From Clostridia bacterium (GTDB taxonomy: Bacteria; Bacillota; Clostridia; Christensenellales; UBA1242), in the NCBI GenBank assembly GCA_045637805.1, contig JAZUAE010000021.1:1638-65637 (forward strand): DNA of 64,000 nucleotides. Direction: 5' to 3'. This document shows positions 1 through 64,000 of this stretch, piece after piece (the stretch's first letter is position 1; every line of letters begins with the position of its first letter). The notes beneath the pieces were generated by a model, which had not been told where the DNA came from, did no database searches, and saw nothing but the letters and a program-made list of their open reading frames with translations. The position numbers and the translations under genes are program-made.

Positions 1-4
1 CATA

Positions 5-946
5 ATGTCGCAAATGTTATGGTTTTTATTAAAATCTTCTAACCCAATCTCGGTTATTCAAGGGAAGGGGATACTTGTTGGAAATGGTAACATGATAAAT
101 GCAGCGGGAACATTCTTAGCTATTGCGATTCCGTTCTGTTTCTATCTTGCAAATAATAGTAAACGTGACTGGTTATATTGTGTTCTAGGATTATTAATAT
201 ATCTATTCCTGTTATTATCAGGATGTAGAGGTGGGTTATTAGTTGCAACACTTTTATTGCCAGTAGGTTTTATTATTTCAATGGTAAAAAGCAAAGAAAA
301 GAAAAGGTATTTTATTATCTTGATTTGTGCATCTATTGTTATAATTGCTGGTCTTGTTATGGTTATAATTAATAGAGATGTTGTGCTTGGTGCTTTTGTA
401 AGACTTGGATTGTCTGGTAACGGAAGAATAAAACTATATGAATTAGGTTGGGAGAATTTCTTAAAGACACCTATTACTGGAACAGGAATTTATGCTCCAG
501 AAGTTCTACCTGGTTTTCCTACTACAGTATATTATTATCATAATACGCCGCTTATGATATTGGCTTGTACAGGAATTGTTGGATTCGTAGGTTTTGCTTA
601 TTATTACTTTAAGAAATTTAAAATTTTCTTTACTAATGCAAGTTTGTTTAAGACATTTACACTTCTTGCATTAATTACAATTGAAGGATATGGTTTGTTT
701 GATATACACGGCTTTAATCCATTAATGGTTTTAATAACATTAATTTTCGTGGTAACTGCTGAAAACGAAGAGAATCCTGAAATGTTTAAGTCTGTAAAAG
801 AAGAGTTGCAGACATTTAAGGCTGAAATGAAAGAACTTACTGAAGATTTAAGGCCAAAGAAAAAAGAAGAAATAAGTTCACAGGCTGAATCTTCTGAGAA
901 AGAAAATAAAAAAGTAAAAAAGATAAGAAAAAATAACAAGCTGTAG
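5..946 (+). CDS. O-antigen ligase/Wzy_C-like polysaccharide polymerase membrane protein (probably 5'-truncated by the window edge)
   Basis: Multiple TM segments; SGCRGGLL, GR...WENFLKTPITGTG and YHN motifs typical of the O-antigen ligase family; frame is open to the window start. Confidence 0.7.
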   Translation: MSQMLWFLLKSSNPISVIQGKGILVGNGNMINAAGTFLAIAIPFCFYLANNSKRDWLYCVLGLLIYLFLLLSGCRGGLLVATLLLPVGFIISMVKSKEKKRYFIILICASIVIIAGLVMVIINRDVVLGAFVRLGLSGNGRIKLYELGWENFLKTPITGTGIYAPEVLPGFPTTVYYYHNTPLMILACTGIVGFVGFAYYYFKKFKIFFTNASLFKTFTLLALITIEGYGLFDIHGFNPLMVLITLIFVVTAENEENPEMFKSVKEELQTFKAEMKELTEDLRPKKKEEISSQAESSEKENKKVKKIRKNNKL

Positions 947-957
947 CTTGTTATTTT

Positions 958-1884
958 TTATCCTTTTAAAAATCCTTTGATTATAACATCTTCAGCTTCG
1001 GTAGGGGTTAATCCAAGTGTTAGAAGCTTTGTTAATTGATCGCCGGCAATTTTGCCGATTGCGGCTTCATGAACAAGGCTGGCGTTAACATCTTCAGCAA
1101 CAATTCTAGGTGTTGATGAAATTCTTGCTTTTCCAGTTATAATGCCATCGCACTCAACGTGACCAAAACATTCGTTTTTCCCTATAATGCAAGAATTGAA
1201 TTCTTGGTATGATTTGTCTTTTGCTACTGAACGACTGATTACATCAACTGATGATTCTTTGCCTATAAGTTCGACATTAAAGTCAGTAATTGCGGTTTGA
1301 TTTTCAGTTGTTAAAATACGTTCTTTAATCAAAAGTTTTGCATTGCTATGAATTTTAGCGCGTGTTGTTCGTTTTGATGAGGATACGCCTCCAAGTTGAA
1401 TGGTTTCCATTTCAAAACTTGAGTTGTTTTCTAACATTAAATCTGTAATCGGATTTAAAACCTTTTCATTTTTTGTACCTATACCCAAATGTTTTTCTAT
1501 ATATTTAACCTTTGCGTTTTTAGCCAAGTGAAAAGTGTGTATTCCATTATGTTCACTTTTTTCTTTACCAGTATTGTGTATACCACAACCAGCAACAATA
1601 GTAACACTTGCATTCTCGCCTATATAAAAGTCGTTGTAAACAATATCGTGAATATTTGCTTCAGATATAATAACAGGCAAGTGTACACTTTTGTTTTCTA
1701 CACCCGGTTTAACAATAATATCTATACCGTCTTTATCTTTTTTCGGCACAATTTGTATATCTTTATCTGATTGTCTAGCAATGCTTTGACCATTTTTTCT
1801 TATATTATAAGAGCCTTGAGGAATAGAATGGAGATCTGCTATTTCAGCTAAAAGGGATTTATCAATATTTGTTAAATTATTCAC
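958..1884 (-). CDS. sufB: SufB/SufD family Fe-S cluster assembly scaffold protein
   Basis: IVAGCGIH, GHVECDGII and LVHEAAIGKIAGDQL..L.TLGL...EAE..II.GFL motifs; overlaps the upstream sufC-like ATPase. Confidence 0.85.
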   Translation of the reverse strand: MNNLTNIDKSLLAEIADLHSIPQGSYNIRKNGQSIARQSDKDIQIVPKKDKDGIDIIVKPGVENKSVHLPVIISEANIHDIVYNDFYIGENASVTIVAGCGIHNTGKEKSEHNGIHTFHLAKNAKVKYIEKHLGIGTKNEKVLNPITDLMLENNSSFEMETIQLGGVSSSKRTTRAKIHSNAKLLIKERILTTENQTAITDFNVELIGKESSVDVISRSVAKDKSYQEFNSCIIGKNECFGHVECDGIITGKARISSTPRIVAEDVNASLVHEAAIGKIAGDQLTKLLTLGLTPTEAEDVIIKGFLKG

Positions 1885-2590
1885 TTTTACCTCCTAATCT
1901 ATCACAAGTAGTGTTATTAATCAAAGGCAACATTTTGTTTTTTGTACCAAAAATTGCAGGTTTTAAAGGAGATAATAAAACAATATTGTCTGCCATGTCT
2001 AATATCTTTTGCTGGTGGCTTACAATTATTACTGTTGCATCGGTTATTTCTTTGAAAAGAGAAATAAGATTTTCAAAACTCCAAAGATCAATGCCAGCTT
2101 CAGGTTCGTCAAAAAGAAAGACTTTTCCGCCTTTTGCAAGTGCTATAGCGAGCTCAATTCTTTTAAGCTCTCCGCCAGACAGTTTGTCATCAATATCGCG
2201 ATTAACATAGTCTTTTGCACATAATCCAACCTTTGACAAATAACTACAAGCCTCTGACAAAGTGTTAGTCTTTTTACTTGCAATATCTAATAAATCTTTA
2301 ACAGATAATCCTTTAAACTTAGTAGGTTGTTGAAAGGCCATAGTTATTCCAAGATTTGCACGATCGGTTATAGATAGGGAGGTGATATCTTTTTTCTTAA
2401 AAACAATTTTACCTTTCGTTGGTTTTATTATTCCCATAATAAGTTTTATAATAGTAGATTTGCCACTGCCATTTTGACCAGTTATAACATTAATTTTATT
2501 TGTTTCAAATGACAAATTGATATCCTTTAAGATATCTCTTTCAACATTGTTTTGTTTTACACTATAACTAATATTTGATAATTCTAACAT
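1877..2590 (-). CDS. sufC: SufC-like ABC ATPase
   Basis: Walker A GQNGSGKS, AFQQP, LSGGELKRIE signature, FDEPEAGIDLW; coupled to sufB. Confidence 0.85.
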   Translation of the reverse strand: MLELSNISYSVKQNNVERDILKDINLSFETNKINVITGQNGSGKSTIIKLIMGIIKPTKGKIVFKKKDITSLSITDRANLGITMAFQQPTKFKGLSVKDLLDIASKKTNTLSEACSYLSKVGLCAKDYVNRDIDDKLSGGELKRIELAIALAKGGKVFLFDEPEAGIDLWSFENLISLFKEITDATVIIVSHQQKILDMADNIVLLSPLKPAIFGTKNKMLPLINNTTCDRLGGKSE

Positions 2591-2645
2591 ATTTTATATT
2601 TTAGATTATAAAAATAAATTAGTCAATAGAAATAATAAATAAAAA

Positions 2646-2669
2646 AATACTCACTATTTTGTGAGTATT
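2646..2669 (-). terminator. Intrinsic terminator after the dnaC-like gene
   Basis: AATACTCAC/GTGAGTATT inverted repeat flanked by A/T tracts. Confidence 0.6.
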
Positions 2670-3618
2670 ATTTTTTTATAAATCTTAAGTCGTCGCCATC
2701 AATTTTTGTTATAAAGCTTGATTGTTTATTTACAATACGGCTATAAATTCTTTCGCCATATCTATTTATGATATTTTCCATTGTAAGATTTGTTGTAATT
2801 ATGGTTGCTTTGTTATTTCTAACTCTTTCAGACAAAACAAGGTATAAATATTCTATTGTGATATTTTTCAAAATAGGCTCAGTCCCAAGATCATCAATTA
2901 TTAATACGTCTGGATCAAGAAGCATGTCAATATAAGAAGATTTTGTCTCATTAAATGTTGAATGATATTTTAAAAGAAGATTATTCATTCCAAAAGCTGT
3001 TACAAAAGAAACCAAATGTCCTTTATCTATAATATATCTTGCAACACATTGTGAAAGAAATGTTTTTCCCACACCTGTTTTTCCGGTTAACAATATTGTT
3101 TTTGCTTTATTATTAGGAAACTCATTTGCCCATTTAATAAAAAAGTTTTTAAGAGCAGTAAGCTCCTTTTGTTGTTCAGCGTTTGTTGCTATTTCCGGGT
3201 TATAATCCTTAAAGTCAGCAAGTTCATTCTTTCCAAGTCCACTTTGTGTAATCATTTCTTCATGCAGTTTTTGTTTAAAACAGCTACACATACCACCCGA
3301 TCTAAAACCAACGTCTTCACATAATTTACATTCATAATTTGGCAATAGAGATTGTGGGTTTATGCCTAATCTATTTAAAACCTGTTCTTTTTTTGCCATG
3401 ATTTCATTATATGTGCGTTCGTGCGAAGAGTGATCAATGCCGTTAGCTTTTTGTTTCGCAATTTCAAAAACTATTTCACGCTCTTGTTTTTCAAGTAGAT
3501 TGTATTCTCTGTCTTGTCTTGCTTGCACTAAAAAGGAATAGGCGATACCTTGCGCCTTTGCACGCTTTTCAGCAAACTTTGACTTTAAATCATTAATCAG
3601 AGATGTTCTATCCATCAC
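2668..3618 (-). CDS. DnaC/DnaI-like replicative helicase loader (AAA+ ATPase)
   Basis: Zn motif CxxC...CxC, Walker A GKTGVGKT, Walker B LIIDDLGTE, TTNL, ERIYSRI; translationally coupled to a DnaD-domain gene. Confidence 0.85.
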   Translation of the reverse strand: MMDRTSLINDLKSKFAEKRAKAQGIAYSFLVQARQDREYNLLEKQEREIVFEIAKQKANGIDHSSHERTYNEIMAKKEQVLNRLGINPQSLLPNYECKLCEDVGFRSGGMCSCFKQKLHEEMITQSGLGKNELADFKDYNPEIATNAEQQKELTALKNFFIKWANEFPNNKAKTILLTGKTGVGKTFLSQCVARYIIDKGHLVSFVTAFGMNNLLLKYHSTFNETKSSYIDMLLDPDVLIIDDLGTEPILKNITIEYLYLVLSERVRNNKATIITTNLTMENIINRYGERIYSRIVNKQSSFITKIDGDDLRFIKK

Positions 3619-5072
3619 TATACCTCAATATCGTCAAGGGAATCAAATAATGCATCTAATTCCTCTTTCTTATAATCACGCATTTCATAATTAAGTGCGG
3701 TGTTGTTATTTGTACTTGGTGTTGATATATTCATATTCTCAAGACGTTTCTTTATAACGGTAATGTCTGATATTTTTTCAGCATAAAAGTTTGATAATAC
3801 TTTATTCATATATTGAATAGGTTGACTCTTACCTGCACTAGACGCAGCAACAAGCATGATTATTTCATGAGTAAAGTTCCAAGCTGAAGTCCAAGTGTTA
3901 TAAAAATCACGGTCGTATGTATTAACAAGTCGAGTAATTTTACAATTGTCTAAAACTTCACGAATGTTGTTGTCGATATTTGCCAAGCCTTGAATGTATT
4001 CATTAATTGATTGAAGTGATACAAGTCCGAGCTTAAAAAATTTACATATTATAGAGTTTACACCTTCAAGTGTTCTTATGCTTTGTTTAAAGCAATAAGT
4101 TGCAATGGCTTTGAGTGTTTCACTGTCATACCCCTTTTTGAGCCAGTCTGTTATGTATGTATCCACAACGCTTTCAAGATTTTGATAGTAGAGACCGATG
4201 GTCTTTGAAATTTCTCTTGCAAGAGTAAACATAGATTCTTTTGATTCATTGAAACTAGCAATGTCTTCCATGCTAAATAGTTTTTGCTCAGCATATTTTT
4301 TAAGGGATTCATCAAGTTTGGCGAATCCGCCTTTTTTCTTTTGAAGTTTAGCCACTTCTAAAATTGTGCCTTGTGCGAAGCCATAAGTGTTTATCCACTT
4401 AAGATACATGTTTCGTTCTTCAAGATCAGCATCACGTTTTAGTCCAAGAGTTGATAATACTTCTTTAATTTCTTTTCCTGCTCGCTCTTGCTCTAAAAAT
4501 TTAGCCTCTAATGCCGCAGCGCTCTTAATACCTTCTTGTTCGAAGCTTCTTGCCACTGTTAAAATGTAAGGGTAATTAACAGATGTGTTTTTTAGTGTTG
4601 TGCAGTATTTAATTATCATTACAAGAGCCTCAGGCTCAAAGTGATAAGATTCGATTAAGTGATAGTACTCGTTATATTCATTAGGACGAATCATTCTCCC
4701 GCTTAATATTTGTTGAACTTGATTATTGAAATCCTCATACTGGCTTTTAACTCGTAATTTTGCGCTGCCAGAATGTGATTTAATAGGTAAATATTTTATC
4801 TCAATAGGGTCATTTGAAATGATTTGAACAATTCCCATATCTTGCCAGTACGAATAGGCATCGATAATTTCATCTTCAGTCATTTTTAAAATAATAGACA
4901 TACTGCTAAGGGAATTGTCATCAGAATATGGGTTGGTGCATTGACTTAGTCCGTATAAATATACTTTTACATATCCGTCAGGAGCTTTTGGTAAAAACTC
5001 ATTTATAAATGCGTTATCAACAGATGTTGTACCGTCCATAACAAGTGAACTTGAAAACGAACATAATCCCAT
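3618..5072 (-). CDS. DnaD/DnaB-domain primosome protein
   Basis: N-terminal VDNAFINEFLPKAP..YVKVYLYGL and repeated DnaD-like helical units (YI..V...W); clostridial dnaD-dnaC arrangement. Confidence 0.8.
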   Translation of the reverse strand: MGLCSFSSSLVMDGTTSVDNAFINEFLPKAPDGYVKVYLYGLSQCTNPYSDDNSLSSMSIILKMTEDEIIDAYSYWQDMGIVQIISNDPIEIKYLPIKSHSGSAKLRVKSQYEDFNNQVQQILSGRMIRPNEYNEYYHLIESYHFEPEALVMIIKYCTTLKNTSVNYPYILTVARSFEQEGIKSAAALEAKFLEQERAGKEIKEVLSTLGLKRDADLEERNMYLKWINTYGFAQGTILEVAKLQKKKGGFAKLDESLKKYAEQKLFSMEDIASFNESKESMFTLAREISKTIGLYYQNLESVVDTYITDWLKKGYDSETLKAIATYCFKQSIRTLEGVNSIICKFFKLGLVSLQSINEYIQGLANIDNNIREVLDNCKITRLVNTYDRDFYNTWTSAWNFTHEIIMLVAASSAGKSQPIQYMNKVLSNFYAEKISDITVIKKRLENMNISTPSTNNNTALNYEMRDYKKEELDALFDSLDDIEV

Positions 5073-5169
5073 GGCTGCCCCCTTTTACTTGATTTTTTGT
5101 TTCTATGTACTTATAATAACATTAACAAAATTAAAAAACAACATTTTTCAGAAAAAAGGAAAAAGTCAT

Positions 5170-6330
5170 ATGAAAATATTACATACTGCAGACTGGCATT
5201 TAGGAGATAAATTCAACGGCGTAAATAGAATAGATGAACAGAGCAAAATTATAGATGAAATAATAGATATTGCCAACGAAAATTCTGTAGATATGGTTTT
5301 GGTTTGTGGTGATGTTTATAATACTTCAAACCCTAGCAGTGAAGCTGAAGAGTTGTTTTTTTCAAGCATTGAAAGGTTGAGCAATCATGGCGAAAGAATT
5401 GTGTTTGTTATCTCAGGTAATCATGACGATCCAGAAAGACTACAAGCGGCTAGAGGTCTTGCAAATACACACAACATAGTTCTTGCAGGAGAACTTGACT
5501 TAACGGGTAAAAAATATAAAAGCAATTCAAGTGTCAAAATCACCGAGGCGGGATACGGCTATGTAAAAGTGTGCAAGTGTGAAGAAAAAGTAACACTTGC
5601 ATTTTTACCTTACTCCAACAATGCTCGTATGGGGGATAGCAAAACAGAATTAAGTTATGCAGAAAAAGTTGCTATTTGGATTGAGCCTGGAATTAGCAAG
5701 TTTGAAAATGATTCATTTAATATGCTTGCAATGCATTTATTTGTTGCGGGTTCAAGAATAAAGGGTGAAGAGGTGCAGATTGGTGGAGTGATGAGTGTTC
5801 CGCATACAATATGTGAAGACTGCGATTATGTTGCATTAGGGCATATCCATACTAACCAAAAGATAGGACGCAATGTATATTATAGTGGGTCGACGATTAG
5901 AAGACATGTAGTAAATATGGACCCCTCCGTAAATATAATTACTACTAAAAATAACAAACTAGAAGATGTAAAAGTTATTGAATTAAAATCTCCTGTGCAA
6001 TTTGCTAGAATAATTGTTACAAGTTTCAATGAGGCTGAAACGGAACTTTCAAAATACGATAATCAGGACATTATTGAGTTGGTATTTAAAACAAGTGAGC
6101 CGTTGTCTAGTAGTGCGTTAAAAGATCTAAAAAAATCGTATAAATGTATACGAAATATAGCATTTGAGTTGGAATTGAAACAAGCCGATAAAGAATATAA
6201 ACAATTAAGAGAATTATCTGGTGAAGAATTGTTTAGCAGATTTTATATGAAACAAAGAGGCGTGTTGCCTAGAAAGGAACTTGTGGATTTCTTTATTGAA
6301 TGTGGAGGTGATAAAGGTGAAACCGATTAA
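5170..6330 (+). CDS. sbcD: SbcD (Mre11-like) nuclease subunit
   Basis: MKILHTADWHLG, GD, SGNHD, ALGHIH, YYSGS metallophosphoesterase motifs; start moved to ATG 5170 behind AAGGA. Confidence 0.92.
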   Translation: MKILHTADWHLGDKFNGVNRIDEQSKIIDEIIDIANENSVDMVLVCGDVYNTSNPSSEAEELFFSSIERLSNHGERIVFVISGNHDDPERLQAARGLANTHNIVLAGELDLTGKKYKSNSSVKITEAGYGYVKVCKCEEKVTLAFLPYSNNARMGDSKTELSYAEKVAIWIEPGISKFENDSFNMLAMHLFVAGSRIKGEEVQIGGVMSVPHTICEDCDYVALGHIHTNQKIGRNVYYSGSTIRRHVVNMDPSVNIITTKNNKLEDVKVIELKSPVQFARIIVTSFNEAETELSKYDNQDIIELVFKTSEPLSSSALKDLKKSYKCIRNIAFELELKQADKEYKQLRELSGEELFSRFYMKQRGVLPRKELVDFFIECGGDKGETD

Positions 6331-9300
6331 ATTAGAAATTAGTGGACTCCAAAGTTTCATTGAGAAACAAACAATAGATTTTTCCGCTGTTGAAAGTGGA
6401 ATTTTTGGTATTTTTGGAAAAACTGGAAGTGGCAAGTCAACAATTCTTGATGGTATCACTCTTGCTCTTTATGGATACGTTAATAGAATTTCAAAAAATG
6501 CAGAATTTATAAACGCTAAGTGTAACAGGGCAGAGGTTTGTTTGGAGTTTGAGTGTGATGACCGCTTTTATGAAGTTGTAAGAGAGTTTAAACTTAAGAA
6601 AAACAATAATGGAGTTGATTCTTCTGCTGAGTTAAGAATTAAAGATGGAGAAGAATGGAAGGTGATAGCTGAGGGTCCATTCCAAGTAGATAAAAAAGTC
6701 GAAGAAATAGTTGGTTTATCTCCAACGGAGTTTTGTCAGGTAATAGCTTTGCCGCAGGGCAAGTTTGCTGAATTTTTGCAAGCAAAACCGGCAGAAAGAA
6801 CCTCACTCATATCTAACATTTTTGGCATAACAGAATACGCAGAAAAGTTATACAATAATGCAAAAGACAATTTAAACAAATCAGAAAAAGAACTCAGTAT
6901 TTTAGAGGCTGAAAAAGATGGAGTTGGCAATGTTTCAATCGTTGATATTGATGAAAAACAATCACTTTTTGAAGCTCAAGAAAATGAATTAAAAGAGTTG
7001 AATTTTAAAGTTGAAAACCTGAGTGCCGAGTATTTAAATTTGGTTGAGAATTCTTCATTAAAAAAAGATCAGTTAAGATTGAAATCAGAACTTGAAGAAT
7101 TGTATAAAAAAAGTGGAGATATTAAGCAAGACAAAAATAGACTTGCTCAGTATGAGAATGCTAAAAAATTAGAAATCTATGTTTTAAACAAAGAAAGATT
7201 AGAAAATCAACTTAATGAATTAAACGACGAAGTAACGGCCTTACGCGAACAAAAGCAAGAACAGGAAATGTTCTTTCGTGACTATGAGGAACAATATAAA
7301 AAGTTTGAAGCAATTCAAAAAAGCGCATTAATAGAACTTGATGCTAAAAAGGTTAAAATTTTAGAACTTGAAGAAGATAGGGTATTAACTCAAAAACTTA
7401 ATCAAGAAAAAGAAAGATTACTAGGTGAACTTGAAAATAAAAATAATCAATATGAAGATATAATTTTACAAATACAAACAATAGATAAATCTTTAGACAA
7501 TATTGAAAAAAATATATTGCAGCTTCGTCAAGAAAAAAATGAATATGAAATCAGCAAAAACAAATTAGGTATAGTTGCAGAAAACAAGTCAATCGAGTCT
7601 GAAATTATGCTTATTGAAGATTTTGAAAAACAAATCGAAAGAGTAATTGAAAATTACAAACAAGAATTAGAAGATTATAAAAAAGATTATACGGCAATAT
7701 ATAAAGCTGAACGAGATAACGCGCAAAAAATCAATGAGATTAGTGTGTCCCTTGATAAGGTTTTAGGTAAGTCTGGAAAGCCGATTGTTGAAAGATATAA
7801 AGATGTGCTAGGCAAATTGTCAAACATGGACAATGTTCAGGATAAATATGATTTTCTAGCTCTTACAAATGAAAAAACCAAATCAGAAACAATTAATTTC
7901 ATTGAAAAGGTTAAAGAACTTGAAAGCCAAAGTGAAAAAATTAAGTCTTCATTGCAGGAAAAAATACAATTTACAAACAAACTTGAAAGTGAATTAAAAA
8001 ATGCACAAATAAAAAGAGAAGAGTTTTTAGGTGAAAATTTGCTTTCGCTTCTTGTGCAAAATGTAGACATAGGTGATTCTTGTCCCGTTTGTAAAGGGAA
8101 AGTTGCAACAAAAAATACTATACCAAGTAGCGACATATCGGGGCTAGATAGAGAGATCGCAAATACACGTAGCACCTTATCTCTTGCTAGAAAAGACAAA
8201 GAAAAAACCGAGTGCAGCCTTGCAACTGTTAATGCACAAATTCAGTTCTTAAAATCTCAAATAGAAATCAATAAAGCAAAATATGAAAATGTGAAGAGTG
8301 CACAAGAAAAGCTTTATATGTGTTTTGTTGATAAAAATGATAAGCAAGCTGACAACTTTAAAAGTATGCACGAGGCAACTTTTGCGGCATCTATAGCTCT
8401 TGAAAAATTATTGATTGAAAAAGATAAAATGGTAAACTCATCTTTGTCTATTATTGAAGAAAGAGTAGAATGTGGGGCAAAAATTCAATCAATAAATGAA
8501 TACATCGAGAAGTTGACAGATGTTTTATATTATTTAGAAAAGCTGAGGGCAGAAAGGGAGTTTTCTATATATAATGTCCAGAACGAATCAGGTTTAGATT
8601 ATAAAAAGGCAAGTAAAAAATTAAATGAGATATGTGATAAAATAGAGGATTTATCTGAATCTTTAGTAAATGCGGAAAAAGAAAAGGAAAAACAAGCAAA
8701 TAGCAAGCTCGAATTAACTAAGGCTATGGGGTTAAATCTTGCAGAAAAGGGAGCTATTGAAATAAAGATTGAAAATATTTCAGAGTCAATTAATAGCAAA
8801 GATGAAAAGTTTGCTAAACTCGGAATTGAAATAGAAAATGATGAAAATCCATTAGATCAAATAAATAAAAAACAGATAGAGCTTCAAAACAAGGCCGAAG
8901 AATTTCAATCAACATATAATGCCAAGATTGAACAAAAACAAAAAAGCGAAAAAGATTATAATTTAAAAATGGCAATTTTGCATGATAAAAATGAGGAGCT
9001 TCGAGAAGTTGAGGCTAAGCTTTCAAATTTATCTAGAACTCTTGGTTTTGAAAACGTTGAGGAAGTTAAGCGAAATATTGTAGATGATTCTATGATGAAT
9101 GAATTAAAAAATTATATTGAAGAATTTGAGAAGAGAGTAAGTATTGTAAATGTACAACTCGCGAATATAAAAGAGAAGGTGGGCACTGCTGAAATCGATG
9201 TTGATAAGGTTGATAAAATTAAGGTAGAACTTGATCAATTAAAAATTAAACTTAGCGAAAAACAGGTTTATTTTGGCGTATTACAAGCACAGCTTAGTGA

Positions 9301-9871
9301 AATGAAAAGTAAAAAATCAAAGATTGATAAGATCGATGAGAAACTGCCATTGCTTCGTAAAAAGTATGATTTGGCAAAAGAACTTTTTGCACTCCTTCGA
9401 GGAAAGACTTTGGCTGAATTTATGGCAAATGAGTATGTGGATATGATTATAGGTTTTGCAAATGAAAAACTTAGAATTTTAGACGGCGGCAGATATAAAC
9501 TTTTTTATGAAAATAAGGAGTTTTACGTAGAAGATAATCTCAATGATGGAGCAAAGCGAATTGTATCAACCTTGTCTGGTGGTGAAACGTTTTTAGTAAG
9601 TTTGGCACTGGCGTTGTCAATATCTGATGTTATTTCTCTTCAATCGGATAAAAAAATAGATTTCTTTTTCTTAGATGAGGGCTTTGGAACTCTTGATGGT
9701 GAGTTGTGTCAAACGGTAATCGAGGCACTATATAAACTTAAAAGTGCAAACTTAAATATAGGATTAATATCTCATGTAAAGGAATTGCAAAATGCATTGC
9801 AGTTTAAATTCATGGTTACTAAAGCTAACGAGAATAGTGGTTCAAAAGTTCGTTTAGAGGTTGGGTTATAG
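6317..9871 (+). CDS. sbcC: SbcC (Rad50-like) SMC ATPase
   Basis: Walker A GKTGSGKS, LPQGKF, long coiled coils, CPVC zinc hook, LSGGE, FLDEGFGTLD; GTG start at 6317 behind GGAGG. Confidence 0.92.
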   Translation: MKPIKLEISGLQSFIEKQTIDFSAVESGIFGIFGKTGSGKSTILDGITLALYGYVNRISKNAEFINAKCNRAEVCLEFECDDRFYEVVREFKLKKNNNGVDSSAELRIKDGEEWKVIAEGPFQVDKKVEEIVGLSPTEFCQVIALPQGKFAEFLQAKPAERTSLISNIFGITEYAEKLYNNAKDNLNKSEKELSILEAEKDGVGNVSIVDIDEKQSLFEAQENELKELNFKVENLSAEYLNLVENSSLKKDQLRLKSELEELYKKSGDIKQDKNRLAQYENAKKLEIYVLNKERLENQLNELNDEVTALREQKQEQEMFFRDYEEQYKKFEAIQKSALIELDAKKVKILELEEDRVLTQKLNQEKERLLGELENKNNQYEDIILQIQTIDKSLDNIEKNILQLRQEKNEYEISKNKLGIVAENKSIESEIMLIEDFEKQIERVIENYKQELEDYKKDYTAIYKAERDNAQKINEISVSLDKVLGKSGKPIVERYKDVLGKLSNMDNVQDKYDFLALTNEKTKSETINFIEKVKELESQSEKIKSSLQEKIQFTNKLESELKNAQIKREEFLGENLLSLLVQNVDIGDSCPVCKGKVATKNTIPSSDISGLDREIANTRSTLSLARKDKEKTECSLATVNAQIQFLKSQIEINKAKYENVKSAQEKLYMCFVDKNDKQADNFKSMHEATFAASIALEKLLIEKDKMVNSSLSIIEERVECGAKIQSINEYIEKLTDVLYYLEKLRAEREFSIYNVQNESGLDYKKASKKLNEICDKIEDLSESLVNAEKEKEKQANSKLELTKAMGLNLAEKGAIEIKIENISESINSKDEKFAKLGIEIENDENPLDQINKKQIELQNKAEEFQSTYNAKIEQKQKSEKDYNLKMAILHDKNEELREVEAKLSNLSRTLGFENVEEVKRNIVDDSMMNELKNYIEEFEKRVSIVNVQLANIKEKVGTAEIDVDKVDKIKVELDQLKIKLSEKQVYFGVLQAQLSEMKSKKSKIDKIDEKLPLLRKKYDLAKELFALLRGKTLAEFMANEYVDMIIGFANEKLRILDGGRYKLFYENKEFYVEDNLNDGAKRIVSTLSGGETFLVSLALALSISDVISLQSDKKIDFFFLDEGFGTLDGELCQTVIEALYKLKSANLNIGLISHVKELQNALQFKFMVTKANENSGSKVRLEVGL

Positions 9872-9941
9872 TAATATATAAAATATACTTTACTTTTTTA
9901 ATTGATGTATGCGATAATATTATTAATATACTGAGGTAAAA

Positions 9942-11117
9942 ATGGAAAAAAGATTAAAAATATTAGAAACAATGGATGTTTATTTGCCAGATGTTGATGG
10001 TGTGATTAACTGTATGCATAATTATTGCTTAAGGTTAAACAACATGGCGGATTTGTCTGTTCTTGTACCTAAAAACAAAAGAGGATACAAAGATAATTTT
10101 CCATATGAAATAAAAAGATGTAATTCATTGTATGTGCCTATTTTAAGACAATATTGTGGTTTACCAAGCATGGATAATTCCGTAAAAAAATATTTAGATT
10201 CAAAAGAATTTGATATTATACACGTTCATTCTCCATTTGGAATGTTAGAATATATTCTAAAATATGCAAAAAAGCGTAAAATACCAGTTGTGGCGACATT
10301 TCATTCAGATATGCGAATGATTTTTAAAGATATTTTTAAATCTGATGTTATTGCTGATAGTGTTGTTAAAAAGTTTGGAAGATTGTATAATAAATGCGAA
10401 GAGATATTTGTATGTAGCCCACTAGTTGCTGAGCAAGCAAGATCTTATGGGTATAAAGGGAAAATTACTTATTTGCCATTTGGAACCGAACTTCCAGTTT
10501 GCAATAATGTTGAAGAACTTGCCATAAAAGCTAATGAATCTTTTGATTTAGATTCTGATATACCTGTTTTTGTTCATGTAGGTAGAGTAACAAAATTAAA
10601 AAGAATCAACTTTATTATAGATAGTCTAAAGATTTTGAAAGATAAAGGCGTTAAATTTAAATTTTTTATAATAGGTAAAGGATTTGAATTGAAAAAATTG
10701 CAAAAACAAGTTAAAAAGCTAGGCATGGAAGAAGAAATTGTTTTTACGGGATTTTTGGAAAGGGAATTATTTCCTCAAATTTTAGCTAGAGCAAATCTTT
10801 TACTGTTTCCATCCATTTATGATAATTTTGGTTTAGTAAAAATTGAAAGTGCTGCTTATGCGACACCTGGTATTTTTATTGAAAATACTTGTGCAGGTTA
10901 TGGCGTAACAGAGGGAGTAGATGGCTTTATATCAAAAAATGATATAAATGCGTTTGCAGAAAAAATAGAATTCGCTATAAAAGATTTAGAAAGGTTAAAG
11001 CAAATAGGTAAGAACGCGCAAAAAAACATTTATTCTAATTGGGATGAGTGTACTGATCAATTGTTTGAACAGTTAAAAAGAATTGTAAAGGAAAGAAGAA
11101 ATGAAGATAAGAAGTAG
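9942..11117 (+). CDS. Glycosyltransferase family 4 (GT-B)
   Basis: YLPDVDGV, DIIHVHSPF, VGRV...KRI, LLFPSIYDNFGLVKIES motifs. Confidence 0.85.
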   Translation: MEKRLKILETMDVYLPDVDGVINCMHNYCLRLNNMADLSVLVPKNKRGYKDNFPYEIKRCNSLYVPILRQYCGLPSMDNSVKKYLDSKEFDIIHVHSPFGMLEYILKYAKKRKIPVVATFHSDMRMIFKDIFKSDVIADSVVKKFGRLYNKCEEIFVCSPLVAEQARSYGYKGKITYLPFGTELPVCNNVEELAIKANESFDLDSDIPVFVHVGRVTKLKRINFIIDSLKILKDKGVKFKFFIIGKGFELKKLQKQVKKLGMEEEIVFTGFLERELFPQILARANLLLFPSIYDNFGLVKIESAAYATPGIFIENTCAGYGVTEGVDGFISKNDINAFAEKIEFAIKDLERLKQIGKNAQKNIYSNWDECTDQLFEQLKRIVKERRNEDKK

Positions 11118-12156
11118 AGCCCCTCTCAGAATAGGATTGGCTGGTGGTGGAACAGATCTTGAGTCTTACAGCAATCAGTTTGGTGGCGCAGTGTTTAATG
11201 TTACTATAGGAATGTATGCTCATTGCACTATTATACCTACTGATGATAATAAAATTAAAATTTATTCATACGACAATAAAAACAATCTAGACGTAGATAG
11301 TGTGCCACATTTAGAAATTAAAGACGACGTGTTAATCTTGCATAAAGCTGTATATAATCGAATAGTAAAAGATTACAACAACGGAGAGCCTTTATCATTT
11401 ATAATGAGTACTAGTAACGATGCTCCTATAGGTTCTGGTCTTGGAACATCTTCTACCATGGTAGTTGCAATACTTGAAGCTTTTAATAAATGGTTGTCTT
11501 TAGGATTAAATGATTATCAAAAAGCAAAACTTGCATATGAAATAGAAAGAAAAGATATTTCTCTTGCTGGTGGAAAGCAAGATCAATATGCTGCTGTTTT
11601 TGGGGGCTTTAATTTTATTGAATTTAAACAAGATGGGTTGGTTATTGTCAATTCATTAAGAATTGAAAAAACAATATTGAATGAACTGGAAAACTCTTTA
11701 CTTTTATACTATAGTGGAGTAAGTCGTAAATCTGCTGAACAACAATTGGTTTTAGCTCAAAATATTATATCAAAACAAATCAGTAATACGAAAACTAATA
11801 AATCAGATACTATTGATGCGATGAAAAATTTAAAAGAATATGCTTATATCATGAAGGATTGTGTACTAGTTGGTGATATAAAAGGCTTTGCTAATTGTTT
11901 AAGAGTGGGCTGGGAAAACAAAAAGAAAACTAGTAGTATTGTTTCTAATAAGGAATTGGAAAGCACAATAAATTATGCGATGGAAAATGGTGCTGAGGCC
12001 GTTAAAGTATCTGGCGCTGGTGGTGGTGGATTCTTGATGCTTTATTGTGATCCTTTTAATAGACAAAAATTAATTAATGCTATGGAAAATTTACCTGGAA
12101 AAGTTTATCCTGTAAAATTTTCAAAATATGGTGTAGAAAGTTGGGTGGTTGATTAA
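11101..12156 (+). CDS. hddA: D-glycero-alpha-D-manno-heptose 7-phosphate kinase (GHMP kinase)
   Basis: RAPLRIGLAGGGTD, PIGSGLGTSS, GGKQDQYAAVFGGFN, KVSGAGGGGF; adjacent to gmhA/gmhB-like genes. Confidence 0.88.
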   Translation: MKIRSRAPLRIGLAGGGTDLESYSNQFGGAVFNVTIGMYAHCTIIPTDDNKIKIYSYDNKNNLDVDSVPHLEIKDDVLILHKAVYNRIVKDYNNGEPLSFIMSTSNDAPIGSGLGTSSTMVVAILEAFNKWLSLGLNDYQKAKLAYEIERKDISLAGGKQDQYAAVFGGFNFIEFKQDGLVIVNSLRIEKTILNELENSLLLYYSGVSRKSAEQQLVLAQNIISKQISNTKTNKSDTIDAMKNLKEYAYIMKDCVLVGDIKGFANCLRVGWENKKKTSSIVSNKELESTINYAMENGAEAVKVSGAGGGGFLMLYCDPFNRQKLINAMENLPGKVYPVKFSKYGVESWVVD

Positions 12157-12157
12157 A

Positions 12158-13465
12158 ATGAAAGCTTTAATTATGGCAGGGGGCAAAGGAACTAGACTTA
12201 CTGAAATTACTAAAAATGAAATTCCAAAACCTATGGCTAAAATTGCGGGTCGTCCTATTTTAGAGTGGGCAATTTTAAATTTGAAAAAATATGGAGTAGA
12301 TGAATTTTATTTATCTGTAGGACATTTAAGTAATGTTATTATTGATTACTTTAAAGATGGATCCCAACTAGGAGTAAAAATAAATTATCTGCATGAAGAA
12401 ACACCTCTAGGCTCTGCGGGAGCATTGTTTTATTTAAAAGATAAGATTGATGGTGATTTTATAGTATGTTCTGGTGATGCTATTTTTGATATTAATGTAG
12501 ATGCTATGTTACAATACCACTTGTCAAAAAAAGCAATCATAACAATGCTTACACACCCAAATATGCATCCTTATGATAGTGATTTAGTAATAAACGATGA
12601 ATATGGTCGAGTATTGAATTTTGATAAAAAGAATTCAGTAAGAAATTATTACTATAAAAATAATGTAAATGCTGGGTTTTTTATTATTAATAGTAAGGCT
12701 TTGGATTATTTTAAAGAATTAAAAAAAGTTGCCATGGAATCCGATTTTATAGCGGATTTAATTAAAGAGAACAAATCAATTTATGCATATAAATCAACTG
12801 AGTATATTAAAGACGTTGGTACTCCAGAAAGATTTATTCAATCAGAAAAAGATATTATTAATGGTATAGTATCTTCAAAGAATATTCAAAATAAGCAGAA
12901 AGCTATTTTTTTAGATAGAGATGGGACATTAAATCTATACAAGGGATTTATTAATTCAGCAGGGGATATTCAATTAGTTAAAGACTGTAGTAAGGCTATA
13001 AGGAAAATTAATGAAAGTGGTTATCTTGCAATACTTGTCACAAATCAACCCGTAATTGCTAGAGGCGAATGTTCTTTTGAAGAACTTGATAATATGTTTA
13101 ATAAAATCGAAACACTCCTTGGCAAAGAAGGTGCTTACTTAGATGCTATTTATTATTGTCCACATCACCCACATTCGGGATTTGAAGGTGAGGTAAAAGA
13201 GTTGAAAATAAATTGCAATTGCAGAAAGCCAAAGACTGGAATGTTAGAAGCTGCATCTCGTGACTTTAATTTAGATTTGTCAAAATGTTATGTAATAGGT
13301 GATGGCAATGCTGATGTATTACTTGCAAAGAATGTTGGCATAAAGTCAATAAGAGTAAAGTCTGCATTAAAAGAGGATTATGTTGAACCAGCAGATTATA
13401 ATGCTAAAAATTTATTAGAAGCGGTAAATTTTGTGTTTGAAGGAGATAAGATTAATGAAAGATAG
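12158..13465 (+). CDS. Fused sugar-1-phosphate nucleotidyltransferase (HddC-like) and heptose-1,7-bisphosphate phosphatase (GmhB-like)
   Basis: N-terminal MAGGKGTRL...PKPM and DVGTPER; C-terminal HAD FLDRDGTLN, VTNQ, YYCPHHP, CNCRKPKTGML, IGD. Confidence 0.85.
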   Translation: MKALIMAGGKGTRLTEITKNEIPKPMAKIAGRPILEWAILNLKKYGVDEFYLSVGHLSNVIIDYFKDGSQLGVKINYLHEETPLGSAGALFYLKDKIDGDFIVCSGDAIFDINVDAMLQYHLSKKAIITMLTHPNMHPYDSDLVINDEYGRVLNFDKKNSVRNYYYKNNVNAGFFIINSKALDYFKELKKVAMESDFIADLIKENKSIYAYKSTEYIKDVGTPERFIQSEKDIINGIVSSKNIQNKQKAIFLDRDGTLNLYKGFINSAGDIQLVKDCSKAIRKINESGYLAILVTNQPVIARGECSFEELDNMFNKIETLLGKEGAYLDAIYYCPHHPHSGFEGEVKELKINCNCRKPKTGMLEAASRDFNLDLSKCYVIGDGNADVLLAKNVGIKSIRVKSALKEDYVEPADYNAKNLLEAVNFVFEGDKINER

Positions 13466-14099
13466 AACAATGACTTACATTAATAGATTTAAAATAGATA
13501 ATCCGCATTTGAAAAATTTTGAGTCAAAAATTATTGAATCAATTAAACTTATATGTGAAAATGTACAAAACAAACAAATATTAGTTTGTGGTAATGGTGG
13601 TAGTGCTGCTGATAGTGAACATATTGCGGGTGAATTATTAAAATCATTTGTATTAAAAAGAAAGGTAGATCAATCAAAACGAGACTTGTTGATTGAAATG
13701 TATGGCGAAGATGGTGAAGTTTTATCTGATGGTTTGCAAGATGGTATAAAATGTATACCACTTACATCTTTTACGGCACTAAATACGGCTTATATAAACG
13801 ATTGTAAGCCTGATTTACTATATGCGCAATTAGTTAATGTATTAGGTGGAAAAGATGATGTGTTAATAGCAATTTCAACAAGTGGTAATTCAAAAAATGT
13901 TTGCTATGCTGCACAACTAGCACGTGCAAAAGGTATGAAAGTTATTTCTCTTACAGGTAGAGACGGAGGAAAACTTAAGGAGTTGTCGAGTATACTATTC
14001 AATGTAAATGAGGAAGAAACCTTTAAGGTGCAAGAAGACCATATTAAAATTTATCATTTATTATGTTTGTGTCTTGAAAGTGAAATCTTTAAAGAATAA
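13455..14099 (+). CDS. gmhA: Sedoheptulose-7-phosphate isomerase (SIS domain)
   Basis: CGNGGSAADSEH, ISTSGNSKNV, LTGRDGGKL, VQEDH; ATG 13455 behind AGGAG. Confidence 0.85.
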   Translation: MKDRTMTYINRFKIDNPHLKNFESKIIESIKLICENVQNKQILVCGNGGSAADSEHIAGELLKSFVLKRKVDQSKRDLLIEMYGEDGEVLSDGLQDGIKCIPLTSFTALNTAYINDCKPDLLYAQLVNVLGGKDDVLIAISTSGNSKNVCYAAQLARAKGMKVISLTGRDGGKLKELSSILFNVNEEETFKVQEDHIKIYHLLCLCLESEIFKE

Positions 14100-14106
14100 G
14101 GTGTTT

Positions 14107-15081
14107 ATGGAAGAAGTAAAATTAACATTTATAGTCCCAGTATATAACGTCGAAAAATATATAAATGATTGTGTGGAAAGTTTAGTAAACCAAACATATA
14201 AAAATATTGAAATCTTGTTAATAAATGATGGATCAACAGATAATTCTGGCAATATTTGTGATCAGCTGGCTACAAAAGATAAGAGAATTAAAGTTGTTCA
14301 CAAACAAAATACAGGAGTATCAGATACAAGAAATGTGGGATTTGAAATTGCCACAGGTGATTATGTTGCGTTAGTTGATAGTGATGATATTATTCATAAC
14401 GAATACGCTAAGCTTATGTTGACTTTCGCTCTCGAAAATAAGCTAGAAATGATAAGCACTGGATTTAAGCGTTTTAAAGAAAATTGTAACAATAAACAGT
14501 GGAAAAAAATAAAAAAGCCAAAAAAAGAAACTTATAACAATTCTGAATATACTTATATTATGTTTAGTGGTAACGATTTAGCTTATGCAATGGCTGGAGG
14601 AAAAATATATAAACGCGATAAAATCGCAGATAAAAAAATGGATATAAATCTATCACAGGGTGAAGATATTATATTTAATTATTATTTCCTAAGAGATTGT
14701 GAAAATGTGGGACATTTAAATACAGATTTATATGGGTATTTGCAAAGAAAAAATAGTGCCGTTCGTTCTCGTTATTCAAAGCGAAGATTTGCTCTTATGC
14801 GAAAACTAGAATTACTAATGCAAGAAAATAAAGATAATATTGAAATGTATAATGCCATTGGCACTTGGTTATATTTTTCGGCACTAGAAAGCTTTTATAT
14901 GATGTTCAAAGAACAAGTTATAGACAGAGAAGGGTATATATTTTTATACAATATCTTAAAAGTGACTAAATCTTGTTTGAAAAAAAATAAAAAAGTTTTT
15001 ATGTGGCGAAGATTGTTTGCACCTTTAGGTGTAAGGTTAATAAATATATTTATAAAAAAAGAAAACAAAAAATCGATATAA
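14107..15081 (+). CDS. Glycosyltransferase family 2
   Basis: IVPVYNVEKYI..CVESL.NQTY.NIEILLINDGSTD, VDSDD, GED motifs. Confidence 0.9.
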   Translation: MEEVKLTFIVPVYNVEKYINDCVESLVNQTYKNIEILLINDGSTDNSGNICDQLATKDKRIKVVHKQNTGVSDTRNVGFEIATGDYVALVDSDDIIHNEYAKLMLTFALENKLEMISTGFKRFKENCNNKQWKKIKKPKKETYNNSEYTYIMFSGNDLAYAMAGGKIYKRDKIADKKMDINLSQGEDIIFNYYFLRDCENVGHLNTDLYGYLQRKNSAVRSRYSKRRFALMRKLELLMQENKDNIEMYNAIGTWLYFSALESFYMMFKEQVIDREGYIFLYNILKVTKSCLKKNKKVFMWRRLFAPLGVRLINIFIKKENKKSI

Positions 15082-15097
15082 AAATATCGATTTTTTT
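15067..15097. terminator. Bidirectional terminator between convergent genes
   Basis: AAAAAATCGATAT/ATATCGATTTTTT inverted repeat. Confidence 0.65.
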
Positions 15098-15098
15098 A

Positions 15099-15659
15099 TT
15101 AACGTCGTTTTTTAGAAATTGTCTTTTCCCATTTTTTTAGTTCGGTGATTACTTCATCTGCGGTGTTGCAGAATGTGAAGTATTTATATTGTTTTTTTGT
15201 TAAGCAGCCATTTTCAAGTAAGAAGTCGTTCATTTCTTTAATTTTGTCATAGAAACCATTAATGTTATAAATTATTACTATATCGTCATCAAAGTTGCTT
15301 TGTTTACTGTCGGTAATCATATAAAGCTCAGCAAGTGTGCCATTACCGCCTGGAAGCACGATTGTTGCATTTGTGTTTCTTAGTGCTATTTGTTGTAAAG
15401 CGAAAAGGGTGTCTACTATAATTCTGGAATTTGCATGCATTCCATCTGCTTCACTTGCATAAGGAACGGGAACGATAATGTCTACATGTCCATTGTTATT
15501 TATGTATGTGTTATAAACTTCACCGATAGCACCAGTTTTAGCACCAACACATATAATATCGTGTTTATTTTCGAGAAGTTTATGACTTAAATCTCTAATA
15601 CCTTCTACGTATTTTTTGTTAATATTTTTATTTACGGTCCCTGCAATAAATATTTTCAT
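15099..15659 (-). CDS. LOG family nucleotide phosphoribohydrolase
   Basis: LPGGNGTLAEL (PGGxGTxxE) motif and IYNINGFYD. Confidence 0.8.
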   Translation of the reverse strand: MKIFIAGTVNKNINKKYVEGIRDLSHKLLENKHDIICVGAKTGAIGEVYNTYINNNGHVDIIVPVPYASEADGMHANSRIIVDTLFALQQIALRNTNATIVLPGGNGTLAELYMITDSKQSNFDDDIVIIYNINGFYDKIKEMNDFLLENGCLTKKQYKYFTFCNTADEVITELKKWEKTISKKRR

Positions 15660-15711
15660 AACTATACCTCTTTGTTAATAATATCATATATTTTTAATTC
15701 TACAAAATGAT

Positions 15712-16620
15712 TTAATATCTAAAATCTGACTTTTTAACTGTAAAATTTGGAGTAAAATCGCTACTAGCACTGGATAATTCTTGTAAAAACACGTTGACAA
15801 AATTGTATTTATTTAAGTAATTTTCACATATTTTATACTCAATAGGCTTTATTTTGTATTTTAAAACAGGGTGGTCTTTGGCTTTGTGGAATGGGGTATA
15901 TTGACTCATAACACTAATATATGTATTATTGCCAAAGTTTTGATATATATAATTTAAAATATCTAAAGAGTTTTTGCTAGCGCCTGGTAAAATCATGTGT
16001 CTTATTATTACACCTTTTCTCATTAAACCGTTTTCGACAATATCAGCTGGTTGTTGTCTTTTCATTTCATAAAGTGCATCAATGGCAACTTGTGGGTAAT
16101 CAGGGGCTAGGGAATATTCTTTTGCAAGCGAGGAATCAATATATTTAAAATCAGTTAGATAAATATCTACATAACCTTCGAGAGATTTTAATGTATCTAT
16201 AGTTTCATATCCGCTTGTATTCCAAACGATAGGAATGTTTGGTTTATAAAGTTTTAAAGCTTCAATTATCTGTTTGCTATAGTGGGTAGGAGATACAAGG
16301 TTTATATTTGCGGCACCAGCGTTTTCAAGCTGTTTAAACAAGTCAGCAAGGGTGGCGGGTGAAATTTCTTTTCCCATACCGCCGCTGCTAATTTCGTGGT
16401 TTTGGCAGTATATACATTTTAGAGAGCAGTTGCTAAAGAATATTGCGCCACTGCCCTGCTTTTGGGTAGAATCGTCGCCACTAATTATAGGTTCTTCATA
16501 GTAATGCAACATTACCTTGCCGATTTTAATTTTTTGGTTTGCACCACAAAAGCCTATAGATTTAGTTCTATCTATATTACAATTCCTAGGACAAATAGTA
16601 CAATTTTTATCATTAATCAT
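15712..16620 (-). CDS. Radical SAM protein (PflX-like)
   Basis: CTICPRNC, EEP.ISG, CSLKCIYCQN (CxxxCxxC), YLTDFKY, IIRHMILPG; real start is ATG 16620. Confidence 0.85.
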   Translation of the reverse strand: MINDKNCTICPRNCNIDRTKSIGFCGANQKIKIGKVMLHYYEEPIISGDDSTQKQGSGAIFFSNCSLKCIYCQNHEISSGGMGKEISPATLADLFKQLENAGAANINLVSPTHYSKQIIEALKLYKPNIPIVWNTSGYETIDTLKSLEGYVDIYLTDFKYIDSSLAKEYSLAPDYPQVAIDALYEMKRQQPADIVENGLMRKGVIIRHMILPGASKNSLDILNYIYQNFGNNTYISVMSQYTPFHKAKDHPVLKYKIKPIEYKICENYLNKYNFVNVFLQELSSASSDFTPNFTVKKSDFRY

Positions 16621-16717
16621 GGAATAATTATAAAAAAAAATTGATATAAAAGTCAACAAAGCATAAAATAAATAAAAAAGACTTTGCAAAAATTGAAAAT
16701 TTATATATAATAGGCTT

Positions 16718-17302
16718 ATGGAATTACAGATTTTAGAATGGATAAATGCAAATTTACATGGTAGCAGTTTTATTAATAATTTTATTGCTATACTTTCAGC
16801 CATGGCAGATAAAGGGCTTGTTTGGATTATTCTTGGGCTTTGTTTAATGTTTTTTAAACAAACAAGAACTGCTGGGTTAACAATGCTTATTTCGCTTGGC
16901 GCAGGTTGGGTTTTAAACGACTTTATAATTAAAGAACTTGTGGCTAGACCAAGACCTTTTACCGAAAGTGCAGAATTAATGCAATTTTTGAATACTTTAA
17001 ACATGAGTATTCCAGACAGTTTTTCATTTCCATCAGGGCACAGTTTTGCATCTTTAAACTGTAGTGTTATCTTATTGTGTTTCTTTGGCAAGAAAGCATG
17101 GCCAGCACTTGCTTTTGGAATAACAATTGCTCTTTCTAGATGTTTCCTAGGTGTACATTATCCAACAGATGTGATTGTTGGATCAATGCTTGGAATTGGT
17201 TTTGCATTATTTTCATACTTTGTTGGATATAAATTTATTTGGAAAAAGATAATAGCATGGTGGGAGAAAAGAAAAATAAATAAAAATAAAAGTGAGGCAT
17301 AA
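16718..17302 (+). CDS. PAP2 family membrane phosphatase (undecaprenyl-PP phosphatase-like)
   Basis: K..VARPRP, SFPSGHS, SRCFLGVHYPTDV motifs. Confidence 0.9.
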   Translation: MELQILEWINANLHGSSFINNFIAILSAMADKGLVWIILGLCLMFFKQTRTAGLTMLISLGAGWVLNDFIIKELVARPRPFTESAELMQFLNTLNMSIPDSFSFPSGHSFASLNCSVILLCFFGKKAWPALAFGITIALSRCFLGVHYPTDVIVGSMLGIGFALFSYFVGYKFIWKKIIAWWEKRKINKNKSEA

Positions 17303-17315
17303 ACCTCACTTTTTT
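17288..17315. terminator. Bidirectional terminator
   Basis: AAAAGTGAGG/CCTCACTTTT hairpin between convergent stop codons. Confidence 0.65.
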
Positions 17316-19302
17316 ATATTACTTTATAAATATACATGTTTTCTAAGTATTCACGTTTATTATAGAAAATTGAAGCATTTTCTCTATACTTTCTATAATC
17401 TTCATCTGTTGCGGAAGTATTTTTAAATAAAATGTCAGAAGTGTCATACGAAAAGAAATTATCATCAAATATACCGCCGATTGTGGATATGAAAGATGTT
17501 TTAGTAATGTCTTCGCTAAACAGTGAAAACCCTAGATATAAGCCTGGTTTATAGTCAATACCAAGCACATCAAGTATCGTTGGTACAATAGTATAAGTGT
17601 TTGTAAAAGTTTCAATTTGTGTAGACATTGAGTCTAATTGCATTTTTTCTATAATTTTTTTGTCGTAAATAAACATTGGAACCCTATAGAGCTCAGTATT
17701 ATAAAGTTCTGAAACATTAAATCCTTTCATTACAGGAGATAGGTTTGTCATGAATGCGTAGTGGTCAGAGAATAGACAGATAGTGGTATCGTCTAATTGT
17801 CCGTTTGAAGATAAGTGATCGAATAATAAACCCACAGCCTTGTCTAGGTCCATACAAGCGGCTTTATAGTTAAAATAACAATCAAGGTAATATTCTTCAT
17901 CGGGTAATACGTAACCCATTTCCTCTAACTCTTTTTCAAGCTGAGCTTTATTTTCTTTAGCAATGAGTTTGTTTTCAGCTAATTTTTCGTTAGGTTGATA
18001 ATAATCGCCGTGTGTTGTTATGGTAGTTATGAATGATACAAATCTTTCACCCGATGTTGGGGCAATGTTTTCCATTTTATTTTCAAACATTTCGGAGTCT
18101 TTTACGGGATTGTTTACGGTTCCATTTTGGCCATCAAACTCAGGCATGTTTTCAAGGAAATATAAATTGTCAAAGCCAAATATTTTATGGGTTTTTTCTC
18201 TGTCATAGAAAGTTTTAGTGTTTGGGTGAAAATAACTAGTAATAGTGTTGTCTGTGTCAGCTTTGATTAAGTTTGCAAGGGAATGAGGGGTTGTTAGGCT
18301 ATATTTTTTGTTGTTTTCATCAACTACTGTATTAGAGATTGCCGTAGAGTAGCTTCCAAGCATCGCAATGCCTTCGCTGATGTTTGTTCTATTTTTTGAA
18401 AAGTGGTTATTAAATGACAGTGCTGATTTAGAAAGGTTGTAGAGGTTTGGAGTAAGTGTGCTGTCTATTCCAAACCATTCAAGGCTTTCACACAAAATTA
18501 CTATAACATTATTTCCATTGCTAATGCCTGTGTAATCGTTGGTTTTGCCGAGTTCAGACATTGTTTTTTGATCGCTTAAATATACCTTACTTGCATCAAT
18601 CTTTTGTTTACGCACAACTGAGCTTTCTTTTGCAATTAGGTTGTATCCGTCCATGAAATAGAAAGCAAGGGAACCAAATTTTTTAAAAGCAGCAATTTTA
18701 ATGTTTAAGTTTTCATAGAGATATAGGTCGCTATCAAAATATTCATATTGATAGTCGGTGTTTTCATCGGTGCGTTTTAACGAAAATTCACCAAGCCTAT
18801 AGAAAGATAAGCAAAATAGTATAGACATTGTAAATATGAATAAGGAAACCCATGCAAATCTGCGTCTAAGTTCACTTGTAGGTTTGTTTGTATGAATGCG
18901 ATTTATGAGACGCAAAAGAGTAATTGCTCCACACAGCATTAAAATATAAACCAATATAGATTGCCAGTTCATTACGTTTAAGTTAAATGCGCCTGCGGCG
19001 TCACCAGTATATTTAAGAAGATCGAAAGTAAATATATCGCCATAGATATGGAAAAGTGTTATATTAATGCAGCAGAATAACGCTTGCAAACCTAGAAGTA
19101 TTGATGCTGTTATGATTTTTGATTTTTTGCCGGGTATAATCATAATAATTCCCGCGAGAAGTATAATAAAACTTAAATCAAATAGAGGGTACTTCGGAAT
19201 GATCCCTATACCTAAAAATAAAAAGAGCACAATCTCAAAAAGTATTGTGAAAACAATATATGTCAATGTCATTAATATATCTTTTAAAATTGTGTCGCGC
19301 AT
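17314..19302 (-). CDS. LTA synthase family / sulfatase-domain membrane protein
   Basis: Five N-terminal TM helices, NVIVILCESLE, LTPNLY.L, T..SE, TTHG, LFSDH, RVPMFIY, PTILDVLG. Confidence 0.8.
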   Translation of the reverse strand: MRDTILKDILMTLTYIVFTILFEIVLFLFLGIGIIPKYPLFDLSFIILLAGIIMIIPGKKSKIITASILLGLQALFCCINITLFHIYGDIFTFDLLKYTGDAAGAFNLNVMNWQSILVYILMLCGAITLLRLINRIHTNKPTSELRRRFAWVSLFIFTMSILFCLSFYRLGEFSLKRTDENTDYQYEYFDSDLYLYENLNIKIAAFKKFGSLAFYFMDGYNLIAKESSVVRKQKIDASKVYLSDQKTMSELGKTNDYTGISNGNNVIVILCESLEWFGIDSTLTPNLYNLSKSALSFNNHFSKNRTNISEGIAMLGSYSTAISNTVVDENNKKYSLTTPHSLANLIKADTDNTITSYFHPNTKTFYDREKTHKIFGFDNLYFLENMPEFDGQNGTVNNPVKDSEMFENKMENIAPTSGERFVSFITTITTHGDYYQPNEKLAENKLIAKENKAQLEKELEEMGYVLPDEEYYLDCYFNYKAACMDLDKAVGLLFDHLSSNGQLDDTTICLFSDHYAFMTNLSPVMKGFNVSELYNTELYRVPMFIYDKKIIEKMQLDSMSTQIETFTNTYTIVPTILDVLGIDYKPGLYLGFSLFSEDITKTSFISTIGGIFDDNFFSYDTSDILFKNTSATDEDYRKYRENASIFYNKREYLENMYIYKVI

Positions 19303-19371
19303 ATAATTATAATATACAAATCTTTGCTAAAAAGCAACAAGATAAAAACAAAAAACGGCAGATGCCGTTTT

Positions 19372-21213
19372 TTATTCTTGATTTTTTCTTTTAAAGTCTG
19401 CTCTACCACGGAGAGTGTGGTCGAGAATGATTTTTCTAATTCGGAGAGATGATGGTGTGACTTCCAACAGTTCGTCCTCTGCTAAAAATTCCATACTTTC
19501 CTCTAAAGTGAAAGGTTTAACAGGCTCCAAGCGAAGCGCTTCATCTGATGATGATGAACGAGTGTTTGACAAATGTTTTGTTTTACAAACATTAACCACA
19601 ATATCTTCAGCTTTTGGATTAATACCAACAACCATGCCACCATAAACCTTTGTTCCAGTTGTGATTAAAAGTTTTCCACGTTCTTGAGCGTTGAATAGAC
19701 CATATTGAACAGCCTCACCATTTTCATAAGCAACAAGTGCACCAACGTTGCGGCTCGCAATGTTGCCTTTATATGGTTGGTATTCAAAGAAGATTGAACT
19801 CATTACGCCTTCACCACGAGTTTCGGTTAAAAATTGATTTTTGTAACCAAATAATCCGCGGGCAGGGATTAAGAACTCTAGTCTAATCCTTGAACCGATG
19901 TTGGTCATTGTTAAAAGTTCACCCTTTCTTGATCCGATCGAACTCATTATGTTGCCCACGCAGTCTTCAGGAACATCGATTGTAAGTCTATCAATAGGTT
20001 CAGATTTTACGCCGTTAATATCTTTATAAATAACTTTTGGCATAGATACTTGGAATTCATAGCCATCTCTACGCATATTTTCTACAAGGATAGAAATATG
20101 CATTTCTCCGCGGCCAAGAACTCTATATGTATCTGCACTATCTGTTTCAAAAACTCTAAGACTTAAGTCTTTAACAGCCTCTTTCATAAGTCTATCACGA
20201 AGGTGTCTACTTGTGCAGTACTTGCCTTCAAGTCCTGCAAATGGACTGTTGTTTACAATAAATTGCATTTCAACGCTTGGCTCAGAGATTTGAACAAAAG
20301 GTAGTGGCTCGTTATTGTCTTTATTTGAAATGGTGTCGCCGATGGTTATATCTTCAGAGCCGGCTAAACAAACAATGTCTCCAGCCTCTGCCTTTTCTGC
20401 AGGAACGCGTTTAAGACCTTGGTAGGTGAATATGTTTGCAATTCTAAATAATCCTTTTTTGTTTGAATCGTGATAATTAGACACTGCAACTTGTTCATTA
20501 ATCTTTAAAGTGCCTTGTTCAACTTTACCAACGGCAAGTTTTCCAAGGTAATCATTTTGTTCGCAAGATGACACTAGCATTTTAAATGGTGCGTTTGTAT
20601 CGCTTTTTGGAGCAGGTATATGGTTTATAATAGTCTGCATAAGAGGTTTCATATCTGTTCCCATAGTATTTTGATCAAGTGAACTTATACCCATTCTAGC
20701 AGAGCAGAAAACAAATGGACTGTCAAGTTGTTCGTCGCTTGCACCCAGATCGAGTAAAAGTTCTAATACTTCATCGATTACTTCACTAATTCTTGCATCT
20801 TTTCTATCTATTTTGTTGATTACAACAATAACTTTGTGGTTTAATTCTAGCGCTTTTTGAAGAACAAAACGTGTTTGAGGCATAGTTCCTTCATAAGCAT
20901 CTACTACAAGTAAAACACCGTCTACCATTTTAAGTACACGTTCTACTTCGCCACCAAAGTCAGCGTGACCAGGGGTGTCTACAACATTAATTTTAACGTC
21001 ACCAAACATGAATGCAGCGTTCTTACTGAGTATAGTTATACCGCGTTCACGTTCTAAGGCGTTTGAATCCATAACTCTATCATCAACTTGTTCGTTGCTT
21101 CTAAATACGCCACCTTGTTTTAAAAGTTCATTAACCAAACTTGTTTTGCCATGGTCAACGTGTGCAATTATTGCAACATTTCTTATCTTTCTTTCTTCCA
21201 TTGCTTTCTCCAT
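19372..21213 (-). CDS. typA: Translational GTPase TypA/BipA
   Basis: RNVAIIAHVDHGKT, ERERGITILSKN, DTPGHADFGGEVER, GRGEMH, C-terminal ELLEVTP..LRIRK. Confidence 0.96.
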   Translation of the reverse strand: MEKAMEERKIRNVAIIAHVDHGKTSLVNELLKQGGVFRSNEQVDDRVMDSNALERERGITILSKNAAFMFGDVKINVVDTPGHADFGGEVERVLKMVDGVLLVVDAYEGTMPQTRFVLQKALELNHKVIVVINKIDRKDARISEVIDEVLELLLDLGASDEQLDSPFVFCSARMGISSLDQNTMGTDMKPLMQTIINHIPAPKSDTNAPFKMLVSSCEQNDYLGKLAVGKVEQGTLKINEQVAVSNYHDSNKKGLFRIANIFTYQGLKRVPAEKAEAGDIVCLAGSEDITIGDTISNKDNNEPLPFVQISEPSVEMQFIVNNSPFAGLEGKYCTSRHLRDRLMKEAVKDLSLRVFETDSADTYRVLGRGEMHISILVENMRRDGYEFQVSMPKVIYKDINGVKSEPIDRLTIDVPEDCVGNIMSSIGSRKGELLTMTNIGSRIRLEFLIPARGLFGYKNQFLTETRGEGVMSSIFFEYQPYKGNIASRNVGALVAYENGEAVQYGLFNAQERGKLLITTGTKVYGGMVVGINPKAEDIVVNVCKTKHLSNTRSSSSDEALRLEPVKPFTLEESMEFLAEDELLEVTPSSLRIRKIILDHTLRGRADFKRKNQE

Positions 21214-21367
21214 TAATTTACTCGGGAATTATATCAAATCAAAATAAAAAAGTAAATACTTTTGTTGTTACAAACAAAAAAAATTTCACTTTTTAAAATA
21301 GTTGACAAATTTTTAATATTTTAATAATCTATTGTTAGACATAAAAACACGTACAAGGAGAAATAAA

Positions 21368-21904
21368 ATGAAAGAATTAAAAGGTACACAAACTGAAAAA
21401 AATCTATGGTATGCTTTTGCTGGTGAGTCTCAAGCTCGCAATAAGTATTCATATTTTGCTAGCACAGCGAAAAAAGAAGGTTATGAACAAATCGCAGCTA
21501 TATTTAACGAAACAGCTGATAATGAAAAGGAACATGCCAAAATGTGGTTCAAACATTTAAAGGGTATCGGAAACACTGCTGAAAATTTAGCCGCAGCAGC
21601 CGCTGGCGAAAATGAAGAATGGACAAAAATGTATAAAGAGTTTGCTGAGACGGCAGAAAAAGAAGGTTTTCCTGAGATAGCTCAACAATTTAGAGGTGTT
21701 CTTGGTGTTGAAAAAGCACATGAAGAGAGATATAAAAAATTGCTTGCAAACATCGAAAATGGTGAAGTGTTTGAAAAGGACTCTGAAATCGCTTGGAAAT
21801 GTAGAAATTGTGGACATATCCACTTCGGCAAAAAAGCACCTGAAATTTGTCCAGTTTGCGCCCATGCAAAAGCTCATTTTGAAGTACATAGTGCTAATTA
21901 TTAA
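21368..21904 (+). CDS. rbr: Rubrerythrin
   Basis: [22 protein letters not shown], ExxH di-iron motifs, C-terminal rubredoxin CRNC...CPVC; ATG 21368 behind AGGAG. Confidence 0.93.
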
Positions 21905-21908
21905 AAAC

Positions 21909-21931
21909 AACCAGCCAGCGGCTGGTTTTTT
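21909..21931 (+). terminator. Intrinsic terminator after rbr
   Basis: AACCAGCC/GGCTGGTT stem plus T tract. Confidence 0.7.
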
Positions 21932-22008
21932 CATGAGCAAAAAAACAATATACTTGACAATAAGTTTTGTTTATTCTATTATTTATACATAAATAAGTAG
22001 GAGGGGAA

Positions 22009-22815
22009 ATGGCTTTAAATATTACACTTATAACTGGAGCAACTGGTGGCCTTGGTGGAGCGTTTGCACGTGAGTGTGCTGCGCGTGGTGATAATTTATT
22101 CTTAACTGGCACTAAAAGTGATAGACTTGACGCCATAACCGCTGAGATTAGGGCGGCTTTCCCAAATATTGTTGTGGAATCTGGGCTTTGTGATTTATCT
22201 GATGAATATGGCAGAAAAAAGCTCTTAGAAGACATTAAAAATAGAGGATATAATGTAAATTATTTAATAAACAATGCAGGTCTTATTACTGAAGGGGCTA
22301 CCCTTGAGGAAAGTGATGAGCAAATTATTAAATGCATACGCGTTAACTGTGAGGGCACTATTGATATGACGCAAAAAGTTATTAAAATGCGTGATAGTGG
22401 CGAGCCGCTCACTGTTCTTACAGTGTCGAGTCTAGCGTATGCTTATCCTATGCCATATATGAACATATATGCAGCAACAAAGCGTATGCTTGTATCATTT
22501 ATGACGGCGCTTAGCGTCGAATTAAAAAGTACTAATATAAACATAAGCGTGGTTTGTCCAAGTGGGATATATACAACCCCTGCGATGAAAGAGGCGATTG
22601 CGTCACAAGGGCTAGCTGGAAAGTTATCGTCACACGATCCTGAATTTATTGCGATGTACGCTTTGAAAAAGGCTGGGAAGAAAAAACTTATTACTATCCC
22701 GGGTGCATTTAATAGATTTGTGAAAGCTGTTAGTAGCCCATTTTCTGAAAAATTCCTTGCAAAAGTTGTAGGAGCACGTTGGAAAAAATCACAAAAGAAA
22801 CGAAATATAAGATAG
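22009..22815 (+). CDS. Short-chain dehydrogenase/reductase
   Basis: TGATGGLG, LINNAG, catalytic S and YAATK. Confidence 0.88.
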   Translation: MALNITLITGATGGLGGAFARECAARGDNLFLTGTKSDRLDAITAEIRAAFPNIVVESGLCDLSDEYGRKKLLEDIKNRGYNVNYLINNAGLITEGATLEESDEQIIKCIRVNCEGTIDMTQKVIKMRDSGEPLTVLTVSSLAYAYPMPYMNIYAATKRMLVSFMTALSVELKSTNINISVVCPSGIYTTPAMKEAIASQGLAGKLSSHDPEFIAMYALKKAGKKKLITIPGAFNRFVKAVSSPFSEKFLAKVVGARWKKSQKKRNIR

Positions 22816-22824
22816 AGGTAAATT

Positions 22825-24432
22825 ATGAAAAAAAGAAATATTGCAATTTGTGTGTCATGGCCTTATGCCAACAATGAACTTCATATAGGTTATATTGCTA
22901 GTTCTCTTTCAGGAGATATTTTAGCAAGATATCATAGAATGATGGGTGATGATGTTGTAATGGTTTCAGGTACTGATTCACATGGTACTAAATTTGAAGT
23001 TAAAGCTAAACAAGAAGGCTGCAGCCCAAAAGATATTGTAGATAGATATCATGATAAGTTTAAAGAAACCTTAGCAGCATATAATTTCTCTTTTGATAAA
23101 TATTCAATCACTTATAGCGATTTCCATAAAGAAAAATGTAGAGAAATGTTTAAACAAATATACAAGAATGGTTATCTTTATGAAAAAGAAGTGAATCGTC
23201 CTTATTGTCCTTCTTGTGGTAAATTTGTAGTGGATACTGAGGTGGAAATTACTTGTCCTATTTGTGGAAAACAAACAAAGGGTGATAACTGTGACTGTGG
23301 ATATGTACCTGTTGAAAAAGATTTTGAGGGTGGAAAGTGCTTAATTTGTGGTGGTAGAACTGAACAAAAAATGAATAAAGTACTTGTCTTTAAACTTACA
23401 GCTTTTCGCGATATGCTTTTAAAAATGCTTACTAAAAACGAAAACATATGGCGACTTAACAGTATTAATGAAACTAGAAAATATTTAAAAGACATAGTGG
23501 ATAGAGATTTTTCTCGTGAACTTTCTTGGGGTGTAAAAGTTCCTATTGAAGGATATGAGGATAAGGCTGTATGGTGTTGGTTTGAGGCTCTTCTTGGCTA
23601 TGTAACTGACACTATGGAACTTGGAGCAGAAAAAGGTTTTGACTGGAGGAAGTTTTGGAAGACTGATGTTGAGCCTGATGTCGAAAAAATTATTTACGCT
23701 TGTCATGCAAAAGACAATATTATGTTCCATTCAGTTATTTTCCCGGCAGAACTTGAGGCTTTAAAATCTAATTTTATAACTGATATTAGAATGGTAAGCT
23801 CTGAATACTTAAATTACAAAGGCCAAAAGGTGAGCAAGAGCAACAAACCTCTTGATCTTAGCTTTGATGCGAAAGACTGGTCTGATAAATATGATACTGA
23901 TAGCCTTAGATATTTCTTTGCAGCTTATGGCCCAGAAAGAAAAGATATAGACTTTGATTTTGACATTTTCCAAACAGTACATAATAGTGAAATTGTTAAT
24001 AAATTTGGCAACCTTATAAATAGAACGCTTAAGTTTAAAGGTCTAGAAGTGTTGCCTAATGGAGTGTTAGATGATGCTGTTGTGAAAATGGTATCTGAAA
24101 CATATAGTGAGGTTGGCAAACATATTGAGGCGCTTGAGTTTAAAAAAGCTGCAGAACGAGCAATGGATCTTGTAGTGTTTACAAACAAATATTATGATGA
24201 CCAAAAACCATGGGTGCAGGCAAAAGAAGACATAGCTGCGTTTAATAATACCATTTATAATTGCGCTTATGTTATTGCAAACTTGTCTAATATTTTTGAA
24301 GTATTTATGCCAAATGTGTGTGCAAAAATTCGCGACTTTCTTGAGTTGGATAACAAATACAAGTGGGCTCCAGTAAATGTAAAAGGTGGAATAAAACTCG
24401 ATAAGGTACAACCACTTTTTGCAAGAATTTAG
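22825..24432 (+). CDS. metG: Methionine--tRNA ligase (short, MetRS2-like)
   Basis: WPYAN.ELHIGY (HIGH variant), SGTDSHGT, Cys knuckles, KDNI.FH, KVSKS, LRYFF. Confidence 0.9.
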   Translation: MKKRNIAICVSWPYANNELHIGYIASSLSGDILARYHRMMGDDVVMVSGTDSHGTKFEVKAKQEGCSPKDIVDRYHDKFKETLAAYNFSFDKYSITYSDFHKEKCREMFKQIYKNGYLYEKEVNRPYCPSCGKFVVDTEVEITCPICGKQTKGDNCDCGYVPVEKDFEGGKCLICGGRTEQKMNKVLVFKLTAFRDMLLKMLTKNENIWRLNSINETRKYLKDIVDRDFSRELSWGVKVPIEGYEDKAVWCWFEALLGYVTDTMELGAEKGFDWRKFWKTDVEPDVEKIIYACHAKDNIMFHSVIFPAELEALKSNFITDIRMVSSEYLNYKGQKVSKSNKPLDLSFDAKDWSDKYDTDSLRYFFAAYGPERKDIDFDFDIFQTVHNSEIVNKFGNLINRTLKFKGLEVLPNGVLDDAVVKMVSETYSEVGKHIEALEFKKAAERAMDLVVFTNKYYDDQKPWVQAKEDIAAFNNTIYNCAYVIANLSNIFEVFMPNVCAKIRDFLELDNKYKWAPVNVKGGIKLDKVQPLFARI

Positions 24433-24465
24433 CGTTTTTAACTGTGATTATAATTAAAAACTAGC

Positions 24466-24493
24466 AAAAAACCGCAAAAACTGCGGTTTTTTT
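24466..24493 (+). terminator. Intrinsic terminator after metG
   Basis: AAAAAACCGCA/TGCGGTTTTTT hairpin. Confidence 0.7.
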
Positions 24494-24576
24494 GTGTTTT
24501 TTTTAAAAATAGGTATTGACAAATTCAAGTTATGAACTTATAATCAAGGTACAAAAATTCTAGAGAGGTGTACATT

Positions 24577-24981
24577 ATGAAAGTAAGTGAAGCATTTGTA
24601 CATGACGTTATTGATATCAAACTTTGTGCCGATAGATTAATTGAAGGGCTTGGCAATGGACGCAGAATGTTTACCGTTGAAGACCAAATGTTGTATGTTA
24701 TTGTAAACAATGGACCTATCGCTCCACGTGATATTGTTAAAAAGCTTAACATTGTTAAGACTAACCTCGCAAGCCTTGCAAATACTATGATTCGTGACGG
24801 CATGATTGAAAAAAGACATTTACCCGAAAATAAAAAGGAAATTGAGTATACTGCAACTGAAAAGGGTAGAAAGATTCTTCAAGAGGGTATCGCGGGTATT
24901 GCTGCAAGATTTGCCGATGTTGATAAAGAAGTTGCTCAAAAGATTTCTAACGTTAGCAAAGTTTTAAAAAAATTAGGATAA
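24577..24981 (+). CDS. MarR family winged-helix regulator
   Basis: wHTH pattern with wing NKKEIEYTATEKGRK; promoter TTGACA-17-TATAAT at 24516-24544. Confidence 0.75.
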   Translation: MKVSEAFVHDVIDIKLCADRLIEGLGNGRRMFTVEDQMLYVIVNNGPIAPRDIVKKLNIVKTNLASLANTMIRDGMIEKRHLPENKKEIEYTATEKGRKILQEGIAGIAARFADVDKEVAQKISNVSKVLKKLG

Positions 24982-24995
24982 TTATTAAAAAATTA

Positions 24996-25024
24996 TTGAC
25001 AAACGACTCGCTAGTTGTTATTAT
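24996..25024 (+). promoter_or_regulatory. Sigma-A promoter for the tRNA pair
   Basis: TTGACA-17 bp-(TG)TATTAT. Confidence 0.75.
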
Positions 25025-25059
25025 ATAAAAGCATTTTGCGAAAAGTGCTTTTATTTTTT

Positions 25060-25136
25060 GGGGGTATAGCTCAGCTGGCTAGAGCACCTGCCTTGCAAGC
25101 AGGGGGTCACCGGTTCGAATCCGGTTATCTCCACCA
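25060..25136 (+). tRNA. tRNA-Ala (anticodon TGC)
   Basis: Cloverleaf GGGGGTA/TATCTCC with G3:U70, anticodon arm CCTGC-CTTGCAA-GCAGG, TTCGAAT loop, encoded CCA. Confidence 0.97.
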
Positions 25137-25223
25137 CTATTTTTAAGGGATACCGTTCCCCGAGAGAAGAACTCGTAAAAACATGAATATAGAACTGCAC
25201 ACAGGCAGTTCACCCTATTTTAT

Positions 25224-25300
25224 AGGACTGTAGCTCAGTTGGTTAGAGCACCACCCTGATAAGGTGGGGGTCGGTGGTCCGAGTCCACTCAGTCCTACCA
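25224..25300 (+). tRNA. tRNA-Ile (anticodon GAT)
   Basis: AGGACTG/CAGTCCT acceptor stem, CCACC-CTGATAA-GGTGG anticodon arm, T-loop TCCGAGT, encoded CCA. Confidence 0.95.
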
Positions 25301-25335
25301 TAATAAAAATAACGAACCCGTGCGGTTCGTTTTTT
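25291..25335 (+). repeat. R0: tRNA-Ile 3' end plus hairpin type A (tRNA terminator)
   Basis: AGTCCTACCATAATAAAAATAACGAACCCGTGCGGTTCGTTTTTT. Confidence 0.9.
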
Positions 25336-25414
25336 AATGATGATATTTATGGCAAGTATTAGTAAAATAAAAAAGTTACCAATATTATACATAAAAAAAG
25401 AGGTCGTTTGACCT

Positions 25415-26098
25415 CTATATTTTTTCTAAATTTAATACTGGTTTTGCTGAAATATCTCCGTATGAGTTTTCCTTTTTATAACTCCCCGAATCTTTGTCAT
25501 AGGAATATACTGCTGGAAATCTATAAAATCCAGAAACTTGTTCATCGAATTCAAAGAAAAGGGTATTAATGTCAAGTGAAGGTGTAATTAACATTTCGCC
25601 CATTTGAAGTGCGGTTTTGTATTGTTTTGCATATGCATATGCAGATATTAAATCTTGAGAACTCCAAGTGTTTGAGTGTTCAATTTTTTGACGTATTGGA
25701 TGTGTATGTCCTAAAAATATAATAGGTTTTCCGAAACTTTTAAATTTTAAAGCAATAGTCGCAAATTCGTCAAGTTTATTAAGTGTTTCATTTTTATCTC
25801 TAAAATCAATTCCCTCAGTTGGAGAATTTGTTTGTGTAAATGGAGAGCATGTTTCAATACATATTTGACCATCTTCTCTTTCATAGCCTATTAAAATAAA
25901 ACCAATTTCTACCTGTCTCGCAGTGTTATTATTGTCAACTACAGCTTGTTTTAACGAGTTAAAATTATTTATTGCTCTTTTGCCAATCACAACATTATAT
26001 TTTGAATTTAAACAAGGCAAATTTTTTGCATTTGAAATATATGAGTCGGTCGAGAGGTTTTGTTTTTGCATTATTTCAATTATATTCATAAATTTCAT
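25415..26098 (-). CDS. JAB/MPN-like (JAMM motif) protein, cassette 1
   Basis: E(IGFILIG)...GHTHP...WSSQD resembles E-HxH-SxxD; own TTGCAA-17-TATAAT promoter. Confidence 0.55.
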   Translation of the reverse strand: MKFMNIIEIMQKQNLSTDSYISNAKNLPCLNSKYNVVIGKRAINNFNSLKQAVVDNNNTARQVEIGFILIGYEREDGQICIETCSPFTQTNSPTEGIDFRDKNETLNKLDEFATIALKFKSFGKPIIFLGHTHPIRQKIEHSNTWSSQDLISAYAYAKQYKTALQMGEMLITPSLDINTLFFEFDEQVSGFYRFPAVYSYDKDSGSYKKENSYGDISAKPVLNLEKI

Positions 26099-26153
26099 CT
26101 CCGAATTAAATTATATATTATAAAATCATAATTTGCAACAGATAAAATTAATA

Positions 26154-26223
26154 ATTTCGCATTAGAGATAATACGTTCTACCATAATAATTGTAAAACGA
26201 ATCACGAAAGTGGTTCGTTTTTT
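26154..26223 (+). repeat. R1: arm X + core + hairpin type B
   Basis: CGCATTAGAGATAATACGTTCTACCATAATAATTGTAAAACGAATCACGAAAGTGGTTCGTTTTTT; 32 bp identical to R6. Confidence 0.9.
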
Positions 26224-26225
26224 AA

Positions 26226-26347
26226 TTATTATCATAGTCCTGTGTGTTAGTACCACCAACCCCCAACCGTGCAAGGGGCATAATTTGTTTACAAATTTGC
26301 CCCTGCACCGAAGGTTGCCAAACTTGTTTTTGCATACGGTAGGGTGA
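26226..26347. repeat. Degenerate inverted tRNA-Ile 3'-half copy plus GC-rich hairpin element (copy 1)
   Basis: TTATTATCATAGTCCTGTGTG..ACCACCAACCCCCA resembles the reverse complement of tRNA-Ile; GTGCAAGGGGCA...TGCCCCTGCAC stem. Confidence 0.7.
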
Positions 26348-26396
26348 TAAAACGAAACACCGTTTTAGACTTTTTTTATGAAAAGTTATAAAAACA

Positions 26397-26462
26397 AGAT
26401 AAAACTTGTTGACTTTTCAACAAGTTTTATCTATACTATATCTTGTTGAAAAATCAACAAGA
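26397..26462 (+). promoter_or_regulatory. Promoter with two palindromic operators (CTTGTTGA-N4-TCAACAAG), probably MarR autoregulation
   Basis: 16-bp-arm inverted repeat 26397-26432 over -35 TTGACT; second copy 26441-26462 downstream of -10 TATACT (17-bp spacing). Confidence 0.75.
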
Positions 26463-26470
26463 GGTGGCTT

Positions 26471-26938
26471 ATGGATGAAAGATTTAGAACTTTTACGGTT
26501 CTTATAACAAAATTATATCGATCAATTAGAAAAATAAAAAGTGCAGAAACTGAAGAATATGGTTTGACAAATTCACATGTATCATGTCTGTATTATATTT
26601 ACAAAGAAGAAGCTTTAACTCTTACAGAATTAGTAGATATTTGTTTGGAAGATAAGGCGGTGTTATCAAAAGCTATTATGTTTTTAGAGTCAAATAATTT
26701 AGTTGTTTGTGATTCAAATCAAAAAAAGAGATATAATAATTATTTTAGACTTACGGAAAAAGGCTTAGATATAGCTAAAGGGATTGCTTTTAAGATAGAT
26801 AAAATTTTAGACTATGCGAGTTCTGAAATTGATAATTCGGATAGGGAAGTTTTGTATAAATCTTTGTCATCAATTAGTGATAAATTAGATAAATTTTGTG
26901 AAAATATGGAGGAAAATAAAAAATGGCTGTACAAATAG
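26471..26938 (+). CDS. MarR family regulator, cassette 2
   Basis: YGLT..H..CLYYI, LTLTELVDIC.EDKAVLSKAI..LE, RLTEKG. Confidence 0.85.
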   Translation: MDERFRTFTVLITKLYRSIRKIKSAETEEYGLTNSHVSCLYYIYKEEALTLTELVDICLEDKAVLSKAIMFLESNNLVVCDSNQKKRYNNYFRLTEKGLDIAKGIAFKIDKILDYASSEIDNSDREVLYKSLSSISDKLDKFCENMEENKKWLYK

Positions 26939-27771
26939 TTGTAGATTCGTCAAGTGATATTAATAGTGAGGAGGCTAAAAAATTAGGTGTTACTATGTTG
27001 CCAATATCTATTACTTTTGGCGAAGAGGAGTTTATGGATGGAGTTGATATAAACCATGAACAATTTTATGATAAGTTGTCTCAGTGTGATGAGTTGCCTA
27101 AAACGAGTATGATTAATGCATATAGATTTGAGGAAACTTTTGATAAAATTGTAAGCAATGAAGATGACATTGTTGCTATAATTTTATCATCAGAGTTGTC
27201 GGGAACATGTAATGCAGCAAAAAATGCAGCTGAAAAATATAAAGACAGAGTTTTTGTTGTTGATTCATTAAATGCTAGTGCAGGAATAAAAATTTTAGTT
27301 GAATATGCACTTCAGTTAAAACAAGAAGGAAAAAGTGCAAAAGAAATTTATGATATTTTAGAAGAAAAGAAGAAAAATATTCAAGTTCTTGCAATGGTAG
27401 ACACTTTGAAATATTTAAAAAAAGGTGGGCGCGTGTCTCCAATGTTGGCTTTTGCTGGAGAACTTATGGGAATAAAACCTATGGCTGCAGTTGTTGATGG
27501 AAAAGTAGAAGTTATAGGTAAAGTTATTGGATTAAAAAAGGCAATAAAGTATATTAATAATGAGATAGAAAAAGTGGGTGGTATTGACTTTAATATGCCA
27601 TTTTATACTCTTTATTCTGGTAATGATCAGACAAAAATTAATAATTATATTATTAATAATGAATGTTTATGGGAATGTGGTGTGGAGAATGTTAGAAAAA
27701 ATTGCATTGGTGCAACAATAGGAACACATGTTGGTCATGGTGCAATTGGTATTGCATTCTTTTCAAAATAG
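26923..27771 (+). CDS. DegV family fatty-acid-binding protein, cassette 2
   Basis: VDSSSD, LPKTS, LSSELSGT, VDS, LKYLKKGGR, IGTHVG.GAIG. Confidence 0.92.
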   Translation: MAVQIVVDSSSDINSEEAKKLGVTMLPISITFGEEEFMDGVDINHEQFYDKLSQCDELPKTSMINAYRFEETFDKIVSNEDDIVAIILSSELSGTCNAAKNAAEKYKDRVFVVDSLNASAGIKILVEYALQLKQEGKSAKEIYDILEEKKKNIQVLAMVDTLKYLKKGGRVSPMLAFAGELMGIKPMAAVVDGKVEVIGKVIGLKKAIKYINNEIEKVGGIDFNMPFYTLYSGNDQTKINNYIINNECLWECGVENVRKNCIGATIGTHVGHGAIGIAFFSK

Positions 27772-27811
27772 ATTAATATATTTTACAACAGTAATATAAT
27801 AGTTATTGTTA

Positions 27812-27877
27812 ATTCCGCATTAGAATGATTGCGTTCTACCATAATAAAAATAACGAACCCGTGCGGTTCGTTTTTTT
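27812..27877 (+). repeat. R2: arm Y + core + hairpin type A
   Basis: 27836-27876 is a 41-bp exact copy of 25295-25335. Confidence 0.92.
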
Positions 27878-28048
27878 ATTATTCTAGTACTGATTGAACA
27901 CGCACACCGACCCCCACACATGTTGCAGGGAAGCATAATGCGAAGCATTTGCCCCTGCAACATTGACAACCGAAAGGTTGGCAAATAAGGTGGGGTCGTA
28001 TTGAGGTGCACCGAAGGTTGCGGGTCTGTTTTGACATAAGGTGGGTGG
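27873..28048. repeat. Degenerate inverted tRNA-Ile 3'-half copy plus multi-hairpin element (copy 2)
   Basis: TTTTTATTATTCTAGTACTGATTGAACACGCACACCGACCCCCAC aligns to the reverse complement of the tRNA-Ile 3' half; ATGTTGCAGGG...CCCTGCAACAT and CAACC-GAAA-GGTTG stems; forward ATAAGGTGGGGTCG. Confidence 0.8.
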
Positions 28049-28112
28049 TTGATTCTTCATTGCATTTTACTTGTTTTATTACATTAAAAAAGCAAGTTGT
28101 TTTACGACTTGC

Positions 28113-28379
28113 CTACTTACCATCCCAATCTTCTGGCCTACGCCAATGGCCATATTTTTCAAAAAACAAATCTTGTTTTTTCATTATTTCATCAACTTCT
28201 TCGTTGGTGTATTTTTTTTGTTGTGGGTTATAACCAACTGCTTCCATATTCCACTCATCTAATCGCCACCTTATATCCAAAGTAGGTGCTTTTAATTTCT
28301 TATAGTCTGGATAATTAGTTTTTAATTTTTCAAAAGTGTATGGCAATAAATTTTTCCACCAAGGGTCATCATAATACAT
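28113..28379 (-). CDS. Hypothetical protein (88 aa), cassette 3
   Basis: GGAGA RBS and TTGACA-18-TAATAT promoter upstream; no family recognised. Confidence 0.6.
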   Translation of the reverse strand: MYYDDPWWKNLLPYTFEKLKTNYPDYKKLKAPTLDIRWRLDEWNMEAVGYNPQQKKYTNEEVDEIMKKQDLFFEKYGHWRRPEDWDGK

Positions 28380-28496
28380 ATTATTTTCTCCATTTAATAC
28401 ATATTACATCGCCCTCTTCAAATTTGTCAAATTCTTTAAATTTGAAATTTCTTCCTATTAAAAATTGAAATTCAACATCTTTATAGTTGGAGCAAT

Positions 28497-28535
28497 ATAA
28501 TTGTAAAACGAATTACAAAACAGATTCGTTTTTTT
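28497..28535 (+). repeat. R3: degenerate type-B hairpin repeat lacking the core
   Basis: ATAATTGTAAAACGAAT identical to R1, then ...TTCGTTTTTTT. Confidence 0.7.
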
Positions 28536-29124
28536 ACTTACATAAATCATAATATCCATCAACGAGGGATAAGTTTTCATCAGCCATCAATATAGAAAGT
28601 CCTTTCTTTTTACGATATTTAGTCCATCCGTAATGGGTTCTATAAATTAGTTTATATAAGTCTACATATTTATGTATTTCCATTTCTTGAACTTCTTTAT
28701 TGTTTAAAATCATAAAGAATTTATAACTATAAATTTCATCGATTGATTCATAAGATAGTATTTTTCTATCAATAAGATCGCATAATGTACGAACCCATGT
28801 TAAATAATTTAAAACATCTGCAGGCATTGTTTTTAAACTGGTGTATTTTTCTTTAGAATATTTTTTATCTAATTCATTTAAAACTTTAGTATTACTTTCT
28901 TGTTCGTAAAATGATTGATAGAATTCAACAATAAAAGATGCTTCATTGATTTGTTTGTCTTTTTTAAATTGAATCCATAATGCAACAGCACCAATGATTG
29001 CTGTAACTGTAGTTACAATTGTAGAAATGGTGTTTGAGTATTCTGTTAAAAAAGAACCGATAATAACACCTAAAACTATTAGTGCTGTACTTATAATCAA
29101 AATTATGTTAGAATTTTTTCTCAT
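28534..29124 (-). CDS. Hypothetical membrane protein (two N-terminal TM helices), cassette 4
   Basis: Hydrophobic N-terminus followed by a helical soluble domain; AGGAG RBS. Confidence 0.7.
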   Translation of the reverse strand: MRKNSNIILIISTALIVLGVIIGSFLTEYSNTISTIVTTVTAIIGAVALWIQFKKDKQINEASFIVEFYQSFYEQESNTKVLNELDKKYSKEKYTSLKTMPADVLNYLTWVRTLCDLIDRKILSYESIDEIYSYKFFMILNNKEVQEMEIHKYVDLYKLIYRTHYGWTKYRKKKGLSILMADENLSLVDGYYDLCK

Positions 29125-29216
29125 GTGTTTTCTCCTTTAAATGAAGTATATGGTTGATGCATATAAAAAGTCAAACAAATAGTTAGAGTTTGTAAAAATA
29201 TTATAAATATTAAAAG

Positions 29217-29282
29217 TCTTGCATTAGAGTGATTGCGTTCTACCATAAAAAAGATAATGAACCCGTGTGGTTCGTTTTTTTT
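29217..29282 (+). repeat. R4: arm Y + core + hairpin type A
   Basis: GCATTAGAGTGATTGCGTTCTACCATAAAAAAGATAATGAACCCGTGTGGTTCGTTTTTT. Confidence 0.88.
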
Positions 29283-29384
29283 ATTTTAATTTATTTCTTA
29301 ATTAAACATTTTTAACTATGTGTGTTGATTGTTTTTGATTGATTGCGTTTTATAATGATGGTATCTTATAAAGGAGGAAAATAT

Positions 29385-29741
29385 ATGAACACAGATAAGA
29401 TTTATGCAGAGCAAATTGCAAGCGAATATGCAGAAAAGGGGACTTCAAAGGTTAAAGCATTAAAGAGGCTTGATGCAAAAGCTAAAAACCCAGCTCATAT
29501 TTTTGCTTATACTTTTGGTATTATTTGTAGTTTAATGCTTGGTACAGGTATGAGCTTAGCAATGGGCGTTATTGGCGGAGGATCTATCCTTATGATGGCA
29601 ATTGGTATTATTGTTGGTTGCATTGGTATTTTTGGTGTAAGTATTAATTATTATTTATATAGAAAAATACTAGAAAATGGCAAAAAGAAATATGCAAATG
29701 ATATAATAGAACTTGCAAAACAAATTACATATGAGGAATAG
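29385..29741 (+). CDS. Small two-TM membrane protein, cassette 5
   Basis: LK.LD.KAK.PA.IFAY.FGI...L.LG.GMSLAM pattern; AGGAGG RBS. Confidence 0.75.
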   Translation: MNTDKIYAEQIASEYAEKGTSKVKALKRLDAKAKNPAHIFAYTFGIICSLMLGTGMSLAMGVIGGGSILMMAIGIIVGCIGIFGVSINYYLYRKILENGKKKYANDIIELAKQITYEE

Positions 29742-29743
29742 TT

Positions 29744-30307
29744 ATGAATAAGGCGGAAAGTAAATATTTTAACACTGCAAGGTTAATGAATACAGCATTA
29801 ATATATCTATTAGAAAAGAGAGAATTGGATAAAATAACGGTTAAAGAAATTTGTGAAAAAGCGGGAGTGAACAGGTCTACATTTTATTTACATTATGAAT
29901 CCATAGCAGATTTATTGGTTGAAACGGTGGAAAATTTGGGTAAAGATTTTAAAAATCAATTTTTGCAGACTTCAATATTAAAAAGTAATGATAAACCACA
30001 AATGTTGTTAACTGAGGAATATTTAATTCCATATTTGAACTTTGTAAAAGACAATAGGCGCATTTTAAAAACGATTCATTCTAGACCAGAAATTTTTGAT
30101 GTTGAACAAACTTACGAAAAAATGTGTTTTCAAATATTTTATCCCGCAATAAATATGTTTAATATTGACGATTCCGAAAAACCTTATATCCTTGAGTATT
30201 ATACAAAAGGTATTGTCGCAATTATTAATAAATGGATTTCAAACAACTGTGAAGATCCTATCGAGCTGATTATTAAAATAATTTATGATTGTGTTAAAAT
30301 TCCGTAA
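29744..30307 (+). CDS. TetR/AcrR family regulator, cassette 5
   Basis: ITVKEICEKAGVNRSTFYLHY HTH. Confidence 0.9.
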   Translation: MNKAESKYFNTARLMNTALIYLLEKRELDKITVKEICEKAGVNRSTFYLHYESIADLLVETVENLGKDFKNQFLQTSILKSNDKPQMLLTEEYLIPYLNFVKDNRRILKTIHSRPEIFDVEQTYEKMCFQIFYPAINMFNIDDSEKPYILEYYTKGIVAIINKWISNNCEDPIELIIKIIYDCVKIP

Positions 30308-30316
30308 TATGGTGAC

Positions 30317-30366
30317 CTCAGTCCTAACATAAATTTATAAACGAATCACGAAAGTGGTTCGTTTTT
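30317..30366 (+). repeat. R5: tRNA-type arm + core variant + hairpin type B
   Basis: CTCAGTCCTAACATAA is 15/16 identical to the tRNA-Ile 3' end (25288-25303), then AAACGAATCACGAAAGTGGTTCGTTTTT. Confidence 0.85.
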
Positions 30367-30417
30367 CTTTGTAGAAATTATGTTATTGTGATACAATTTA
30401 TTTAGGAGATAACATTT

Positions 30418-30852
30418 ATGGACAAGTTAGTTGATGTTAAAAATTATATAATTGCAAGAGAGCCTGTTTTTCATCATAGAGAATTTACAAATTCGAGAGA
30501 AGATGTGGAAAGAGAGACAACTGATGATTATTTTGAAATTAGTGCAAGTGGGTGTGATTACTCTCGTGAGTTTGTTTTAGATTATCTTGAAAAAAGATAC
30601 AAAGAAGAACCTGAAGATGATATGATAAAAGATGGCTGGAAGGTTAAAAACTTTAAAATTAGAAAGCTTGCTGACGAATTATACTTAGTAAATTACACTC
30701 TTCATGGACAAGGTAGAGTAACCAAGCGTGGTGAAATCTGGAAGGGAAACCTTACTGATGGAATCAAAATTATGTATCATCAAGGAACGGTTGTTGTTCC
30801 TGAAAGAATTAGCGAACACAAAAATTTGTTAAAAACATTAAATAAAAAATAA
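30418..30852 (+). CDS. NTF2-like (DUF4440-type) protein, cassette 6
   Basis: REPVFH..E, DYFEISASG..YSRE, YLVNYTL.QGRVT.R..IW, YHQGT. Confidence 0.7.
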   Translation: MDKLVDVKNYIIAREPVFHHREFTNSREDVERETTDDYFEISASGCDYSREFVLDYLEKRYKEEPEDDMIKDGWKVKNFKIRKLADELYLVNYTLHGQGRVTKRGEIWKGNLTDGIKIMYHQGTVVVPERISEHKNLLKTLNKK

Positions 30853-30854
30853 TC

Positions 30855-30918
30855 TTTCCGCATTAGAGATAATACGTTCTACCATAATAAAAAAACGAAC
30901 CCGTGTGGTTCGTTTTTT
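30855..30918 (+). repeat. R6: arm X + core + hairpin type A
   Basis: 30859-30890 identical to 26158-26189, then AACGAACCCGTGTGGTTCGTTTTTT. Confidence 0.9.
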
Positions 30919-30980
30919 ATTTGACATAATTTGCATGATTATAATAAAATATTTATAGCGTACAAAAAGGAGGGGTATAT

Positions 30981-31547
30981 ATGAAAAAGTTTTTTGCTAA
31001 AAAATGGACACTAATAGGTTTTGTTATTGCATCTGCAATATTTCTTGGTGGACTGCTTGCAATGCTTTTAAGTCCAGTCTTCTATGTTGGAGCTTATAGT
31101 GGTGGTGAGGGTGATGATAATTATAGTTATAAATACTATATTCATTTCAAGTCATGTAATAAGTATGAAGTAACACGAGAAGCTAAATTAATTTCAAATG
31201 GAACAACCACAACAACAGTGACTGAATATTGGTACTATAGACAAGGTGATGTTGTCATTTCTATAGACAAAACAGAAGATATGACAAAAGAACAGTACGA
31301 TAAAACTGTAAAAGAAATTAAAGATTTAAGTGAAGAAGAATTTGAGGTTTTAGTTAAAACACGCGGATCAAAAATTAATTTGCGCTACATGGAAATAAAG
31401 ACACTTACAAGTAGTGTAAAATATAGTAACAAGTCTAGTATAACATTCCTTGTAATTGATTCAATTCTATTAGGTCTTGCACTTACTGGTACAGGATTGT
31501 CAATATTTTATTATGTTAAAGCAAAAAAGAAAAAATCTAAAAACTAA
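30981..31547 (+). CDS. Hypothetical membrane protein (N- and C-terminal TM helices), cassette 7
   Basis: Two hydrophobic segments flanking a soluble domain; AGGAGG RBS. Confidence 0.7.
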   Translation: MKKFFAKKWTLIGFVIASAIFLGGLLAMLLSPVFYVGAYSGGEGDDNYSYKYYIHFKSCNKYEVTREAKLISNGTTTTTVTEYWYYRQGDVVISIDKTEDMTKEQYDKTVKEIKDLSEEEFEVLVKTRGSKINLRYMEIKTLTSSVKYSNKSSITFLVIDSILLGLALTGTGLSIFYYVKAKKKKSKN

Positions 31548-31559
31548 ATAGTAATAGAT

Positions 31560-31589
31560 AAAATCGAACCCGTGTGGTTCGTTTTTTTT
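31560..31589 (+). repeat. R7: type-A hairpin without core (array end; also a terminator between convergent genes)
   Basis: CGAACCCGTGTGGTTCGTTTTTTTT. Confidence 0.8.
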
Positions 31590-31593
31590 GTAA

Positions 31594-32514
31594 TCATTTT
31601 TTATATTCTGTTTTGTAATTTCTTTTTACGAATATGTTAATATGGCGGGGAATAACCTCAAAATTAAATGAACCACTAAAACCATATTCACCATCTAAAT
31701 TTACTATATTTTTATCATCAAGTTTCACTTGGAATTTGTTAAGTTCTAAAACAATACAATTCTTAGAATTTTTAATAGTTTTTATACCAAAAACAAAAGA
31801 TTTAAAAATATTAAATAAAGATCTTATTGATATTCCTTTTTTACTGTTTTCCTTAAATAAAATTACGTTTACATTTCCATCTGTACAATCGGCTTTATTG
31901 TTGATTTTATAGCCGCTGACATATTTACTATTAGCTATAATACCTAAGATTATATTATCACTTAAAATTTCGTTATCATATTTAAGTGTGATAGGGAATT
32001 TATTAACTTTACCAAGGTCTTTTACACCGTTTATGTAATATGCGAGTTTGCCAAAAGCTTGTTTTGCTTTTTGAGAAGCTCTATAACTCGAGCCTGTAAA
32101 AACTCCAAATGCGCAAACATAAATTCCATATTTATTTCCTGCCTTAAAAATGTCATGTAAAATTGTATGTTCATCAAGTATGATTTTTACAGCCTTTTTT
32201 ACATTTGAAGGTATTTTTAATGAATGTGCAAGATCATTTGTTGTACCTGTTGGTATATAGCCGATTTTTGGCCTATTTTCATTGTTTGCAATACCTGAGA
32301 TTATTTCGTTCATAGTTCCATCTCCACCAGAAACAATGATTGTGTCGTAAATTCCACAAGCCTCATTAGCAAAATCGCGGGCATCGCCACGCTTTTCTGT
32401 TCTTTTTACATCAACGGTGTCATATTTTGATTTTAAAGAAGATATTATAAATTCTTTCGTGTTTTTTGAGACACCTTTTCCACTTACAGGATTATAAATG
32501 TATAAACACTTCAT
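31594..32514 (-). CDS. Diacylglycerol/lipid kinase family (YegS/DagK-like)
   Basis: IYNPVSGKG, SGGDGTMNE, IPTGTTNDLA, NLDGE. Confidence 0.9.
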   Translation of the reverse strand: MKCLYIYNPVSGKGVSKNTKEFIISSLKSKYDTVDVKRTEKRGDARDFANEACGIYDTIIVSGGDGTMNEIISGIANNENRPKIGYIPTGTTNDLAHSLKIPSNVKKAVKIILDEHTILHDIFKAGNKYGIYVCAFGVFTGSSYRASQKAKQAFGKLAYYINGVKDLGKVNKFPITLKYDNEILSDNIILGIIANSKYVSGYKINNKADCTDGNVNVILFKENSKKGISIRSLFNIFKSFVFGIKTIKNSKNCIVLELNKFQVKLDDKNIVNLDGEYGFSGSFNFEVIPRHINIFVKRNYKTEYKK

Positions 32515-32650
32515 ATTTTCAGTGTACCATTTTATTATATCGAAATCAAGTATTTAAAATTAAATGAAAATTTAAAATAAACATAAATATATTTAAAATC
32601 ATAAACTATATTGATGGCATAAGTCATCAAAATTACAAAGGAGGCAAAAA

Positions 32651-33508
32651 ATGGAAACAATTTCAAATCAAGCCCATGTATCTTTTACGTACGATGGCAA
32701 TGATGTTGTTAAAACAAATGATTCTAATATTGTAAATTCTTCAATTAAAGATAAATACAGTATTTTAGTCGAAAAATCATCAACAACAGAGTGTTTTAGA
32801 GCAGGTGAAATTATCAACTATATGGTTCGTGTTACAAATACAGGTTGTGGTTGTTTAAGTAATTTTACTATCATCGACAACCTTGGAGGTGCAGACTATT
32901 TAACCTTTGTTGAAGGTAGCGCTAGATTATTTGTAAATGGAACAATGCGTGAAATTACACCGTCTAACCTATCACCATTATCATTTACTATTGCGGACAG
33001 GTTAGAAAGAGACGCCGAACTTATTTTGCAATATAATGCCCTTGTAGATGCAAATATTAGTGCTGATATTTCTGAGATCACCAATCGTGTAGATGTAAAG
33101 GGATATGCATGTGGTTGTGGCTGTGAAAGAGGCCGTGACTGTGTTGAAGGCTCAGCAGAATATACTATTTCTAGGTGTCTTTTTGCTGAAGTGTTAATTA
33201 CAAAAGCAATTTCAAACGACAATGTTTGCTGCGGTGAAGAATTAGATTATATTATAACACTTACAAATATTGGCAATATTGATGCAACAAATGTAATTGT
33301 TACTGATACTCTTCCTGAATCGTTTAATACAACGGAAATACACATGGAAAATAATGGCAATCATTATCAATTTGATGCAAGCGAATACACAATTGATGCG
33401 TCTAACTTGTTGACACTTCCAAATGAAACTGGAACCGCTATACTTGTTCCTGCACTTGGACCAGGTGTTGATAACACAACAAGAATTCGTATTCATGGAC
33501 ACATGTAA
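32651..33508 (+). CDS. DUF11 (conserved repeat domain) Cys-rich protein
   Basis: Two K.....GE...Y.(V/I)...N.G......V.D.L units; CGCGC clusters. Confidence 0.7.
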   Translation: METISNQAHVSFTYDGNDVVKTNDSNIVNSSIKDKYSILVEKSSTTECFRAGEIINYMVRVTNTGCGCLSNFTIIDNLGGADYLTFVEGSARLFVNGTMREITPSNLSPLSFTIADRLERDAELILQYNALVDANISADISEITNRVDVKGYACGCGCERGRDCVEGSAEYTISRCLFAEVLITKAISNDNVCCGEELDYIITLTNIGNIDATNVIVTDTLPESFNTTEIHMENNGNHYQFDASEYTIDASNLLTLPNETGTAILVPALGPGVDNTTRIRIHGHM

Positions 33509-33643
33509 CAAAAGAAGAGTCAATCAAGCGATTGACTCTTTTTTGTTACTTGTATGAAATTTTTATTTAAAAGTTTAAAATTATTAGGTAAATTTAACTG
33601 TTGAGTGATATAATTAATGAGAAAAAACAAAGGAGATAAAAAA

Positions 33644-34048
33644 ATGATAGATAATGGTATTGAATTGAATTTAGAAAGCGGTGAACCTCATTTTGAAAAC
33701 GATACAATGGTTGCGGTTAAGTCTAATAATTTAAAAAATAACACATTAATCGGATCCTATGTTATTATTCCAAAATCTGAAGTGGGGTCGCCATTCGAGT
33801 TGTCCGATAAAGAGTGGACAGATTGTAAATCTTTAATGATTGAAGTAAAGGAATATTTAGATAAAAAATATGCACCAGATGGCTATAATGTTGGCTGGAA
33901 TGTCGGGGAAGTGGCTGGTCAGCACGTTGCTCATGCGCATCTCCACATTATTCCAAGATATGCTGATGAGCTCTATGCTGGAAAAGGACTTCGTCATTGG
34001 TTTAAACAACCGGAAAACATGAGAGCATCATTAAAGGATAAAAAATAA
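33644..34048 (+). CDS. HIT family hydrolase
   Basis: PDGYNVGWNVGEVAGQHVAHAHLHIIPRY. Confidence 0.9.
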   Translation: MIDNGIELNLESGEPHFENDTMVAVKSNNLKNNTLIGSYVIIPKSEVGSPFELSDKEWTDCKSLMIEVKEYLDKKYAPDGYNVGWNVGEVAGQHVAHAHLHIIPRYADELYAGKGLRHWFKQPENMRASLKDKK

Positions 34049-34081
34049 ATTAATAAAAAACGAGCCTCGTAGGCTCGTTTT

Positions 34082-34690
34082 TTAATTAAATTCTGGAAAT
34101 GGGTCACTAACATTTGGCTGCATTCTACTTTCACATATTTTTGTATAAGATTCATAAACGCGCGTTGTGTCATTTTTATCTACTGCGCAAATAAAATTAC
34201 ATAAATGATCTAAACTTTCTACAACATGATTCACAATATTTGGTGCACAAATGTCCTCATTGCCATAAAAGGTATCGGTATCCCACTCAAGAGGTTCGTT
34301 TAGCTCAAAATTAAAGTATTTAAGCGTAGCGTGTATTGTTATTTCTGAAATATAAAACAAGTGTTCAATCATTGTCATGCGCTGATCTAGGGTTTTAGCA
34401 AAATGATAATGTAAAAAATAAACGGCATACCATTGCTGACATTCGTTTAAAAATGCCATTTGAGTAGAATATTCCTTTGATCCAGTTATATTAAGAAGAT
34501 TGTTTTGGTAAGTTATACGATTTTCTTTTATTTGGTCGTAATATTTGTTTACATATGGCAAAAATTTCAGATTATCAATATCGTGGTTTAAAGATTTCAT
34601 CATAGAATTTATTTTTTTAACGTTTTCTTTGTTGTGTTTTACTATATCTGAAAAATTTAAAGAGTGTTGGCTAAAAATATCGTTTTTCAT
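34082..34690 (-). CDS. Hypothetical protein
   Basis: 202-aa ORF with TTGACA-18-TATATT promoter directly upstream. Confidence 0.6.
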   Translation of the reverse strand: MKNDIFSQHSLNFSDIVKHNKENVKKINSMMKSLNHDIDNLKFLPYVNKYYDQIKENRITYQNNLLNITGSKEYSTQMAFLNECQQWYAVYFLHYHFAKTLDQRMTMIEHLFYISEITIHATLKYFNFELNEPLEWDTDTFYGNEDICAPNIVNHVVESLDHLCNFICAVDKNDTTRVYESYTKICESRMQPNVSDPFPEFN

Positions 34691-34846
34691 AAATAAGAAT
34701 ATAACACTTTTAAGCCTGTTTTGTCAATAGAGGATTGCTGCAAAGTTTAAAAAGTTGAATAAGGTTTATGCCCAAATTTCTTATAGTGACATCTTGAATT
34801 TTACAAAATTGTATTATATAATATATATAAGTAGAGGAAATTTAGT

Positions 34847-36427
34847 ATGATAGAGAAAAAACTTAGAGCGGAAAGTTTGTTAACGTCTAACATTAGTGAA
34901 GAACTTGCTTCAGTTAAGATAGATGCACTTGGTTTGCCTAATAAAATGCTCGATAAATTGAAGTCTTTTGAGGTGTATAATTTAAACACTGGTAAGACTC
35001 AATTATTTAAAAATATTGGCGATTTAATGAAAATGGGCAGAAATGGGTTAATGGTTCAACTGGGACAAAGAAATATTAGATATTCAGAGGCTGACGAAAT
35101 CATTGTTACGATTGAAAATAAACTTGCTAAAATAGGCTTAAAATTTGAGGATTCAGACTTTACCGTACTCGACGTGAAAATTAGTGAGCTAGAAGTGTCT
35201 GGGAAGGCTCACGAACTTTTAACTCGTCTTCCAAATCATATTCGCAATTTGTTAGATTTGTCTATTCAAAATAAGGCAAAACTAAGACATAAAGTTGTGG
35301 AAAATGGACAAGGTATAGTCAGCGAGATTGAAAGAGCTATGGAAAAATATGGAATGAGGTTTGTTGAGTCTAGTTTTAAATTAGACAAAAATAATTTTTT
35401 TCCAACAGAATGGATATTCAGAAAAAATGCCTCAATAGTAAATGAAGAAAGAAAAAAAGATATAAATAATGTTCAAGTAAGATTGTCCGAAAATAAATTT
35501 GCAAAAAAAGATATAAATGCCATTGATAAAAAGTGTGTTTCAGAATTACGTGCAATAGGTTTAAGCGACAAAAATATTGTTTATTTAGTAAATAAGATAG
35601 GTGTGAATAGTGTAGATGATTTAAAAAACAAAACTTATAATGAATTATGTTTTGCTTTAAATCAAAACATATCTGCTATTGGTAAGATAAGAAAGTATTT
35701 AAGAAACCAAGGAATTGAATTGAATAGGGTTTATATTAGAAAAAGGAAACAAGAAATTGTAGAATTTGATATAGAAAACATGAGTGAGGAAGAAAAGCAA
35801 AAGTTTAAAGATTCAAGTGTTGACGTTTTGGGACTTCCTGCAAGTGCAACAAAAAAACTAAAAGATGAATATGGAATTTTAAAGATTGATGATCTACAGA
35901 AAATTTCAAGGGAACAGCTCGATACTTTTAAATATAACTTAAGATCTCATGATCAACTTAAGAAGACGATACGAAGACTTTTTCCATACAAGAGTGACAT
36001 TTGTCTGATTATGAGAAAAAAAGATAAAGAAAAGTTCGTTAAATACAATCTTGAAAATATTCATAAGTTTGACAAAAATGAAGTGCTAAATGCTCCACTT
36101 TGTGCATTTGGTGTTACACTTCACACTCAAAAATTTTTAAAAAACAGAATGGGAATAGAAAAATTGTCAGACTTTACAGGAAAAACTTATACAGATATAG
36201 CTATGGCTTTGAATAACAACTTAAATCAAGCTGCTCTAATTTCTAAAATGTTAAAAGCGATAGATCTACCTCTTGCGCGATCTAAAAAAATTGACGACAA
36301 CGAAAACTTGGACGATTTTGTTTTTGAATCAAGTAATGGAGAACAAGTTGAAAATAACGGTAATGATTTTGTAAGAAAAAATTGCAAAAAATCAAGAAAA
36401 GAATTTGATGCGGACGAAATGATATAA
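34847..36427 (+). CDS. Protein of about five tandem RNA polymerase alpha-CTD-like (HhH) repeats
   Basis: Repeats such as IDALGLP..MLDKL...IGDL, ISELEVS.KA..LL...I..LLDL, IGLSDK....L...GVNSVDDL, VDVLGLP..A.KKL...GI..IDDL. Confidence 0.6.
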   Translation: MIEKKLRAESLLTSNISEELASVKIDALGLPNKMLDKLKSFEVYNLNTGKTQLFKNIGDLMKMGRNGLMVQLGQRNIRYSEADEIIVTIENKLAKIGLKFEDSDFTVLDVKISELEVSGKAHELLTRLPNHIRNLLDLSIQNKAKLRHKVVENGQGIVSEIERAMEKYGMRFVESSFKLDKNNFFPTEWIFRKNASIVNEERKKDINNVQVRLSENKFAKKDINAIDKKCVSELRAIGLSDKNIVYLVNKIGVNSVDDLKNKTYNELCFALNQNISAIGKIRKYLRNQGIELNRVYIRKRKQEIVEFDIENMSEEEKQKFKDSSVDVLGLPASATKKLKDEYGILKIDDLQKISREQLDTFKYNLRSHDQLKKTIRRLFPYKSDICLIMRKKDKEKFVKYNLENIHKFDKNEVLNAPLCAFGVTLHTQKFLKNRMGIEKLSDFTGKTYTDIAMALNNNLNQAALISKMLKAIDLPLARSKKIDDNENLDDFVFESSNGEQVENNGNDFVRKNCKKSRKEFDADEMI

Positions 36428-36497
36428 TAGCTTTATATTTCTTTGAATTATTAGCTTTTTAGTGTATAATTTATGTATAAATATTTTGAGGTGTTTT

Positions 36498-37184
36498 ATG
36501 AGTAGAATGTATAATTTGTATGATAATAAAATCAGAGAGGAACTTTTGAACATGCCTATCAAGGCTTTGGGATTACCTTTAGAAGTTGAAAAGGTTTTAT
36601 CTTCTGTTTGTGAGATGGGTGTTTATGGAATTGAAAAGAATACTATTAAAACGGTTGGCGATTTATTAGAAAAGGGAAAGAGCAGAATTGAAAATGTTCT
36701 TTCAAGAAATGTATATTATCAAAAATACCCGAATATTATTAGAGATATAGAAGAAAAACTGATGAGGTTTGGTTTTAAATTTGAAGATTCGGATTTTTCA
36801 GCATTAGATGTTAGAGTTAAAGAATTAGATGTATCTGATAAAACAAAACAATTTTTAGATAAAATTTCTCATAACACTAAAACTATTGGTGATTTAAGTA
36901 TAAAAAGAATTAGATCTTTAACTGTTCGCATACTTGATGATGATTATAGTGTGCTCCTTGATTTGAAAAATGCAATGCAGGAATATGGTGTAAAATTTGA
37001 AGATGCATCATACGAGTTGGATAAAACAAAATTTTTCCCGTTAAAAGATAAAGTATTTTTCTTAAGCAATAAAACTATTAATGAATATTTAAAAAATTAT
37101 AAAAGACCAAGAAAATTTCAGAAATCAAAAGAAATTTTCCAAAGAGAATTTAAAAAACAATCAGTAGAAAATGAAGCAATATAA
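36498..37184 (+). CDS. Shorter paralogue with two alpha-CTD-like repeats
   Basis: Clear similarity to the N-half of the upstream gene (IKALGLP, VGDLL, IEEKL..G.KFEDSDF..LDV...EL.VS.K, AM.EYG..F..S..LDK..FFP). Confidence 0.6.
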   Translation: MSRMYNLYDNKIREELLNMPIKALGLPLEVEKVLSSVCEMGVYGIEKNTIKTVGDLLEKGKSRIENVLSRNVYYQKYPNIIRDIEEKLMRFGFKFEDSDFSALDVRVKELDVSDKTKQFLDKISHNTKTIGDLSIKRIRSLTVRILDDDYSVLLDLKNAMQEYGVKFEDASYELDKTKFFPLKDKVFFLSNKTINEYLKNYKRPRKFQKSKEIFQREFKKQSVENEAI

Positions 37185-37288
37185 AAGGGGTTGCATAATG
37201 CAATCTCTTTTTTGTTTTTACATATGTTTTTTTATTTGCTTATATAAGAAAAATGCTGTATTATATAACTGTAACGTGGAGGAAAAAT

Positions 37289-37609
37289 ATGAAAGTTTTA
37301 CAATTTTTATTATCTGATAATTTTGATACAATGTTTGAAAACACTGCTAATAACGTAAGCACTTTTTCGACAATTATGTTTGTTCTTTCTGGAATTGTCA
37401 CTGTGGCAATAGTGGTATTCATAATTTGTGTTGTGATTAAATCAACGAGGAAAATGAAGGATATAACAGGCGGTGTAATGGGGGAGATTAAGGAAAATAT
37501 TGAAGATAATTCTAACCCAAATATTACATGTGAATACTGCGGATCTGTAAACAAGAAAGAAAATTCTACTTGTAAACAGTGTGGTGCATCACTTAATCAT
37601 AAAAAATAG
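37289..37609 (+). CDS. Membrane-anchored zinc-ribbon protein
   Basis: One TM helix; C-terminal CEYCG...CKQCGA. Confidence 0.7.
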   Translation: MKVLQFLLSDNFDTMFENTANNVSTFSTIMFVLSGIVTVAIVVFIICVVIKSTRKMKDITGGVMGEIKENIEDNSNPNITCEYCGSVNKKENSTCKQCGASLNHKK

Positions 37610-37736
37610 ACAATAAAACGAGCTTTTGGTTTAAAGCTCGTTTTTTTTTGTTTTTAATTAACATTTAATATAATTCATTTGATTTTTATTTTTAAATACT
37701 TTATATTTAAAATACTAAAGATAAGGAGAGAAATCT

Positions 37737-38045
37737 ATGAGTAAGGAAGAAAACAAGAAGTTTTTTGATGGTATAGGCATGTTTGCTGCTGTTATCACAA
37801 TTATTACATATTTAGTACTTGCAATTAATGCTCAATGGCCATTCATTAATAATGGAACTATAATGAACATTCTTTTAGTTATAAAAGTTTATGCTCCTCT
37901 TGTAGTTGTTGCAATTACTGGACTTGAGTGGGTGTCTGGAAGAAGTTTCTTCGTTAAAATTATTTTCTATGCAGCTATGGCTTTAGTTGTTATTTCAATG
38001 TTTTTCCCATCAACATGGACACAGTTTGTGGGATTAATAGGTTAA
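37737..38045 (+). CDS. Small three-TM membrane protein
   Basis: Hydrophobic ORF with AGGAG RBS and downstream terminator. Confidence 0.7.
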   Translation: MSKEENKKFFDGIGMFAAVITIITYLVLAINAQWPFINNGTIMNILLVIKVYAPLVVVAITGLEWVSGRSFFVKIIFYAAMALVVISMFFPSTWTQFVGLIG

Positions 38046-38079
38046 TAGCAAACAAAAAAGACGCAATCGCGTCTTTTTT

Positions 38080-38925
38080 TTATTTCTCAAAAAATGCCAT
38101 TCCAACTGCGCCTGGCCCTATATGTGTACCGATTGTGCAGCCAAGGCTGTATGATTTTATTTCTTCGTTAGATTGATTTAAAATTTCAGGGATTGTTTTT
38201 ATATATTCTTCTAATCCAGTGTTTGTAGCGGAATATACAAAACAAAGTGGCATAGAATAGTCAATTCCTTTTGTTTGGTTTATCATTTGGGTTAACATAA
38301 GATGTTTTTTCTTTGTTCCCATAGCTTTACCTACAACTTTAACTTCGCCATCTATTACTTGAATCAATGGTTTTATAGATAGTATTGTTCCGATTGTTGC
38401 ACTTGCTGCGGAAATTCTACCGCCTTTTTTTAGATATTCAAGAGTGTCGATTGCAGCTATTATTTTTAATCTAGTCTTAGCATCGTCTAATATTGTTTTA
38501 ATGGTTTTTGCCGGTAAGTTTTGTTTAGCGAGCTCTAAAGCATAAAGACCAAGTAGTCTTTCGCCTATAGTTGCGCTCAAGCTATCTACTACAAAAACTT
38601 TTCCATCAAACTTTTCAGCAGCACTTACTGCGTTTTTATAAGTGCCAGAAAGTTTAGAAGATAGGGTAATCATTACAACATCTGAGCCGTCTGAGGTTGC
38701 TTTTTTAAATTCTTCTTCAAATCTAAATGGATTAATTTGACTGGTTTGAGGCAGCCCTGTGCTATTCTTTAGTCTATTATAAAATTCATTATGAGTGATA
38801 TTGACACCATCAAGGTATTCCTCAGTGCCAAATCTAATTTCAATAGGAATAAAACCAAGTCCAAGTTCTTTAGCTTCGTTTACAGTAATATCTGATGCTG
38901 AGTCGATAATGATTTTAACCGCCAT
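38080..38925 (-). CDS. DegV family fatty-acid-binding protein
   Basis: IDSASD, LPQTSQ, LSSKLSGT, LEYLKKGGRI, IGTHIGPGAVG; ATG 38925 behind AGGAG. Confidence 0.92.
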   Translation of the reverse strand: MAVKIIIDSASDITVNEAKELGLGFIPIEIRFGTEEYLDGVNITHNEFYNRLKNSTGLPQTSQINPFRFEEEFKKATSDGSDVVMITLSSKLSGTYKNAVSAAEKFDGKVFVVDSLSATIGERLLGLYALELAKQNLPAKTIKTILDDAKTRLKIIAAIDTLEYLKKGGRISAASATIGTILSIKPLIQVIDGEVKVVGKAMGTKKKHLMLTQMINQTKGIDYSMPLCFVYSATNTGLEEYIKTIPEILNQSNEEIKSYSLGCTIGTHIGPGAVGMAFFEK

Positions 38926-39038
38926 AAGTTCTCCTAAGTGTGTTTTATATGCGTAGTATAACACAATGTTATATACATTGTAAAACAAAAGATTGTTTAA
39001 AATTCTCGCGAATTAAGAAAAGGCAAAAAACCTTGCCT

Positions 39039-40262
39039 TTATAATTCATAACCATTCTCTTCTAAGAGAGCTCTTGCGCTTTCAACCGAGTCAACTCCAG
39101 TTTTGTTTTTTATAGGTGCAAACTCTTTACTGCGCACTACCTCATAAGGTAGGCAAGAGTTGCAAAGTTCTATCATATCTACACAAAGCATTTCAAATTT
39201 GTGTGCGTTTGGTGAACTAGGTGATTGAAGATTGCCGTCTTTATCTATATATGGGACTTTTTTATGAACAACGTGAACTGGCAATGCTTCGTCTTTTATT
39301 TTATGTAATTGTTCTACGTTAAACAAATAGTTTAGTATAACGCCAAAATTATACACACGTTCGCCTTCACTGTTGGTCTCTTGAGCCATATCGTCGGTTA
39401 GGTCTATATATTCTATAATTGATGGCTTGCCATTTTTATTACACATTACACCAACTTTTTCATAAGGGTCAGCTTTTCGTATAACCTTTGCACCAACCTC
39501 ATATCCGCCTGAAAGTGTTGCACCGATAAAAGCAGGGTCTGCTATTTTCTGTAGTACATTGTCTACAGCAAATACATTTAACCACTTTATGTTAAAATAT
39601 TCGAGCATTTGTTTTGCATCATCGTTTTTAAGTAGGGAATTAAACCAACCGCCGTTGCCGTTTGGGCTTGTAGCTAATCGGTTTTTTTCTTCGAGCAAAA
39701 TTTTACCATTTTCGTCAACGCAAGGAGCCATATCTTGAACAAAGAATCTAATATATCTTTCGTCGTAACCAAAATAATCATGTTCTTTTAAAAAGTTTAT
39801 AGTTGCCTCATTATTCTTTTCACTTGTCATAATGAAAAATGGAACAGGCTTTCCGCATTTTCTGGATACTTCTATAAGGTTTTCAAATAGTCTTTGGAAA
39901 ATATAGACATCACGAGTTTTTCCGATATTATACATTCCTTTTGGCGCATCAGACCCAAGTCTTGTACCCATACCGCCAGCAAGAAGCAAAGCACCAACTT
40001 CATAATTTTGCAATGCCTTGTTGCCAACTTTTTCAAAGTCTTGTTTGTATTCATCAATCTCAGGCACTTTTAATGCGTCGATAGGTGTTATTTTAGAATC
40101 TTGTTTTGTTTCGTTTGCGTTTAAGTGCGATAGGTAATCAAAGTCTGTTTCAAGGATTTGTGTGTATAATTCCTCTTTTTCTTTGTTATCCAAATCGTTT
40201 TCAAATTGCAATAAATGTTCTTGATTATATTTTTTTAATTTTGCTATTACCTTATTTCTCAT
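39039..40262 (-). CDS. UDPGP-family pyrophosphorylase (UDP-GlcNAc pyrophosphorylase-like)
   Basis: LLAGGMGTRLG...PKG, IMTS, SPNGNGG, VDN, EKVG, KFE, EFAPIKN. Confidence 0.85.
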   Translation of the reverse strand: MRNKVIAKLKKYNQEHLLQFENDLDNKEKEELYTQILETDFDYLSHLNANETKQDSKITPIDALKVPEIDEYKQDFEKVGNKALQNYEVGALLLAGGMGTRLGSDAPKGMYNIGKTRDVYIFQRLFENLIEVSRKCGKPVPFFIMTSEKNNEATINFLKEHDYFGYDERYIRFFVQDMAPCVDENGKILLEEKNRLATSPNGNGGWFNSLLKNDDAKQMLEYFNIKWLNVFAVDNVLQKIADPAFIGATLSGGYEVGAKVIRKADPYEKVGVMCNKNGKPSIIEYIDLTDDMAQETNSEGERVYNFGVILNYLFNVEQLHKIKDEALPVHVVHKKVPYIDKDGNLQSPSSPNAHKFEMLCVDMIELCNSCLPYEVVRSKEFAPIKNKTGVDSVESARALLEENGYEL

Positions 40263-40348
40263 AATTACTCCTTTTATTTTATTAAATTGTAAAAAAATAT
40301 ACGTTAATGTAGTAAAAAATGTGACCAACAATTTGGTTGGTCACTATT

Positions 40349-40666
40349 TTATTTCTTTTTAGGATTTTTCTTTACAGGTTCGTGATATATGATTTCTTTA
40401 CAGTGTTTTTCTGCATATTCAATTTCTTTACGAGTAGTTTCACCTATATATCCGCCAATATTGACAACATATAGAGCATTGCTCATTTCAATTTTTTTGC
40501 ATTGAGAATTTACTATATTGTGCATTTGATCAACGGTCTCGGTGTGTTTTAATTTGCCATACAAAGTTTGAAGAACACAATAACCATTCTCAGATTCGAG
40601 TTTTCTTGCAATCTCCATCATATCTTTTTCAAATCTCATGCTACCACTAATTGTTACAACTTTCAT
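40349..40666 (-). CDS. Hypothetical protein, nucleoside 2-deoxyribosyltransferase-like fold
   Basis: VTISGSMRF, KIEMS.A.YVVN.GGYIG.TT..EIEYA. Confidence 0.6.
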   Translation of the reverse strand: MKVVTISGSMRFEKDMMEIARKLESENGYCVLQTLYGKLKHTETVDQMHNIVNSQCKKIEMSNALYVVNIGGYIGETTRKEIEYAEKHCKEIIYHEPVKKNPKKK

Positions 40667-40783
40667 GTCTTTCTTCTCCTAAAATTAGTATAGCACATTC
40701 ATAAATTCAAGTCTAATGATTTAGAAGAATAAAATTATAAAAGTTTATTTAGATAAAAAATAAGGGAGCATTTGCTCCCGGGA

Positions 40784-41326
40784 TTATAAATTATTAATAA
40801 ATTTGTTCACTTTTGCAATCAACTCTTCTGCTGAACCATTGTTTGTAATATAGTGATCTGCGATTGCGATAGGTCCACCTTTTTCTACGTTTTCAATTTC
40901 GCTCACATCTCTAGAGAGTGATTCTTCGGCAGTCATCGGTCTAAAAGTTCTATTTTTTAAACGTTCTCTTCTAAGCCCACTATCGGTTACTATTGCAAGG
41001 ACTTTAAAGGCGTCGCCAAAGCGTTCTTTAACGTATTTATATTCTGACCAAGAATACATACTTTCAATTACAACATTGCCTTTTTTATATGCCTCTTCGA
41101 TTTTAGGAAGATAAATTTTTGCGTAAATGCCTTTATCTCCCGAGCTCCTAAGCTCTTCGCGTATTTTGCGTTCGTTTGCTTCGTTAATTTCCATTCCGCG
41201 TTCTTTTAAAATATCAAAAGTTACTGCGCCGAAATAGATTTTTTCAAAACCTTTTTTTATAAATTCTTCAGTGGCTACACTTTTTCCACAGCCACACATT
41301 CCTACAACTGCAACTATTTTATTCAT
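40784..41326 (-). CDS. P-loop nucleotide kinase, UPF0200/dephospho-CoA kinase-like
   Basis: VVGMCGCGKS, R..RL..R, IA.ADH.I.N.G. Confidence 0.65.
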   Translation of the reverse strand: MNKIVAVVGMCGCGKSVATEEFIKKGFEKIYFGAVTFDILKERGMEINEANERKIREELRSSGDKGIYAKIYLPKIEEAYKKGNVVIESMYSWSEYKYVKERFGDAFKVLAIVTDSGLRRERLKNRTFRPMTAEESLSRDVSEIENVEKGGPIAIADHYITNNGSAEELIAKVNKFINNL

Positions 41327-41440
41327 TTGTTTTTCTCCTATGATTTTATTATGTAATTTAACAAAAACTATGTCAAGTAATTATTATATTTGTTTAAATT
41401 TACTTGCTAATTTACCCCTCGTACGTGTTATACTCTAAAT

Positions 41441-42169
41441 ATGAGTTTTTGGACTGCATTCAAAAGTGTTTTTAACAAGAGTGAAGAGATTTTATTTTCA
41501 CCTGAAAAATGTATTTGTTGTGGTAGGGAGAAGGTTGATGAGACTTCTCCATTTTGCGATTCTTGTAAAAGAAAATTAATCTTTATCAGAGGTAAGATTT
41601 GTGATTATTGTGGTGCACCTATAACTGGCGGCAAAGTGTGTGATAAATGTAAGGAAAATAAAAACGATTTTGACAAAGCTAGGGCCATTATTGCTTATGA
41701 TCAAGCAAGCAGTCCTATGATTACTAAATTTAAGTATTCTAAAGCTAAATATTTAGAGAAACGTCTATGTGAAATTTTGTGTGAAGGTTACGCTAAATAT
41801 CCTGAACTGGCGCCAGACTTTGTAACATTTGTTCCTATGACGGAAAAGAAATTGAAAGAAAGGGGATATAATCAAACCCAAGTTTTGGCAAGTTTGTTTT
41901 GCGAGAAAAATAATCTCGAGCTTAAGCAGTTGCTTGTTAAATCTAAGGAGACTCCTGCGCAAGCTGGACTCGATAAAGATAAAAGAAAGGAAAATATAAA
42001 AGACGCTTTTGAAATAATTGCTGAAAATCGAAAATTAGTTAAAGATAAGAAAATTTTAATAATTGATGATGTGTTTACTACTGGCAGCACAACAAATGAA
42101 TGTGCAAAAGTCCTGAAGAAGGCCGGTGCCAGCAGTGTTTTTGTATTGACTATTGCAAAAACAATTTAA
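41441..42169 (+). CDS. comF: ComF family protein (zinc ribbon + PRTase domain)
   Basis: Multiple CxxC, VPM...ERGYNQ, ILIIDDVFTTGST; upstream of secA. Confidence 0.88.
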   Translation: MSFWTAFKSVFNKSEEILFSPEKCICCGREKVDETSPFCDSCKRKLIFIRGKICDYCGAPITGGKVCDKCKENKNDFDKARAIIAYDQASSPMITKFKYSKAKYLEKRLCEILCEGYAKYPELAPDFVTFVPMTEKKLKERGYNQTQVLASLFCEKNNLELKQLLVKSKETPAQAGLDKDKRKENIKDAFEIIAENRKLVKDKKILIIDDVFTTGSTTNECAKVLKKAGASSVFVLTIAKTI

Positions 42170-42263
42170 TTTTAGACAAATTATGACATGGCTCGTAAAA
42201 TAAAATAAATCTTAACTTTACAATTAATGAAAACTGAGTTAATATATTAATGGAGAGAAAATT

Positions 42264-44933
42264 ATGGGACTATTTAAATGGATTGCAAACTATGATAATA
42301 ATAAAAGTTTGAAAAAGCTTGAAAAAATCGCTTTAAAGATTGAAGAATTGTCTGATAAATATGAGGCGATGACTGATGATGAGCTTAAGGCGCAAACAGG
42401 TGTTTTAAAAGAAAGGCTTGCCGGTGGTGAAACTTTAGACGATATTTTGCCAGACGCGTATGCTGTTGTTCGAGAAGCGAGCAACCGTGTTTTACACATG
42501 AAACATTTTCATGTTCAGATTCTTGGCGGTATAGTTCTTCACCAAGGTCGTATTTCTGAAATGAAGACTGGTGAAGGAAAGACTCTCGTTTCTACACTTC
42601 CAGCATACTTAAATGCTCTTTCAGGAAAAAATGTGCATATTGTAACAGTTAACGAATATCTTGCTAAGCGTGACGCTGAGTGGATGGGGAAAATTCACAA
42701 GTTTTTAGGATTATCAGTGGGTGTTGTTTATGCAAATCAGCCTATTGAAGAAAAACGCAGAGCGTATGAGGCGGATATTACATACGGAACAAACAGTGAA
42801 TTTGGTTTTGATTTCTTGCGTGATAATATGGCGCATGATAAAAATGATATGCTTATGCGAGGATTGTCATTTGCTATTATTGATGAGGTTGATAGTATAT
42901 TAATTGATGAGGCGAGAACTCCACTTATTTTATCTGGACCTAGTGGCGAAAGCAGTGCACAGTACGAAACAGCTTGTAGGTTTGCTAAAGGGTTAAAACA
43001 GACTGATGTTGAGATTGATGAAAAAAAGAAAGCGATAAACTTGACTGAGAGTGGTATTGCTAAAGCTGAAAGATTTTATAACATAGACAATCTTAGTGAT
43101 GTGGAAAACACCGAGATAAATCACAATATCAATAACGCTATTCGCGCAAAATTTATGATGCATAGGGATAATAACTATATCGTACGTGATGGTGAGGTTT
43201 TCATTGTTGATGAGTTCACTGGACGTGTTATGGTTGGTCGTAGATATTCTGACGGCTTGCATCAAGCTATTGAGGCAAAAGAAGGCGTAAAAATTAATGC
43301 AGAAAACAAAACACTTGCAACGATTACGCTTCAAAACTTCTTCAAACTTTATGATAAAATTTCTGGTATGACAGGTACAGCAAAAACTGAAGAGGGTGAG
43401 TTTAGGGAAATTTATGGGCTTGACGTTGTTGTAATCCCTACAAACAAATCAATGCAAAGAGTTGATGAAGACGATGAATTGTATTTTTCTCACGCTGCAA
43501 AAATTCGTGCGATTTGTAGAGATGTGCAAGAAGCGCACGCAAAAGGTCAACCTGTTCTTGTTGGTACAATTACTGTTGAGAAGAGTGAAGAACTTTCTCG
43601 TGAGTTTAGAAAATTAAAAATTCCACACAATGTTCTTAATGCGAAAAATCATTTAAAAGAAGCGGAAATTGTTGCTCAGGCTGGTAGACTTGGCAGTGTT
43701 ACTATTGCAACCAACATGGCTGGTCGTGGTACTGATATTCTTCTTGGTGGAAACCCTGAATTTATGGCAAAACAAGCCATGATCAATAAAGGTATTGAAC
43801 CTGAAAAGATTGAACTTGCAAGTTCATTTGTTAGTGTCGTCGAACCTGAAGATGTTGCAAATAGAAAACTTTTTAATGAGCTTATTGAAAAATATTCTGC
43901 GGAAACTAAGGCAGAAAAAGAAAAAGTTATTGCTCTCGGTGGTCTTAGAATAATAGGTACTGAAAGACATGAAAGCAGACGTATTGATAACCAGCTCCGT
44001 GGACGTAGTGGTCGACAAGGTGACCCTGGATCTTCTCTTTTCTATCTTTCTACAGATGATGATTTAACTAGGGTTTTCGGCGCTGATAGACTAAAACGTG
44101 TAGCTACCATGCTTCATTTTGAAGAAGATACGCCTATTAAAATGCGTATGTTTACAAACTTTGTTAACAATGCTCAAAAACGTGTAGAGGGTACGAACTA
44201 TTCTATTCGTAAACAAGTTGTCGAGTATGATAATGTGCTTAACCGACAACGTGAGGAGATTTACAAAGAACGTAATCGTATTTTAAACAAAGAAGATGTA
44301 CATGATAAAATTCTAGAAATGATAGGCGAGGTTGCAGAAAGCATCGTAAACGATAATATGCAAGGCGTCGAGATTGAAGATGTTGATATTCAAGATTTTA
44401 ACGCTGACCTGGAAAAAAGATTGCTTGAGCCTGGAACGGAATATATAACCACGGATACTCTTGAAAAATTTTCAAAGAGGGAGATCTTGGCTGATATTAA
44501 GCAAAGAGCTATTGCAAAATATGAAAAGAAGATTGCGGATACTGTAGCAGAAAGCAATGGAATTGTTGATTTTGGCAATGTTGAACGTTATTTCTTGCTT
44601 AATATCATGGACAAAAAATGGGTTGATCATATTGACAATATGGACGCTCTTCGTCAGGGTGTTGCACTCCGTGGATATGGCAATGTAAATCCTATAACGG
44701 TTTACCAACGTGAAGGTTTTGATATGTTCTATGATATGATTACCTCTATGCGTGAAGATGTGGCAAATGTTCTTATGGGTGTTAAGGTGAAAGTTGGTGA
44801 AAATACAAAGCCGATTAAAAAAACTGTACGTCCACAAGGTACAATAAAGAATGGTGAGGTGATTGGAAGGAATTCACCATGTCCATGTGGAAGTGGTAAA
44901 AAATACAAAAATTGCTGCGGGAAGGATAAATAA
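42264..44933 (+). CDS. secA: Preprotein translocase ATPase SecA
   Basis: MKTGEGKT, IIDEVDSILIDEARTPL, ATNMAGRGTDI, QLRGRSGRQGDPG, C-terminal CPCGSGKKYKNCC. Confidence 0.98.
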   Translation: MGLFKWIANYDNNKSLKKLEKIALKIEELSDKYEAMTDDELKAQTGVLKERLAGGETLDDILPDAYAVVREASNRVLHMKHFHVQILGGIVLHQGRISEMKTGEGKTLVSTLPAYLNALSGKNVHIVTVNEYLAKRDAEWMGKIHKFLGLSVGVVYANQPIEEKRRAYEADITYGTNSEFGFDFLRDNMAHDKNDMLMRGLSFAIIDEVDSILIDEARTPLILSGPSGESSAQYETACRFAKGLKQTDVEIDEKKKAINLTESGIAKAERFYNIDNLSDVENTEINHNINNAIRAKFMMHRDNNYIVRDGEVFIVDEFTGRVMVGRRYSDGLHQAIEAKEGVKINAENKTLATITLQNFFKLYDKISGMTGTAKTEEGEFREIYGLDVVVIPTNKSMQRVDEDDELYFSHAAKIRAICRDVQEAHAKGQPVLVGTITVEKSEELSREFRKLKIPHNVLNAKNHLKEAEIVAQAGRLGSVTIATNMAGRGTDILLGGNPEFMAKQAMINKGIEPEKIELASSFVSVVEPEDVANRKLFNELIEKYSAETKAEKEKVIALGGLRIIGTERHESRRIDNQLRGRSGRQGDPGSSLFYLSTDDDLTRVFGADRLKRVATMLHFEEDTPIKMRMFTNFVNNAQKRVEGTNYSIRKQVVEYDNVLNRQREEIYKERNRILNKEDVHDKILEMIGEVAESIVNDNMQGVEIEDVDIQDFNADLEKRLLEPGTEYITTDTLEKFSKREILADIKQRAIAKYEKKIADTVAESNGIVDFGNVERYFLLNIMDKKWVDHIDNMDALRQGVALRGYGNVNPITVYQREGFDMFYDMITSMREDVANVLMGVKVKVGENTKPIKKTVRPQGTIKNGEVIGRNSPCPCGSGKKYKNCCGKDK

Positions 44934-44938
44934 AATAC

Positions 44939-44965
44939 AAACTAGGCGCATTGCCTAGTTTTTTT
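44939..44965 (+). terminator. Intrinsic terminator after secA
   Basis: AAACTAGGC/GCCTAGTTT stem plus T tract. Confidence 0.75.
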
Positions 44966-45078
44966 ATGTCGTAAAATATAAAATAATATAATAAATTTTA
45001 TTAAAATGTATTGTCAAAATCGCAATTGCGTGTTATAATCTAATCATAAAAATATGTGACAAGAAAGGAGAAGTCTTT

Positions 45079-48000
45079 ATGTCAGAAACTCTTAAAAAAG
45101 AAAATTCAAACGAGAAAAAACCTTTAAATCTTGGTGGTCCAGCTCAATTCAATACTCTTCGTGCTGTTTGTACAGCACTCCGTGTTGCTGCAAGAAAAAT
45201 AGAAAACTCTAATATTTCAGAATGTTGGAAATATATTCAAAACAATAAAACAACAGATAGTGAATTAACTGCTGTTTCTAGTTACTTGCCGGATAGAGAG
45301 GCTGATGCTATCGCTCTTCTCAGACTTTCAAAAAGTCTTTGTGATATAGACGAGGGCACTCGTAGTCATATAATTCCAACTATATCAAGTATTGATCATG
45401 CAAAAGGCGAGTATGATAGAGCTTTAATTGATGCTACACCTGTTCTTGAAGAACAATTTCAAAATGCTGAAAAAAATTATAAGGCGGCAAGAAAGTTGAG
45501 AGCAAAAGCAAAGAGGGGAGTTTTTTTCAATAGGCTCGGAATTCTTGGAACTATAGGGTTAAGCATTGCGGGCATTGCTTTGGGTGGAAGCCTTATATCT
45601 GGTGCTGTTTCTGCATTGATGGCTGGCGCTTCTCTTACTTCTGGTGCATTCCTTGTTGCTTTAGGCCTTGGAATTTTTGCTGGTAAAGGAGCTATTGCTG
45701 GAATCAAAGGTTTATTTGGCTTATTTGGAAGAAACATTGGAAATCACAAGAAATTTCTAAATGATCAAAAAGCCAATTTTAATGAGTTAACGAATGCACT
45801 AAATAGAGCAAGAGAAAACTACAATGAGAACGTTAATGCAATAAGCATGAATAATGCTTACGGCTATGAGCCTGTAGATCAGGTTGCTTATGCTAAAGGT
45901 TTTGGTTATAACGAGTTTATTGTTGATGGCGACTTTAATAGATCTAGAAGGAATACTCAAGAATCAGAATTTATTGTTCCTGTTCAAGAATCTAAGAATG
46001 TTAGTTATGCTCAAAATGTGCCTGAAGAACAAGTAGAATATGTTCCACAAAACGCAGTGGATAATCAACAAAATTCAGCTGAGCAACAAAGCAATGGTGA
46101 AAATGAGGCTGAAAGATCGTTTAATAACAATAATGTTGAAGAACCTGTTGCTGATAAAAATGAAAACGCGCTACAAACTTACTGGAATGATTATAGAGAT
46201 TTTAAAGGAAAATATTTAGAAGAGAATCCTAACGCAAAAGCTGGCGATGTTAAAAGTGCTTTCGATGCTAGCAGAAAAGTAAACAAAGACAATCCTTGGG
46301 AAGCTTTCAAAAATTCAGCTGATGTTAATACTGATGAAGATGTGTTTGTTGCCGAATCAGATTATGATTTACAAGTGAACCATGCACAACTTATGTTTGA
46401 AGTTGCACAATACAACAAGGCAATAGAAGATTATAATAGTGGAAAACTATCTTATGAGGATTTAAAAACTATTCCGATAGGTGATTCTACATTTGAGAGA
46501 GTTATATCTGAACCTTATGATGATGGAAATTCTCTTGGTTATAGAATTGCATATCATAATAAGATGACTAAAAATGATAAAAAATATGGAATAGATGTGA
46601 AAACCATTGGCCCTAAACTTGCTGATAGAAGATCGTCTCTTCAAGATATGATTGATAAAGCAAATCAAGAAATACAATTGCTTCCAAAGAAGAATAATCC
46701 TACAGCACAACAAAATAGTGAAATTGGACCTAAAAAAGGTAATGGAATGGTAAATAACGTTTCTAAAATGGAAGCAAAATTTGCCACAGGCGACCCACAA
46801 ATCGATAAATTCTTTGCGGGCAAATCATACATTGATTGTCAACGCATGATTGATACTCTTTTTGCAAGAGATTCTGCACAAAGAGCTAGAGCACAAGAAT
46901 ATTTTGGAGATTTGGCTAAGAGTAAAGTATTTAGAGATAAAATCGCTCAAAAATGGGCAGACTTTAAACAGGAAAATAATATAGTTATTATTAATGGCAA
47001 AGGTGACGAAGATTTTGTTCTTGAATTTAAGCCATCAGCTGTTTGCGATGCTACAAGGAGTGAATTAAAACAAGCTATCGAAGATGCTGCACAACTTGAA
47101 GAAGTGGATTTACCAAAAGCAAAGATGGATAAGGCAATAAGTGCTGTATCAACTGCAGCAAAAGCCGTGTTAGAAAAAGAGAAAGAAGACAAAATTGTTG
47201 AAGCTCCAAGTAATGAACTTGTTGAACAAGAAAAGAAGGGATTAATTGAAGAAGACCTTACTAAACAATTCCAAAAAATGCTAAAAGCGCAAAATGGTGC
47301 TAAAGCGATACCTTCTAACAAAATTGAAAAAGGTGATTACTGGGCAGGTTATGCTGAGTTTAAAGCAAAATATTTAGAAGAAAATCCAGATAAGAAAGCT
47401 GGCGATGCACAAGCTGCTTATCGTGAAATGAAAAAAGAAGAGAAGTCTAAGGAAGTAGAAAAAGCTGGTTCTAATACTGCAGCAAACACTCAGTTAAAGA
47501 ATCCAGAATATGCTGAATTTAAAGCAAAATACTTGGCTGAAAATCCAGATAAGAAAGCTGGCGATGCGTGGAAAGCTTATCGCGATATGAGAAAACAAGC
47601 AAAAGCAGCTGAGGATGAGAGAACTGAAGTTGTATTAAATATACCTCCAAAAGTGGAAAAAGCTTCTAACATAGAATATGCAAATCCAGGACCTCAAGGT
47701 GTCGTTCCTGCGAGCGCGAGAAGAGAAAAAGCAGTTGGGGTTAGACAAACCGATACACGAGTAATACTTGCAGAACCAATTGTTGGTAATGTGGCTACTG
47801 AACAGAATTCTAGTGATAATCAGATAGATAAAGATATAATTGCGGCATTCAAAAAAGATCGTGAACCAATTGTGGCGGATTATATGAATAAAAATCCAGA
47901 CACCTCTGTTGTTAAATATAATCCTGATTTGTATAATTACAATGAGGAAGGAATTAAGGTTAAACCTGAAAAGGTGGATGCGGCACTTAAAAAATCTCAA

Positions 48001-48945
48001 TCAAAGCAAGAGTTTGCTAAATTTGAAAAAGAATATTTGACAAAAAATCCAGGCACAAGTGCATTAAAGGTATTGAAAGCTTATTCTGAAAGCCAAAAAG
48101 GAATTTCAGAAAAGGAATCTAAAGTAGAAAAAGCTGGTTCTAATACTGCAGCAAATACTCAATTAAAGAATCCAGAATATGCTAAGTTTAAAGAAAAATA
48201 TTTAGAAAAGAATCCAAAAGCAAATGCCGGTGATGCTTTAAAAGCTTATCGTGATATTAAAAAACAAGAGAAGTCTCAAAAAGAAGTAAAAAAAGCTGGT
48301 TCTAACACTGCAGCAAATACTCAATTAAAGAATTCAGAATATGCTAAGTTTAAAGAAAAATATTTAGCAAATAACCCAGGCAAGACAGCTGGAGAAGCAC
48401 GTGCTGCTTATTTTGAAAGTAAAAAGGCTAAGGTTGATAATAAACAAGTTAATGTTGATAATGTTAAAGGATCTATCGGCGTAGAAGTTGCTGGTGGCCA
48501 AGGAAAAGCAGGTAAAGCTGCTGCTCCACAAGTTAGAAAACTAACACCTGAAGAAATTGCTAACGCTCAAGCAAAGATAAATGAATTTGGCGAGGTCGTT
48601 AGAGGCGGTGAAAATCAGGCTAAAGCTGCTGCTCCACAAGTTAGAAGCCTAACACCTGAAGAAATTGATAAAGCTAAAGCTGATGCTTCAGAATATACTA
48701 ACAGCAGCGTTAATATGAACAACCTTAAAGATGTTACAAGACTAGGCAATCCTGTTAAAATAGATAATGGTGGTAAAATTCAATCTAATAACATGACAAA
48801 AAACGAAAAATATTCATTTAAACAATTTGCCGATGAAATTAGTGTTGATTTTGCTGACCCTAAAGCAGTAAATGATGCATTAAAGAGATTCAATGCTAAA
48901 AACAAAAAAGGTAATGAAAAGGAAGGGGAAGAACCTCAAATGTAA
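45079..48945 (+). CDS. Large hypothetical protein with a Gly/Ala-rich hydrophobic hairpin and internal repeats
   Basis: 1288-aa ORF, AGGAG RBS, own promoter and terminator; six or seven YAxFKxKYLxxNPxxxAGDAxxAY repeats. Confidence 0.8.
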   Translation: MSETLKKENSNEKKPLNLGGPAQFNTLRAVCTALRVAARKIENSNISECWKYIQNNKTTDSELTAVSSYLPDREADAIALLRLSKSLCDIDEGTRSHIIPTISSIDHAKGEYDRALIDATPVLEEQFQNAEKNYKAARKLRAKAKRGVFFNRLGILGTIGLSIAGIALGGSLISGAVSALMAGASLTSGAFLVALGLGIFAGKGAIAGIKGLFGLFGRNIGNHKKFLNDQKANFNELTNALNRARENYNENVNAISMNNAYGYEPVDQVAYAKGFGYNEFIVDGDFNRSRRNTQESEFIVPVQESKNVSYAQNVPEEQVEYVPQNAVDNQQNSAEQQSNGENEAERSFNNNNVEEPVADKNENALQTYWNDYRDFKGKYLEENPNAKAGDVKSAFDASRKVNKDNPWEAFKNSADVNTDEDVFVAESDYDLQVNHAQLMFEVAQYNKAIEDYNSGKLSYEDLKTIPIGDSTFERVISEPYDDGNSLGYRIAYHNKMTKNDKKYGIDVKTIGPKLADRRSSLQDMIDKANQEIQLLPKKNNPTAQQNSEIGPKKGNGMVNNVSKMEAKFATGDPQIDKFFAGKSYIDCQRMIDTLFARDSAQRARAQEYFGDLAKSKVFRDKIAQKWADFKQENNIVIINGKGDEDFVLEFKPSAVCDATRSELKQAIEDAAQLEEVDLPKAKMDKAISAVSTAAKAVLEKEKEDKIVEAPSNELVEQEKKGLIEEDLTKQFQKMLKAQNGAKAIPSNKIEKGDYWAGYAEFKAKYLEENPDKKAGDAQAAYREMKKEEKSKEVEKAGSNTAANTQLKNPEYAEFKAKYLAENPDKKAGDAWKAYRDMRKQAKAAEDERTEVVLNIPPKVEKASNIEYANPGPQGVVPASARREKAVGVRQTDTRVILAEPIVGNVATEQNSSDNQIDKDIIAAFKKDREPIVADYMNKNPDTSVVKYNPDLYNYNEEGIKVKPEKVDAALKKSQSKQEFAKFEKEYLTKNPGTSALKVLKAYSESQKGISEKESKVEKAGSNTAANTQLKNPEYAKFKEKYLEKNPKANAGDALKAYRDIKKQEKSQKEVKKAGSNTAANTQLKNSEYAKFKEKYLANNPGKTAGEARAAYFESKKAKVDNKQVNVDNVKGSIGVEVAGGQGKAGKAAAPQVRKLTPEEIANAQAKINEFGEVVRGGENQAKAAAPQVRSLTPEEIDKAKADASEYTNSSVNMNNLKDVTRLGNPVKIDNGGKIQSNNMTKNEKYSFKQFADEISVDFADPKAVNDALKRFNAKNKKGNEKEGEEPQM
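47455..48345 (+). repeat. Three approx. 60-bp intragenic direct repeats (47455, 48124, 48286) encoding V(E/K)KAGSNTAANTQLKN(P/S)EYA
   Basis: Near-identical DNA copies read directly from the sequence. Confidence 0.85.
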
Positions 48946-48946
48946 T

Positions 48947-48979
48947 AATAACTGCGGATATATTCCGCGGTTATTTTTT
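48947..48979 (+). terminator. Intrinsic terminator
   Basis: AATAACTGCGGA/TCCGCGGTTATT stem plus T tract. Confidence 0.75.
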
Positions 48980-49024
48980 GTCTAAATTATTTGCTTTTGG
49001 CGAAAATTGTGTTAATATATAATT

Positions 49025-50126
49025 ATGGTAAATAGTAATAGAAGAGAATTGTTAGAAAGCGTAATGGGGAAATTAAAAAATTCTCTTGACTGTCTTTGAC
49101 AGGAGTGCGCTAGAAAACGAACTAAAGAATATACAAAAAATTGAGCTCGAGCCTGATTTTTATAAAGATTCGTCTTTAGTAAAAAAGATGGGGAATAGAA
49201 AGAAAGAACTTGAAAAAAACATAGAGCTTATTAATACTTGCAAGGCTGAGGGGGATTTTTTATCTGAAGTTATTGACTTGTTAGATGAAATGACTGAAGA
49301 TGATAAAACTGACTTTGATAATGGATTAAATAAATTATCCATAAAAGTTGAAGAGCTCTATATACAAACGCTTTACAGTGGTGAATTTGATTCAAACAAT
49401 GCATTGATTGAACTTCATTCGGGGGCGGGCGGCGAAGAGGCTCAAGACTGGACTGAAATGCTTTCACGTATGTATTTAAGATATGCCGAGAAAAAAGGAT
49501 ATTCATCAACCATTCTTGATGTTTCACCTGGTGATGGTGCCGGCATTAAAAGTATGTATATATTAATAGAAGGTGAAAAGGCTTATGGCAATCTTAAAAA
49601 TGAGAATGGCGTACACCGCCTGGTAAGATTGTCGCCTTTTGATAGTAATCACAGAAGGCATACTTCTTTCGCAAGTTGCAGTGTTTCTCCTATGATTGAA
49701 GATGGTTTCGAGATTGTTCTAGATGAAAAAGATCTAAAAATAGATACTTATAGAAGTGGCGGTGCTGGTGGACAAAATGTAAACAAGGTGGAATCTGCTG
49801 TTAGAATTACGCACTTGCCAACGGGAATTGTTGTATGTTGTCAAAACGAGCGCAGTCAGCTGCAAAACAAGGCGCAAGCAATGGCAATGTTAAAGTCTAA
49901 GCTTGCACGCAGAGAAGAAGAAAAACGTGAGTCTGAAAAACTTGCACAAAAAGGTGAGCAGAAAAAGAACGAGTGGGGCAGTCAAATTAGATCTTATGTT
50001 CTTCACCCATATCTGATGATAAAAGATCACAGGACAGGATATGAAACAAGCAATACTGATGATGTTTTAGATGGCAATCTTGAGCCGTTTATAATAGAGA
50101 ATTTAAAAACAAAAGCGAGGGGTTAA
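49025..50126 (+). CDS. prfB: Peptide chain release factor 2, translated via programmed +1 frameshift at CTT TGA C (49094-49100)
   Basis: ATG 49025 gives 24 codons ending CTT-TGA-C; the +1 frame carries [36 protein letters not shown]. Confidence 0.95.
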
Positions 50127-50127
50127 A

Positions 50128-50523
50128 ATGAATAGAGAAGAAGCAAAGAAGATTTATGAAAAGAATATCGTACACATGGATAATCTTGTCAAAGAACTTT
50201 ATGATTTGAAAGCCGAGATGGATAAGGCTGAGGCTGTATATTTTGAAAAACTAAAAAGTCTACGAAAAAGTGGTGTGCTTTCTAGTGGTGGATATATAGT
50301 TAAAGGCGACGAAGATGAATCTTTCCTTGAAACCTTGCATGAACTTGAAGAATATGAAGAAGATCGCTATGCGGGAATAGAGAAGAATGCTCTTAAAGAA
50401 TCCAAAATTGCATATATGGATAAACTTTTTGAAATTAGCAAATTTAAGACAGAGCTTGATTTCGCAAAAGCGGCTTTAGATAAAGCTGAATCTGAAAATG
50501 TGTCAGGTAGAGAAAATGAATAA
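50128..50523 (+). CDS. Hypothetical acidic coiled-coil protein
   Basis: 131-aa ORF with GAGGGG RBS, tightly packed between prfB and tsaD. Confidence 0.65.
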   Translation: MNREEAKKIYEKNIVHMDNLVKELYDLKAEMDKAEAVYFEKLKSLRKSGVLSSGGYIVKGDEDESFLETLHELEEYEEDRYAGIEKNALKESKIAYMDKLFEISKFKTELDFAKAALDKAESENVSGRENE

Positions 50524-51529
50524 AGATGTTTACATTTTAGCGATTGAATCTAGCTGTGATGACACAGGTGTTGCTATTGTGAAAAATGGCAGAGAGGTTA
50601 TAAGCAATGTCGTCTCTAGCCAAATAGATATCCATACGCTTTATGGTGGTGTGGTGCCAGAGATTGCGTCACGCAATCATGCGGTAAATATCAACGGGGT
50701 TTGTAAAGAAGCATTAAAGCGTGCAAATATGACTCTTGATCAAATTGATGCCATTGCTGTAACTTACGGCGCTGGACTACTTGGGGCGCTTATCGTGGGT
50801 GTTAATTTTGCTAAAGGTTTGGCTTATAGTACTGGAAAACCGCTTATTGCAGTGAATCACATAGAAGGGCATATTGCTGCAAACTATATAGAGTTTAAAG
50901 ATCTTCAGCCACCATTCTTGTGTTTAATTGTAAGCGGTGGGCATACTGCACTTGTAGAGATGAAGGATTATACTACTAGAAAACTTATAGGAACCACAAC
51001 TGATGATGCTGTTGGTGAGGCGTTTGATAAAGTTGCACGTATTTTAGGGCTGCCTTATCCTGGTGGGCCAAGCATACAAAAGCATGCTGCAAACGGAAAT
51101 GCATCTATTAAATTTACACGCACGCACGCGCGCGAAGATTATAATTTTTCATACAGTGGACTAAAAACTGCAGTCGTAAATTATGTGCACACAATAGAGC
51201 AGCGTGGTGAGGTTGTGCCTGTAGATGATATTTGTGCGTCTTTCCAAAAGGAGGCCGTTGATATGCTTATTTCAAATACAATTAAAGCCGCTAAAGATTT
51301 TGGTTATAAGAAGATTGTGTTGGCAGGCGGCGTAAGTGCTAATGCTGCGCTCCGTGATGGCATGAAGGCTGCGGCAAAACAATACAAAATTGAAGTCTAT
51401 TATCCGCAGCTCGCACTTTGCACTGACAATGCGGCAATGATAGGTGCTGCAGGGTATATAGGTTATGTGTCTGGCAATGGAAGTGTTGACCCAAAAACCA
51501 TTCAACCAGCAAGTACCATTAAACTATAA
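50516..51529 (+). CDS. tsaD: tRNA N6-threonylcarbamoyltransferase TsaD
   Basis: ILAIESSCDDT, GGVVPEIASRNH, NHIEGH, SGGHT, GEAFDKVAR, SYSGLKT, CTDNAAMIG. Confidence 0.96.
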   Translation: MNKDVYILAIESSCDDTGVAIVKNGREVISNVVSSQIDIHTLYGGVVPEIASRNHAVNINGVCKEALKRANMTLDQIDAIAVTYGAGLLGALIVGVNFAKGLAYSTGKPLIAVNHIEGHIAANYIEFKDLQPPFLCLIVSGGHTALVEMKDYTTRKLIGTTTDDAVGEAFDKVARILGLPYPGGPSIQKHAANGNASIKFTRTHAREDYNFSYSGLKTAVVNYVHTIEQRGEVVPVDDICASFQKEAVDMLISNTIKAAKDFGYKKIVLAGGVSANAALRDGMKAAAKQYKIEVYYPQLALCTDNAAMIGAAGYIGYVSGNGSVDPKTIQPASTIKL

Positions 51530-51634
51530 AATTCGTAATAAAAAAGATAAATTTCTATTGACTTTAAATATTTCGTGTGTTATTATACTAACGCACTTAC
51601 CGATGGGTAGTGTTAATTTTTTAGGAGAAAAATT

Positions 51635-51784
51635 ATGAGAAACAAGATTACATTAGAGTGCACAGAATGCAAACAAAGAAATTATGACAACATGAAAAAC
51701 AAGAAAAACACTCCAGATAGAATTGAAATGAAAAAGTTCTGTCCATTCTGCAAAAAGCACACTGTTCATAAAGAAACAAAGTAG
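51635..51784 (+). CDS. rpmG: 50S ribosomal protein L33 (Zn-binding type; below the ORF-track cutoff)
   Basis: [17 protein letters not shown]...[25 protein letters not shown]. Confidence 0.95.
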
Positions 51785-51797
51785 TAGGAGAGCGTAA

Positions 51798-52043
51798 ATG
51801 GCAAAACGTGAAATTGTACAAAACAATGTAAAGGTTAAACCAAAGAAAGCTGCTAAACGTGAAAAAACTGTTAAGGTTAGTAAAGCAAAAGAAACAATCT
51901 CTGAACTTAAAAAGGTTTCTTGGCCATCTTTTGGTAAAACCATGAAACAAACAGGAATGGTTATTTCTGTTGTGGCAATTTTTACATTGCTTATTTTAGG
52001 TATTGATAGTTTACTTACTTGGCTTATTAGCCTAATAGGATAA
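51798..52043 (+). CDS. secE: Preprotein translocase subunit SecE
   Basis: SELKKVSWPS plus C-terminal TM; between rpmG and nusG. Confidence 0.93.
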   Translation: MAKREIVQNNVKVKPKKAAKREKTVKVSKAKETISELKKVSWPSFGKTMKQTGMVISVVAIFTLLILGIDSLLTWLISLIG

Positions 52044-52053
52044 GGAGAAGATT

Positions 52054-52584
52054 ATGACAGAAATTTTAGAAGAACCAAAATGGTATGTCATTCATACACT
52101 TTCTGGCTATGAAAATATGGCCCTTGACGGCTTAAATAAATGTATTGCTAAAAACAATCTTCAAGATAAGATCATGGAAGTTAAAATTCCTATGGAAGAT
52201 GTTATTGAAGAAAAAAATGGCAAGAAAAAAGTTGTTCAAAAAAAGAAATACCCATGCTATGTTATGTTAAAGATGCGTTATGATGATAAGTTATGGCATA
52301 CAATTGTTAACACTCGTGGTGTGACAGGTTTCTGCGGCCCTCAAGGTCGTCCACTTCCATTAACCGATGATGAAGTTAGAAAGATGAGTCTTGAGAAAAT
52401 TGTTGTTGACATCAAGGTTGCTGTTGGCGACAAGGTTAAGGTTGTATCCGGACCTCTTGATGGTTTCGTTGGCGTTGTTCAAGCCATTGATGCTGAAAAT
52501 CAAAAATGCAAAGTTGTAGTTGAAATGTTTGGTCGCGATACTAGCGTTGAACTTGACTACTCTCAAATTGAACAATTAGATTAA
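52054..52584 (+). CDS. nusG: Transcription termination/antitermination factor NusG
   Basis: WYVIHT.SGYE, NTRGVTGF, KOW domain, MFGRDT.VEL. Confidence 0.96.
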   Translation: MTEILEEPKWYVIHTLSGYENMALDGLNKCIAKNNLQDKIMEVKIPMEDVIEEKNGKKKVVQKKKYPCYVMLKMRYDDKLWHTIVNTRGVTGFCGPQGRPLPLTDDEVRKMSLEKIVVDIKVAVGDKVKVVSGPLDGFVGVVQAIDAENQKCKVVVEMFGRDTSVELDYSQIEQLD

Positions 52585-52617
52585 TTTGTTATTGAAAGCT
52601 ATATGCTTTTGATATAT

Positions 52618-52657
52618 GTGGGAGAAAGTAAATTTTTCATGCTTTCATTAAAACCAC
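52618..52657 (+). promoter_or_regulatory. Putative L1-binding autoregulatory leader of rplK-rplA
   Basis: GTGGGAG...ACCAC closing stem with inner GAAAG/CTTTC stem, the Firmicute rplK leader pattern. Confidence 0.6.
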
Positions 52658-52687
52658 GCCTATCCAAGTTTGGATAAAGGAGATATT

Positions 52688-53119
52688 ATGGCACCAGTTA
52701 AAAAAATTCAAGCAGTCGTAAAGCTCCAGTTGCCAGCTGGTAAAGCTACTGCAGGTCCTCCAGTAGGTTCTACTTTAGGTCCACATGGAATTAACCTTCC
52801 AGCATTCGTTAAAGAATTTAACGAAAAAACTGCCGCTCAAGCAGGTCTTATTATTCCAGTAGTAATGACTATTTATGCGGACAGATCATTTGAGTTTGTT
52901 ATGAAGACTCCTCCAGCAGCCGTTCTTATTTTAAAGGCTCTAGGTCTTGATAAAGCAAGCGCAAAACCAAACAGAGAAAAAGTCGGAAAATTAACTCAGG
53001 CTCAACTTAAAGAGATTGCTGAAACTAAGATGAAAGATCTTAATGCTAACACAATCGAAGCTGCTATGAGTATGATTAAGGGTACTGCTCGTTCTATGGG
53101 CATTACTGTAGAGGAATAG
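52688..53119 (+). CDS. rplK: 50S ribosomal protein L11
   Basis: [31 protein letters not shown]. Confidence 0.97.
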
Positions 53120-53129
53120 GGAGGCAATT

Positions 53130-53816
53130 ATGAAACGCGGAAAGAATTATAAAGCTAGTGCCTCTTTAGTAGAGCGCTCTAAAATTTATGAACCAAAGGA
53201 AGCTTTGGCTCTTGCAATCGACACAGCTAAGGCTAAGTTTGATGAAACTATCGAACTTCATGTTAAGCTTGGTGTTGATCCTAAAAACGCTGATCAACAA
53301 GTTCGTGGCTCAGTTGTACTTCCTAACGGTACAGGTAAAACTGTAAAAGTTTTAGTTATCGCTAAGGGTGACAAGGCTGATGAAGCTAAAGCTAACGGTG
53401 CTGATGTTGTTGGCGCAGAAGAAATTGTTGATAAAATCTTAAAACAAAACTGGCTCGATTTTGATGCTTGTATTACAACACCTGATATGATGGGCTTAGT
53501 TGGTAGAATCGCTAGAGTACTTGGACCACGTGGTTTAATGCCAAACCCTAAGAGTGGTACAGTTACAACAGACGTTGCTAAAGCCATCAAAGATATTAAA
53601 GCTGGTAAAGTTGAATACAGACTTGATAAATTTGGTATTATTCATGTTACTATTGGTAAAAAGAGCTTTGGTGTAGAAAAACTCAATGAAAACTACGAAA
53701 CACTTATGGACGCTTTAATTAAAGCAAAACCACAAGCTGCAAAGGGTACATATTTAAAGAGTATTTCTCTTAGCGCTACAATGGGTCCTGGAATTAAGAC
53801 TATTTATAGAGTATAA
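53130..53816 (+). CDS. rplA: 50S ribosomal protein L1
   Basis: [34 protein letters not shown]. Confidence 0.97.
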
Positions 53817-53821
53817 AAATG

Positions 53822-53849
53822 AAATCCCGATTAAATTCGGGATTTTTTT
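53822..53849 (+). terminator. Intrinsic terminator after rplA
   Basis: AAATCCCGA/TCGGGATTT stem plus T tract. Confidence 0.8.
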
Positions 53850-54010
53850 GTGTAAAATATGCAAAAAGTTTATTAAAAATTGATAAAGTCAAGGTTTTTC
53901 CAAATCCATAAAAAACACTTCAAGTACACACGTGTTTTTGTTAATAAAATAGGGAGCAAGAGTCTATTTTATAATTTTATAAAAAAATTTATATTTTTTG
54001 TAAAAAACTA

Positions 54011-54039
54011 TTGACACGGGGCCGTGTGTATAGTACAAT
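54011..54039 (+). promoter_or_regulatory. S10 operon promoter
   Basis: TTGACA-17-TACAAT. Confidence 0.8.
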
Positions 54040-54045
54040 ATGAAG

Positions 54046-54200
54046 GCTGTAAATTGGGACGATGCGGGAGATTGCTCGATGAGCCTTGATTCGAGATAAC
54101 TCATGCAGACAATTGTTGGGGCTTGACCCCGGCGACAAACTTGTTCTTGCCAAGCCACGAAACAAAATATTTACAGTGTGGTGGAACGCTTTCGGTTTGT
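54046..54200 (+). ncRNA. Structured rpsJ 5' leader (resembles the clostridial S10 leader motif)
   Basis: GC-rich leader with GATGCGGGAG..TGC, CCCGGCG and a closing stem CTGTAAAT (54047) / ATTTACAG (54169). Confidence 0.6.
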
Positions 54201-54223
54201 AAAAATATTATGGAGGAAAAAAC

Positions 54224-54532
54224 ATGGCAACACAAAAAATTAGAATTAAATTAAAAGCATACGACCATGACCTTGTTGATCAGTCTGCTGCAAGAATTGT
54301 GGAAACTGCTACTAAAGCAGGTGCTAAGGTGTCAGGACCTATTCCTATGCCAACAGAGAAGGAAATCGTTACAATCCTTCGTTCAGTTCACAAACATAAA
54401 GATTCTCGTGAACAATTTGAAATAAGAACACATAAAAGACTTATTGATATTTACAACCCATCAGCTAAAACTGTTGATGCACTTATGAAGATTGATCTTC
54501 CTAGCGGCGTTGATATCAATATTAAATTATAA
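54224..54532 (+). CDS. rpsJ: 30S ribosomal protein S10
   Basis: [33 protein letters not shown]. Confidence 0.98.
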
Positions 54533-54552
54533 ACAGGGGGAGAGAAGTGATT

Positions 54553-55182
54553 ATGAATAAAGCTATACTTGGTAAGAAAATTGGTATGTCACAGATCTTT
54601 ACCGACAAAGGTTTGGTTATCCCTGTGACAGTTGTTGAAGCTGGTCCTTGTGCTGTATCTCAAATAAAGACTGTTGAGAAAGATGGTTACAATGCTGTTC
54701 AACTCGCTTTTGTTGATACAAAGGCTAATAGAATTTCAAAGGCTGAAGCTGGCCATTTGAAAAAAGCTAATATCGCTCCAAAGAAATACTTAAAGGAATT
54801 TGATATTTCTGCAGACGGTTTAGAACTTGGCAAAGAAATCAAATGTGATGTTTTTGCTGAAGGTGACAAGATCGATGTATCTGGTTACACTCGTGGTAGA
54901 GGTTTCACTGGTAATATTCAAAGATGGAATCACCACAGACTTATGATGACTCACGGTGTTGGTCCTGTACATAGAGAAGTTGGTTCACTTGGTGCTAACT
55001 CAACTCCATCTAGAGTATTTAAGAACCACAAAATGCCTGGTCAATATGGTAACGAAAAAGTTACAATTCAAAATCTCGAAATCGCTAAGGTTGACGTTGA
55101 CAGAAACTTACTTTTAATCAAGGGTGCTATACCTGGTGCTAAAGGTTCTGTTGTTACAATCAAAACAGCGGTTAAGGCGTAA
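54553..55182 (+). CDS. rplC: 50S ribosomal protein L3
   Basis: ILGKKIGMSQIF, DGYNAVQL, KMPGQYG, IKGAIPG. Confidence 0.97.
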   Translation: MNKAILGKKIGMSQIFTDKGLVIPVTVVEAGPCAVSQIKTVEKDGYNAVQLAFVDTKANRISKAEAGHLKKANIAPKKYLKEFDISADGLELGKEIKCDVFAEGDKIDVSGYTRGRGFTGNIQRWNHHRLMMTHGVGPVHREVGSLGANSTPSRVFKNHKMPGQYGNEKVTIQNLEIAKVDVDRNLLLIKGAIPGAKGSVVTIKTAVKA

Positions 55183-55199
55183 GGCGGGAGGAAAGAGAT

Positions 55200-55820
55200 A
55201 TGCAAACTAAAGTTATTAACATAAAAGGCGAAGATGCTGGTAAGATTACTCTTTCTGACTCAGTATTCAAAGCACCTTATAATGAAGCGCTTATTCACCA
55301 AATAGTTGTTGCTTACCTTAACAATCAAAGACAAGGTACAAAAAGCACACTTACACGCTCTGAAGTTCGTGGTGGTGGACGTAAGCCTTGGAAACAAAAA
55401 GGAACCGGTAACGCTAGACAAGGTTCTATCCGCGCTCCACAATGGATCAAGGGTGGCGTTGTATTTGCTCCAAAACCAAGAGATTTCTCTCAAAAGGTTA
55501 ACAAGCAAATGAAGAAAGGAGCTTTCATTAGCGCACTTTCTAAAATGATGGAAGAAAAGGCAGTTATCGTTCTTGACGAACTTAACCTTGATGCTATCAA
55601 AACACAAACAATGGTTGAGATTTTAAACACTCTTAAAATTAACAAGAGAGTTACAATCGTTACAACTGAAGCTGACGAGAAAGTTGTTCTTTCTTGCAGA
55701 AACATCTCTAACGTAAATGTTGCTACTGCTGATACTCTTAACACTTATGATTTAGTAGTATCTGACAAAGTTGTATTTACTAAAGATGCAATCAAAAAGA
55801 TCGAGGAGGCTTGTAAGTAA
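55200..55820 (+). CDS. rplD: 50S ribosomal protein L4
   Basis: RQGT.ST.TRSEVRGGGRKPWKQKGTGNARQGS. Confidence 0.97.
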   Translation: MQTKVINIKGEDAGKITLSDSVFKAPYNEALIHQIVVAYLNNQRQGTKSTLTRSEVRGGGRKPWKQKGTGNARQGSIRAPQWIKGGVVFAPKPRDFSQKVNKQMKKGAFISALSKMMEEKAVIVLDELNLDAIKTQTMVEILNTLKINKRVTIVTTEADEKVVLSCRNISNVNVATADTLNTYDLVVSDKVVFTKDAIKKIEEACK

Positions 55821-56110
55821 TGTTAGCTCACGATATTATTAAAAGACCGATCCTTTCTGAAAAGACTTATTCAGACATCGCTAACAAGAAATATACTTTC
55901 GAAGTAGCAAAGTCTGCTAACAAGACTCAAATTAAGAAAGCGGTTGAAGAAATCTTCAAAGTAAAAGTTGAAAGCGTAAACACAGCTAATGTGTTTGGAA
56001 AAATTAAAAGACAAGGAAAACACGAAGGACTTACTGGTAATTATAAGAAAGCCATCGTTCAGTTGACTGCTGATAGCAAATCAATTGCGTTCTTCGATAG
56101 TTTATCATAA
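55820..56110 (+). CDS. rplW: 50S ribosomal protein L23
   Basis: IIKRPILSEK, ANKTQIK.AVE.IF.VKV, KKAIV. Confidence 0.96.
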   Translation: MLAHDIIKRPILSEKTYSDIANKKYTFEVAKSANKTQIKKAVEEIFKVKVESVNTANVFGKIKRQGKHEGLTGNYKKAIVQLTADSKSIAFFDSLS

Positions 56111-56128
56111 GAGAGGGGAGAGTAAATT

Positions 56129-56956
56129 ATGGCAGTTAAAAGATTTAAGCCGATGACCGCTGGTACTAGATTTAGATCAGCACCTTCCTTTGACGAAATT
56201 ACAACATCTAAACCAGAAAAAAGTCTCTTAGTTACTAAGAAAAAATCTGGTGGTAGGAACGTTCAAGGTAAAATCACTGTTAGACATATCGGTGGTGGAA
56301 ATCGTCAAAAATATAGAGTTATCGATTTTAAGAGAAATAAAGATAATATTCCTGCAAAAGTTGCATCTATCGAGTACGATCCAAACAGATCTGCTTACAT
56401 TGCACTTTTAAACTATGCTGATGGTGAGAAGAGATATATCTTAGCTCCTATCGGTCTTACAGTAGGTGATACTGTAATGAGCGGCGCTAACGCTGAAATT
56501 AAAGTTGGAAACACTTTAGCACTCGCTGACATTCCTGTAGGTTCTGTTGTTCACAACATTGAATTTACTCCAGGACGTGGTGGTAAAATCGCAAGAAGTG
56601 CTGGTATTTCTGCACAATATATGGCTAAAGAAGGAAATTATGCTACACTTCGTATGCCATCAGGTGAAATGAGAAAAGTTCTTGCTACTTGCCGTGCTAC
56701 TATCGGTCAAGTTGGTAACGTAGAACATGAAATCGTTTCTCTTGGTAAAGCTGGTAGAACACGTCACATGGGCGTTAGACCAACAGTTCGTGGTTCTGTT
56801 ATGAACCCTGTTGATCACCCACATGGTGGTGGTGAAGGTAAGGCTCCTGTTGGACACGCTGGTCCTATGACTCCTTGGGGCAAACCTGCACTTGGTTTAA
56901 AGACAAGAAAGAAGAAAAATCGTAGCAATAAATTAATTGTTAAACGTATTAATTAG
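56129..56956 (+). CDS. rplB: 50S ribosomal protein L2
   Basis: [27 protein letters not shown]. Confidence 0.98.
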
Positions 56957-56967
56957 GAGAGGGAAAT

Positions 56968-57252
56968 ATGAGTAGATCAATTAAAAAAGGCCCATTCATT
57001 GCTGAAAGTCTTTTAAAGAAAATCAACGCAATGAACGCAGCTAATGAAAAACAAGTTATCAAAACATGGTCACGCGCTTCTACAATTATTCCAGAAATGA
57101 TCGGTCATACAATCGCTGTTCATGATGGTAGAAAACACGTTCCTGTTTACGTAACATCTGAGATGGTTGGCTTCAAATTGGGAGATTTCGCTCCTACATG
57201 TACCTACAAACCATACAAGGGTACAGCTACAACCAAGGGAGGTAAGAAATAA
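56968..57252 (+). CDS. rpsS: 30S ribosomal protein S19
   Basis: [29 protein letters not shown]. Confidence 0.97.
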
Positions 57253-57638
57253 TGGCAACTAGACAAAGAGTTAAAGCAGCTAATAGAATTGCTAACGCTG
57301 ATAAACGTGCAAAAGCTATTGCCAAAAACATTAGAATATCTCCTTCTAAAGTTAGAATTGTTCTTAACCAAATCCGTGGTAAGAATTACTCAGAAGCTGA
57401 GGCTATCTTAAAGTATATGCCTAACGCTGCAACAGAGAGCATCTTAAAAGTTCTCCAAAGTGCTGGCGCTAACGCAGAAAACAACCTAAACTTAAACAAA
57501 GCAGACCTATTTGTTGCTGAAACTTTTGTTGACGGTGGACCTATCTTAAAGAGATTCCAACCTGTTAGCAAAGGTAGAGCACATGAAATCAAGAAACGCA
57601 CAAGTCATATTACAGTGATTCTTGATGTTAGGGCGTAG
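57252..57638 (+). CDS. rplV: 50S ribosomal protein L22
   Basis: RISPSKVR, SA.ANAENN, KGRA..I.KRTSHITV. Confidence 0.97.
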   Translation: MATRQRVKAANRIANADKRAKAIAKNIRISPSKVRIVLNQIRGKNYSEAEAILKYMPNAATESILKVLQSAGANAENNLNLNKADLFVAETFVDGGPILKRFQPVSKGRAHEIKKRTSHITVILDVRA

Positions 57639-57647
57639 GAGATTATT

Positions 57648-58328
57648 ATGGGACAAAAAGTTAATCCAAAAGGTATGAGAATTGGCGTTATCAAGGGCTG
57701 GGATAGTCAATGGTACGCAGATAAAAAGAATTTCGGTAAAAACATTCTTGAAGATAACAATATCCGTAAATTTATTAGCAAAAACTATAAAACTTATGGT
57801 ATCTCAAAGGTTATCATCGAGAGAAGTGCCGAGAAATTAACAGTTTCAATACACACTTCTAGACCAGGTATGGTTATCGGTCAAAAAGGTGCTGGCGTTG
57901 AAGCTATGAAAGCACAAATTGCTAAGATTTCTGCAGCAAAAGTTGTTAATATTAATGTTGTTGAAATCAAATCTCCTGATACTGATTCTAAGCTCGTTGC
58001 TGAATCAATCGCTTCTCAATTAGAAGCTCGTGTTGGTTTTAGAAGAGCTATGAAACAGGCTCTTAACAGATGCACAAAAGCTGGCGTTAAGGGTATCAAA
58101 ATCACTGTTGGTGGTAGACTTGATGGTGCTGAAATCGCTAGAAGTGAATCTTATCATGAAGGTTCTCTTCCACTTCAAACACTTAGAGCTGATATCGACT
58201 ATGGTTTTGCTGAAGCAGATACAGGATATGGAAAACTTGGTGTTAAGGTTTGGATTTACAAAGGCGATCGTCTTGGTAAACAAAAGTTGACATCAAACGC
58301 GGGAGGAAACAATCATGTTGATGCCTAA
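57648..58328 (+). CDS. rpsC: 30S ribosomal protein S3
   Basis: [35 protein letters not shown]. Confidence 0.97.
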
Positions 58329-58746
58329 AAGAGTAAAAAGAAGAAGAGTACAACGCGGTAGAATGACAGGTAAAGCTACTCGTGGTAACAAAGTAGTTCA
58401 TGGCGACTTAGGTATTGTTGCTACAGAGCCATGCTGGATTACTTCAAACCAAATCGAGGCTGCTCGTGTCGCTATCAATAGATATACAAAACGTGGTGGA
58501 CAAGTTTGGATCAATATTTTCCCAGACAAGCCAGTAACAAAGAAACCTGCTGAAACTCGTATGGGTTCTGGTAAAGGTTCTCCAGAATACTGGGTTGCTG
58601 TTGTTAAACCAGGTAGAGTATTATTCGAAATCGGTGGTGTTAAGGAACAAACAGCTAGAGAAGCACTTACTCGTGCAACTTATAAGCTTCCTTGCAAAAC
58701 TAAGATTATCGCAAAAGAAGTAGTAAGCCAAGAGGAGGAAAAGTAA
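58315..58746 (+). CDS. rplP: 50S ribosomal protein L16
   Basis: [28 protein letters not shown]. Confidence 0.97.
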
Positions 58747-58747
58747 G

Positions 58748-59014
58748 ATGAAAAATGCAGAAATCGTTAGTTTAACAGACGTTGAACTTCAAGATAAACT
58801 TGTTAGTTTAAAACAAGAACTTTTCAATCTTCGTTTCTCTCATGCTACTGGTAGTTTAGCTAATCCACTCCAACTTCGTGAGTGTAAAAGAAACATTGCT
58901 AGAGTTAAAACAGCTCTTAAAGAAAGAGAGCACGGTATTGCAAAATCTAGCCCTAAAGCAGAAGCTAAGCCTGCAAAGGTTACTAAAAAGGCATCTGTTA
59001 AGGCTGGAAGGTAA
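58748..59014 (+). CDS. rpmC: 50S ribosomal protein L29 with C-terminal extension
   Basis: LKQELFNLRF..ATG.L.NP....KRNIARVKT. Confidence 0.95.
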   Translation: MKNAEIVSLTDVELQDKLVSLKQELFNLRFSHATGSLANPLQLRECKRNIARVKTALKEREHGIAKSSPKAEAKPAKVTKKASVKAGR

Positions 59015-59022
59015 GGTGAATT

Positions 59023-59286
59023 ATGGCAGAAGTTATTAGAAATGAAAGAAAAACTAGAATCGGTATAGTTGCAAGCAACAAGATGGATAAAACTATCACT
59101 GTTGAAGTGCATACTAAAGATAAACATCCGATCTATAAAAAAACAATCAACAAAACATCTTCATTTAAAGCACATGATGAAAAGAATGAATGCTCAATTG
59201 GTGACACTGTAGAGATCGAGGAAACAAGACCTCTTAGCAAAACCAAGAGATGGAGACTTGTTAGAATAGTTGAAAAAGTTAAGTAA
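59023..59286 (+). CDS. rpsQ: 30S ribosomal protein S17
   Basis: [33 protein letters not shown]. Confidence 0.97.
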
Positions 59287-59303
59287 TAAAGGGGAGAAAG
59301 ATT

Positions 59304-59672
59304 ATGATACAACCACAAACAAGATTAAAAGTTGCTGATAATACTGGTGCAAAAGAAATTATGTGTATCAGAGTGCTTGGTGGATCATTCAGAAGAAGTG
59401 GCAATATCGGTGACGTTATTGTTGCATCTGTAAAATCTGCTATCCCTGGTGGCACAGTTAAAAAGGGTGAAGTTGTTAAAGCGGTTATCGTTCGTACAAC
59501 TAAAGGTCTTCGTCGTCCAGACGGAAGCCACATCAGATTTGATGAGAATGCTGCAGTTATTATTGACAACCAAAAATTACCAAGAGGAACTCGTATTTTT
59601 GGACCTATAGCGCGTGAGCTTCGTGATAAAGATTACATGAAAATTATATCTCTAGCGCCTGAAGTTTTATAG
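59304..59672 (+). CDS. rplN: 50S ribosomal protein L14
   Basis: [35 protein letters not shown]. Confidence 0.98.
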
Positions 59673-59681
59673 GAGTGAGTT

Positions 59682-60182
59682 ATGAAAAATTTGAATGTAA
59701 AGAAAAATGATACAGTCGTCGTTATCACAGGTAAAGACGCTGGTAAAAAAGGAAAAGTTCTTGAGGTAAATGCTAAAACAAATAGAGTAGTAGTTGAAGG
59801 CGTAAACATTGTTAGCCGTCACACTAAAGCTCGCAAGGCTCAAGAAAAGAGTCAAATCGTAAAGAGAGAAGCTGCTATTGATGTTTCTAACGTTATGATC
59901 CTTTGCCCTAAATGTGGTAAAGCAACTAGAGTTAAACACATTATAGTTGATGGAAAAAATGTTAGAGCTTGCAAATGCGGTGAAATTCTTGACAAAAAGT
60001 TTGTAAAAGAAACTGAAAAGAAAGCTGTTAAAGCTGAGAAGCCAGCAGCTAAGAAAACTGAAAAAGTCGAAAAGAATGAAACAGCTGAAAAGAAAGAAAC
60101 TGTTAAAAAAGTGAAAGCTACAGCTGCTAATTCTAAAACCACAAAACTCACCACTGGTAAAAAATCTCAGAGGGGCGTGTAA
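59682..60182 (+). CDS. rplX: 50S ribosomal protein L24 with long C-terminal extension
   Basis: KKNDTVVVITGKDAGKKG, VVEGVN, EAAIDVSNVM, CPKC...CKC. Confidence 0.95.
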   Translation: MKNLNVKKNDTVVVITGKDAGKKGKVLEVNAKTNRVVVEGVNIVSRHTKARKAQEKSQIVKREAAIDVSNVMILCPKCGKATRVKHIIVDGKNVRACKCGEILDKKFVKETEKKAVKAEKPAAKKTEKVEKNETAEKKETVKKVKATAANSKTTKLTTGKKSQRGV

Positions 60183-60193
60183 GGGGATAAATT

Positions 60194-60745
60194 ATGGAAA
60201 AAACACAAAACAGACTTAAAGAAGTGTACCAAAAAGTTGTTGTTCCAGCATTAATCAAAGAGTTCGGTTATAAGAATGTTAACCAAGTTCCAAAGCTTGA
60301 AAAAATCGTTCTTAACATGGGACTCGGTGATGAAGCTAGCAACAGTAAAAGTTTCAACTTAGCAGTAGATGAACTTGGTCTTATTGCTGGTCAAAAACCA
60401 GTTGTAACAAAAGCTCGTAAATCTATCGCAAACTTCAAACTTCGTGAAGGTATGAAGATTGGTGCTAAAGTTACTCTTCGTGGTACAAGAATGTATGAGT
60501 TCTTTGATAAATTTATGTCAATCGCACTTCCACGTGTTAGAGACTTCAGAGGATTAAATCCTAATGCTTTTGATGGCAAAGGTAACTATGCTTATGGTAT
60601 TAAGGAACAATTAATTTTCCCAGAAATCATCTATGATAAAATTGAGAAAATCCGTGGTTTGGATGTATGCTTTGTAACAACAGCCAAAACCGATGATGAG
60701 GCTAGAGCATTGCTTAAAGCAATGGGTATGCCTTTCAAAGCGTAA
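60194..60745 (+). CDS. rplE: 50S ribosomal protein L5
   Basis: [37 protein letters not shown]. Confidence 0.98.
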
Positions 60746-60755
60746 GGGGGATATA

Positions 60756-60941
60756 ATGGCAAAAAAATCAATGATTAATAAACAACAAAAACCACAAAAG
60801 TATTCTACTCGTGAGTATACCAGATGTTCTATCTGCGGAAGACCTCATGCTGTACTTAAAAAGTATGGAATTTGCAGAATATGCTTTAGAAACTTAGCTT
60901 ACAAGGGTGAAATCCCAGGTGCTAAGAAGGCTAGTTGGTAA
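60756..60941 (+). CDS. rpsN: 30S ribosomal protein S14, Zn-binding type Z
   Basis: RCSICGRPH...CRICFR; ATG 60756. Confidence 0.96.
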
Positions 60942-60956
60942 TAGGAGGAATGAAAA

Positions 60957-61352
60957 ATGGTAAACGATCCTATCGCAGATTTATTAACAAGAATTAGAAA
61001 TGCTCAAGTAACAAAGAAGACTGTTGTTGAACTTGAAACTTCAAGCATGAAGAGAGCTATCGCTCAAATCTTACTTGACGAAGGATACATCAACGGCTTT
61101 GAAGAGAAAAAAGATGGCATTTTTACAAACCTTGTTATCAATTTAAAATATGGTCCTAATGGAGAAAAAGTTATTACTGGTTTAAAGAGAATTTCTAAGC
61201 CTGGTCTTAGAGTTTACGCTGGTGTAGCTGATCTTCCAAAGGTTTTAAATGGCCTTGGCATTGCCATCGTTTCTACACCAAAAGGTGTTATGACTGATAA
61301 AAATGCTAGAAAACTTGGAATTGGTGGCGAAGTTATCGCCTACATTTGGTAA
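60957..61352 (+). CDS. rpsH: 30S ribosomal protein S8
   Basis: [32 protein letters not shown]. Confidence 0.98.
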
Positions 61353-61363
61353 GGAGGGTAGCT

Positions 61364-61909
61364 ATGAGTCGTATTGGTAGAGAACCTATTATATTACCTA
61401 ATGGCGTAAACGTTGACCGCAGTGACGAAAACATCGTTGTTGTATCTGGTCCAAAAGGCGCTCTTAGACAATTCGTAGATCCTTGCATCGTTATCGAAAA
61501 AGGTGAAAACAGCATCATTTTAAAGAGAACTTCAGAAGCTCGTGATGTTAAATCTAAACATGGTATGTATAGAGCAGTTCTTAGCAACATGGTAAAAGGC
61601 GTAACAGAAGGCTTTAAGAAATCAATTTCAATAAAAGGTGTTGGTTATAAAGTTGCAATTTCTGGCAACACAATAACTTTTAACATTGGATTATCTCACC
61701 CAGTTAACGTTGAGATTCCATCAGACATTACATGTACTTGCACAAATCCTACTACAGTTGAAATCTCTGGTATTGATAAAACTAGAGTTGGTCAATTCGC
61801 AGCAGATTTGAGAGCAATTAAACCTGTTGAACCATATCACGGATATGGAATCTTCTACACAGATGAAGAAGTTAGAAGAAAAGAAATCAAGAAAGGTGCA
61901 AAAAAATAA
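61364..61909 (+). CDS. rplF: 50S ribosomal protein L6
   Basis: MSRIGR.PI, GPKG.L, GVGYK, G.SHP, VGQFAA. Confidence 0.96.
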   Translation: MSRIGREPIILPNGVNVDRSDENIVVVSGPKGALRQFVDPCIVIEKGENSIILKRTSEARDVKSKHGMYRAVLSNMVKGVTEGFKKSISIKGVGYKVAISGNTITFNIGLSHPVNVEIPSDITCTCTNPTTVEISGIDKTRVGQFAADLRAIKPVEPYHGYGIFYTDEEVRRKEIKKGAKK

Positions 61910-61926
61910 GGAGTGAATAGATAGTT

Positions 61927-62295
61927 ATGTTTAACAAAATTGATAAGAACACAATGAGAAAGAATAAACATGATAGAATCAGATTTACATTAAAAGGTAC
62001 ATCTGAAAGACCTAGACTTAATGTTTATCGTTCTACTGCTCATATTTATGCACAAATCATTGATGATGAAACAGGAAAAACTCTTTGCAGTGCTTCTACA
62101 TTAGAGAAAGCCCTAGCATCTAAGATTGCTGGTAAGACAAAGAATGAGCAGGCTTATATAGTTGGTGCTGAAATAGGCGCTAAAGCTAAAAAATTAAAAA
62201 TTAAAAAAGTCGTTTTTGATCGTGGCGGATACATTTTCACAGGCCGTGTTGCACAGCTTGCTGAAGGCGCTAGATCAGCTGGACTTGAGTTTTAG
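61927..62295 (+). CDS. rplR: 50S ribosomal protein L18
   Basis: RPRLNVYRS..HIYAQIIDD, VFDRGGY...GRV..LA.GAR..GL.F. Confidence 0.97.
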   Translation: MFNKIDKNTMRKNKHDRIRFTLKGTSERPRLNVYRSTAHIYAQIIDDETGKTLCSASTLEKALASKIAGKTKNEQAYIVGAEIGAKAKKLKIKKVVFDRGGYIFTGRVAQLAEGARSAGLEF

Positions 62296-62303
62296 GAGGA
62301 CGT

Positions 62304-62918
62304 ATGGCAGACATTGAAAATATCGTAGTTGATGTTCCACAAGAACAAGTTAAAGAAAAGAAAACTCGCACATTTAATGTTGAAAATAAGGACTCTAAAC
62401 GCGAGCCTAGACAAAGACGCGAAAGAAAAGATAGCGACAGACAAAATGACGGTATCGATAAGAAAATGGTTAATGTTAACCGTATTTCTAAAACCGTTAA
62501 AGGTGGTCGTAAAATGCGTTTCAACTCACTTGTAGTTGCTGGCGACAGAAACGGTAAAGTGGGTGTTGGCATGGGCAAGGGAACTGAAGTTACTATTGCT
62601 ATTGACAAAGCTACACAAGCAGCTAAGAAGAACATGATTTCTGTAGAGCTTAAGGGTACAACAATTCCTCATGAGGTTATCGGTGTATTCGAAACAACTA
62701 AAGTTATCATGATGCCTTCTAAAGAAGGTACTGGTGTTATTGCCGGTGGTGCTGTTCGTGACGTTGTTGAGCTTGCTGGTATCAGAGATATCACTACAAA
62801 ACTTTACGGTTCTAACAACCCTGCTAACTGTGTTAAAGCTACATTTGATGGCCTTAGCAAACTCAGAAGTGCTGAAACAATCGCTAGACTTCGTGGCAAG
62901 AAAGTGGAAGAAATTTAG
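62304..62918 (+). CDS. rpsE: 30S ribosomal protein S5 with N-terminal extension
   Basis: NRISKTVKGGR, VVAGD.NG.VG.G.GK, GTGVIAGGAVR. Confidence 0.97.
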   Translation: MADIENIVVDVPQEQVKEKKTRTFNVENKDSKREPRQRRERKDSDRQNDGIDKKMVNVNRISKTVKGGRKMRFNSLVVAGDRNGKVGVGMGKGTEVTIAIDKATQAAKKNMISVELKGTTIPHEVIGVFETTKVIMMPSKEGTGVIAGGAVRDVVELAGIRDITTKLYGSNNPANCVKATFDGLSKLRSAETIARLRGKKVEEI

Positions 62919-62935
62919 GGGCGAGGTAACATAAA

Positions 62936-63292
62936 ATGGCAGAAACAAAGAAAACAACAGCTACTAAAACAACTGTAGCTAAGAAAACAACTACAGCTAA
63001 AACTACAACAAAGAAAACAGCGGCTCCAAAAGTAGAAGAAGTTAAAGCTTCTGAAGCTGTTAACACTCCTGTTGAAGTTAAAGCTCCTGTTAAGAAAGAG
63101 AAAAAAGCAGGTCCAAGCCTTAAGATTACTCTTGTTAAGAGTGGTGCTGGCAGACTTGCTAAACAACAAAAAACACTTGTTGCTCTTGGCTTAAACAAAA
63201 TTAACGCAGAGGTTATCAAACCTGATAACGCAGCTGTTAGAGGAATGCTTTTCGTTGTAAAGCACTTAGTTAAAGTAGAAGAAGTTAAGTAA
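62936..63292 (+). CDS. rpmD: 50S ribosomal protein L30 with long N-terminal extension
   Basis: C-terminal LKITLVKS...Q.KTL.ALGL.K.....DN.AVRGM..V.HLVKVEE. Confidence 0.92.
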
Positions 63293-63303
63293 GGAGAAAA
63301 TTT

Positions 63304-63747
63304 ATGAAATTACACGAATTATCACCTGCACCTAATTCTCGTAAGACTGTAAAAAGACTTGGTCGTGGTATCGGCTCTGGTCTTGGAAAGACTTCAGGAA
63401 AAGGTCATAAGGGTCAAAACGCTCGTTCTGGTGGTGGTGTAAGACCAGGATTTGAAGGTGGACAAATGCCTCTCATTCGTCAACTTCCAAAACGTGGCTT
63501 TACAAACATATACAGAAAAGAGTATACTACAATTAACGTATCAACTCTTGAACAATTCAAAGAGGGTACAGTTATTACAGCAGATATGCTTAAATCTAAA
63601 GGCGTGATTTCTAAAATTGCACCTTTCGGACTTAAAGTACTTGGAAATGGTACATTAACAAAGGCTTTAACAGTTAAAGCTGCTAAATTTACAAAATCAG
63701 CTAGTGATAAAATTACACAAGCTGGTGGAACTATCGAGGTGTTATAA
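63304..63747 (+). CDS. rplO: 50S ribosomal protein L15
   Basis: [38 protein letters not shown]. Confidence 0.98.
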
Positions 63748-64000
63748 TGTTTAAAACCCTAGCAGAAGCATTTAAAAATCCTGACATAAGAAAAAAGATC
63801 TTAATAACAGTTCTTTTGTTATTAATTTATAGACTCGGTTGTCACATTACGGTACCAGGACTTGCTCCTGAAGTATATGCTAGCGCAACTAGTGATGGGG
63901 GAATCCTTTCACTTTTGAATGCGATTACAGGTAGTGCATTAGCAAATGGTGCATTCTTTGCTTTGGGTGTTACACCTTATATTAATGCGTCTATTATCGT
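63747..64000 (+). CDS. secY: Preprotein translocase subunit SecY (5' part, runs off the window)
   Basis: [38 protein letters not shown]...FFALGVTPYINASII. Confidence 0.95.
   Translation, partial: MFKTLAEAFKNPDIRKKILITVLLLLIYRLGCHITVPGLAPEVYASATSDGGILSLLNAITGSALANGAFFALGVTPYINASII

Follow-up and report, generated by a model that had tools for sequence, protein, structure and literature searches.

Introduction

CIMEs are units flanked by att sites that carry neither recombination nor transfer genes and are mobilised by a helper sharing their att sites, while the attC sites of integrons have the core consensus GTTRRRY. Tycheposons integrate successively at one tRNA gene with partial tRNA copies left between elements, and the typical att site, in the account given of them, contains a tRNA-derived repeat of ~40 nt (10.1101/2020.12.28.424599). 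Here, we describe a locus at which an array of short cassettes lies behind a tRNA gene, in a window of 64,000 nucleotides (the whole stretch of DNA analysed, in whose coordinates all positions are given) from a gut bacterium with a small genome of 1.10 Mb, available as a metagenome-assembled genome of 29 contigs.

Results

A cassette array behind tRNA-Ile(GAT)

On contig C21, tRNA-Ile(GAT) is followed by five or six short gene cassettes of 0.55-1.65 kb, each of which is bounded by the same junction of ~90 nt. The GC content between 25.4 and 38 kb is mostly 25-31%, compared with 32-38% in the flanks. The main features of the locus are:

25060-25136, + strand: tRNA-Ala(TGC) (ARAGORN; Rfam tRNA, 70.3 bits)
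25224-25300, + strand: tRNA-Ile(GAT), CCA encoded (ARAGORN; Rfam tRNA, 68 bits)
31592-40340, unstranded: remainder of the variable island, free of junction repeats (DAGK-like, DUF11, HIT, second DegV, UDPGP and five ORFs with no family above the Pfam cut-off)

The core of the junction, CTACCATAA, consists of CTACCA, the last 6 nt of the tRNA-Ile end, followed by TAA, and the tRNA gene is intact despite this overlap. That its final 6 nt form the left part of the core points to an anchor role, similar to that of an attB site. Five exact copies of CTACCATAA were found on the + strand within 5.6 kb, starting at 25295 (R0), 26178 (R1), 27836 (R2), 29240 (R4) and 30879 (R6), besides one mutated copy with a single mismatch, CTAACATAA, at 30324 on the + strand (R5) and one decayed copy (R3). 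By itself, the core 9-mer is not unusual: with up to one mismatch it matched 24 times within the window against 16.5 expected, a number that was reached in 5 of 100 shuffles, and exact copies amounted to 21 on both strands of the whole genome. The extended junction, however, is far beyond chance, with 5 matches to the hairpin pattern against 0.00 expected, and likewise 5 to hairpin A (0.01 expected).

Anatomy of the junctions

Each junction is composed of an arm (19-45 nt), a core (9-12 nt) and an A-rich spacer with a terminator-type hairpin. Arms come in the variants X, Y and a tRNA-like hybrid, hairpins in the variants A and B, and all junctions are direct, in one orientation:

25288-25337, + strand: junction R0; tRNA end CTCAGTC, core 25295-25303, spacer, hairpin A (loop CGTGC) 25311-25331, T run
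26145-26225, + strand: junction R1; arm X GCATTAGAGATAATACGTT 26159-26177 with similar upstream flank, core 26178-26186, hairpin B (GAAA loop) 26196-26219
27793-27879, + strand: junction R2; arm Y 27817-27835, core 27836-27844, hairpin A 27852-27872
28486-28534, + strand: junction R3; decayed core GTTGGAGCAATA and decayed hairpin B (80% identity to R1 over 49 nt)
29197-29284, + strand: junction R4; arm Y 29221-29239 (G variant), core 29240-29248, hairpin A (loop CGTGT) 29256-29276
30297-30368, + strand: junction R5; CCTCAGTC, mutated core CTAACATAA 30324-30332, hairpin B 30340-30363
30845-30920, + strand: junction R6, the last full junction; arm X 30860-30878, core 30879-30887, hairpin A (loop CGTGT) 30894-30914

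A further element, R7 (31563-31583), is hairpin A alone, without arm or core, placed like the ordinary terminator of a gene. The core region reads GTTCTACCATAA, with the palindrome (spacer, hairpin and T run) to its right. The common core can be written CTACCATAA(T/A)AA, in which the first 6 nt rebuild the tRNA end, and all junctions have GT.CTACCATAA(T/A)AA and nothing more in common. No dyad of binding sites around a 6-8 nt spacer was evident by eye in the core, where the only inverted repeats seen in this way were the 4-nt GTTC/GAAC, 17-18 nt apart.

Pairwise comparison revealed 31 identical nt between R1 and R6 (arm X including the core), a single difference between the Y arms of R2 and R4, and 41 identical nt between R0 and R2, running from the core through spacer and hairpin to the T run, with divergence beyond. 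R1 and R2, which carry hairpins B and A, respectively, are similar behind the hairpin, the GC-rich element included. R5 matches the tRNA-Ile end at 15 of 16 nt; since the sequence upstream of CCTCAGTC resembles the X and Y arms (AATTCCG.A.TA...TGA), its left side is a hybrid rather than purely tRNA-type. Hairpins A and B have the stem base AACGAA/TTCGTT in common and differ only at the top, and the loop variants of hairpin A cluster by neighbourhood (C at R0 and R2; T at R4, R6 and R7). The identical stretches of 31 and 41 nt, together with the hairpin matches far above expectation, indicate that the junctions are homologous, not convergent. Look-alike terminators are present elsewhere in the genome, at C14:96719-96758 and at C12:170965-171003, the latter behind a tRNA-like 3' end.

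The classes set out in a preliminary description of this DNA were recovered, namely three on the left (CTCAGTC at R0 and R5, arm X at R1 and R6, arm Y at R2 and R4) and two on the right (hairpin A at R0, R2, R4, R6 and R7; hairpin B at R1 and R5, with a decayed B at R3, 28486-28534). The combinations it had listed, with T for the tRNA-type left side, were all found as well (T-A at R0, X-B at R1, Y-A at R2 and R4, T-B at R5, X-A at R6); six full junctions are too few to show statistical independence of the left and right halves. The order of the hairpins, A-B-A-B-A-B-A-A, had also been read correctly, and perfect alternation corresponds to 1 of 35 orderings of 4 A and 3 B, a post hoc figure in which the decayed R3 is counted and R7 is excluded.

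Confinement to one locus

Full junctions all lie within 5.7 kb, with none elsewhere in the 1.10 Mb genome. A whole-genome search for arm plus core placed 4 of 4 copies inside the array, and so did a junction model built from sequence only (6 of 6 full-length matches). No full junction turned up in samples of 200 and 60 genomes from the same family, nor in two public collections. A small mobile repeat of the MITE or REP kind, inserted between pre-existing genes, would agree with the compact, partly palindromic and intergenic character of the junction, but we consider it scarcely credible in view of copies restricted to 5.7 kb and to one orientation, with none in the rest of the 1.1 Mb genome, and of genes between the copies that were not found in the congener G011 (13.4 kb examined at the locus).

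Cassettes and their cargo

The units between the junctions were delimited as follows:

25304-26177, + strand: cassette 1; hairpin A, ORF 25415-26098 (- strand, 227 aa), own terminator 25399-25416, arm X
26187-27835, + strand: cassette 2; hairpin B, GC-rich structured element (homologous stretch 26226-26400), MarR-like gene 26471-26938, DegV 26923-27771, arm Y
27845-28485, + strand: cassette 3a; hairpin A, second GC-rich element 27876-28109, ORF 28113-28379 (- strand, 88 aa, no family)
28535-29239, + strand: cassette 3b; ORF 28534-29124 (- strand, 196 aa), arm Y
29249-30323, + strand: cassette 4; ORF 29343-29741 (132 aa), TetR-family regulator 29744-30307, hybrid arm (arm-like 5' part plus CCTCAGTC)
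30333-30878, + strand: cassette 5; hairpin B, ORF 30418-30852 (144 aa, no family), arm X
30921-31591, + strand: unit after R6; promoter-like site 30921-30950 (11/12), ORF 30981-31547 (188 aa), then R7

Cassette by cassette, the hairpin-arm pairs are A-X, B-Y, A-Y, A-T and B-X. The cargo consists of unrelated sequences in both orientations (3 of the 9 cargo ORFs from R0 to R7 are on the - strand), with promoter-like sites, regulators of its own (MarR-like and TetR) and a terminator. From one junction to the next the cargo shows no relationship, which excludes simple tandem duplication; the preliminary description had argued that such duplication would not predict the mosaic.

The cassette 1 ORF (25415-26098) has no Pfam family and a weak PADLOC match to JAB (E 8e-5), and its protein has only two other protein clusters, at 45-46% identity. 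Cassette 2 contains a palindromic operator-like site at 26397-26432. The ORF of cassette 3b (28534-29124) matched SLATT weakly, below the cut-off (E 0.0037). In cassette 4, the ORF 29343-29741 has no family in Pfam, PHROGs or PADLOC and encodes a putative membrane protein, as read from its sequence; replicons of Lachnospiraceae and Clostridium contain distant DNA matches (64-80%) to the gene pair. ORF 30981-31547 of the unit after R6 is likewise without a family and may encode a membrane protein. Between the GC-rich elements of cassettes 2 and 3a, mean column identity was 71%, whereas the adjacent hairpins were 100% identical.

No fragments of integrase or phage genes were detected between the junctions, where PHROGs returned only families of regulators or of unknown function. 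This bears on the reading of the array as what is left of several integrative elements of full size (prophages, ICEs or IMEs), inserted one behind another at tRNA-Ile and since decayed, losing their integrases and most of their genes and leaving att scars with little cargo. Accretion in tandem at tRNA genes and subsequent decay are well documented, at least in the account of tycheposons (10.1101/2020.12.28.424599), and R3 and R5 are decayed or mutated. Nevertheless, four junctions are nearly perfect, the genes between them are intact open frames free of integrase or phage remnants, and three samples contain these short cassettes again, at 85-99% identity and beside different neighbours; we thus regard such an origin as distinctly improbable.

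The locus in a congener and in gut metagenomes

In G011, the order MarR-tRNA-Ala-tRNA-Ile is kept at 72% identity, and homology ends right after CCA (query position 904, corresponding to window 25303, the end of the core). Beyond tRNA-Ile, the congener has a different terminator and ~10 kb of other genes, with synteny back at window 40349-41326, 15 kb on. Neither the island at 31592-40340 nor the genes between the junctions had a counterpart in the 13.4 kb examined downstream of its tRNA-Ile. The array is absent at the same tRNA, and occupancy of the locus differs between relatives.

The same cassettes were present with other neighbours in contigs of three animal-gut metagenomes (runs X1, X2 and X3) at 85-99% identity, cassette 1 at ~97-98% in all three. 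In X3, cassette 1 (25306-26189; hairpin A, cargo and arm X, ~97%) keeps both ends, and its left neighbour has changed: this neighbour ends in arm X plus core, its 1.1 kb has no match to the window, and the break falls 2 nt or less from the core, with 18 nt to its right that do not align to the window. Also in X3, a cassette with the GC-rich element stands at most ~60 nt after the tRNA end (calculated from the record length), and the homologue of cassette 3b starts at 28529, at the decayed junction R3. A tRNA-type end plus core appears to lie upstream of this homologue, with only 21 nt fitting and the ordering reconstructed from three joints. In X1, a Y-type arm comes after the cargo gene of cassette 1 (25411-26146, 13 differences in 736 nt), whose hairpin side is replaced. 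Two metagenome joints place the GC-rich element beside an arm with no cargo sequence of the array's genome (G000) between them, although other letters may intervene. Among the assembled metagenome contigs (contigs, not reads), no circular or empty-site form was found.

These contigs are de Bruijn assemblies of older runs, presumably built with 31-mers, in which exact repeats of 31-41 nt may cause misjoins, and the cassette order in the window, taken from a 29-contig assembly, is open to the same misjoining at repeats. That the unit order or part of the array is an artefact of assembling a repeat-bearing metagenome-assembled genome draws on those 29 contigs and 31-41 nt repeats; it is nonetheless very improbable, as X2 and X3 independently join cassette 1 to R1. 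Furthermore, each junction and its flanks are unique, and therefore the junction sites are real whatever their order.

Proposed exchange at the core and the search for a recombinase

Strand exchange within the core, as advanced in the preliminary description, stands in part. Arm X and the tRNA-type side each occur with both hairpins, and since only the core is common to all, exchange in or at the core is the simplest route to the junctions. The X3 break, no more than 2 nt from the core, speaks for it as well. Linkage, however, also breaks outside the core: behind the hairpin (R0/R2 versus R1/R2), within the arm of R5, and on either side of the cassette 1 cargo gene in X1 (25411 and 26146). The accompanying definition of a cassette as hairpin, cargo and arm is borne out by cassette 1 in X3, which retains both ends, but not by X1, where the same cargo has a Y arm and a replaced hairpin side.

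Such outside switch points are what would be expected if a tRNA-end plus terminator module had been amplified locally and its mosaic produced by ordinary homologous recombination, gene conversion or template switching without a dedicated recombinase, the cargo arriving by other routes, for example homology-anchored uptake. The loop variants that neighbouring hairpins have in common speak for this as well, as does the failure to find a recombinase, and the 100% identity of hairpins whose adjacent GC-rich elements are at 71% mean column identity suggests recent homogenisation of the junctions. On the other hand, the identity tracts of 9-41 nt are short for RecA-type exchange, and this explanation accounts neither for an arm and a tRNA-end copy closing every unit, nor for congener homology ending exactly at CCA, nor for cassette 1 moving with both ends in X3. 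Overall, we consider it unlikely.

Junction anatomy, confinement to the locus, variability of the locus among relatives and differing cassette neighbourhoods are direct observations. We favour, with a rough probability of 0.55, an array of integrase-less cassettes that accreted at the 3' end of tRNA-Ile(GAT) through a recombinase acting in trans and were reshuffled afterwards. The unrelated cargo with its own regulators, the low GC content, the end of congener homology at the tRNA and the precedent of tycheposons agree with this view; the lone hairpin A at R7, the look-alike terminators on C12 and C14 and the lack of an evident dyad in the core weigh against it. A site-specific recombinase, most likely a tyrosine recombinase, would be supplied by another locus of the genome or by a helper element and would exchange strands in the core between a circular cassette (arm-core-hairpin-cargo) and either the tRNA end or any resident junction; we infer the recombinase, the circular intermediates and the exact crossover point. 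Each junction would then join the arm of the left cassette to the hairpin of the right one, so that left and right halves would combine freely, and the breaks outside the core may be due to later short-tract conversion or recombination between near-identical junctions.

With regard to the enzyme itself, no recombinase gene was found in the array or on contig C21 (PF00589 search; Pfam scan of 24 ORFs at 19-40 kb). The genome encodes five PF00589 proteins (C1, two on C9, C28 and C29) and four PF00239 proteins, all on other contigs, and none of these genes could be tied to the junction site. One XerS-like gene is present, and the DNA upstream of it bears no resemblance to the junction. A helper with the same core, arm or hairpin was not found in the genome.

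A more elaborate version, which we hold to be possible but doubtful, is a tRNA-anchored, integron-like platform on which a pool of minimal cassettes (hairpin, optional GC-rich element, cargo and arm) would be inserted, excised and reshuffled by the trans-acting recombinase, the GC-rich element being a cis-acting part of an empty cassette backbone.

Discussion

If the cassettes move by exchange at the tRNA-end core, this would be integron-style gene shuffling without an integron, in which a tRNA gene serves as docking site and the recombinase is encoded elsewhere. It would take place in a gut bacterium whose 1.1 Mb leave scant room for mobile DNA. It would also offer a defined site of ~90 nt with separately testable arm, core and hairpin, and could help to explain how small flexible islands are built beside tRNA genes in reduced genomes. 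Were the array instead the scar of old insertions shuffled by conversion, it would be an ordinary tRNA island.

Among known systems, dispersed repeats of the MITE or REP type differ in that the copies described here are not dispersed over the genome. Xer-dependent modules (pdif, IMEX) similarly lack an integrase and are moved in trans by a host recombinase, and a XerS-like gene exists in this genome; however, dif-like sites consist of two inverted binding arms of ~11 nt around a 6-8 nt spacer, no such dyad was seen by eye in the junction, and its sites are all direct, not alternately inverted.

The closest parallels in location are tandem elements targeting tRNA genes (Prochlorococcus tycheposon islands; streptococcal ICE/IME/CIME accretion), which likewise have a tRNA 3' end as anchor and successive insertions separated by copies of the tRNA end, with decayed sites further in. 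Direct repeats of the tRNA 3' end flank the units in both (here five exact cores and one mutated core with CTACCA), and presence and order vary between relatives, as with G011, which lacks the array, and X1-X3, with their other neighbours. In contrast, the present units are 0.55-1.65 kb long with one or two genes and no integrase, the tRNA-derived repeat is 6 nt (15/16 nt at R5) instead of the ~40 nt given as typical in the tycheposon account, and every unit also has a conserved arm and a terminator hairpin, with no helper element found in the genome. The array units may be related to CIMEs: they are flanked by att-like sites and have no recombination or transfer genes, but a helper sharing core, arm or hairpin was not found in the genome.

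Compared with integrons, there is no intI adjacent to the array or on C21, the anchor is a tRNA end and not attI, the core GTTCTAC does not fit GTTRRRY, and the hairpin lies beside the core and not across the crossover. Moreover, the cassettes occur in both orientations with promoters, regulators and terminators, whereas integron cassettes are mostly promoterless and co-oriented behind Pc. What the two have in common are small, mostly single-gene cassettes that carry no recombinase of their own and are reshuffled between strains, together with separating sites of 60-100 nt that vary with the cassette and are joined at a short conserved core.

Anatomy of the junctions

The junction repeats (R0 to R7) follow one another behind the tRNA-Ile gene and enclose the units that we refer to as cassettes 1 to 5, in a genome assembled to 1.10 Mb in 29 contigs (96.5% complete). 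Their core, CTACCATAA, is made up of the final six bases of tRNA-Ile, whose CCA is encoded, followed by TAA. The tRNA genes, core copies, and decayed or partial junctions were located as follows:

25060–25136: tRNA-Ala(TGC), at the Rfam gathering score
25224–25300: tRNA-Ile(GAT) with encoded CCA, at the Rfam gathering score
25295, 26178, 27836, 29240 and 30879 (starts), + strand: exact core copies
28486–28534: R3, a decayed copy with 80% identity to R1 over 49 nt
30324 (start): core with one mismatch, CTAACATAA, in R5
31563–31583: R7, hairpin A by itself, without arm or core

The bare 9-mer core is unremarkable, with 24 occurrences in the window at one mismatch or fewer versus 16.5 expected, a number reached by 5 of 100 shuffles; exact copies amounted to 21 genome-wide on both strands. 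The extended junction is remarkable: five matches were obtained for the hairpin pattern versus 0.00 expected, and five for hairpin A versus 0.01. To the left of the core, the arm consists of the common ends GCATTAGA and CGTT flanking a 7-nt middle, which reads GATAATA in arm X (R1, R6) and A/G-TGATTG in arm Y (R2, R4), and within each arm class the likeness extends approximately 15–25 nt farther upstream. The core itself can be extended to GT.CTACCATAA(T/A)AA. To its right comes an A-rich spacer and then hairpin A or B. The two hairpins have a common stem base (AACGAA/TTCGTT) and different tops, A with an 8-bp stem and the loop CGTG(C/T), and B with a stem of 10 bp and the loop GAAA. The spacer also pairs with the T run, so that the right-hand part of the junction, beyond the core, forms a palindrome of some 42 nt. 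In a simple scan, the array hairpins were called terminator-like (16 sites versus 2.3 expected, 25–32 kb).

Assortment of the junction halves

The preliminary description held that the left and right halves of the junctions assort independently across the core. Its class assignments were reproduced, with the tRNA-type left side (T) joined to hairpin A at R0 and to B at R5, arm X to B at R1 and to A at R6, and arm Y to A at R2 and R4. Since X and T each occur with both hairpins and the sole sequence in common is the 9–12 nt core, a switch within the core is consistent with these combinations; however, linkage also breaks elsewhere, against the expectation that it would collapse only there. R0 and R2 are identical over 41 nt (core, spacer, hairpin and T run) and diverge beyond, while R1 and R2 have different hairpins, yet the sequence behind these, including a GC-rich element, is common to both. 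Furthermore, the left side of R5 does carry the tRNA-type CCTCAGTC, but the sequence upstream of it resembles the X and Y arms and the arm is hence a hybrid. From cassette to cassette, the combination of hairpin and arm is a mosaic too (A-X, B-Y, A-Y, A-T and B-X). The A-B-A-B-A-B-A order of hairpins is present, but it is one of 35 orderings and was singled out post hoc.

Similarity among the hairpins far exceeds that of the sequence around them, as would be expected if the junction had been homogenised recently or if exchange also took place at a second point, behind the hairpin. The loop variants of hairpin A cluster by position, with C at R0 and R2 and T at R4, R6 and R7. Taken together, the observation made in the preliminary description was confirmed, and its interpretation found partial support.

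Confinement of the junction

All four genomic copies of the arm plus core pattern lie in the array. The hairpin pattern was likewise restricted to it genome-wide, with five matches on the + strand and one − strand reading of the R6 palindrome, and six of six full-length matches to a sequence-only junction model in the same genome fell there. Outside this genome, the arm pattern GCATTAGA-N7-CGTTCTACCATAA gave no match at up to two mismatches in 200 other genomes of the family, and none in JGI metagenome contigs. Hairpin A followed by TTTT was absent from a collection of 185,579 species genomes, which may leave out the window's own genome. The junction model found no full junction in 60 other genomes (58 genera); 21 of these matched the spacer, hairpin and T run only, the best at 25 bits, and these partial matches were set aside as generic terminator look-alikes.

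Several other candidates were rejected. The 39 loci with CGTTCTACCATAAWAA in viral contigs were attributed to chance, the hairpin pattern following none of the 39 screened. One exact core copy on contig C9 has GATAAT upstream and a recombinase gene 3 kb away, but it lies inside a coding frame and was likewise ascribed to chance; an arm-like match near a recombinase gene on contig C1 was dismissed, being without a core.

The hairpin is not specific to the junction, since look-alikes of both kinds exist on contigs C14 and C12. At C14:96719–96758, a terminator behind a gene end resembles the array hairpins, with TACCATAA, an A run and a hairpin with a CCCGTGTGG top, and the terminator at C12:170965–171003 has a CACGAAAGTG top, as in hairpin B. 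Upstream of the latter lies a putative tRNA 3' end, CTCGCACCA.

A variable island at tRNA-Ile

In the one congener compared (G011), the MarR-tRNA-Ala-tRNA-Ile region was found at 72% identity, and homology stopped at query position 904, that is, window position 25303, the last base of the core. From there on, the congener shows another terminator, and other genes (about 10 kb) replace the 15 kb behind tRNA-Ile (window 25304–40340); synteny resumes at 40349–41326. The 25.3–40.3 kb region is thus a variable island at tRNA-Ile. The GC content of 25.4–38 kb is mostly 25–31% versus 32–38% in the flanks.

Junctions are confined to the first 6.3 kb of the island, and repeat scans revealed no junction repeats in its remainder (31–41.5 kb) and no comparable array downstream of tRNA-Ile in G011 or in another genome (G004). 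The island also carries two DegV paralogues (26923–27771 and 38080–38988) and a run of ORFs (34082–38045) with no family above Pfam's cut-off.

Cargo and GC-rich elements

The stretches between junctions are mutually unrelated in sequence. Cassette cargo, together with the ORF behind R6 and the GC-rich elements, comprised the following:

− strand: 227 aa ORF without Pfam family, with a weak PADLOC JAB match and a terminator of its own
MarR-like gene and DegV
− strand: 88 aa ORF
− strand: 196 aa ORF with a weak, sub-threshold SLATT match
132 aa ORF without family and a TetR regulator
144 aa ORF
Behind R6: 188 aa ORF, terminating in R7
26226–26400 and 27876–28109: two homologous GC-rich elements, the first immediately after the R1 hairpin, the second after that of R2

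A protein search with the 227 aa ORF returned its own cluster and two clusters at 45–46% identity, and nothing further. With this same cassette 1 protein as query for related loci, none of 84 pattern matches in metagenome contigs and none of 67 in genome contigs was confirmed. The array had no match among phage records, and among plasmid records only distant matches to the gene pair of cassette 4. This pair, the 132 aa ORF and TetR (29343–30307), has distant DNA matches (64–80%) in large Lachnospiraceae and Clostridium butyricum replicons, and its TetR gene matches phrog_14982 (E 1.5e-25), which together hint that the cassette 4 cargo may derive from other Bacillota. Cassette 2 has a perfect palindrome with a 16-bp stem (26397–26432) immediately before its MarR-like gene; this palindrome is likely an operator and overlaps a promoter-like site at 26409–26437.

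Each GC-rich element, of which the whole genome holds two copies only, contains a long near-perfect hairpin. Their mean column identity is 71%, and on either strand their folding surpasses that of shuffled sequence (z −2.6 to −3.3). Rfam gave only the two tRNAs at gathering score in the window, and nothing for the GC-rich elements at E ≤ 5; the main hairpins were misaligned in an alignment fold of the two elements, which was thus uninformative.

Cassette neighbourhoods in other samples

Further evidence came from contigs with a likeness of at least 85% in three runs of animal gut or faeces, each from a different study (X1 to X3). These were the only runs found, each with 5–6% of the words searched, which gives no basis for habitat or strain claims. 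The contigs are de Bruijn assemblies built with 31-mers, in which misjoins could occur at exact repeats of 31–41 nt.

In X3 (record 19), cassette 1 was recovered in one piece (25306–26189) that runs from hairpin A through the cargo to arm X and the core, showing 23 differences and two gaps in 884 nt. Its left neighbour is arm X plus core instead of the tRNA (joint 26187>25306; 34 nt fit, and 2 nt fit either side), followed farther left by 1.1 kb without a match to the window. This record matches the cassette model, in which the cargo moves together with its two ends and the break falls at the core. In X2, R1 and a GC-rich element come after cassette 1, as in the window. In X1 (record 5), the cargo gene of cassette 1 (25411–26146, 13 differences over 736 nt) has 504 unmatched nt before it and, five other letters behind it, a Y-type arm (window 27812 onwards); both cargo ends are therefore exchanged at points outside the core. 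With this other arm, the cargo gene in X1 is a further case of linkage broken outside the core.

Elsewhere in X3, record 21 has the tRNA end (to 25300) before the GC-rich element of cassette 3a, with a gap of at most about 60 nt by arithmetic on the record length, and in record 22 a homologue of cassette 3b begins at 28529, at the decayed R3. If three equally deep joints are ordered as we reconstruct them, this homologue would be preceded by a tRNA-type end and core; the joint concerned, 25302>26348, has seven other letters between its sides and a fit of only 21 nt on the shorter one. Two joints (X1 26344>30844 and X3 27966>26154) put the GC-rich element beside an arm with none of this genome's cargo between, intervening letters being possible. 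Judged from the contigs, the unmatched flanks show that neighbours in X1 to X3 truly differ, although single joints should not be over-read.

Recombinases

No recombinase gene was found on the array's contig (C21). The genome has five PF00589 genes, encoding an XerS-like protein of 361 aa, a 312 aa protein beside a sigma-factor-like gene and three proteins of 468–495 aa, as well as four PF00239 genes, none with a detectable link to the junction. The DNA upstream of the XerS-like and 312 aa recombinase genes bears no likeness to the junction, and an atlas search with a 526 aa island ORF gave no sign of a recombinase, only weak matches (none above 0.86) to clusters resembling the RNA-polymerase alpha CTD.

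The tyrosine recombinase genes of 312 and 495 aa form one cluster with the sigma-factor-like gene at C9:33200–41146. Close to the end of the contig, the cluster also includes a frame that seems to be interrupted by in-frame TGA codons, has an HxH-like motif (FHIHLIIMFE) and encloses an exact core. This may represent a broken gene, or a mobile element that uses another genetic code.

Comparison with known systems

The array is not a dispersed MITE-like repeat. In our view it is best explained, with a probability of roughly 0.55, as a tRNA-anchored, integrase-less cassette array that arose through site-specific recombination in trans and has since been reshuffled. In the mechanism that we infer, cassettes would have been inserted serially at the tRNA end, and at each junction the arm would belong to one cassette and the hairpin to the one that follows. 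Serial insertion fits because the junctions are homologous, are placed on the tRNA end and have unrelated cargo between them, and because the locus differs between relatives and samples.

The array is not an integron, since neither intI nor attI is present, the core does not fit the integron consensus (GTTRRRY), the palindrome lies beside the core rather than spanning it, and the cassettes stand in both orientations, with regulators of their own. No dif-like dyad was seen in the junction when judged by eye. Tandem accretion with integrase-less units is known from CIMEs. Successive integrations at one tRNA, with partial tRNA copies between them, are described for tycheposons (10.1101/2020.12.28.424599). 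Such accretion of integrase-less units at a tRNA att site is the closest in its working, from which the array differs by its integron-like cassette size, by its very short tRNA-derived identity and by the conserved arm and hairpin in each unit.

Follow-up and report, generated by a model that had tools for sequence, protein, structure and literature searches.

Seven recombinase-less gene modules in tandem at a tRNA-Ile gene of a Clostridia genome: a probable outcome of repeated integration

How did seven very small gene modules come to stand in a row 3' of tRNA-Ile(GAT) in a 1.1-Mb genome, when none of the seven encodes a recombinase? In this study, we analyzed the 64,000-nt stretch of DNA that carries this array (the window), together with all 29 contigs of the assembly and related genomes. 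Most likely, site-specific integration took place here time after time and left the array as its footprint; genomic islands are known to be built in this way.

A three-part repeat separates the modules

The initial annotation had placed eight repeats after tRNA-Ile, and all of them were confirmed at their positions, on one strand (Table 1). The border of each module is a copy of the last tRNA bases plus a terminator, and the repeat is tripartite. Its left arm is conserved and does not resemble the tRNA, its core (GTYCTACCATAA) comes from the tRNA end, and its right arm is a terminator hairpin of one of two types. With the sequence GCATTAGAR..CGTT, the left arm is common to R1, R2, R4, R5 and R6 and has no match to the tRNA; the core (GTYCTA(C/A)CATAA) is present at R0, R1, R2, R4, R5 and R6, with CTAACATAA at this position in R5, and is degenerate at R3. 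Six copies of CTACCATAA were found in the window, five of them on the + strand at the tRNA-Ile locus; the chance expectation was 0.53, and none of 100 shuffles reached six copies. The R5 left arm, AATTCCGTAATATGGTGA, and the degenerate left arm at 29334-29359 are additions to the initial list.

Table 1. Coordinates of tRNA genes, repeats, cassettes and structured elements in the window
Feature	Position	Strand	Description
tRNA-Ala(TGC)	25060-25136	+	ARAGORN, Rfam
tRNA-Ile(GAT)	25224-25300	+	Array anchor; ARAGORN, Rfam
R0	25295-25335	+	Core CTACCATAA from tRNA end, type A terminator hairpin; 41 bp as in R2
Cassette 1	25415-26098	-	227-aa protein, weak JAB match
R1	26147-26223	+	Left arm, core, type B hairpin
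GC-rich structured element, type 2	26253-26346	+	Decayed; closing helix CCACC../..GGTAGGGTG enclosing a long hairpin
Cassette 2	26471-27771	+	MarR-like gene (26471-26938), DegV/FakB-like gene (26923-27771)
R2	27805-27876	+	Left arm, core, type A hairpin
GC-rich element, type 2	27905-28052	+	Decayed; ends in ATAAGGTGGGGTCG
Cassette 3	28113-28379	-	88-aa ORF without family match
R3	28486-28534	+	Core and type B hairpin both degenerate; 80% identity to R1 over 49 nt
Cassette 4	28534-29124	-	196-aa membrane protein
R4	29213-29281	+	Left arm, core, type A' hairpin
Additional left arm and core	29334-29359	+	Degenerate, without hairpin; 77% (repeat family D5)
Cassette 5	29343-30307	+	132-aa membrane protein, TetR regulator
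R5	30290-30367	+	Left arm, tRNA-like stretch CTCAGTCCTAACATAA, type B hairpin
Cassette 6	30418-30852	+	144-aa protein without family match
R6	30852-30920	+	Left arm (32 bp as in R1), core, type A' hairpin
Cassette 7	30981-31547	+	188-aa membrane protein
R7	31553-31589	+	Type A' hairpin alone; terminator common to convergent lipid-kinase gene (31594-32514)
Remainder of variable region	31590-40376	.	No repeats; nothing comparable at the corresponding locus of the sister species

The longest exact stretches are shared by R0 and R2 (41 bp), R1 and R6 (32 bp), R1 and R5 (28 bp), and R4 and R7 (24 bp). Among the left arms, R1 agrees completely with R6 and R2 almost completely with R4, whereas the right arms group otherwise (R0 with R2, R1 with R5, and R4 with R6 and R7). 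Left and right arms have thus assorted independently, which argues for exchange at the core; such discordant pairing is exactly what exchange at the core predicts.

The initial annotation had raised the question of copies at other loci, and a scan of all 29 contigs found them at the tRNA-Ile locus only. A generic hairpin pattern gave 10 hits (seven on the + strand and three palindromic re-hits on the - strand), a search for the left arm with up to six substitutions gave four, and GAACCCGTGYGGTTCG gave five, all at this locus; therefore, the repeat is not a genome-wide terminator family. Terminator-like sites numbered 18 versus 1.9 expected between 25000 and 32700, and every junction holds one; by look, the hairpins are good intrinsic terminators, several of them bidirectional. 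Promoter-like sites in the same interval were not enriched (46 versus 46.1 expected), and the earlier proposal that most units have their own promoter is left with individual good matches rather than an overall excess.

Cargo genes and comparison with a sister species

The units are 0.5-1.7 kb long with one or two genes each, all ORFs are intact, three of the seven cassettes lie on the - strand, and the cargo genes of different cassettes are mutually unrelated. Within the family, the four cargo genes that were searched for have a rare or patchy distribution: the 227-aa protein was found in 1 of 120 family genomes (and in only three clusters among 5.8 billion proteins), the 196-aa protein in 12 of 120, with several copies in some, the 188-aa protein in 4 of 120 as weak matches, and the 144-aa protein in none of the 120. 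All four are absent from the sister species. The cassette 5 gene pair has 64-74% nucleotide identity to pairs on Lachnospiraceae replicons. As to family assignments, the label JAB-like for cassette 1 retains a weak PADLOC JAB match (E 8e-5), with nothing in Pfam, NCBIfam or PHROGs, and the label NTF2-like for the 144-aa protein found no support in any of four libraries.

In other samples, parts of the locus were seen in one further run (X1) only, as contigs. One X1 contig carries the cassette 1 gene with 13 differences over 736 nt; its initial 504 nt have no match in window positions 24000-34000, and it continues into a left arm of the R2 type, not the R1 type, and ends inside a repeat.

The sister species (G001; MetRS 81% identical) has kept the block SDR-MetRS-MarR-tRNA-Ala-tRNA-Ile. 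Behind tRNA-Ile, the 15 kb from 25301 to 40376 have no match at the G001 locus, which holds 9.9 kb of other genes at the corresponding place, and synteny is back from 40377 on. In G001, a different terminator follows the CCA of tRNA-Ile, and no tRNA-end copies were found downstream of it. The comparison of the locus with a relative, which the initial annotation had proposed, places a synteny break at the tRNA. Together, the independent arms, this break, the rarity of the tested cargo and the lack of a recombinase in cis support its view that the units behave as modules which were acquired separately and joined to the 3' end of the tRNA, through recombination at the core.

Recombinases and tRNA-associated elements in the genome and its relatives

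The initial annotation had reported no integrase, transposase or relaxase in the window. Searches with Phage_integrase and Resolvase gave no match on the array contig, and searches of the whole genome gave none for IS110 or Y1 transposase and none above threshold for TnpB. Five PF00589 matches lie elsewhere in the genome (on C1, C28 and C29, and two on C9). Three phage-type integrases stand near tRNA-Ser, near tRNA-Lys and near a copy of the tRNA-Thr end. At tRNA-Ser(TGA), the tRNA is followed by a terminator and then by an integrase gene pointing at the tRNA, and at tRNA-Lys the integrase lies 2 kb downstream. These are ordinary integrated elements at tRNAs, and the tRNA-Ser(TGA) layout minus its integrase gives the cassette layout of the array. 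The assembly, 96.5% complete, yielded no recombinase with specificity for tRNA-Ile or tRNA-Glu.

The same architecture is seen at two other tRNAs. First, tRNA-Glu(CTC) of the same genome has two downstream copies of its end (18 nt exact, the shared stretch continuing through CCATAA to about 21 nt), each with a common left arm, TGCGAGTA, and a terminator. The sister species has one such copy and shares the non-coding module there, which is therefore old. Second, at tRNA-Ser(TGA) of a genome from another genus (G117), a 90-nt repeat surrounds a type II restriction-modification pair without a recombinase.

An active recombinase-bearing element is present at tRNA-Ile in relatives. In two genera (G062 and G132), an 8-kb element lies between copies of the tRNA-Ile 3' part and encodes a 597-aa large serine recombinase, a Rep-like protein and a tyrosine recombinase. 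The large serine recombinase is 98.8% identical between the two genera, and its gene reads toward tRNA-Ile and overlaps the repeat; this element crosses over in the anticodon loop, not at the 3' end. The family search counted 27 tRNA matches covering only the 3' part, and tRNA-Ile is an integration hotspot in the family.

The initial annotation had passed over the GC-rich structured stretches 3' of R1 and R2, which are decayed copies of one structured element. The first has homologues in G120, G097 and G184, and in the second ATAAGGTGGGGTCG is followed by another decayed tRNA-Ile 3' half (28036-28052). Of 301 family genomes, 43 have the structured element alongside tRNA-Ile 3'-half repeats, and in G062 and G132 it is the attachment-site arm of the 8-kb element; the R1 and R2 stretches are decayed relatives of that arm. 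At the Rfam gathering score, only tRNA passed and the GC-rich element had no match, the next-best match being HPnc0260 (42-48 bits versus a cut-off of 59), positioned over the tRNA part.

A pattern search for an intact donor with the array's left arm gave no hits in 185,579 species genomes or in viral contigs, and the one left-arm hit in metagenome contigs, inside a coding region, is probably due to chance. In the collections scanned, the array repeats are known from one species only.

Origin of the array and comparison with known systems

The array probably arose by tandem accretion of integrative elements at the tRNA-Ile 3' end, elements that are now recombinase-less islets. The attachment site of an incoming circular element would comprise the left arm, about 12 nt of core sequence in exact agreement with the tRNA end, and a terminator that works in both directions. 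Crossing-over within the core, by an enzyme whose identity, like the circular intermediates and the order of events, we infer, would set the newcomer beside the tRNA and displace older elements downstream. With newcomers inserted at this point, each internal junction would therefore consist of the right end of one element and the left end of the next. The recombinases may have been deleted, leaving islets of one or two genes that resemble cis-mobilizable elements, or the islets may never have had their own and used that of a visiting element. Three things sit less easily with accretion: neither the tRNA-specific recombinase nor the donor turned up in the assembly and collections scanned, the contigs of the one other run showed no excision product or conspecific empty site, and seven intact units free of remnants of recombinase or phage genes look neater than random decay predicts. 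The degenerate R3, R7 and 29334-29359, together with the decayed attachment-site arms, suggest that the array is old and partly fossil.

A further difficulty is that identity does not stop at the tRNA but extends into the terminator, which is not conserved. The resulting lengths (41 nt at tRNA-Ile, 66 nt at tRNA-Glu and 90 nt in G117) exceed what a recombinase needs and are fitted as well by homologous exchange. One or a few founding integrations might have been followed mainly by Campbell-type insertion of one-repeat circles, unequal crossing-over and gene conversion between 40-90-nt repeats. This would require no recombinase and would suit the exact recurrence of the tRNA-adjoining right arm two junctions downstream, at the Ile and Glu loci alike. 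However, every repeat has its left boundary within the tRNA 3' part (acceptor stem, T-stem or T-loop), a signature of site-specific integration rather than random homology, the arms change sharply at the core, and tracts of such length are short for RecA-dependent exchange. Homologous recombination as the main process is thus unlikely.

Similarly unlikely is a working tRNA-anchored gene-capture platform, integron-like in function, in which a recombinase acting in trans would excise, shuffle and insert single-gene cassettes at arm-core-terminator sites. The cassettes are small, intact and supplied with terminators, their arms assort independently, cassette 1 in X1 has another left-arm variant and another left context, the 41- and 32-bp identities suggest recent events, and the build recurs at tRNA-Glu and around the G117 restriction-modification cassette. 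Against this, a dedicated recombinase was identified neither beside the array nor elsewhere, the repeats are confined to one species, the degenerate repeats and decayed arms indicate fossilisation, the tRNA-Glu module is old, and no circles, other excision products or conspecific empty sites were seen in the contigs of the one other run. The interpretation in the initial annotation, taken as a whole, is partly supported.

An assembly artefact, with fragments of co-occurring strains or species joined at short common repeats, is very unlikely: the genome is a metagenome bin of 29 contigs and the X1 contig ends within a repeat, but the longest exact repeats (41 bp) are below usual read length, GC content is even across the cassettes (0.25-0.35), and independent loci of other genomes have the same build. 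Ordinary terminators or regulatory RNA sites copied with genes in local duplications, with no mobile DNA, are just as unlikely: they would suit the hairpins' look of intrinsic terminators, several of them bidirectional, but hardly the unrelated cargo, a tRNA-derived core and a non-tRNA left arm, neither of which has a role in termination, and a region missing from the sister species.

With accretion as the preferred reading, the array can be set beside known systems. Like integrons, it has ordered small cassettes, recombination-site-like repeats between them and unrelated accessory cargo; unlike them, it has no intI (no PF00589 match on its contig) or attI, and its anchor is a tRNA. Sites of the attC type are imperfect inverted repeats ending in RYYYAAC...GTTRRRY. 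These end motifs were not seen on reading the array repeats, in which an arm and a tRNA core are followed by a GC hairpin and its T-run. Integron cassettes are mostly promoterless and in one orientation under a common promoter; here both orientations occur, with a terminator inside the repeat at each junction. On reading, the array thus lacks the integron features looked for. The modules also resemble pdif modules of Acinetobacter plasmids and Xer-exploiting elements, which are small, recombinase-less, bounded by recombination sites and served by enzymes encoded elsewhere; such sites are 28-bp XerC/XerD sites, in alternating orientation for pdif. By eye, the left arm agrees with what we take to be the E. 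coli dif sequence at about 16 of 28 positions, which is not convincing.

Cis-mobilizable elements (CIMEs) usually number one or two per site and are several kb long, and experiments have shown that an adjoining ICE can mobilise them in cis. No ICE or IME adjoins the array. Streptococcal CIMEs keep attL and attR after losing integration and transfer genes, and accretion proceeds as newcomers integrate into an attachment site where a target gene, in many cases a tRNA gene, ends (PMC5704250); the array likewise stacks islets without integration genes at the end of its target gene. In the tRNA-linked islands of Prochlorococcus, stacked integrations displace older elements inward, fragments of tRNAs lie dispersed among degenerate elements, and tycheposons carry tyrosine recombinases and replication genes (bioRxiv 10.1101/2020.12.28.424599). 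The streamlined genome, the tRNA-adjoining islands, the successive integrations and the scattered partial tRNAs and degenerate elements are alike, whereas the array consists of relics only, belongs to another phylum and has far smaller units.

Parallels also come from the Dehalococcoides ssrA islands: they lie in tandem with 20-bp repeats, 15 islands have no integration module, and a conserved non-ssrA motif adjoins each repeat. In complete islands, the integrase is a large serine recombinase whose gene overlaps the repeat and is read in the direction of ssrA (PMC3146451). Both consist of tandem units downstream of a small stable RNA gene, bounded by its 3'-end direct repeats; the left arm corresponds to the conserved motif unlike the target gene, and the 8-kb tRNA-Ile element of G062 and G132 shares the recombinase orientation and overlap. 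The array differs in its anchor (tRNA-Ile rather than tmRNA), in its small units (0.5-1.7 kb, one or two genes) where the ssrA islands are multi-gene, in having no integration module in any of the seven units, and in the terminator within every repeat. The proposal of a candidate new system is not sustained, because tandem tRNA/tmRNA 3'-end islands, many without integrase and even with an element-derived motif by each repeat, are already described (PMC3146451; PMC5704250; bioRxiv 10.1101/2020.12.28.424599). On the preferred reading, the array is a variant of the known tandem tRNA/tmRNA islands.

Anatomy and distribution of the repeats behind tRNA-Ile

The source assembly comprises 1.10 Mb in 29 contigs with a GC content of about 32%, and the window covers positions 1638-65637 of its contig C21. 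All eight repeats (R0-R7) reported behind tRNA-Ile(GAT) by the initial annotation were located on the forward strand of the window. The motif CTACCATAA occurred six times in the window, five of them within the array locus, against an expectation of 0.53 (none of 100 shuffles reached 6), and several pairs of repeats had exact identities (R0/R2, 41 bp; R1/R6, 32 bp; R1/R5, 28 bp; R4/R7, 24 bp). Terminator-like sites numbered 18 at the locus (1.9 expected); promoter-like sites showed no enrichment there (46 observed, 46.1 expected).

A full repeat consists of three parts. First, the left arm (about 35 nt, AATTYCGCATTAGAR..ATTGCG or ATACG), which is conserved in R1, R2, R4, R5 and R6, bears no resemblance to the tRNA; a reading of it as the start of a minus-strand gene (MVER...) was rejected, as it had no ribosome-binding site and no support. 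Second, the core, GTYCTA(C/A)CATAA, is the tRNA end followed by TAA. Finally, the right arm is a hairpin of either of two types with a T-run after it: type A (CGAACCCGTGYGGTTCG) in R0, R2, R4, R6 and R7, and type B (CGAATCACGAAAGTGGTTCG) in R1, R5 and, in degenerate form, R3. R5 retained ten additional tRNA bases (CTCAGTCCTA), and the copies in R3, R7 and one further site were degenerate.

Searches of all 29 contigs revealed that the hairpin pattern (10 matches, including 3 palindromic re-hits), the left arm at up to six substitutions (4 matches) and GAACCCGTGYGGTTCG (5 matches) occurred at the array locus only. Since every copy lies at this locus, the possibility raised by the initial annotation that the repeats belong to an ordinary terminator family scattered over the genome was ruled out. 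The left-arm pattern had no match in either the species genomes or the viral contigs; one metagenome match lay within an ORF start and was probably due to chance. A single match of the core-plus-hairpin pattern in viral contigs was due to chance; it fell in coding sequence with no tRNA nearby. Comparison of the R2 unit with 60 relatives gave short matches only (E 7e-5 to 1.6e-3), and matches in phage and plasmid collections were limited to the tRNA and the membrane protein-TetR gene pair.

Coordinates of the features discussed (L-numbers are extracted loci with their own coordinates; C-numbers are contigs of the source genome)
Feature	Sequence	Position	Remark
tRNA-Ala	window	25060-25136	ARAGORN and Rfam
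tRNA-Ile(GAT)	window	25224-25300	ARAGORN and Rfam
Palindrome upstream of cassette-2 MarR gene	window	26397-26432	perfect, 16 bp
Further degenerate repeat copy	window	29334-29359	
Cassette 5 gene pair	window	29373-29925	
Second DegV-family gene	window	38080-38988	
tRNA-Glu(CTC) small array	L027	4438-5750	C14:96437-97750
tRNA-Leu(TAG) end and its copy	C18	18907-74225	
tRNA-Thr(GGT) end and its copy	C21 / C9	555-630 / 39464	
90-nt repeat at tRNA-Ser(TGA)	L035	3522-5950	G117
GC-rich element	L061	1500-1970	
GC-rich element	L058	1500-1780	
GC-rich element	L060	1480-2000	
GC-rich element	L083	1100-2000	minus strand
tRNA-Ile 3'-half copies with T-loop insertion	L072	1380-2010	G032
T-loop insertion	L050		G026
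Partial tRNA-Ile copy	L036	1575-1680	G073
8-kb element	L092	470-8800	
8-kb element	L091		reverse strand

Variable region, cargo and recombinases

Housekeeping genes (BipA, rubrerythrin, SDR, MetRS and MarR) lie upstream of the array. Within the genus the comparison was with one other species, the sister species G001 (MetRS 81% identical), in which the block up to tRNA-Ile is syntenic with the window. There the CCA of tRNA-Ile is followed by a different terminator and 9.9 kb of other genes (MgtE, YitT, TetR and unknowns), a stretch in which tRNA-end copies are absent. Synteny picks up again at window position 40377; thus, the array occupies the end nearest the tRNA in a variable region of 15 kb. 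The lipid kinase gene directly past R7 is missing from the sister species, and a second DegV-family gene was observed in the variable region past the array. Variation between strains could not be gauged from cluster sizes: in the 90% cluster, the remaining MetRS members were only 86-88% identical, and there is therefore no conspecific genome among them.

The cargo comprises a 227-aa protein, weakly JAB-like (PADLOC E 8e-5), MarR and DegV/FakB-like genes, an 88-aa ORF, a 196-aa membrane protein, a small membrane protein with TetR, a 144-aa protein with no family match and a 188-aa membrane protein. Of the 120 family genomes searched, 1 has the 227-aa protein, 12 have the 196-aa, none the 144-aa and 4 the 188-aa protein, and the sister species has none of the four. 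The surroundings of the 227-aa homologue (G010) contained neither a tRNA nor attachment-site-like repeats, and one of five contexts of the 196-aa homologues was near a tRNA (G117). The cassette 5 pair had 64-74% nucleotide identity to pairs on large Roseburia and Lachnospira eligens replicons, which suggests transfer from, or a pool common with, Lachnospiraceae. The palindrome in front of the cassette-2 MarR gene overlaps a promoter-like site and is probably a MarR operator.

The initial annotation had seen no recombinase in cis, and this held for the contig, from which both tyrosine and serine types are absent. Elsewhere the source genome contains five tyrosine and four serine recombinases. 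It also carries integrated elements of the ordinary kind at tRNAs: tRNA-Ser(TGA) is followed by a terminator and a 468-aa integrase gene oriented toward the tRNA, and an integrase lies 2 kb downstream of tRNA-Lys. The tRNA-Leu(TAG) end has an exact 16-nt copy 55 kb off, with two serine recombinases between, and the tRNA-Thr(GGT) end has one on a different contig, close to two tyrosine recombinases; these distant copies look like larger integrated elements. Bridge RNA, omega RNA and IS200/605 ends were rejected as candidates, the genome having no IS110 or Y1 transposase; its only two TnpB-domain matches were both sub-threshold.

A scan of all 39 tRNAs of the source genome for downstream copies of their ends revealed several copies at two of them, tRNA-Ile (five) and tRNA-Glu(CTC) on another contig (two). 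The 18-nt tRNA-Glu end TTCTCCGTAGTGGTACCA recurs exactly at +204 and +1153, the common stretch running on through CCATAA (about 21 nt), and both copies have a terminator and a common left arm (TGCGAGTA); for 45 nt past CCA, the second is the same as the sequence downstream of the tRNA. The first unit, 190 nt long, is non-coding, and the second contains an HTH gene and a membrane protein gene. This non-coding unit is old, because the sister species has one end copy at tRNA-Glu, enclosing 310 nt of non-coding DNA. In a genome of another genus (G117), a 90-nt repeat 2.2 kb downstream of tRNA-Ser(TGA), consisting of 14 nt of the tRNA end and a terminator, flanks a DNA methyltransferase and a type II restriction enzyme (PADLOC E 8e-30), and there is no recombinase between these direct repeats. 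A homologue of the 196-aa cassette protein was observed directly past this pair. A copy 1.9 kb downstream of tRNA-Thr(CGT) was dismissed as chance, as it lies in coding sequence. Every repeat has its left boundary inside the tRNA 3' part (T-loop, T-stem or acceptor stem), as is typical where tRNA genes have undergone site-specific integration (the 'sublocation' scheme).

A structured GC-rich element at tRNA-Ile

The R1 and R2 hairpins are followed by GC-rich, structured stretches, about 95 and 150 nt long, with motifs in common (fold z from -2.6 to -3.7). They matched no Rfam family, and six-frame translation revealed no conserved coding. The tRNA-Ile gene, searched against 120 family genomes and the source genome, matched 102 of the 121; among the matches listed, at least 27 covered only the 3' part (from position 20-37 to 77). 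By reading, 10 of 29 loci other than the window's have, in the roughly 340 nt following tRNA-Ile, either a GC-rich element or a partial tRNA copy. The usual unit is a terminator, the GC-rich element and a tRNA-Ile 3'-half copy that starts ATAAGGTGGGGG (z from -3.0 to -5.1). The element itself (100-130 nt) starts with CCCCACCTT, followed by two adjacent hairpins with abundant compensatory changes, the motif ATCAGGGTG, which is the reverse complement of the tRNA-Ile anticodon arm, and one to three further hairpins; pairing of CCCCACCTT with AAGGTGGGG closes the whole. It is often in tandem downstream of tRNA-Ile, followed by the tRNA-Ile 3' half.

The pattern CCACCTT-N30-50-ATCAGGGT was present in 43 of 301 family genomes, in 21 of 58 genera, and five matches of its reversed control were seen. 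The loci examined yielded 19 distinct inner sequences, of which 18 form two neighbouring hairpins of 12-15 pairs whose stems differ greatly in sequence, and a tRNA-Ile end lies 40-70 nt upstream in 14 of these 18. The window form (TGCAAGGGG...CCCCTGCA) is rarer: its pattern matched 10 of 301 genomes, of which four have the true form by reading (the source genome, G097, G120 and G184), and the corresponding GC motif had no match in the species genomes. In G184 a terminator, a spacer and this element make up 162-nt units arranged in tandem. Variants of the tRNA copies were also observed. One genome (G032) has 3'-half copies in two tandem units, their T-loop interrupted by a second insertion of about 85 nt, and another (G026) has a similar insertion. 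In G073, whose tRNA-Ile is identical to that of the window, a partial copy between tRNA-Ile and tRNA-Ala has its anticodon arm replaced by a 32-nt hairpin-containing stretch.

In two genera (G062 and G132), an 8-kb element is flanked on one side by a tRNA-Ile 3' half and on the other by the GC-rich element plus 3' half. Encoded on it are a large serine recombinase of 597 aa, which is 98.8% identical between the two genera and whose last 40 or so codons overlap the tRNA-Ile 3' half and the GC-rich element, as well as a Rep-like protein, a tyrosine recombinase and a PD-(D/E)XK nuclease. Therefore, the GC-rich element, which bounds this recombinase element, is the arm of the attachment site in an element family that is currently mobile, and the copies in the window are decayed relics of such arms. 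Widespread, strongly covarying, tied to tRNA-Ile attachment sites and absent from Rfam, the structured element is the most interesting by-product of our analysis, and it marks a large-serine-recombinase element family moving between genera.

Formation of the array and known systems

The two arms of the repeats assort independently: by left arm R1 groups with R6 and R2 with R4, and by right arm R0 groups with R2, R1 with R5, and R4 with R6 and R7. This is expected if each internal junction is the right end of one unit joined to the left end of the next and exchange falls within the core. The only public sequencing run with any of the locus (X1; word share 0.05) offered contigs only, its uncovered parts being uninformative and most of its listed joints weak. 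A 1299-nt contig covers the cassette-1 gene (25411-26146) with 13 differences and continues with five other letters and an R2-type left arm; nothing in window positions 24000-34000 matched the first 504 nt of the contig at 85% or more. This single contig, which ends inside a repeat, fits cassette-level reshuffling.

We consider it probable that the array arose by tandem accretion of elements, followed by reduction to islets (small recombinase-less units) resembling cis-mobilizable elements (CIMEs). An origin mainly through homologous exchange between repeats, the best placed of the alternatives, seems unlikely. Ranking behind it, and also unlikely, is a cassette platform served in trans, in which the repeats are live sites where the recombinases of visiting elements shuffle single-gene cassettes at the 3' ends of tRNAs. 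Some repeats would then be extended by the structured element, with its closing helix copying the tRNA-Ile anticodon stem. Were this so, the array would be a tRNA-anchored functional counterpart of the integron in genomes of about 1 Mb and a store of accessory and defence genes, and the Rfam-less element would be part of the recombination site or its control. An assembly artefact and plain terminator duplication are both highly improbable.

Accretion followed by reduction has precedents. Downstream of ssrA in Dehalococcoides, one report describes tandem islands bounded by a 20-bp repeat of ssrA's 3' end, each repeat adjoined by a conserved non-ssrA motif; fifteen islands have no integration module, and in complete ones the integrase is a large serine recombinase overlapping the repeat (PMC3146451). 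CIMEs derive from decay of integrated elements, after which newcomers accrete at the target-gene end (PMC5704250). In Prochlorococcus islands, according to another report, older elements are displaced inward by successive tRNA integrations, and partial tRNAs and degenerate elements remain (bioRxiv 10.1101/2020.12.28.424599). Tandem islands anchored at RNA genes, some without an integration module, were thus already known, and the locus is not the new system proposed by the initial annotation; stepwise addition at the tRNA end and the absence of a recombinase in cis stand. A keyword literature search, which cannot prove absence, found no description of seven single-gene recombinase-less units at one tRNA. 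As a variant of this known kind, the array stands out for the unusual smallness, tidiness and number of its units and for the terminator built into each site. Our results indicate that a strongly reduced genome can keep a small accessory-gene store as one- or two-gene islets behind tRNAs with no resident recombinase; should these islets remain mobile, few site-specific cassettes outside integrons would be smaller.

Follow-up and report, generated by a model that had tools for sequence, protein, structure and literature searches.

Inverted tRNA-Ile copies joined to hairpins at junctions of a hot spot for gene insertion in small-genome gut Clostridia

Here, we describe modules of a kind not described before, which sit at junctions of a hot spot for gene insertion in gut Clostridia with small genomes. 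The modules appear to be united in one family, which spreads or persists in uncultured Clostridia with genomes of about 1 Mb and whose members always lie behind tRNA-Ile or behind displaced 3' pieces of tRNA-Ile. Mobile DNA classically lands at tRNA genes, and the signature to be expected there is a direct repeat of the 3' part of the tRNA. In addition to it, a whole bacterial family possesses inverted tRNA copies here; covarying hairpins connect these with forward copies, and the copies show conservation between genera and occur at the borders of stacked segments. In the window, i.e. the whole stretch of 64,000 nucleotides analysed, two such modules (E1 and E2) lie downstream of a tRNA-Ile gene. 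We tentatively regard E2 as a DNA-level palindromic pseudo-tRNA module at the attachment-site junctions of an integration hot spot behind a tRNA, with a putative function as part of the attachment-site architecture or as landing pad of the hot spot, a reading to which we assign a probability of roughly 0.4. If the modules act in recombination, they would offer a route for the capture of recombinase-less segments at tRNAs in otherwise streamlined genomes of about 1 Mb; if template switching produced them, they would represent a natural, long-lived tandem inversion duplication that builds structured DNA beside highly transcribed genes. In both cases, the repeats are unannotated and may confuse the prediction of tRNAs, islands and small RNAs in metagenome-assembled genomes from the gut.

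The tRNA-Ile gene of the window is followed by a pile of gene segments, junctions and modules, which comprises the following features:

25224..25300, + strand: tRNA-Ile(GAT), source and anchor of every copy (ARAGORN; Rfam tRNA, 68.2 bits)
25301..25336, + strand: junction J0, tRNA trailer plus intrinsic terminator (repeat D1; terminator scan; core comparison)
25415..31547, both strands: nine ORFs of the five inter-junction segments (ORF list, Pfam)
26144..26225, + strand: junction J1, repeat GCATTAGA..CGTTCTACCATAATAA (degenerate T-arm-like piece, short acceptor, CCA) plus variant terminator (repeats D2, D4, D6; inverted repeat I2; terminator scan)
26226..26350, + strand: E1, sister module of E2, with inverted degenerate tRNA-Ile 3' half, hairpin GGGGCATAATTTG..CAAATTTGCCCC, GCACCGAAGGTTGC and forward ATACGGTAGGGTG (local alignment, sequence)
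27793..27877, + strand: junction J2, J1-type repeat plus a terminator matching that of tRNA-Ile itself (repeats D1-D4, inverted repeat I21; terminator scan)
29197..29286, + strand: junction J3, J1-type repeat plus terminator, no inverted module behind (repeat and copy mapping)
30856..30918, + strand: junction J4, J1-type repeat plus terminator, no inverted module behind (repeat and copy mapping)
31552..31588, + strand: last related terminator copy, without the CTACCA piece, probable far end of the array (terminator scan)

Each of the five gene segments closes with a repeat of the tRNA 3' end plus terminator, and E1 and E2 occupy two of the five junctions of the pile. The repeat GCATTAGAnnnnnTnCGTTCTACCATAA with its terminator was found at four junctions, and the inverted repeat I2 at J1 has arms of 28 nt that are 82% complementary. 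A stretch of 40 nt is identical at J0 and J2 (25296-25335 and 27837-27876 in the core comparison), which fits a recent insertion of the intervening 2.5 kb. Direct repeats of the tRNA 3' end thus bound the segments (D1-D4 and the copies at 30856-30918 and 31552-31588), as in tRNA-anchored accretion islands such as the CIMEs (cis-mobilizable elements) of streptococci. Unlike in such islands, the repeats of the window include no more of the tRNA than its last 6-9 nt, together with trailer and terminator, and the array carries no integrase. The segments hold one to three ORFs each, on both strands: 227 aa (-); 155 aa and a DegV protein of 282 aa (+); 88 and 196 aa (-); 132 aa, a TetR protein of 187 aa and 144 aa (+); 188 aa (+). 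In Pfam scans, no recombinase domain was present in the nine array ORFs and no integrase domain in 29 ORFs that were scanned from 19372 to 48945; the five tyrosine recombinases of the genome are all encoded on other contigs, and the genome also has four serine recombinases. Neither a recombination event nor an excision junction, a circle or a presence/absence polymorphism of a single window segment was seen, and the 227-aa ORF had one match in 150 family genomes, which lacked tRNA context.

The stacking of segments beside a tRNA with tRNA 3' repeats between them is shared with the tycheposon arrays of Prochlorococcus, in which newer segments push older ones outward and many segments carry cargo only (10.1101/2020.12.28.424599). 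The window array differs from them by two junctions that bear an inverted tRNA copy with hairpins; in the tycheposon preprint, 'hairpin' and 'palindrom-' are absent and 'inverted repeat' occurs once, in the reference list (10.1101/2020.12.28.424599). In a relative of the same genus (G001), four proteins upstream of tRNA-Ile keep their order, while none of the 17 queried window proteins downstream of tRNA-Ile has a counterpart within 15 kb downstream, the sole match being a weak TetR-family one (37% over 64 aa). Downstream content hence differs and the tRNA-proximal upstream side is syntenic, the pattern of an island. An integrase is present at the tRNA-Ile site in the relatives G062 and G132 and absent from the ORFs scanned in the window; conventional integrase elements with arm repeats adjoin or separate units. 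Tandem arrays also occur. In our proposal, the tRNA-Ile site would be a hot spot at which integrase-borne and recombinase-less segments accumulate, and recombinases encoded elsewhere would act on the module. Recombinase genes were likewise missing from the ten ORFs at the locus of a relative with an E1/E2-type module (L029) and from the 89 ORFs of at least 130 aa at 19 loci of a related, commoner subtype, so that action in trans is an assumption of this proposal.

Module E2 lies directly behind the terminator of J2 and consists of five parts:

27873..27919, + strand: part 1, degenerate inverted trailer, acceptor, T arm, variable loop and anticodon-stem 3' strand of tRNA-Ile (local alignment, copy mapping)
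27920..27963, + strand: part 2, 11-bp hairpin ATGTTGCAGGG / CCCCTGCAACAT (folds, alignments)
27967..27980, + strand: part 3, hairpin CAACC-GAAA-GGTTG (sequence, fold)
27985..27998, + strand: part 4, forward copy ATAAGGTGGGGTCG, tRNA-Ile positions 36-50 (folds, copy mapping)
28036..28065, + strand: part 5, second forward copy (tRNA positions 36-45) that passes into a stretch resembling a degenerate T arm, end of the module (copy mapping, sequence, alignment)

A sequence-only reading of this DNA had proposed a degenerate inverted tRNA-Ile copy, two stems and forward tRNA fragments at 27985 and 28036. All of them were recovered where they had been placed, and the module extends past the end given in that reading, to about 28065. 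Part 1 reproduces the 3' half and trailer of tRNA-Ile as a degenerate reverse complement: alignment of 27868-28060 with the reverse complement of 25224-25340 yielded a score of 55 over 52 columns with one gap, compared to a mean of 15.0 (sd 2.2, maximum 24) in 500 shuffles. The alignment begins in the 3' arm of the terminator, crosses trailer, acceptor and T arm and ends in the 3' strand of the anticodon stem; it contains two exact blocks, one in the inverted trailer (27873-27882) and one in the inverted tRNA positions 41-53 (27905-27917). In the inner stem of part 2, the 5' strand of the anticodon stem is present once as an antisense and once as a sense copy (CAGGG / CCCTG), and according to the alignments the hairpin is homologous to the GGGGCATAAT..TTTGCCCC hairpin of E1 and of two relatives (L029 and G170). 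A diverged second copy of the part 3 hairpin, GCACCGAAGGTTGC, is located at 28008-28021; the same motif occurs in E1, L029 and a further relative, G120. The second forward fragment, ATAAGGTGGG, occupies 28036-28045. Projected onto the tRNA, the order of pieces in E2 is inverted (trailer, then positions 53-41), forward (36-50) and forward again (36-45). E1, one junction upstream, is more degenerate, with an alignment score of 34 (14.6 +/- 2.1 in shuffles) and about 70% identity to the tRNA compared to 84% for E2.

With its order of tRNA, terminator, inverted copy, hairpin and forward copy, this layout suggests a triplication in which the 3' two-thirds of tRNA-Ile and its terminator would be present in forward, inverted and again forward orientation. 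E2 would comprise the middle copy, which is inverted, the hairpin at the junction and the first part of the third copy, again forward. Judged by the layout, the origin may lie in a fold-back or a template switch, at the terminator hairpin and in the region of the anticodon stem, of the kind that gives tandem inversion duplications. The model for such duplications comprises three copies, the middle one inverted. The modules agree with it in the forward-inverted-forward order, in joints at short palindromic hairpins (the terminator and the CAGGG/CCCTG stem) and in stems that are perfect without G-T intermediates. In contrast to known tandem inversion duplications, which are recent, unstable, and laboratory-made or lineage-specific, the module combines derived features and extra conserved hairpins across genera.

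Comparable elements were indeed found in relatives. Copies of the E1/E2 type are E1 and E2 themselves and those of L029, G120 and G170, the latter two being the true matches among 150 other family genomes (a third match was a chance 21-mer). In G120 and G170, the module sits directly behind the tRNA-Ile terminator; at L029, one short unit intervenes. A 43-nt direct repeat of trailer and terminator (84% identical, period 191) brackets the module of G120, the forward copy of which is colinear with the tRNA 3' half. G170 is a hybrid composed of an E1-type 5' half and the GCCGAGC..CGAACGCC 3' half of the commoner subtype. The E1/E2 subtype is rare: its hairpin pattern gave one true match (L029) and one chance match in an Opitutales coding region when searched in genome contigs, and a single chance match to the exact pattern in metagenome contigs. 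A DNA search with E2 in 60 relatives matched only terminator- or tRNA-like bits, the exact junction-repeat pattern had no match in species-representative genomes, phage records had no match either, and the matches among plasmid records were confined to parts of the TetR gene region.

The commoner subtype was detected at 21 true loci among 23 pattern matches in species-representative genomes, and in 22 of 150 family genomes from 18 of 58 genera. Two species-level genomes (L067 and L074) have an identical core of 119 nt with differing flanks, as would suit either constraint or mobility. It is in this subtype that the stems, for which covariation had been expected, covary strongly: in 24 sequences, 97.1% of the cells pair compared to 74.5% in shuffles, and 12 of 13 pairs are altered on both sides, in 70 cells. 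None of 500 shuffles reached the paired percentage, the number of double-change cells or the covariation score, and two of 500 reached 12 pairs altered on both sides. Only one G-U was counted among about 297 paired cells, and since G-U pairs are thus nearly absent, palindromes at the DNA level fit better than an RNA. We suggest that the stems are kept as Watson-Crick palindromes by template-switch correction, by protein binding or by both. A covariance model of the commoner subtype gave no significant + strand match to E1 or E2, its best match in the window being the antisense of the tRNA itself (24.8 bits); kinship of the two subtypes is deduced from their shared architecture and from the hybrid G170.

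Do the modules have a present role at all? They might be passive relics, either of a tandem inversion duplication or as debris of decayed attachment sites, whose stems would be kept by template-switch correction only. Template switching reportedly both makes hairpins and keeps their perfect pairing (PMC8794818). The forward-inverted-forward layout would be explained in this way, as would the incomplete identity of E1 and E2 to the tRNA, the patchy distribution, the near absence of G-U pairs from the commoner subtype, and the shift towards A/T that the inverted acceptor and T arm show in G170 and G120. This decay also implies that long pairing with the tRNA is not the conserved feature, which speaks against an RNA guide. 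Other observations speak against debris: core blocks, e.g. CCGTGCAAGGGGCATAATTTG, are identical in E1 of the window and in G170, across genera, while the tRNA-Ala/tRNA-Ile spacers of those same genomes are unrelated to one another, and derived features that are absent from the tRNA (GTGCAAGGGG, GCACCGAAGGTTGC and a bulged T) are common to copies in different genomes. Genomes of about 1 Mb would moreover be expected to shed junk. We consider a passive relic unlikely, if the foremost of the competing explanations.

Folding predictions bear on how a palindromic module might work. As single-stranded DNA, 27818-28068 folds with -50.8 kcal/mol (z = -6.4), and none of 200 shuffles was as good. In the predicted folds, inverted and forward tRNA pieces pair with each other, and part 4 of E2 pairs with 27908-27917, thereby closing a three-way junction. 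The sequence-only reading had also envisaged one long hairpin of tRNA 3' half, terminator and inverted copy for a module abutting the tRNA. Such a hairpin does form when 25224-25336 is joined in silico to 27878-27925: it spans about 50 positions, with the tRNA 3' half opposite the inverted copy (DNA -36.0, z -5.6; RNA -63.2, z -6.4), and the arrangement is natural in G120 and G170. The present junction folds only as an extended terminator (-18.9, z -3.4).

Such folds raise the possibility that E2 serves as an attachment site when folded as a single strand, like integron attC or the forked hairpin CTXphi attP(+). Pairing of inverted and forward pieces would rebuild a duplex mimic of the tRNA arm, on which a tyrosine recombinase would exchange one strand with the tRNA gene, and elements would arrive single-stranded from rolling-circle replication or transfer. 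Single-strand integration of the CTXphi type provides an established precedent (PMC3442271, PMC4246890). Likeness to these sites extends to the imperfect palindromes that border recombinase-less segments, to inverted target-like halves predicted here to pair single-stranded and to close a junction, and to hairpins with constant base and variable apex. The nearly exclusive Watson-Crick pairing of the commoner subtype, the lack of a recombinase in the modules and the occurrence of tandem arrays would also suit such a site. The hairpin bases at J1 and J2 are CTACCATAATAA / TTATTATnnTAG; as read from the sequence, they have CTA / CC-mismatch / ATAATAA..TTATTAT in common and differ at the apex. Rolling-circle Rep genes (PF23343) exist at three places in this genome, and one also occurs in an 8-kb element between two units in G062. 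That element lies beside a unit and not within it, and none of the nine array ORFs encodes a Rep; no Y1 HUH transposase (PF01797) scored above the cut-off in this genome. Integron hallmarks are lacking too: the hairpin bases at J1 and J2 contain no GTTRRRY pair as in the attC boxes R''-L'' / L'-R', the 29 ORFs scanned contain no integrase that could represent an intI with attI and cassette promoter Pc, and the multi-gene segments with ORFs on both strands are unlike integron cassettes with one promoterless ORF in one orientation. The site is a tRNA-Ile gene flank, and not a dif target for XerC/XerD as for CTXphi, and extra hairpins interrupt the central region of the module. We judge a single-strand site of this kind to be improbable and rank it behind the passive relic.

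A further explanation places the function in RNA. E2 could be a structured RNA produced by read-through of the tRNA-operon terminator (a 3' external spacer) with tRNA-Ile or a factor that binds tRNA as the target of its antisense, sponge or decoy action. E2 is oriented as the tRNA operon, whose promoter matches at 11 of 12 positions, a + strand terminator closes every unit, and the compact multi-helix fold with GAAA or GAA loops is accompanied by conserved unpaired blocks. The modelled RNA fold of 27873-28068 (-64.1) is however no more exceptional than z = -2.8, the scarcity of G-U pairs in the commoner subtype argues against an RNA, and the module begins right after the terminator, with no promoter-like site in between. 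Promoter-like sites in the region are in general no more frequent than in shuffles. Rfam offers no family for the module: only tRNAs passed the gathering scan of the whole window, and the same holds for the E-value scans of the array, of eight relatives' loci and of seven other loci of this genome. A read-through RNA is doubtful in our view, and we place it after the single-strand site. Purine-rich GNRA-like loops, the conserved bulged T and the closing helix would equally be expected of a structured RNA. Matches to HPnc0260 reached 37.5-48.5 bits, below the gathering threshold of 59, and nearly all of them lie opposite a tRNA or a partial tRNA copy. Among other RNA candidates, hammerhead, twister and other ribozymes were dropped for want of an Rfam hit, a T-box as no synthetase gene lies downstream, and a group II intron fragment or retron ncRNA as the Pfam scan revealed no reverse-transcriptase gene nearby.

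The sequence-only reading had also considered a programmable guide of the bridge-RNA or seekRNA kind, the tRNA-matching segments of which would steer a recombinase to the tRNA gene. Like the bridge and seek RNAs of IS110/IS1111 elements, E2 is structured and non-coding, contains stretches that match the target and lies at one end of a putatively mobile segment, and segments complementary and identical to the target are both present. Unlike these, it matches the target over 45-52 nt instead of by short guides in two loops, it has no promoter of its own, and no DEDD recombinase accompanies it: PF01548 (IS110) had no match at E <= 1 in this genome, which is 96% complete, while control genomes were positive, and no recombinase lies beside any copy. 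The two pieces that match the tRNA refer to one strand of the target, as in a plain inverted copy, and pair mutually in the folds. With neither an Rfam match nor an IS110 recombinase nor a promoter, the guide reading is unsupported, and we consider it very improbable.

The expectation that the inverted segment follows the adjacent tRNA at other loci held. In this genome, inverted pieces behind tRNA-Cys match tRNA-Cys at 14 of 14 positions and those behind tRNA-Arg(CCT) match that tRNA at 15 of 17; in G021, the inverted piece behind a tRNA-Ser-like gene matches that gene. Such agreement would suit a guide RNA, but any tRNA-integrating element carries target-matching DNA anyway. As a long shot, which we rank behind the read-through RNA, yet well ahead of the guide RNA, the modules might be folded-DNA attachment sites that mimic the target tRNA arm, each with a hairpin scaffold flanked by an inverted and a forward tRNA copy (Ile, Glu, Cys, Arg, Ser), at which recombinases from elsewhere would stack segments in an integron-like, tRNA-anchored capture system. 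As read from the sequences, the scaffold GCCGAGC..GCGAA.GCC..GCGAGT, a feature that would suit a guide RNA, is common to the Ile unit of G170 and the unit behind tRNA-Glu in this genome.

On the basis of sequence comparisons, we take E2, the inverted pseudo-tRNA-Ile module at 27873 to ~28065, to be a DNA-level palindromic module belonging to the attachment sites of an integration hot spot at tRNA-Ile, and we infer a role for it in recombination. Downstream of tRNA-Ile, the repeat GCATTAGAnnnnnTnCGTTCTACCATAA and an intrinsic terminator occur in four copies (junctions J1-J4), and the array region contains 16 terminator-like sites versus 2.3 expected.

Features of the tRNA locus, the array and E2 (window positions)
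25060-25136, + strand: tRNA-Ala
25224-25300, + strand: tRNA-Ile(GAT)
26144-26225: J1, repeat and terminator
27793-27877: J2, repeat and terminator
27873-27882: E2, exact block, inverted trailer
27905-27917: E2, exact block, inverted tRNA positions 41-53
27920-27963: E2, stem ATGTTGCAGGG/CCCCTGCAACAT
27967-27980: E2, stem CAACC-GAAA-GGTTG
27985-27998: E2, exact block, forward tRNA positions 36-50
28036-28045: E2, exact block, forward tRNA positions 36-45
29197-29286: J3, repeat and terminator
30856-30918: J4, repeat and terminator
31552-31588: last related terminator

All pieces that the sequence-only reading had described for 27873-28048 are present. Against the reverse complement of tRNA-Ile and its trailer, E2 aligns with a score of 55 over 52 columns, well above shuffled controls (15.0 ± 2.2, maximum 24; 500 shuffles). 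The flanks behind J0 (trailer and terminator of tRNA-Ile itself), J3 and J4 served as controls for the tRNA-copy search, and only A/T-rich 7-9-mers in them matched the tRNA locus. Folded as DNA, 27818-28068 reaches -50.8 kcal/mol (z -6.4), and 27873-28068 folded as RNA gives z -2.8; in DNA and RNA folds alike, a three-way junction is closed by inverted CGACCCC pairing with forward GGGGTCG.

A sister module, E1 (26226-26350), adjoins J1 on its downstream side and aligns to inverted tRNA-Ile with a score of 34 (14.6 ± 2.1 in shuffles). Both modules contain CATAAT, ATTTGCCCCTGCA, GCACCGAAGGTTGC and forward ATA[AC]GGT[AG]GGGT, and by reading, E1 differs from the tRNA in one compensated pair (AAGG/CCTT in the tRNA, ACGG/CCGT in E1). 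Since 25296-25335 and 27837-27876 are identical over 40 nt, the intervening 2.5 kb between the J0 and J2 copies looks like the most recent insertion, before which E2 would have been placed directly behind the tRNA-Ile terminator. For that arrangement one long hairpin had been predicted, and it does form once the tRNA pieces and E2 are joined in a script (-36.0 kcal/mol as DNA, z -5.6, compared with -18.9, z -3.4, for the present-day junction). The order of parts is forward tRNA, terminator, inverted copy to about position 27, an antisense/sense CAGGG/CCCTG hairpin and forward copy; tandem inversion duplications have a layout like this, with joints at short palindromes.

Comparable elements do occur in relatives of the window's genome (1.10 Mb, 29 contigs, 96% complete). 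One E1/E2-type module was found behind tRNA-Ala/tRNA-Ile in a goat-caecum Clostridia MAG (locus L029). When 150 other family genomes were searched with E1, two of them (G120 and G170) gave genuine matches, and one further match was a chance 21-mer within coding DNA. In G120 and G170 the module directly follows the tRNA-Ile terminator, while at L029 one short unit separates it from the tRNA. Trailer and terminator flank the G120 module as a 43-nt direct repeat with a period of 191; the forward tRNA piece in this module runs colinear with the 3' half of the actual tRNA, its T-arm and acceptor part having decayed to A/T. In G170 the 5' half is E1-like (CCGTGCAAGGGGCATAATTTG is identical) and the 3' half is a GCCGAGC..CGAACGCC scaffold.

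The same sequence is often the scaffold of a commoner subtype, which many relatives have behind tRNA-Ile, frequently as tandem units. Such units start with a terminator, then CCCCACCTT (antisense of the anticodon-stem 3' side) and two hairpins, continue with ATCAGGGTG (antisense of the anticodon-stem 5' side), a short sense copy CCCTG, the scaffold and a hairpin, and end with a forward copy spanning ATAAGG to CCA and a further terminator. Scanning one genome per species for the pattern returned 23 loci, of which those in Thermosyntropha and Limnohabitans were chance matches; each of the 21 real ones follows tRNA-Ile or a partial copy of it, under the titles uncultured Clostridia, Firmicutes, Eubacteriales, Christensenella, Catabacter or uncultured bacterium. 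With a covariance model built on the 5' half, 22 of 150 family genomes (18 of 58 genera) gave matches, and the window's own genome gave none. On the window, the model scored just the strand opposite the tRNA (24.8 bits), with nothing significant at E1 or E2. By model score E1 and E2 are therefore outside the commoner subtype, to which shared layout and the G170 module link them.

Stem covariation is present in the commoner subtype. In its two hairpins (24 sequences, 500 shuffles), two-sided changes affect 12 of 13 pairs (70 cells), one-sided changes are almost absent, and 97.1% of cells are paired versus 74.5% in shuffles. In paired percentage, number of double-change cells and covariation score, no shuffle equalled the real alignment, and two of 500 reached 12 pairs with two-sided changes; sliding the partner columns by 1-3 lowers pairing to 31-53%. 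RNAalifold on a longer alignment gave two-sided changes in 13 of 18 pairs. The closing helix is not free to covary because both its strands are tRNA-derived. Do these stems belong to an RNA? The putative RNA gene that would make the structured RNA suggested by the sequence-only reading appears less likely to us, because the module follows a terminator and no promoter-like site separates the two, G-U pairs are nearly absent (one per ~297 paired cells in the commoner-subtype hairpins) and there is no Rfam match. That E2 is a pure relic is also less likely, since core blocks are identical across genera despite unrelated neighbouring spacers, separate copies have derived features in common, and two species (loci L067 and L074) share an identical 119-nt core. 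The palindromic DNA module that we favour may, by analogy, take an attC- or CTXphi-like single-strand form, which is the boldest version the data allow.

In G001, from the same genus, rubrerythrin, SDR, MetRS and MarR are retained upstream of the tRNAs, and none of 17 queried window downstream proteins has a counterpart in its 15 kb downstream, the single match being weak (TetR-family, 37% over 64 aa). Immediately behind tRNA-Ile, conventional integrative elements with arm-type repeats are common among the relatives. In G062, an 8-kb element (locus L098, G062:C1:279600-292524, positions 490-8480) encoding a large serine recombinase, a G2P-like rolling-circle Rep, a tyrosine integrase and a PD-(D/E)XK nuclease lies between two near-identical CTACCA-terminator-unit copies, direct-repeat flanks of ~200 nt; over ~200 aligned nt the copies differ in both hairpin tips and, close to the 3' end, in three gaps of one base each. 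G132 has an integrase element with one unit on one side and, on the other, a displaced tRNA 3' half followed by a second unit. No recombinases were found among 89 ORFs of at least 130 aa around the commoner subtype (19 loci) or among ten ORFs at L029. Other contigs of the window's genome contain five tyrosine and four serine recombinases and three G2P-like Rep genes, and the genome has no IS110 or Y1 transposase.

Stacked elements with partial tRNA repeats have already been described as tycheposons (10.1101/2020.12.28.424599). In that text, 'hairpin' and 'palindrom-' are absent and 'inverted repeat' occurs once, in the reference list. Modules such as E2 are undescribed in the main texts of the openly accessible literature searched, and may have been described elsewhere before.

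The proposal that inverted segments track the adjacent tRNA on a constant scaffold held for the tRNA-matching pieces and only in part for the scaffold. Among 36 tRNAs of the window's genome having 150 nt of downstream sequence, two have their own 3' part clearly repeated in inverted form just past the terminator: tRNA-Cys (14/14 nt, score 30 versus at most 18 for other tRNAs) and tRNA-Arg(CCT) (15/17 nt, 24 versus at most 16). For tRNA-Glu(CTC), 19 nt of the 3' end recur in forward orientation 194 nt downstream, and in a G021 unit behind a tRNA-Ser-like gene, pieces of the T arm of that tRNA are present in both inverted and forward orientation. Scaffold pieces recur, yet the Cys and Arg scaffolds are unlike that of E2; they contain the hairpin GGGGTCCCCGAAAAG..CTTTATGGGGAGAGGA, found at about six loci in this genome, four adjoining tRNAs, and a similar hairpin is included in an Ile unit of G132. 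By reading, GCCGAGC..GCGAA.GCCACGAGC..GCGAGT is common to the tRNA-Glu unit and the G170 Ile unit. As any tRNA-integrating element necessarily carries target sequence, tRNA-matching pieces alone are no proof of programmability.

Across 25336-31590, five recombinase-less segments are stacked, each terminating in a degenerate tRNA 3' end and terminator repeat. By eye, the junction repeat is made up of a degenerate T-arm-like part, with TTAGAGT or TTAGAAT as its loop, plus a short acceptor strand and CCA. The trailer sequences in the extended terminator hairpins of J1 and J2 differ yet remain complementary, with a 2-nt mismatch opposite CC of CCA kept in both. Terminator AAACGAATCACGAAAGTGGTTCGTTT also lies within segment 4 (30339-30364), identical to the copy at 26195-26220. 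The segments encode nine ORFs on both strands; Pfam recognised DegV and a TetR regulator, left the remaining ORFs without a family and found no recombinase among the nine. The 227-aa ORF at 25415-26098 (- strand), without a Pfam family, has by eye an HxH...S..D pattern that may resemble JAMM/MPN metalloproteases; one of 150 family genomes has a homologue (41% identity, no tRNA context). Further downstream, a 1288-aa ORF (45079-48945, + strand) has no Pfam family at E <= 0.001.

Several relatives' units (e.g. L056 1750-1830, L040, L073, L075, L086) have a 50-90-nt structured insertion, of several conserved types, in the forward pseudo-tRNA copy exactly at the T loop, between GGTTCG and CCACTC. 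Many terminators behind units (e.g. L069, L073, L079) have ATGAGTG/CACTCAT stems in which T-stem and acceptor sequence from the tRNA itself is present twice, once inverted and once forward; formation of the terminator could therefore face competition from the tRNA 3' strand.

In the window's genome (G000), behind tRNA-Cys (G000:C28:71000-71543) and tRNA-Arg CCT (G000:C12:133400-133849), the part copied in inverted form is the tRNA's own T-arm and acceptor; the ~250-nt structured regions that follow have no Rfam match. The tRNA-Glu CTC unit (~200 nt, G000:C14:96512-96710) ends with the perfect forward 3' copy and a terminator. A conserved non-coding element of ~170-290 nt occurs in two copies 4 kb apart (G000:C18:97810-98110, very like the tRNA-Cys element, and G000:C18:101900-102080), starting with GGGGTCCCCGAAAAG..CTTTATGGGGAGAGGA and ending with ..TGGTGGTACCA[TG]GCCCCTTAACAC; the two copies may bound an island.
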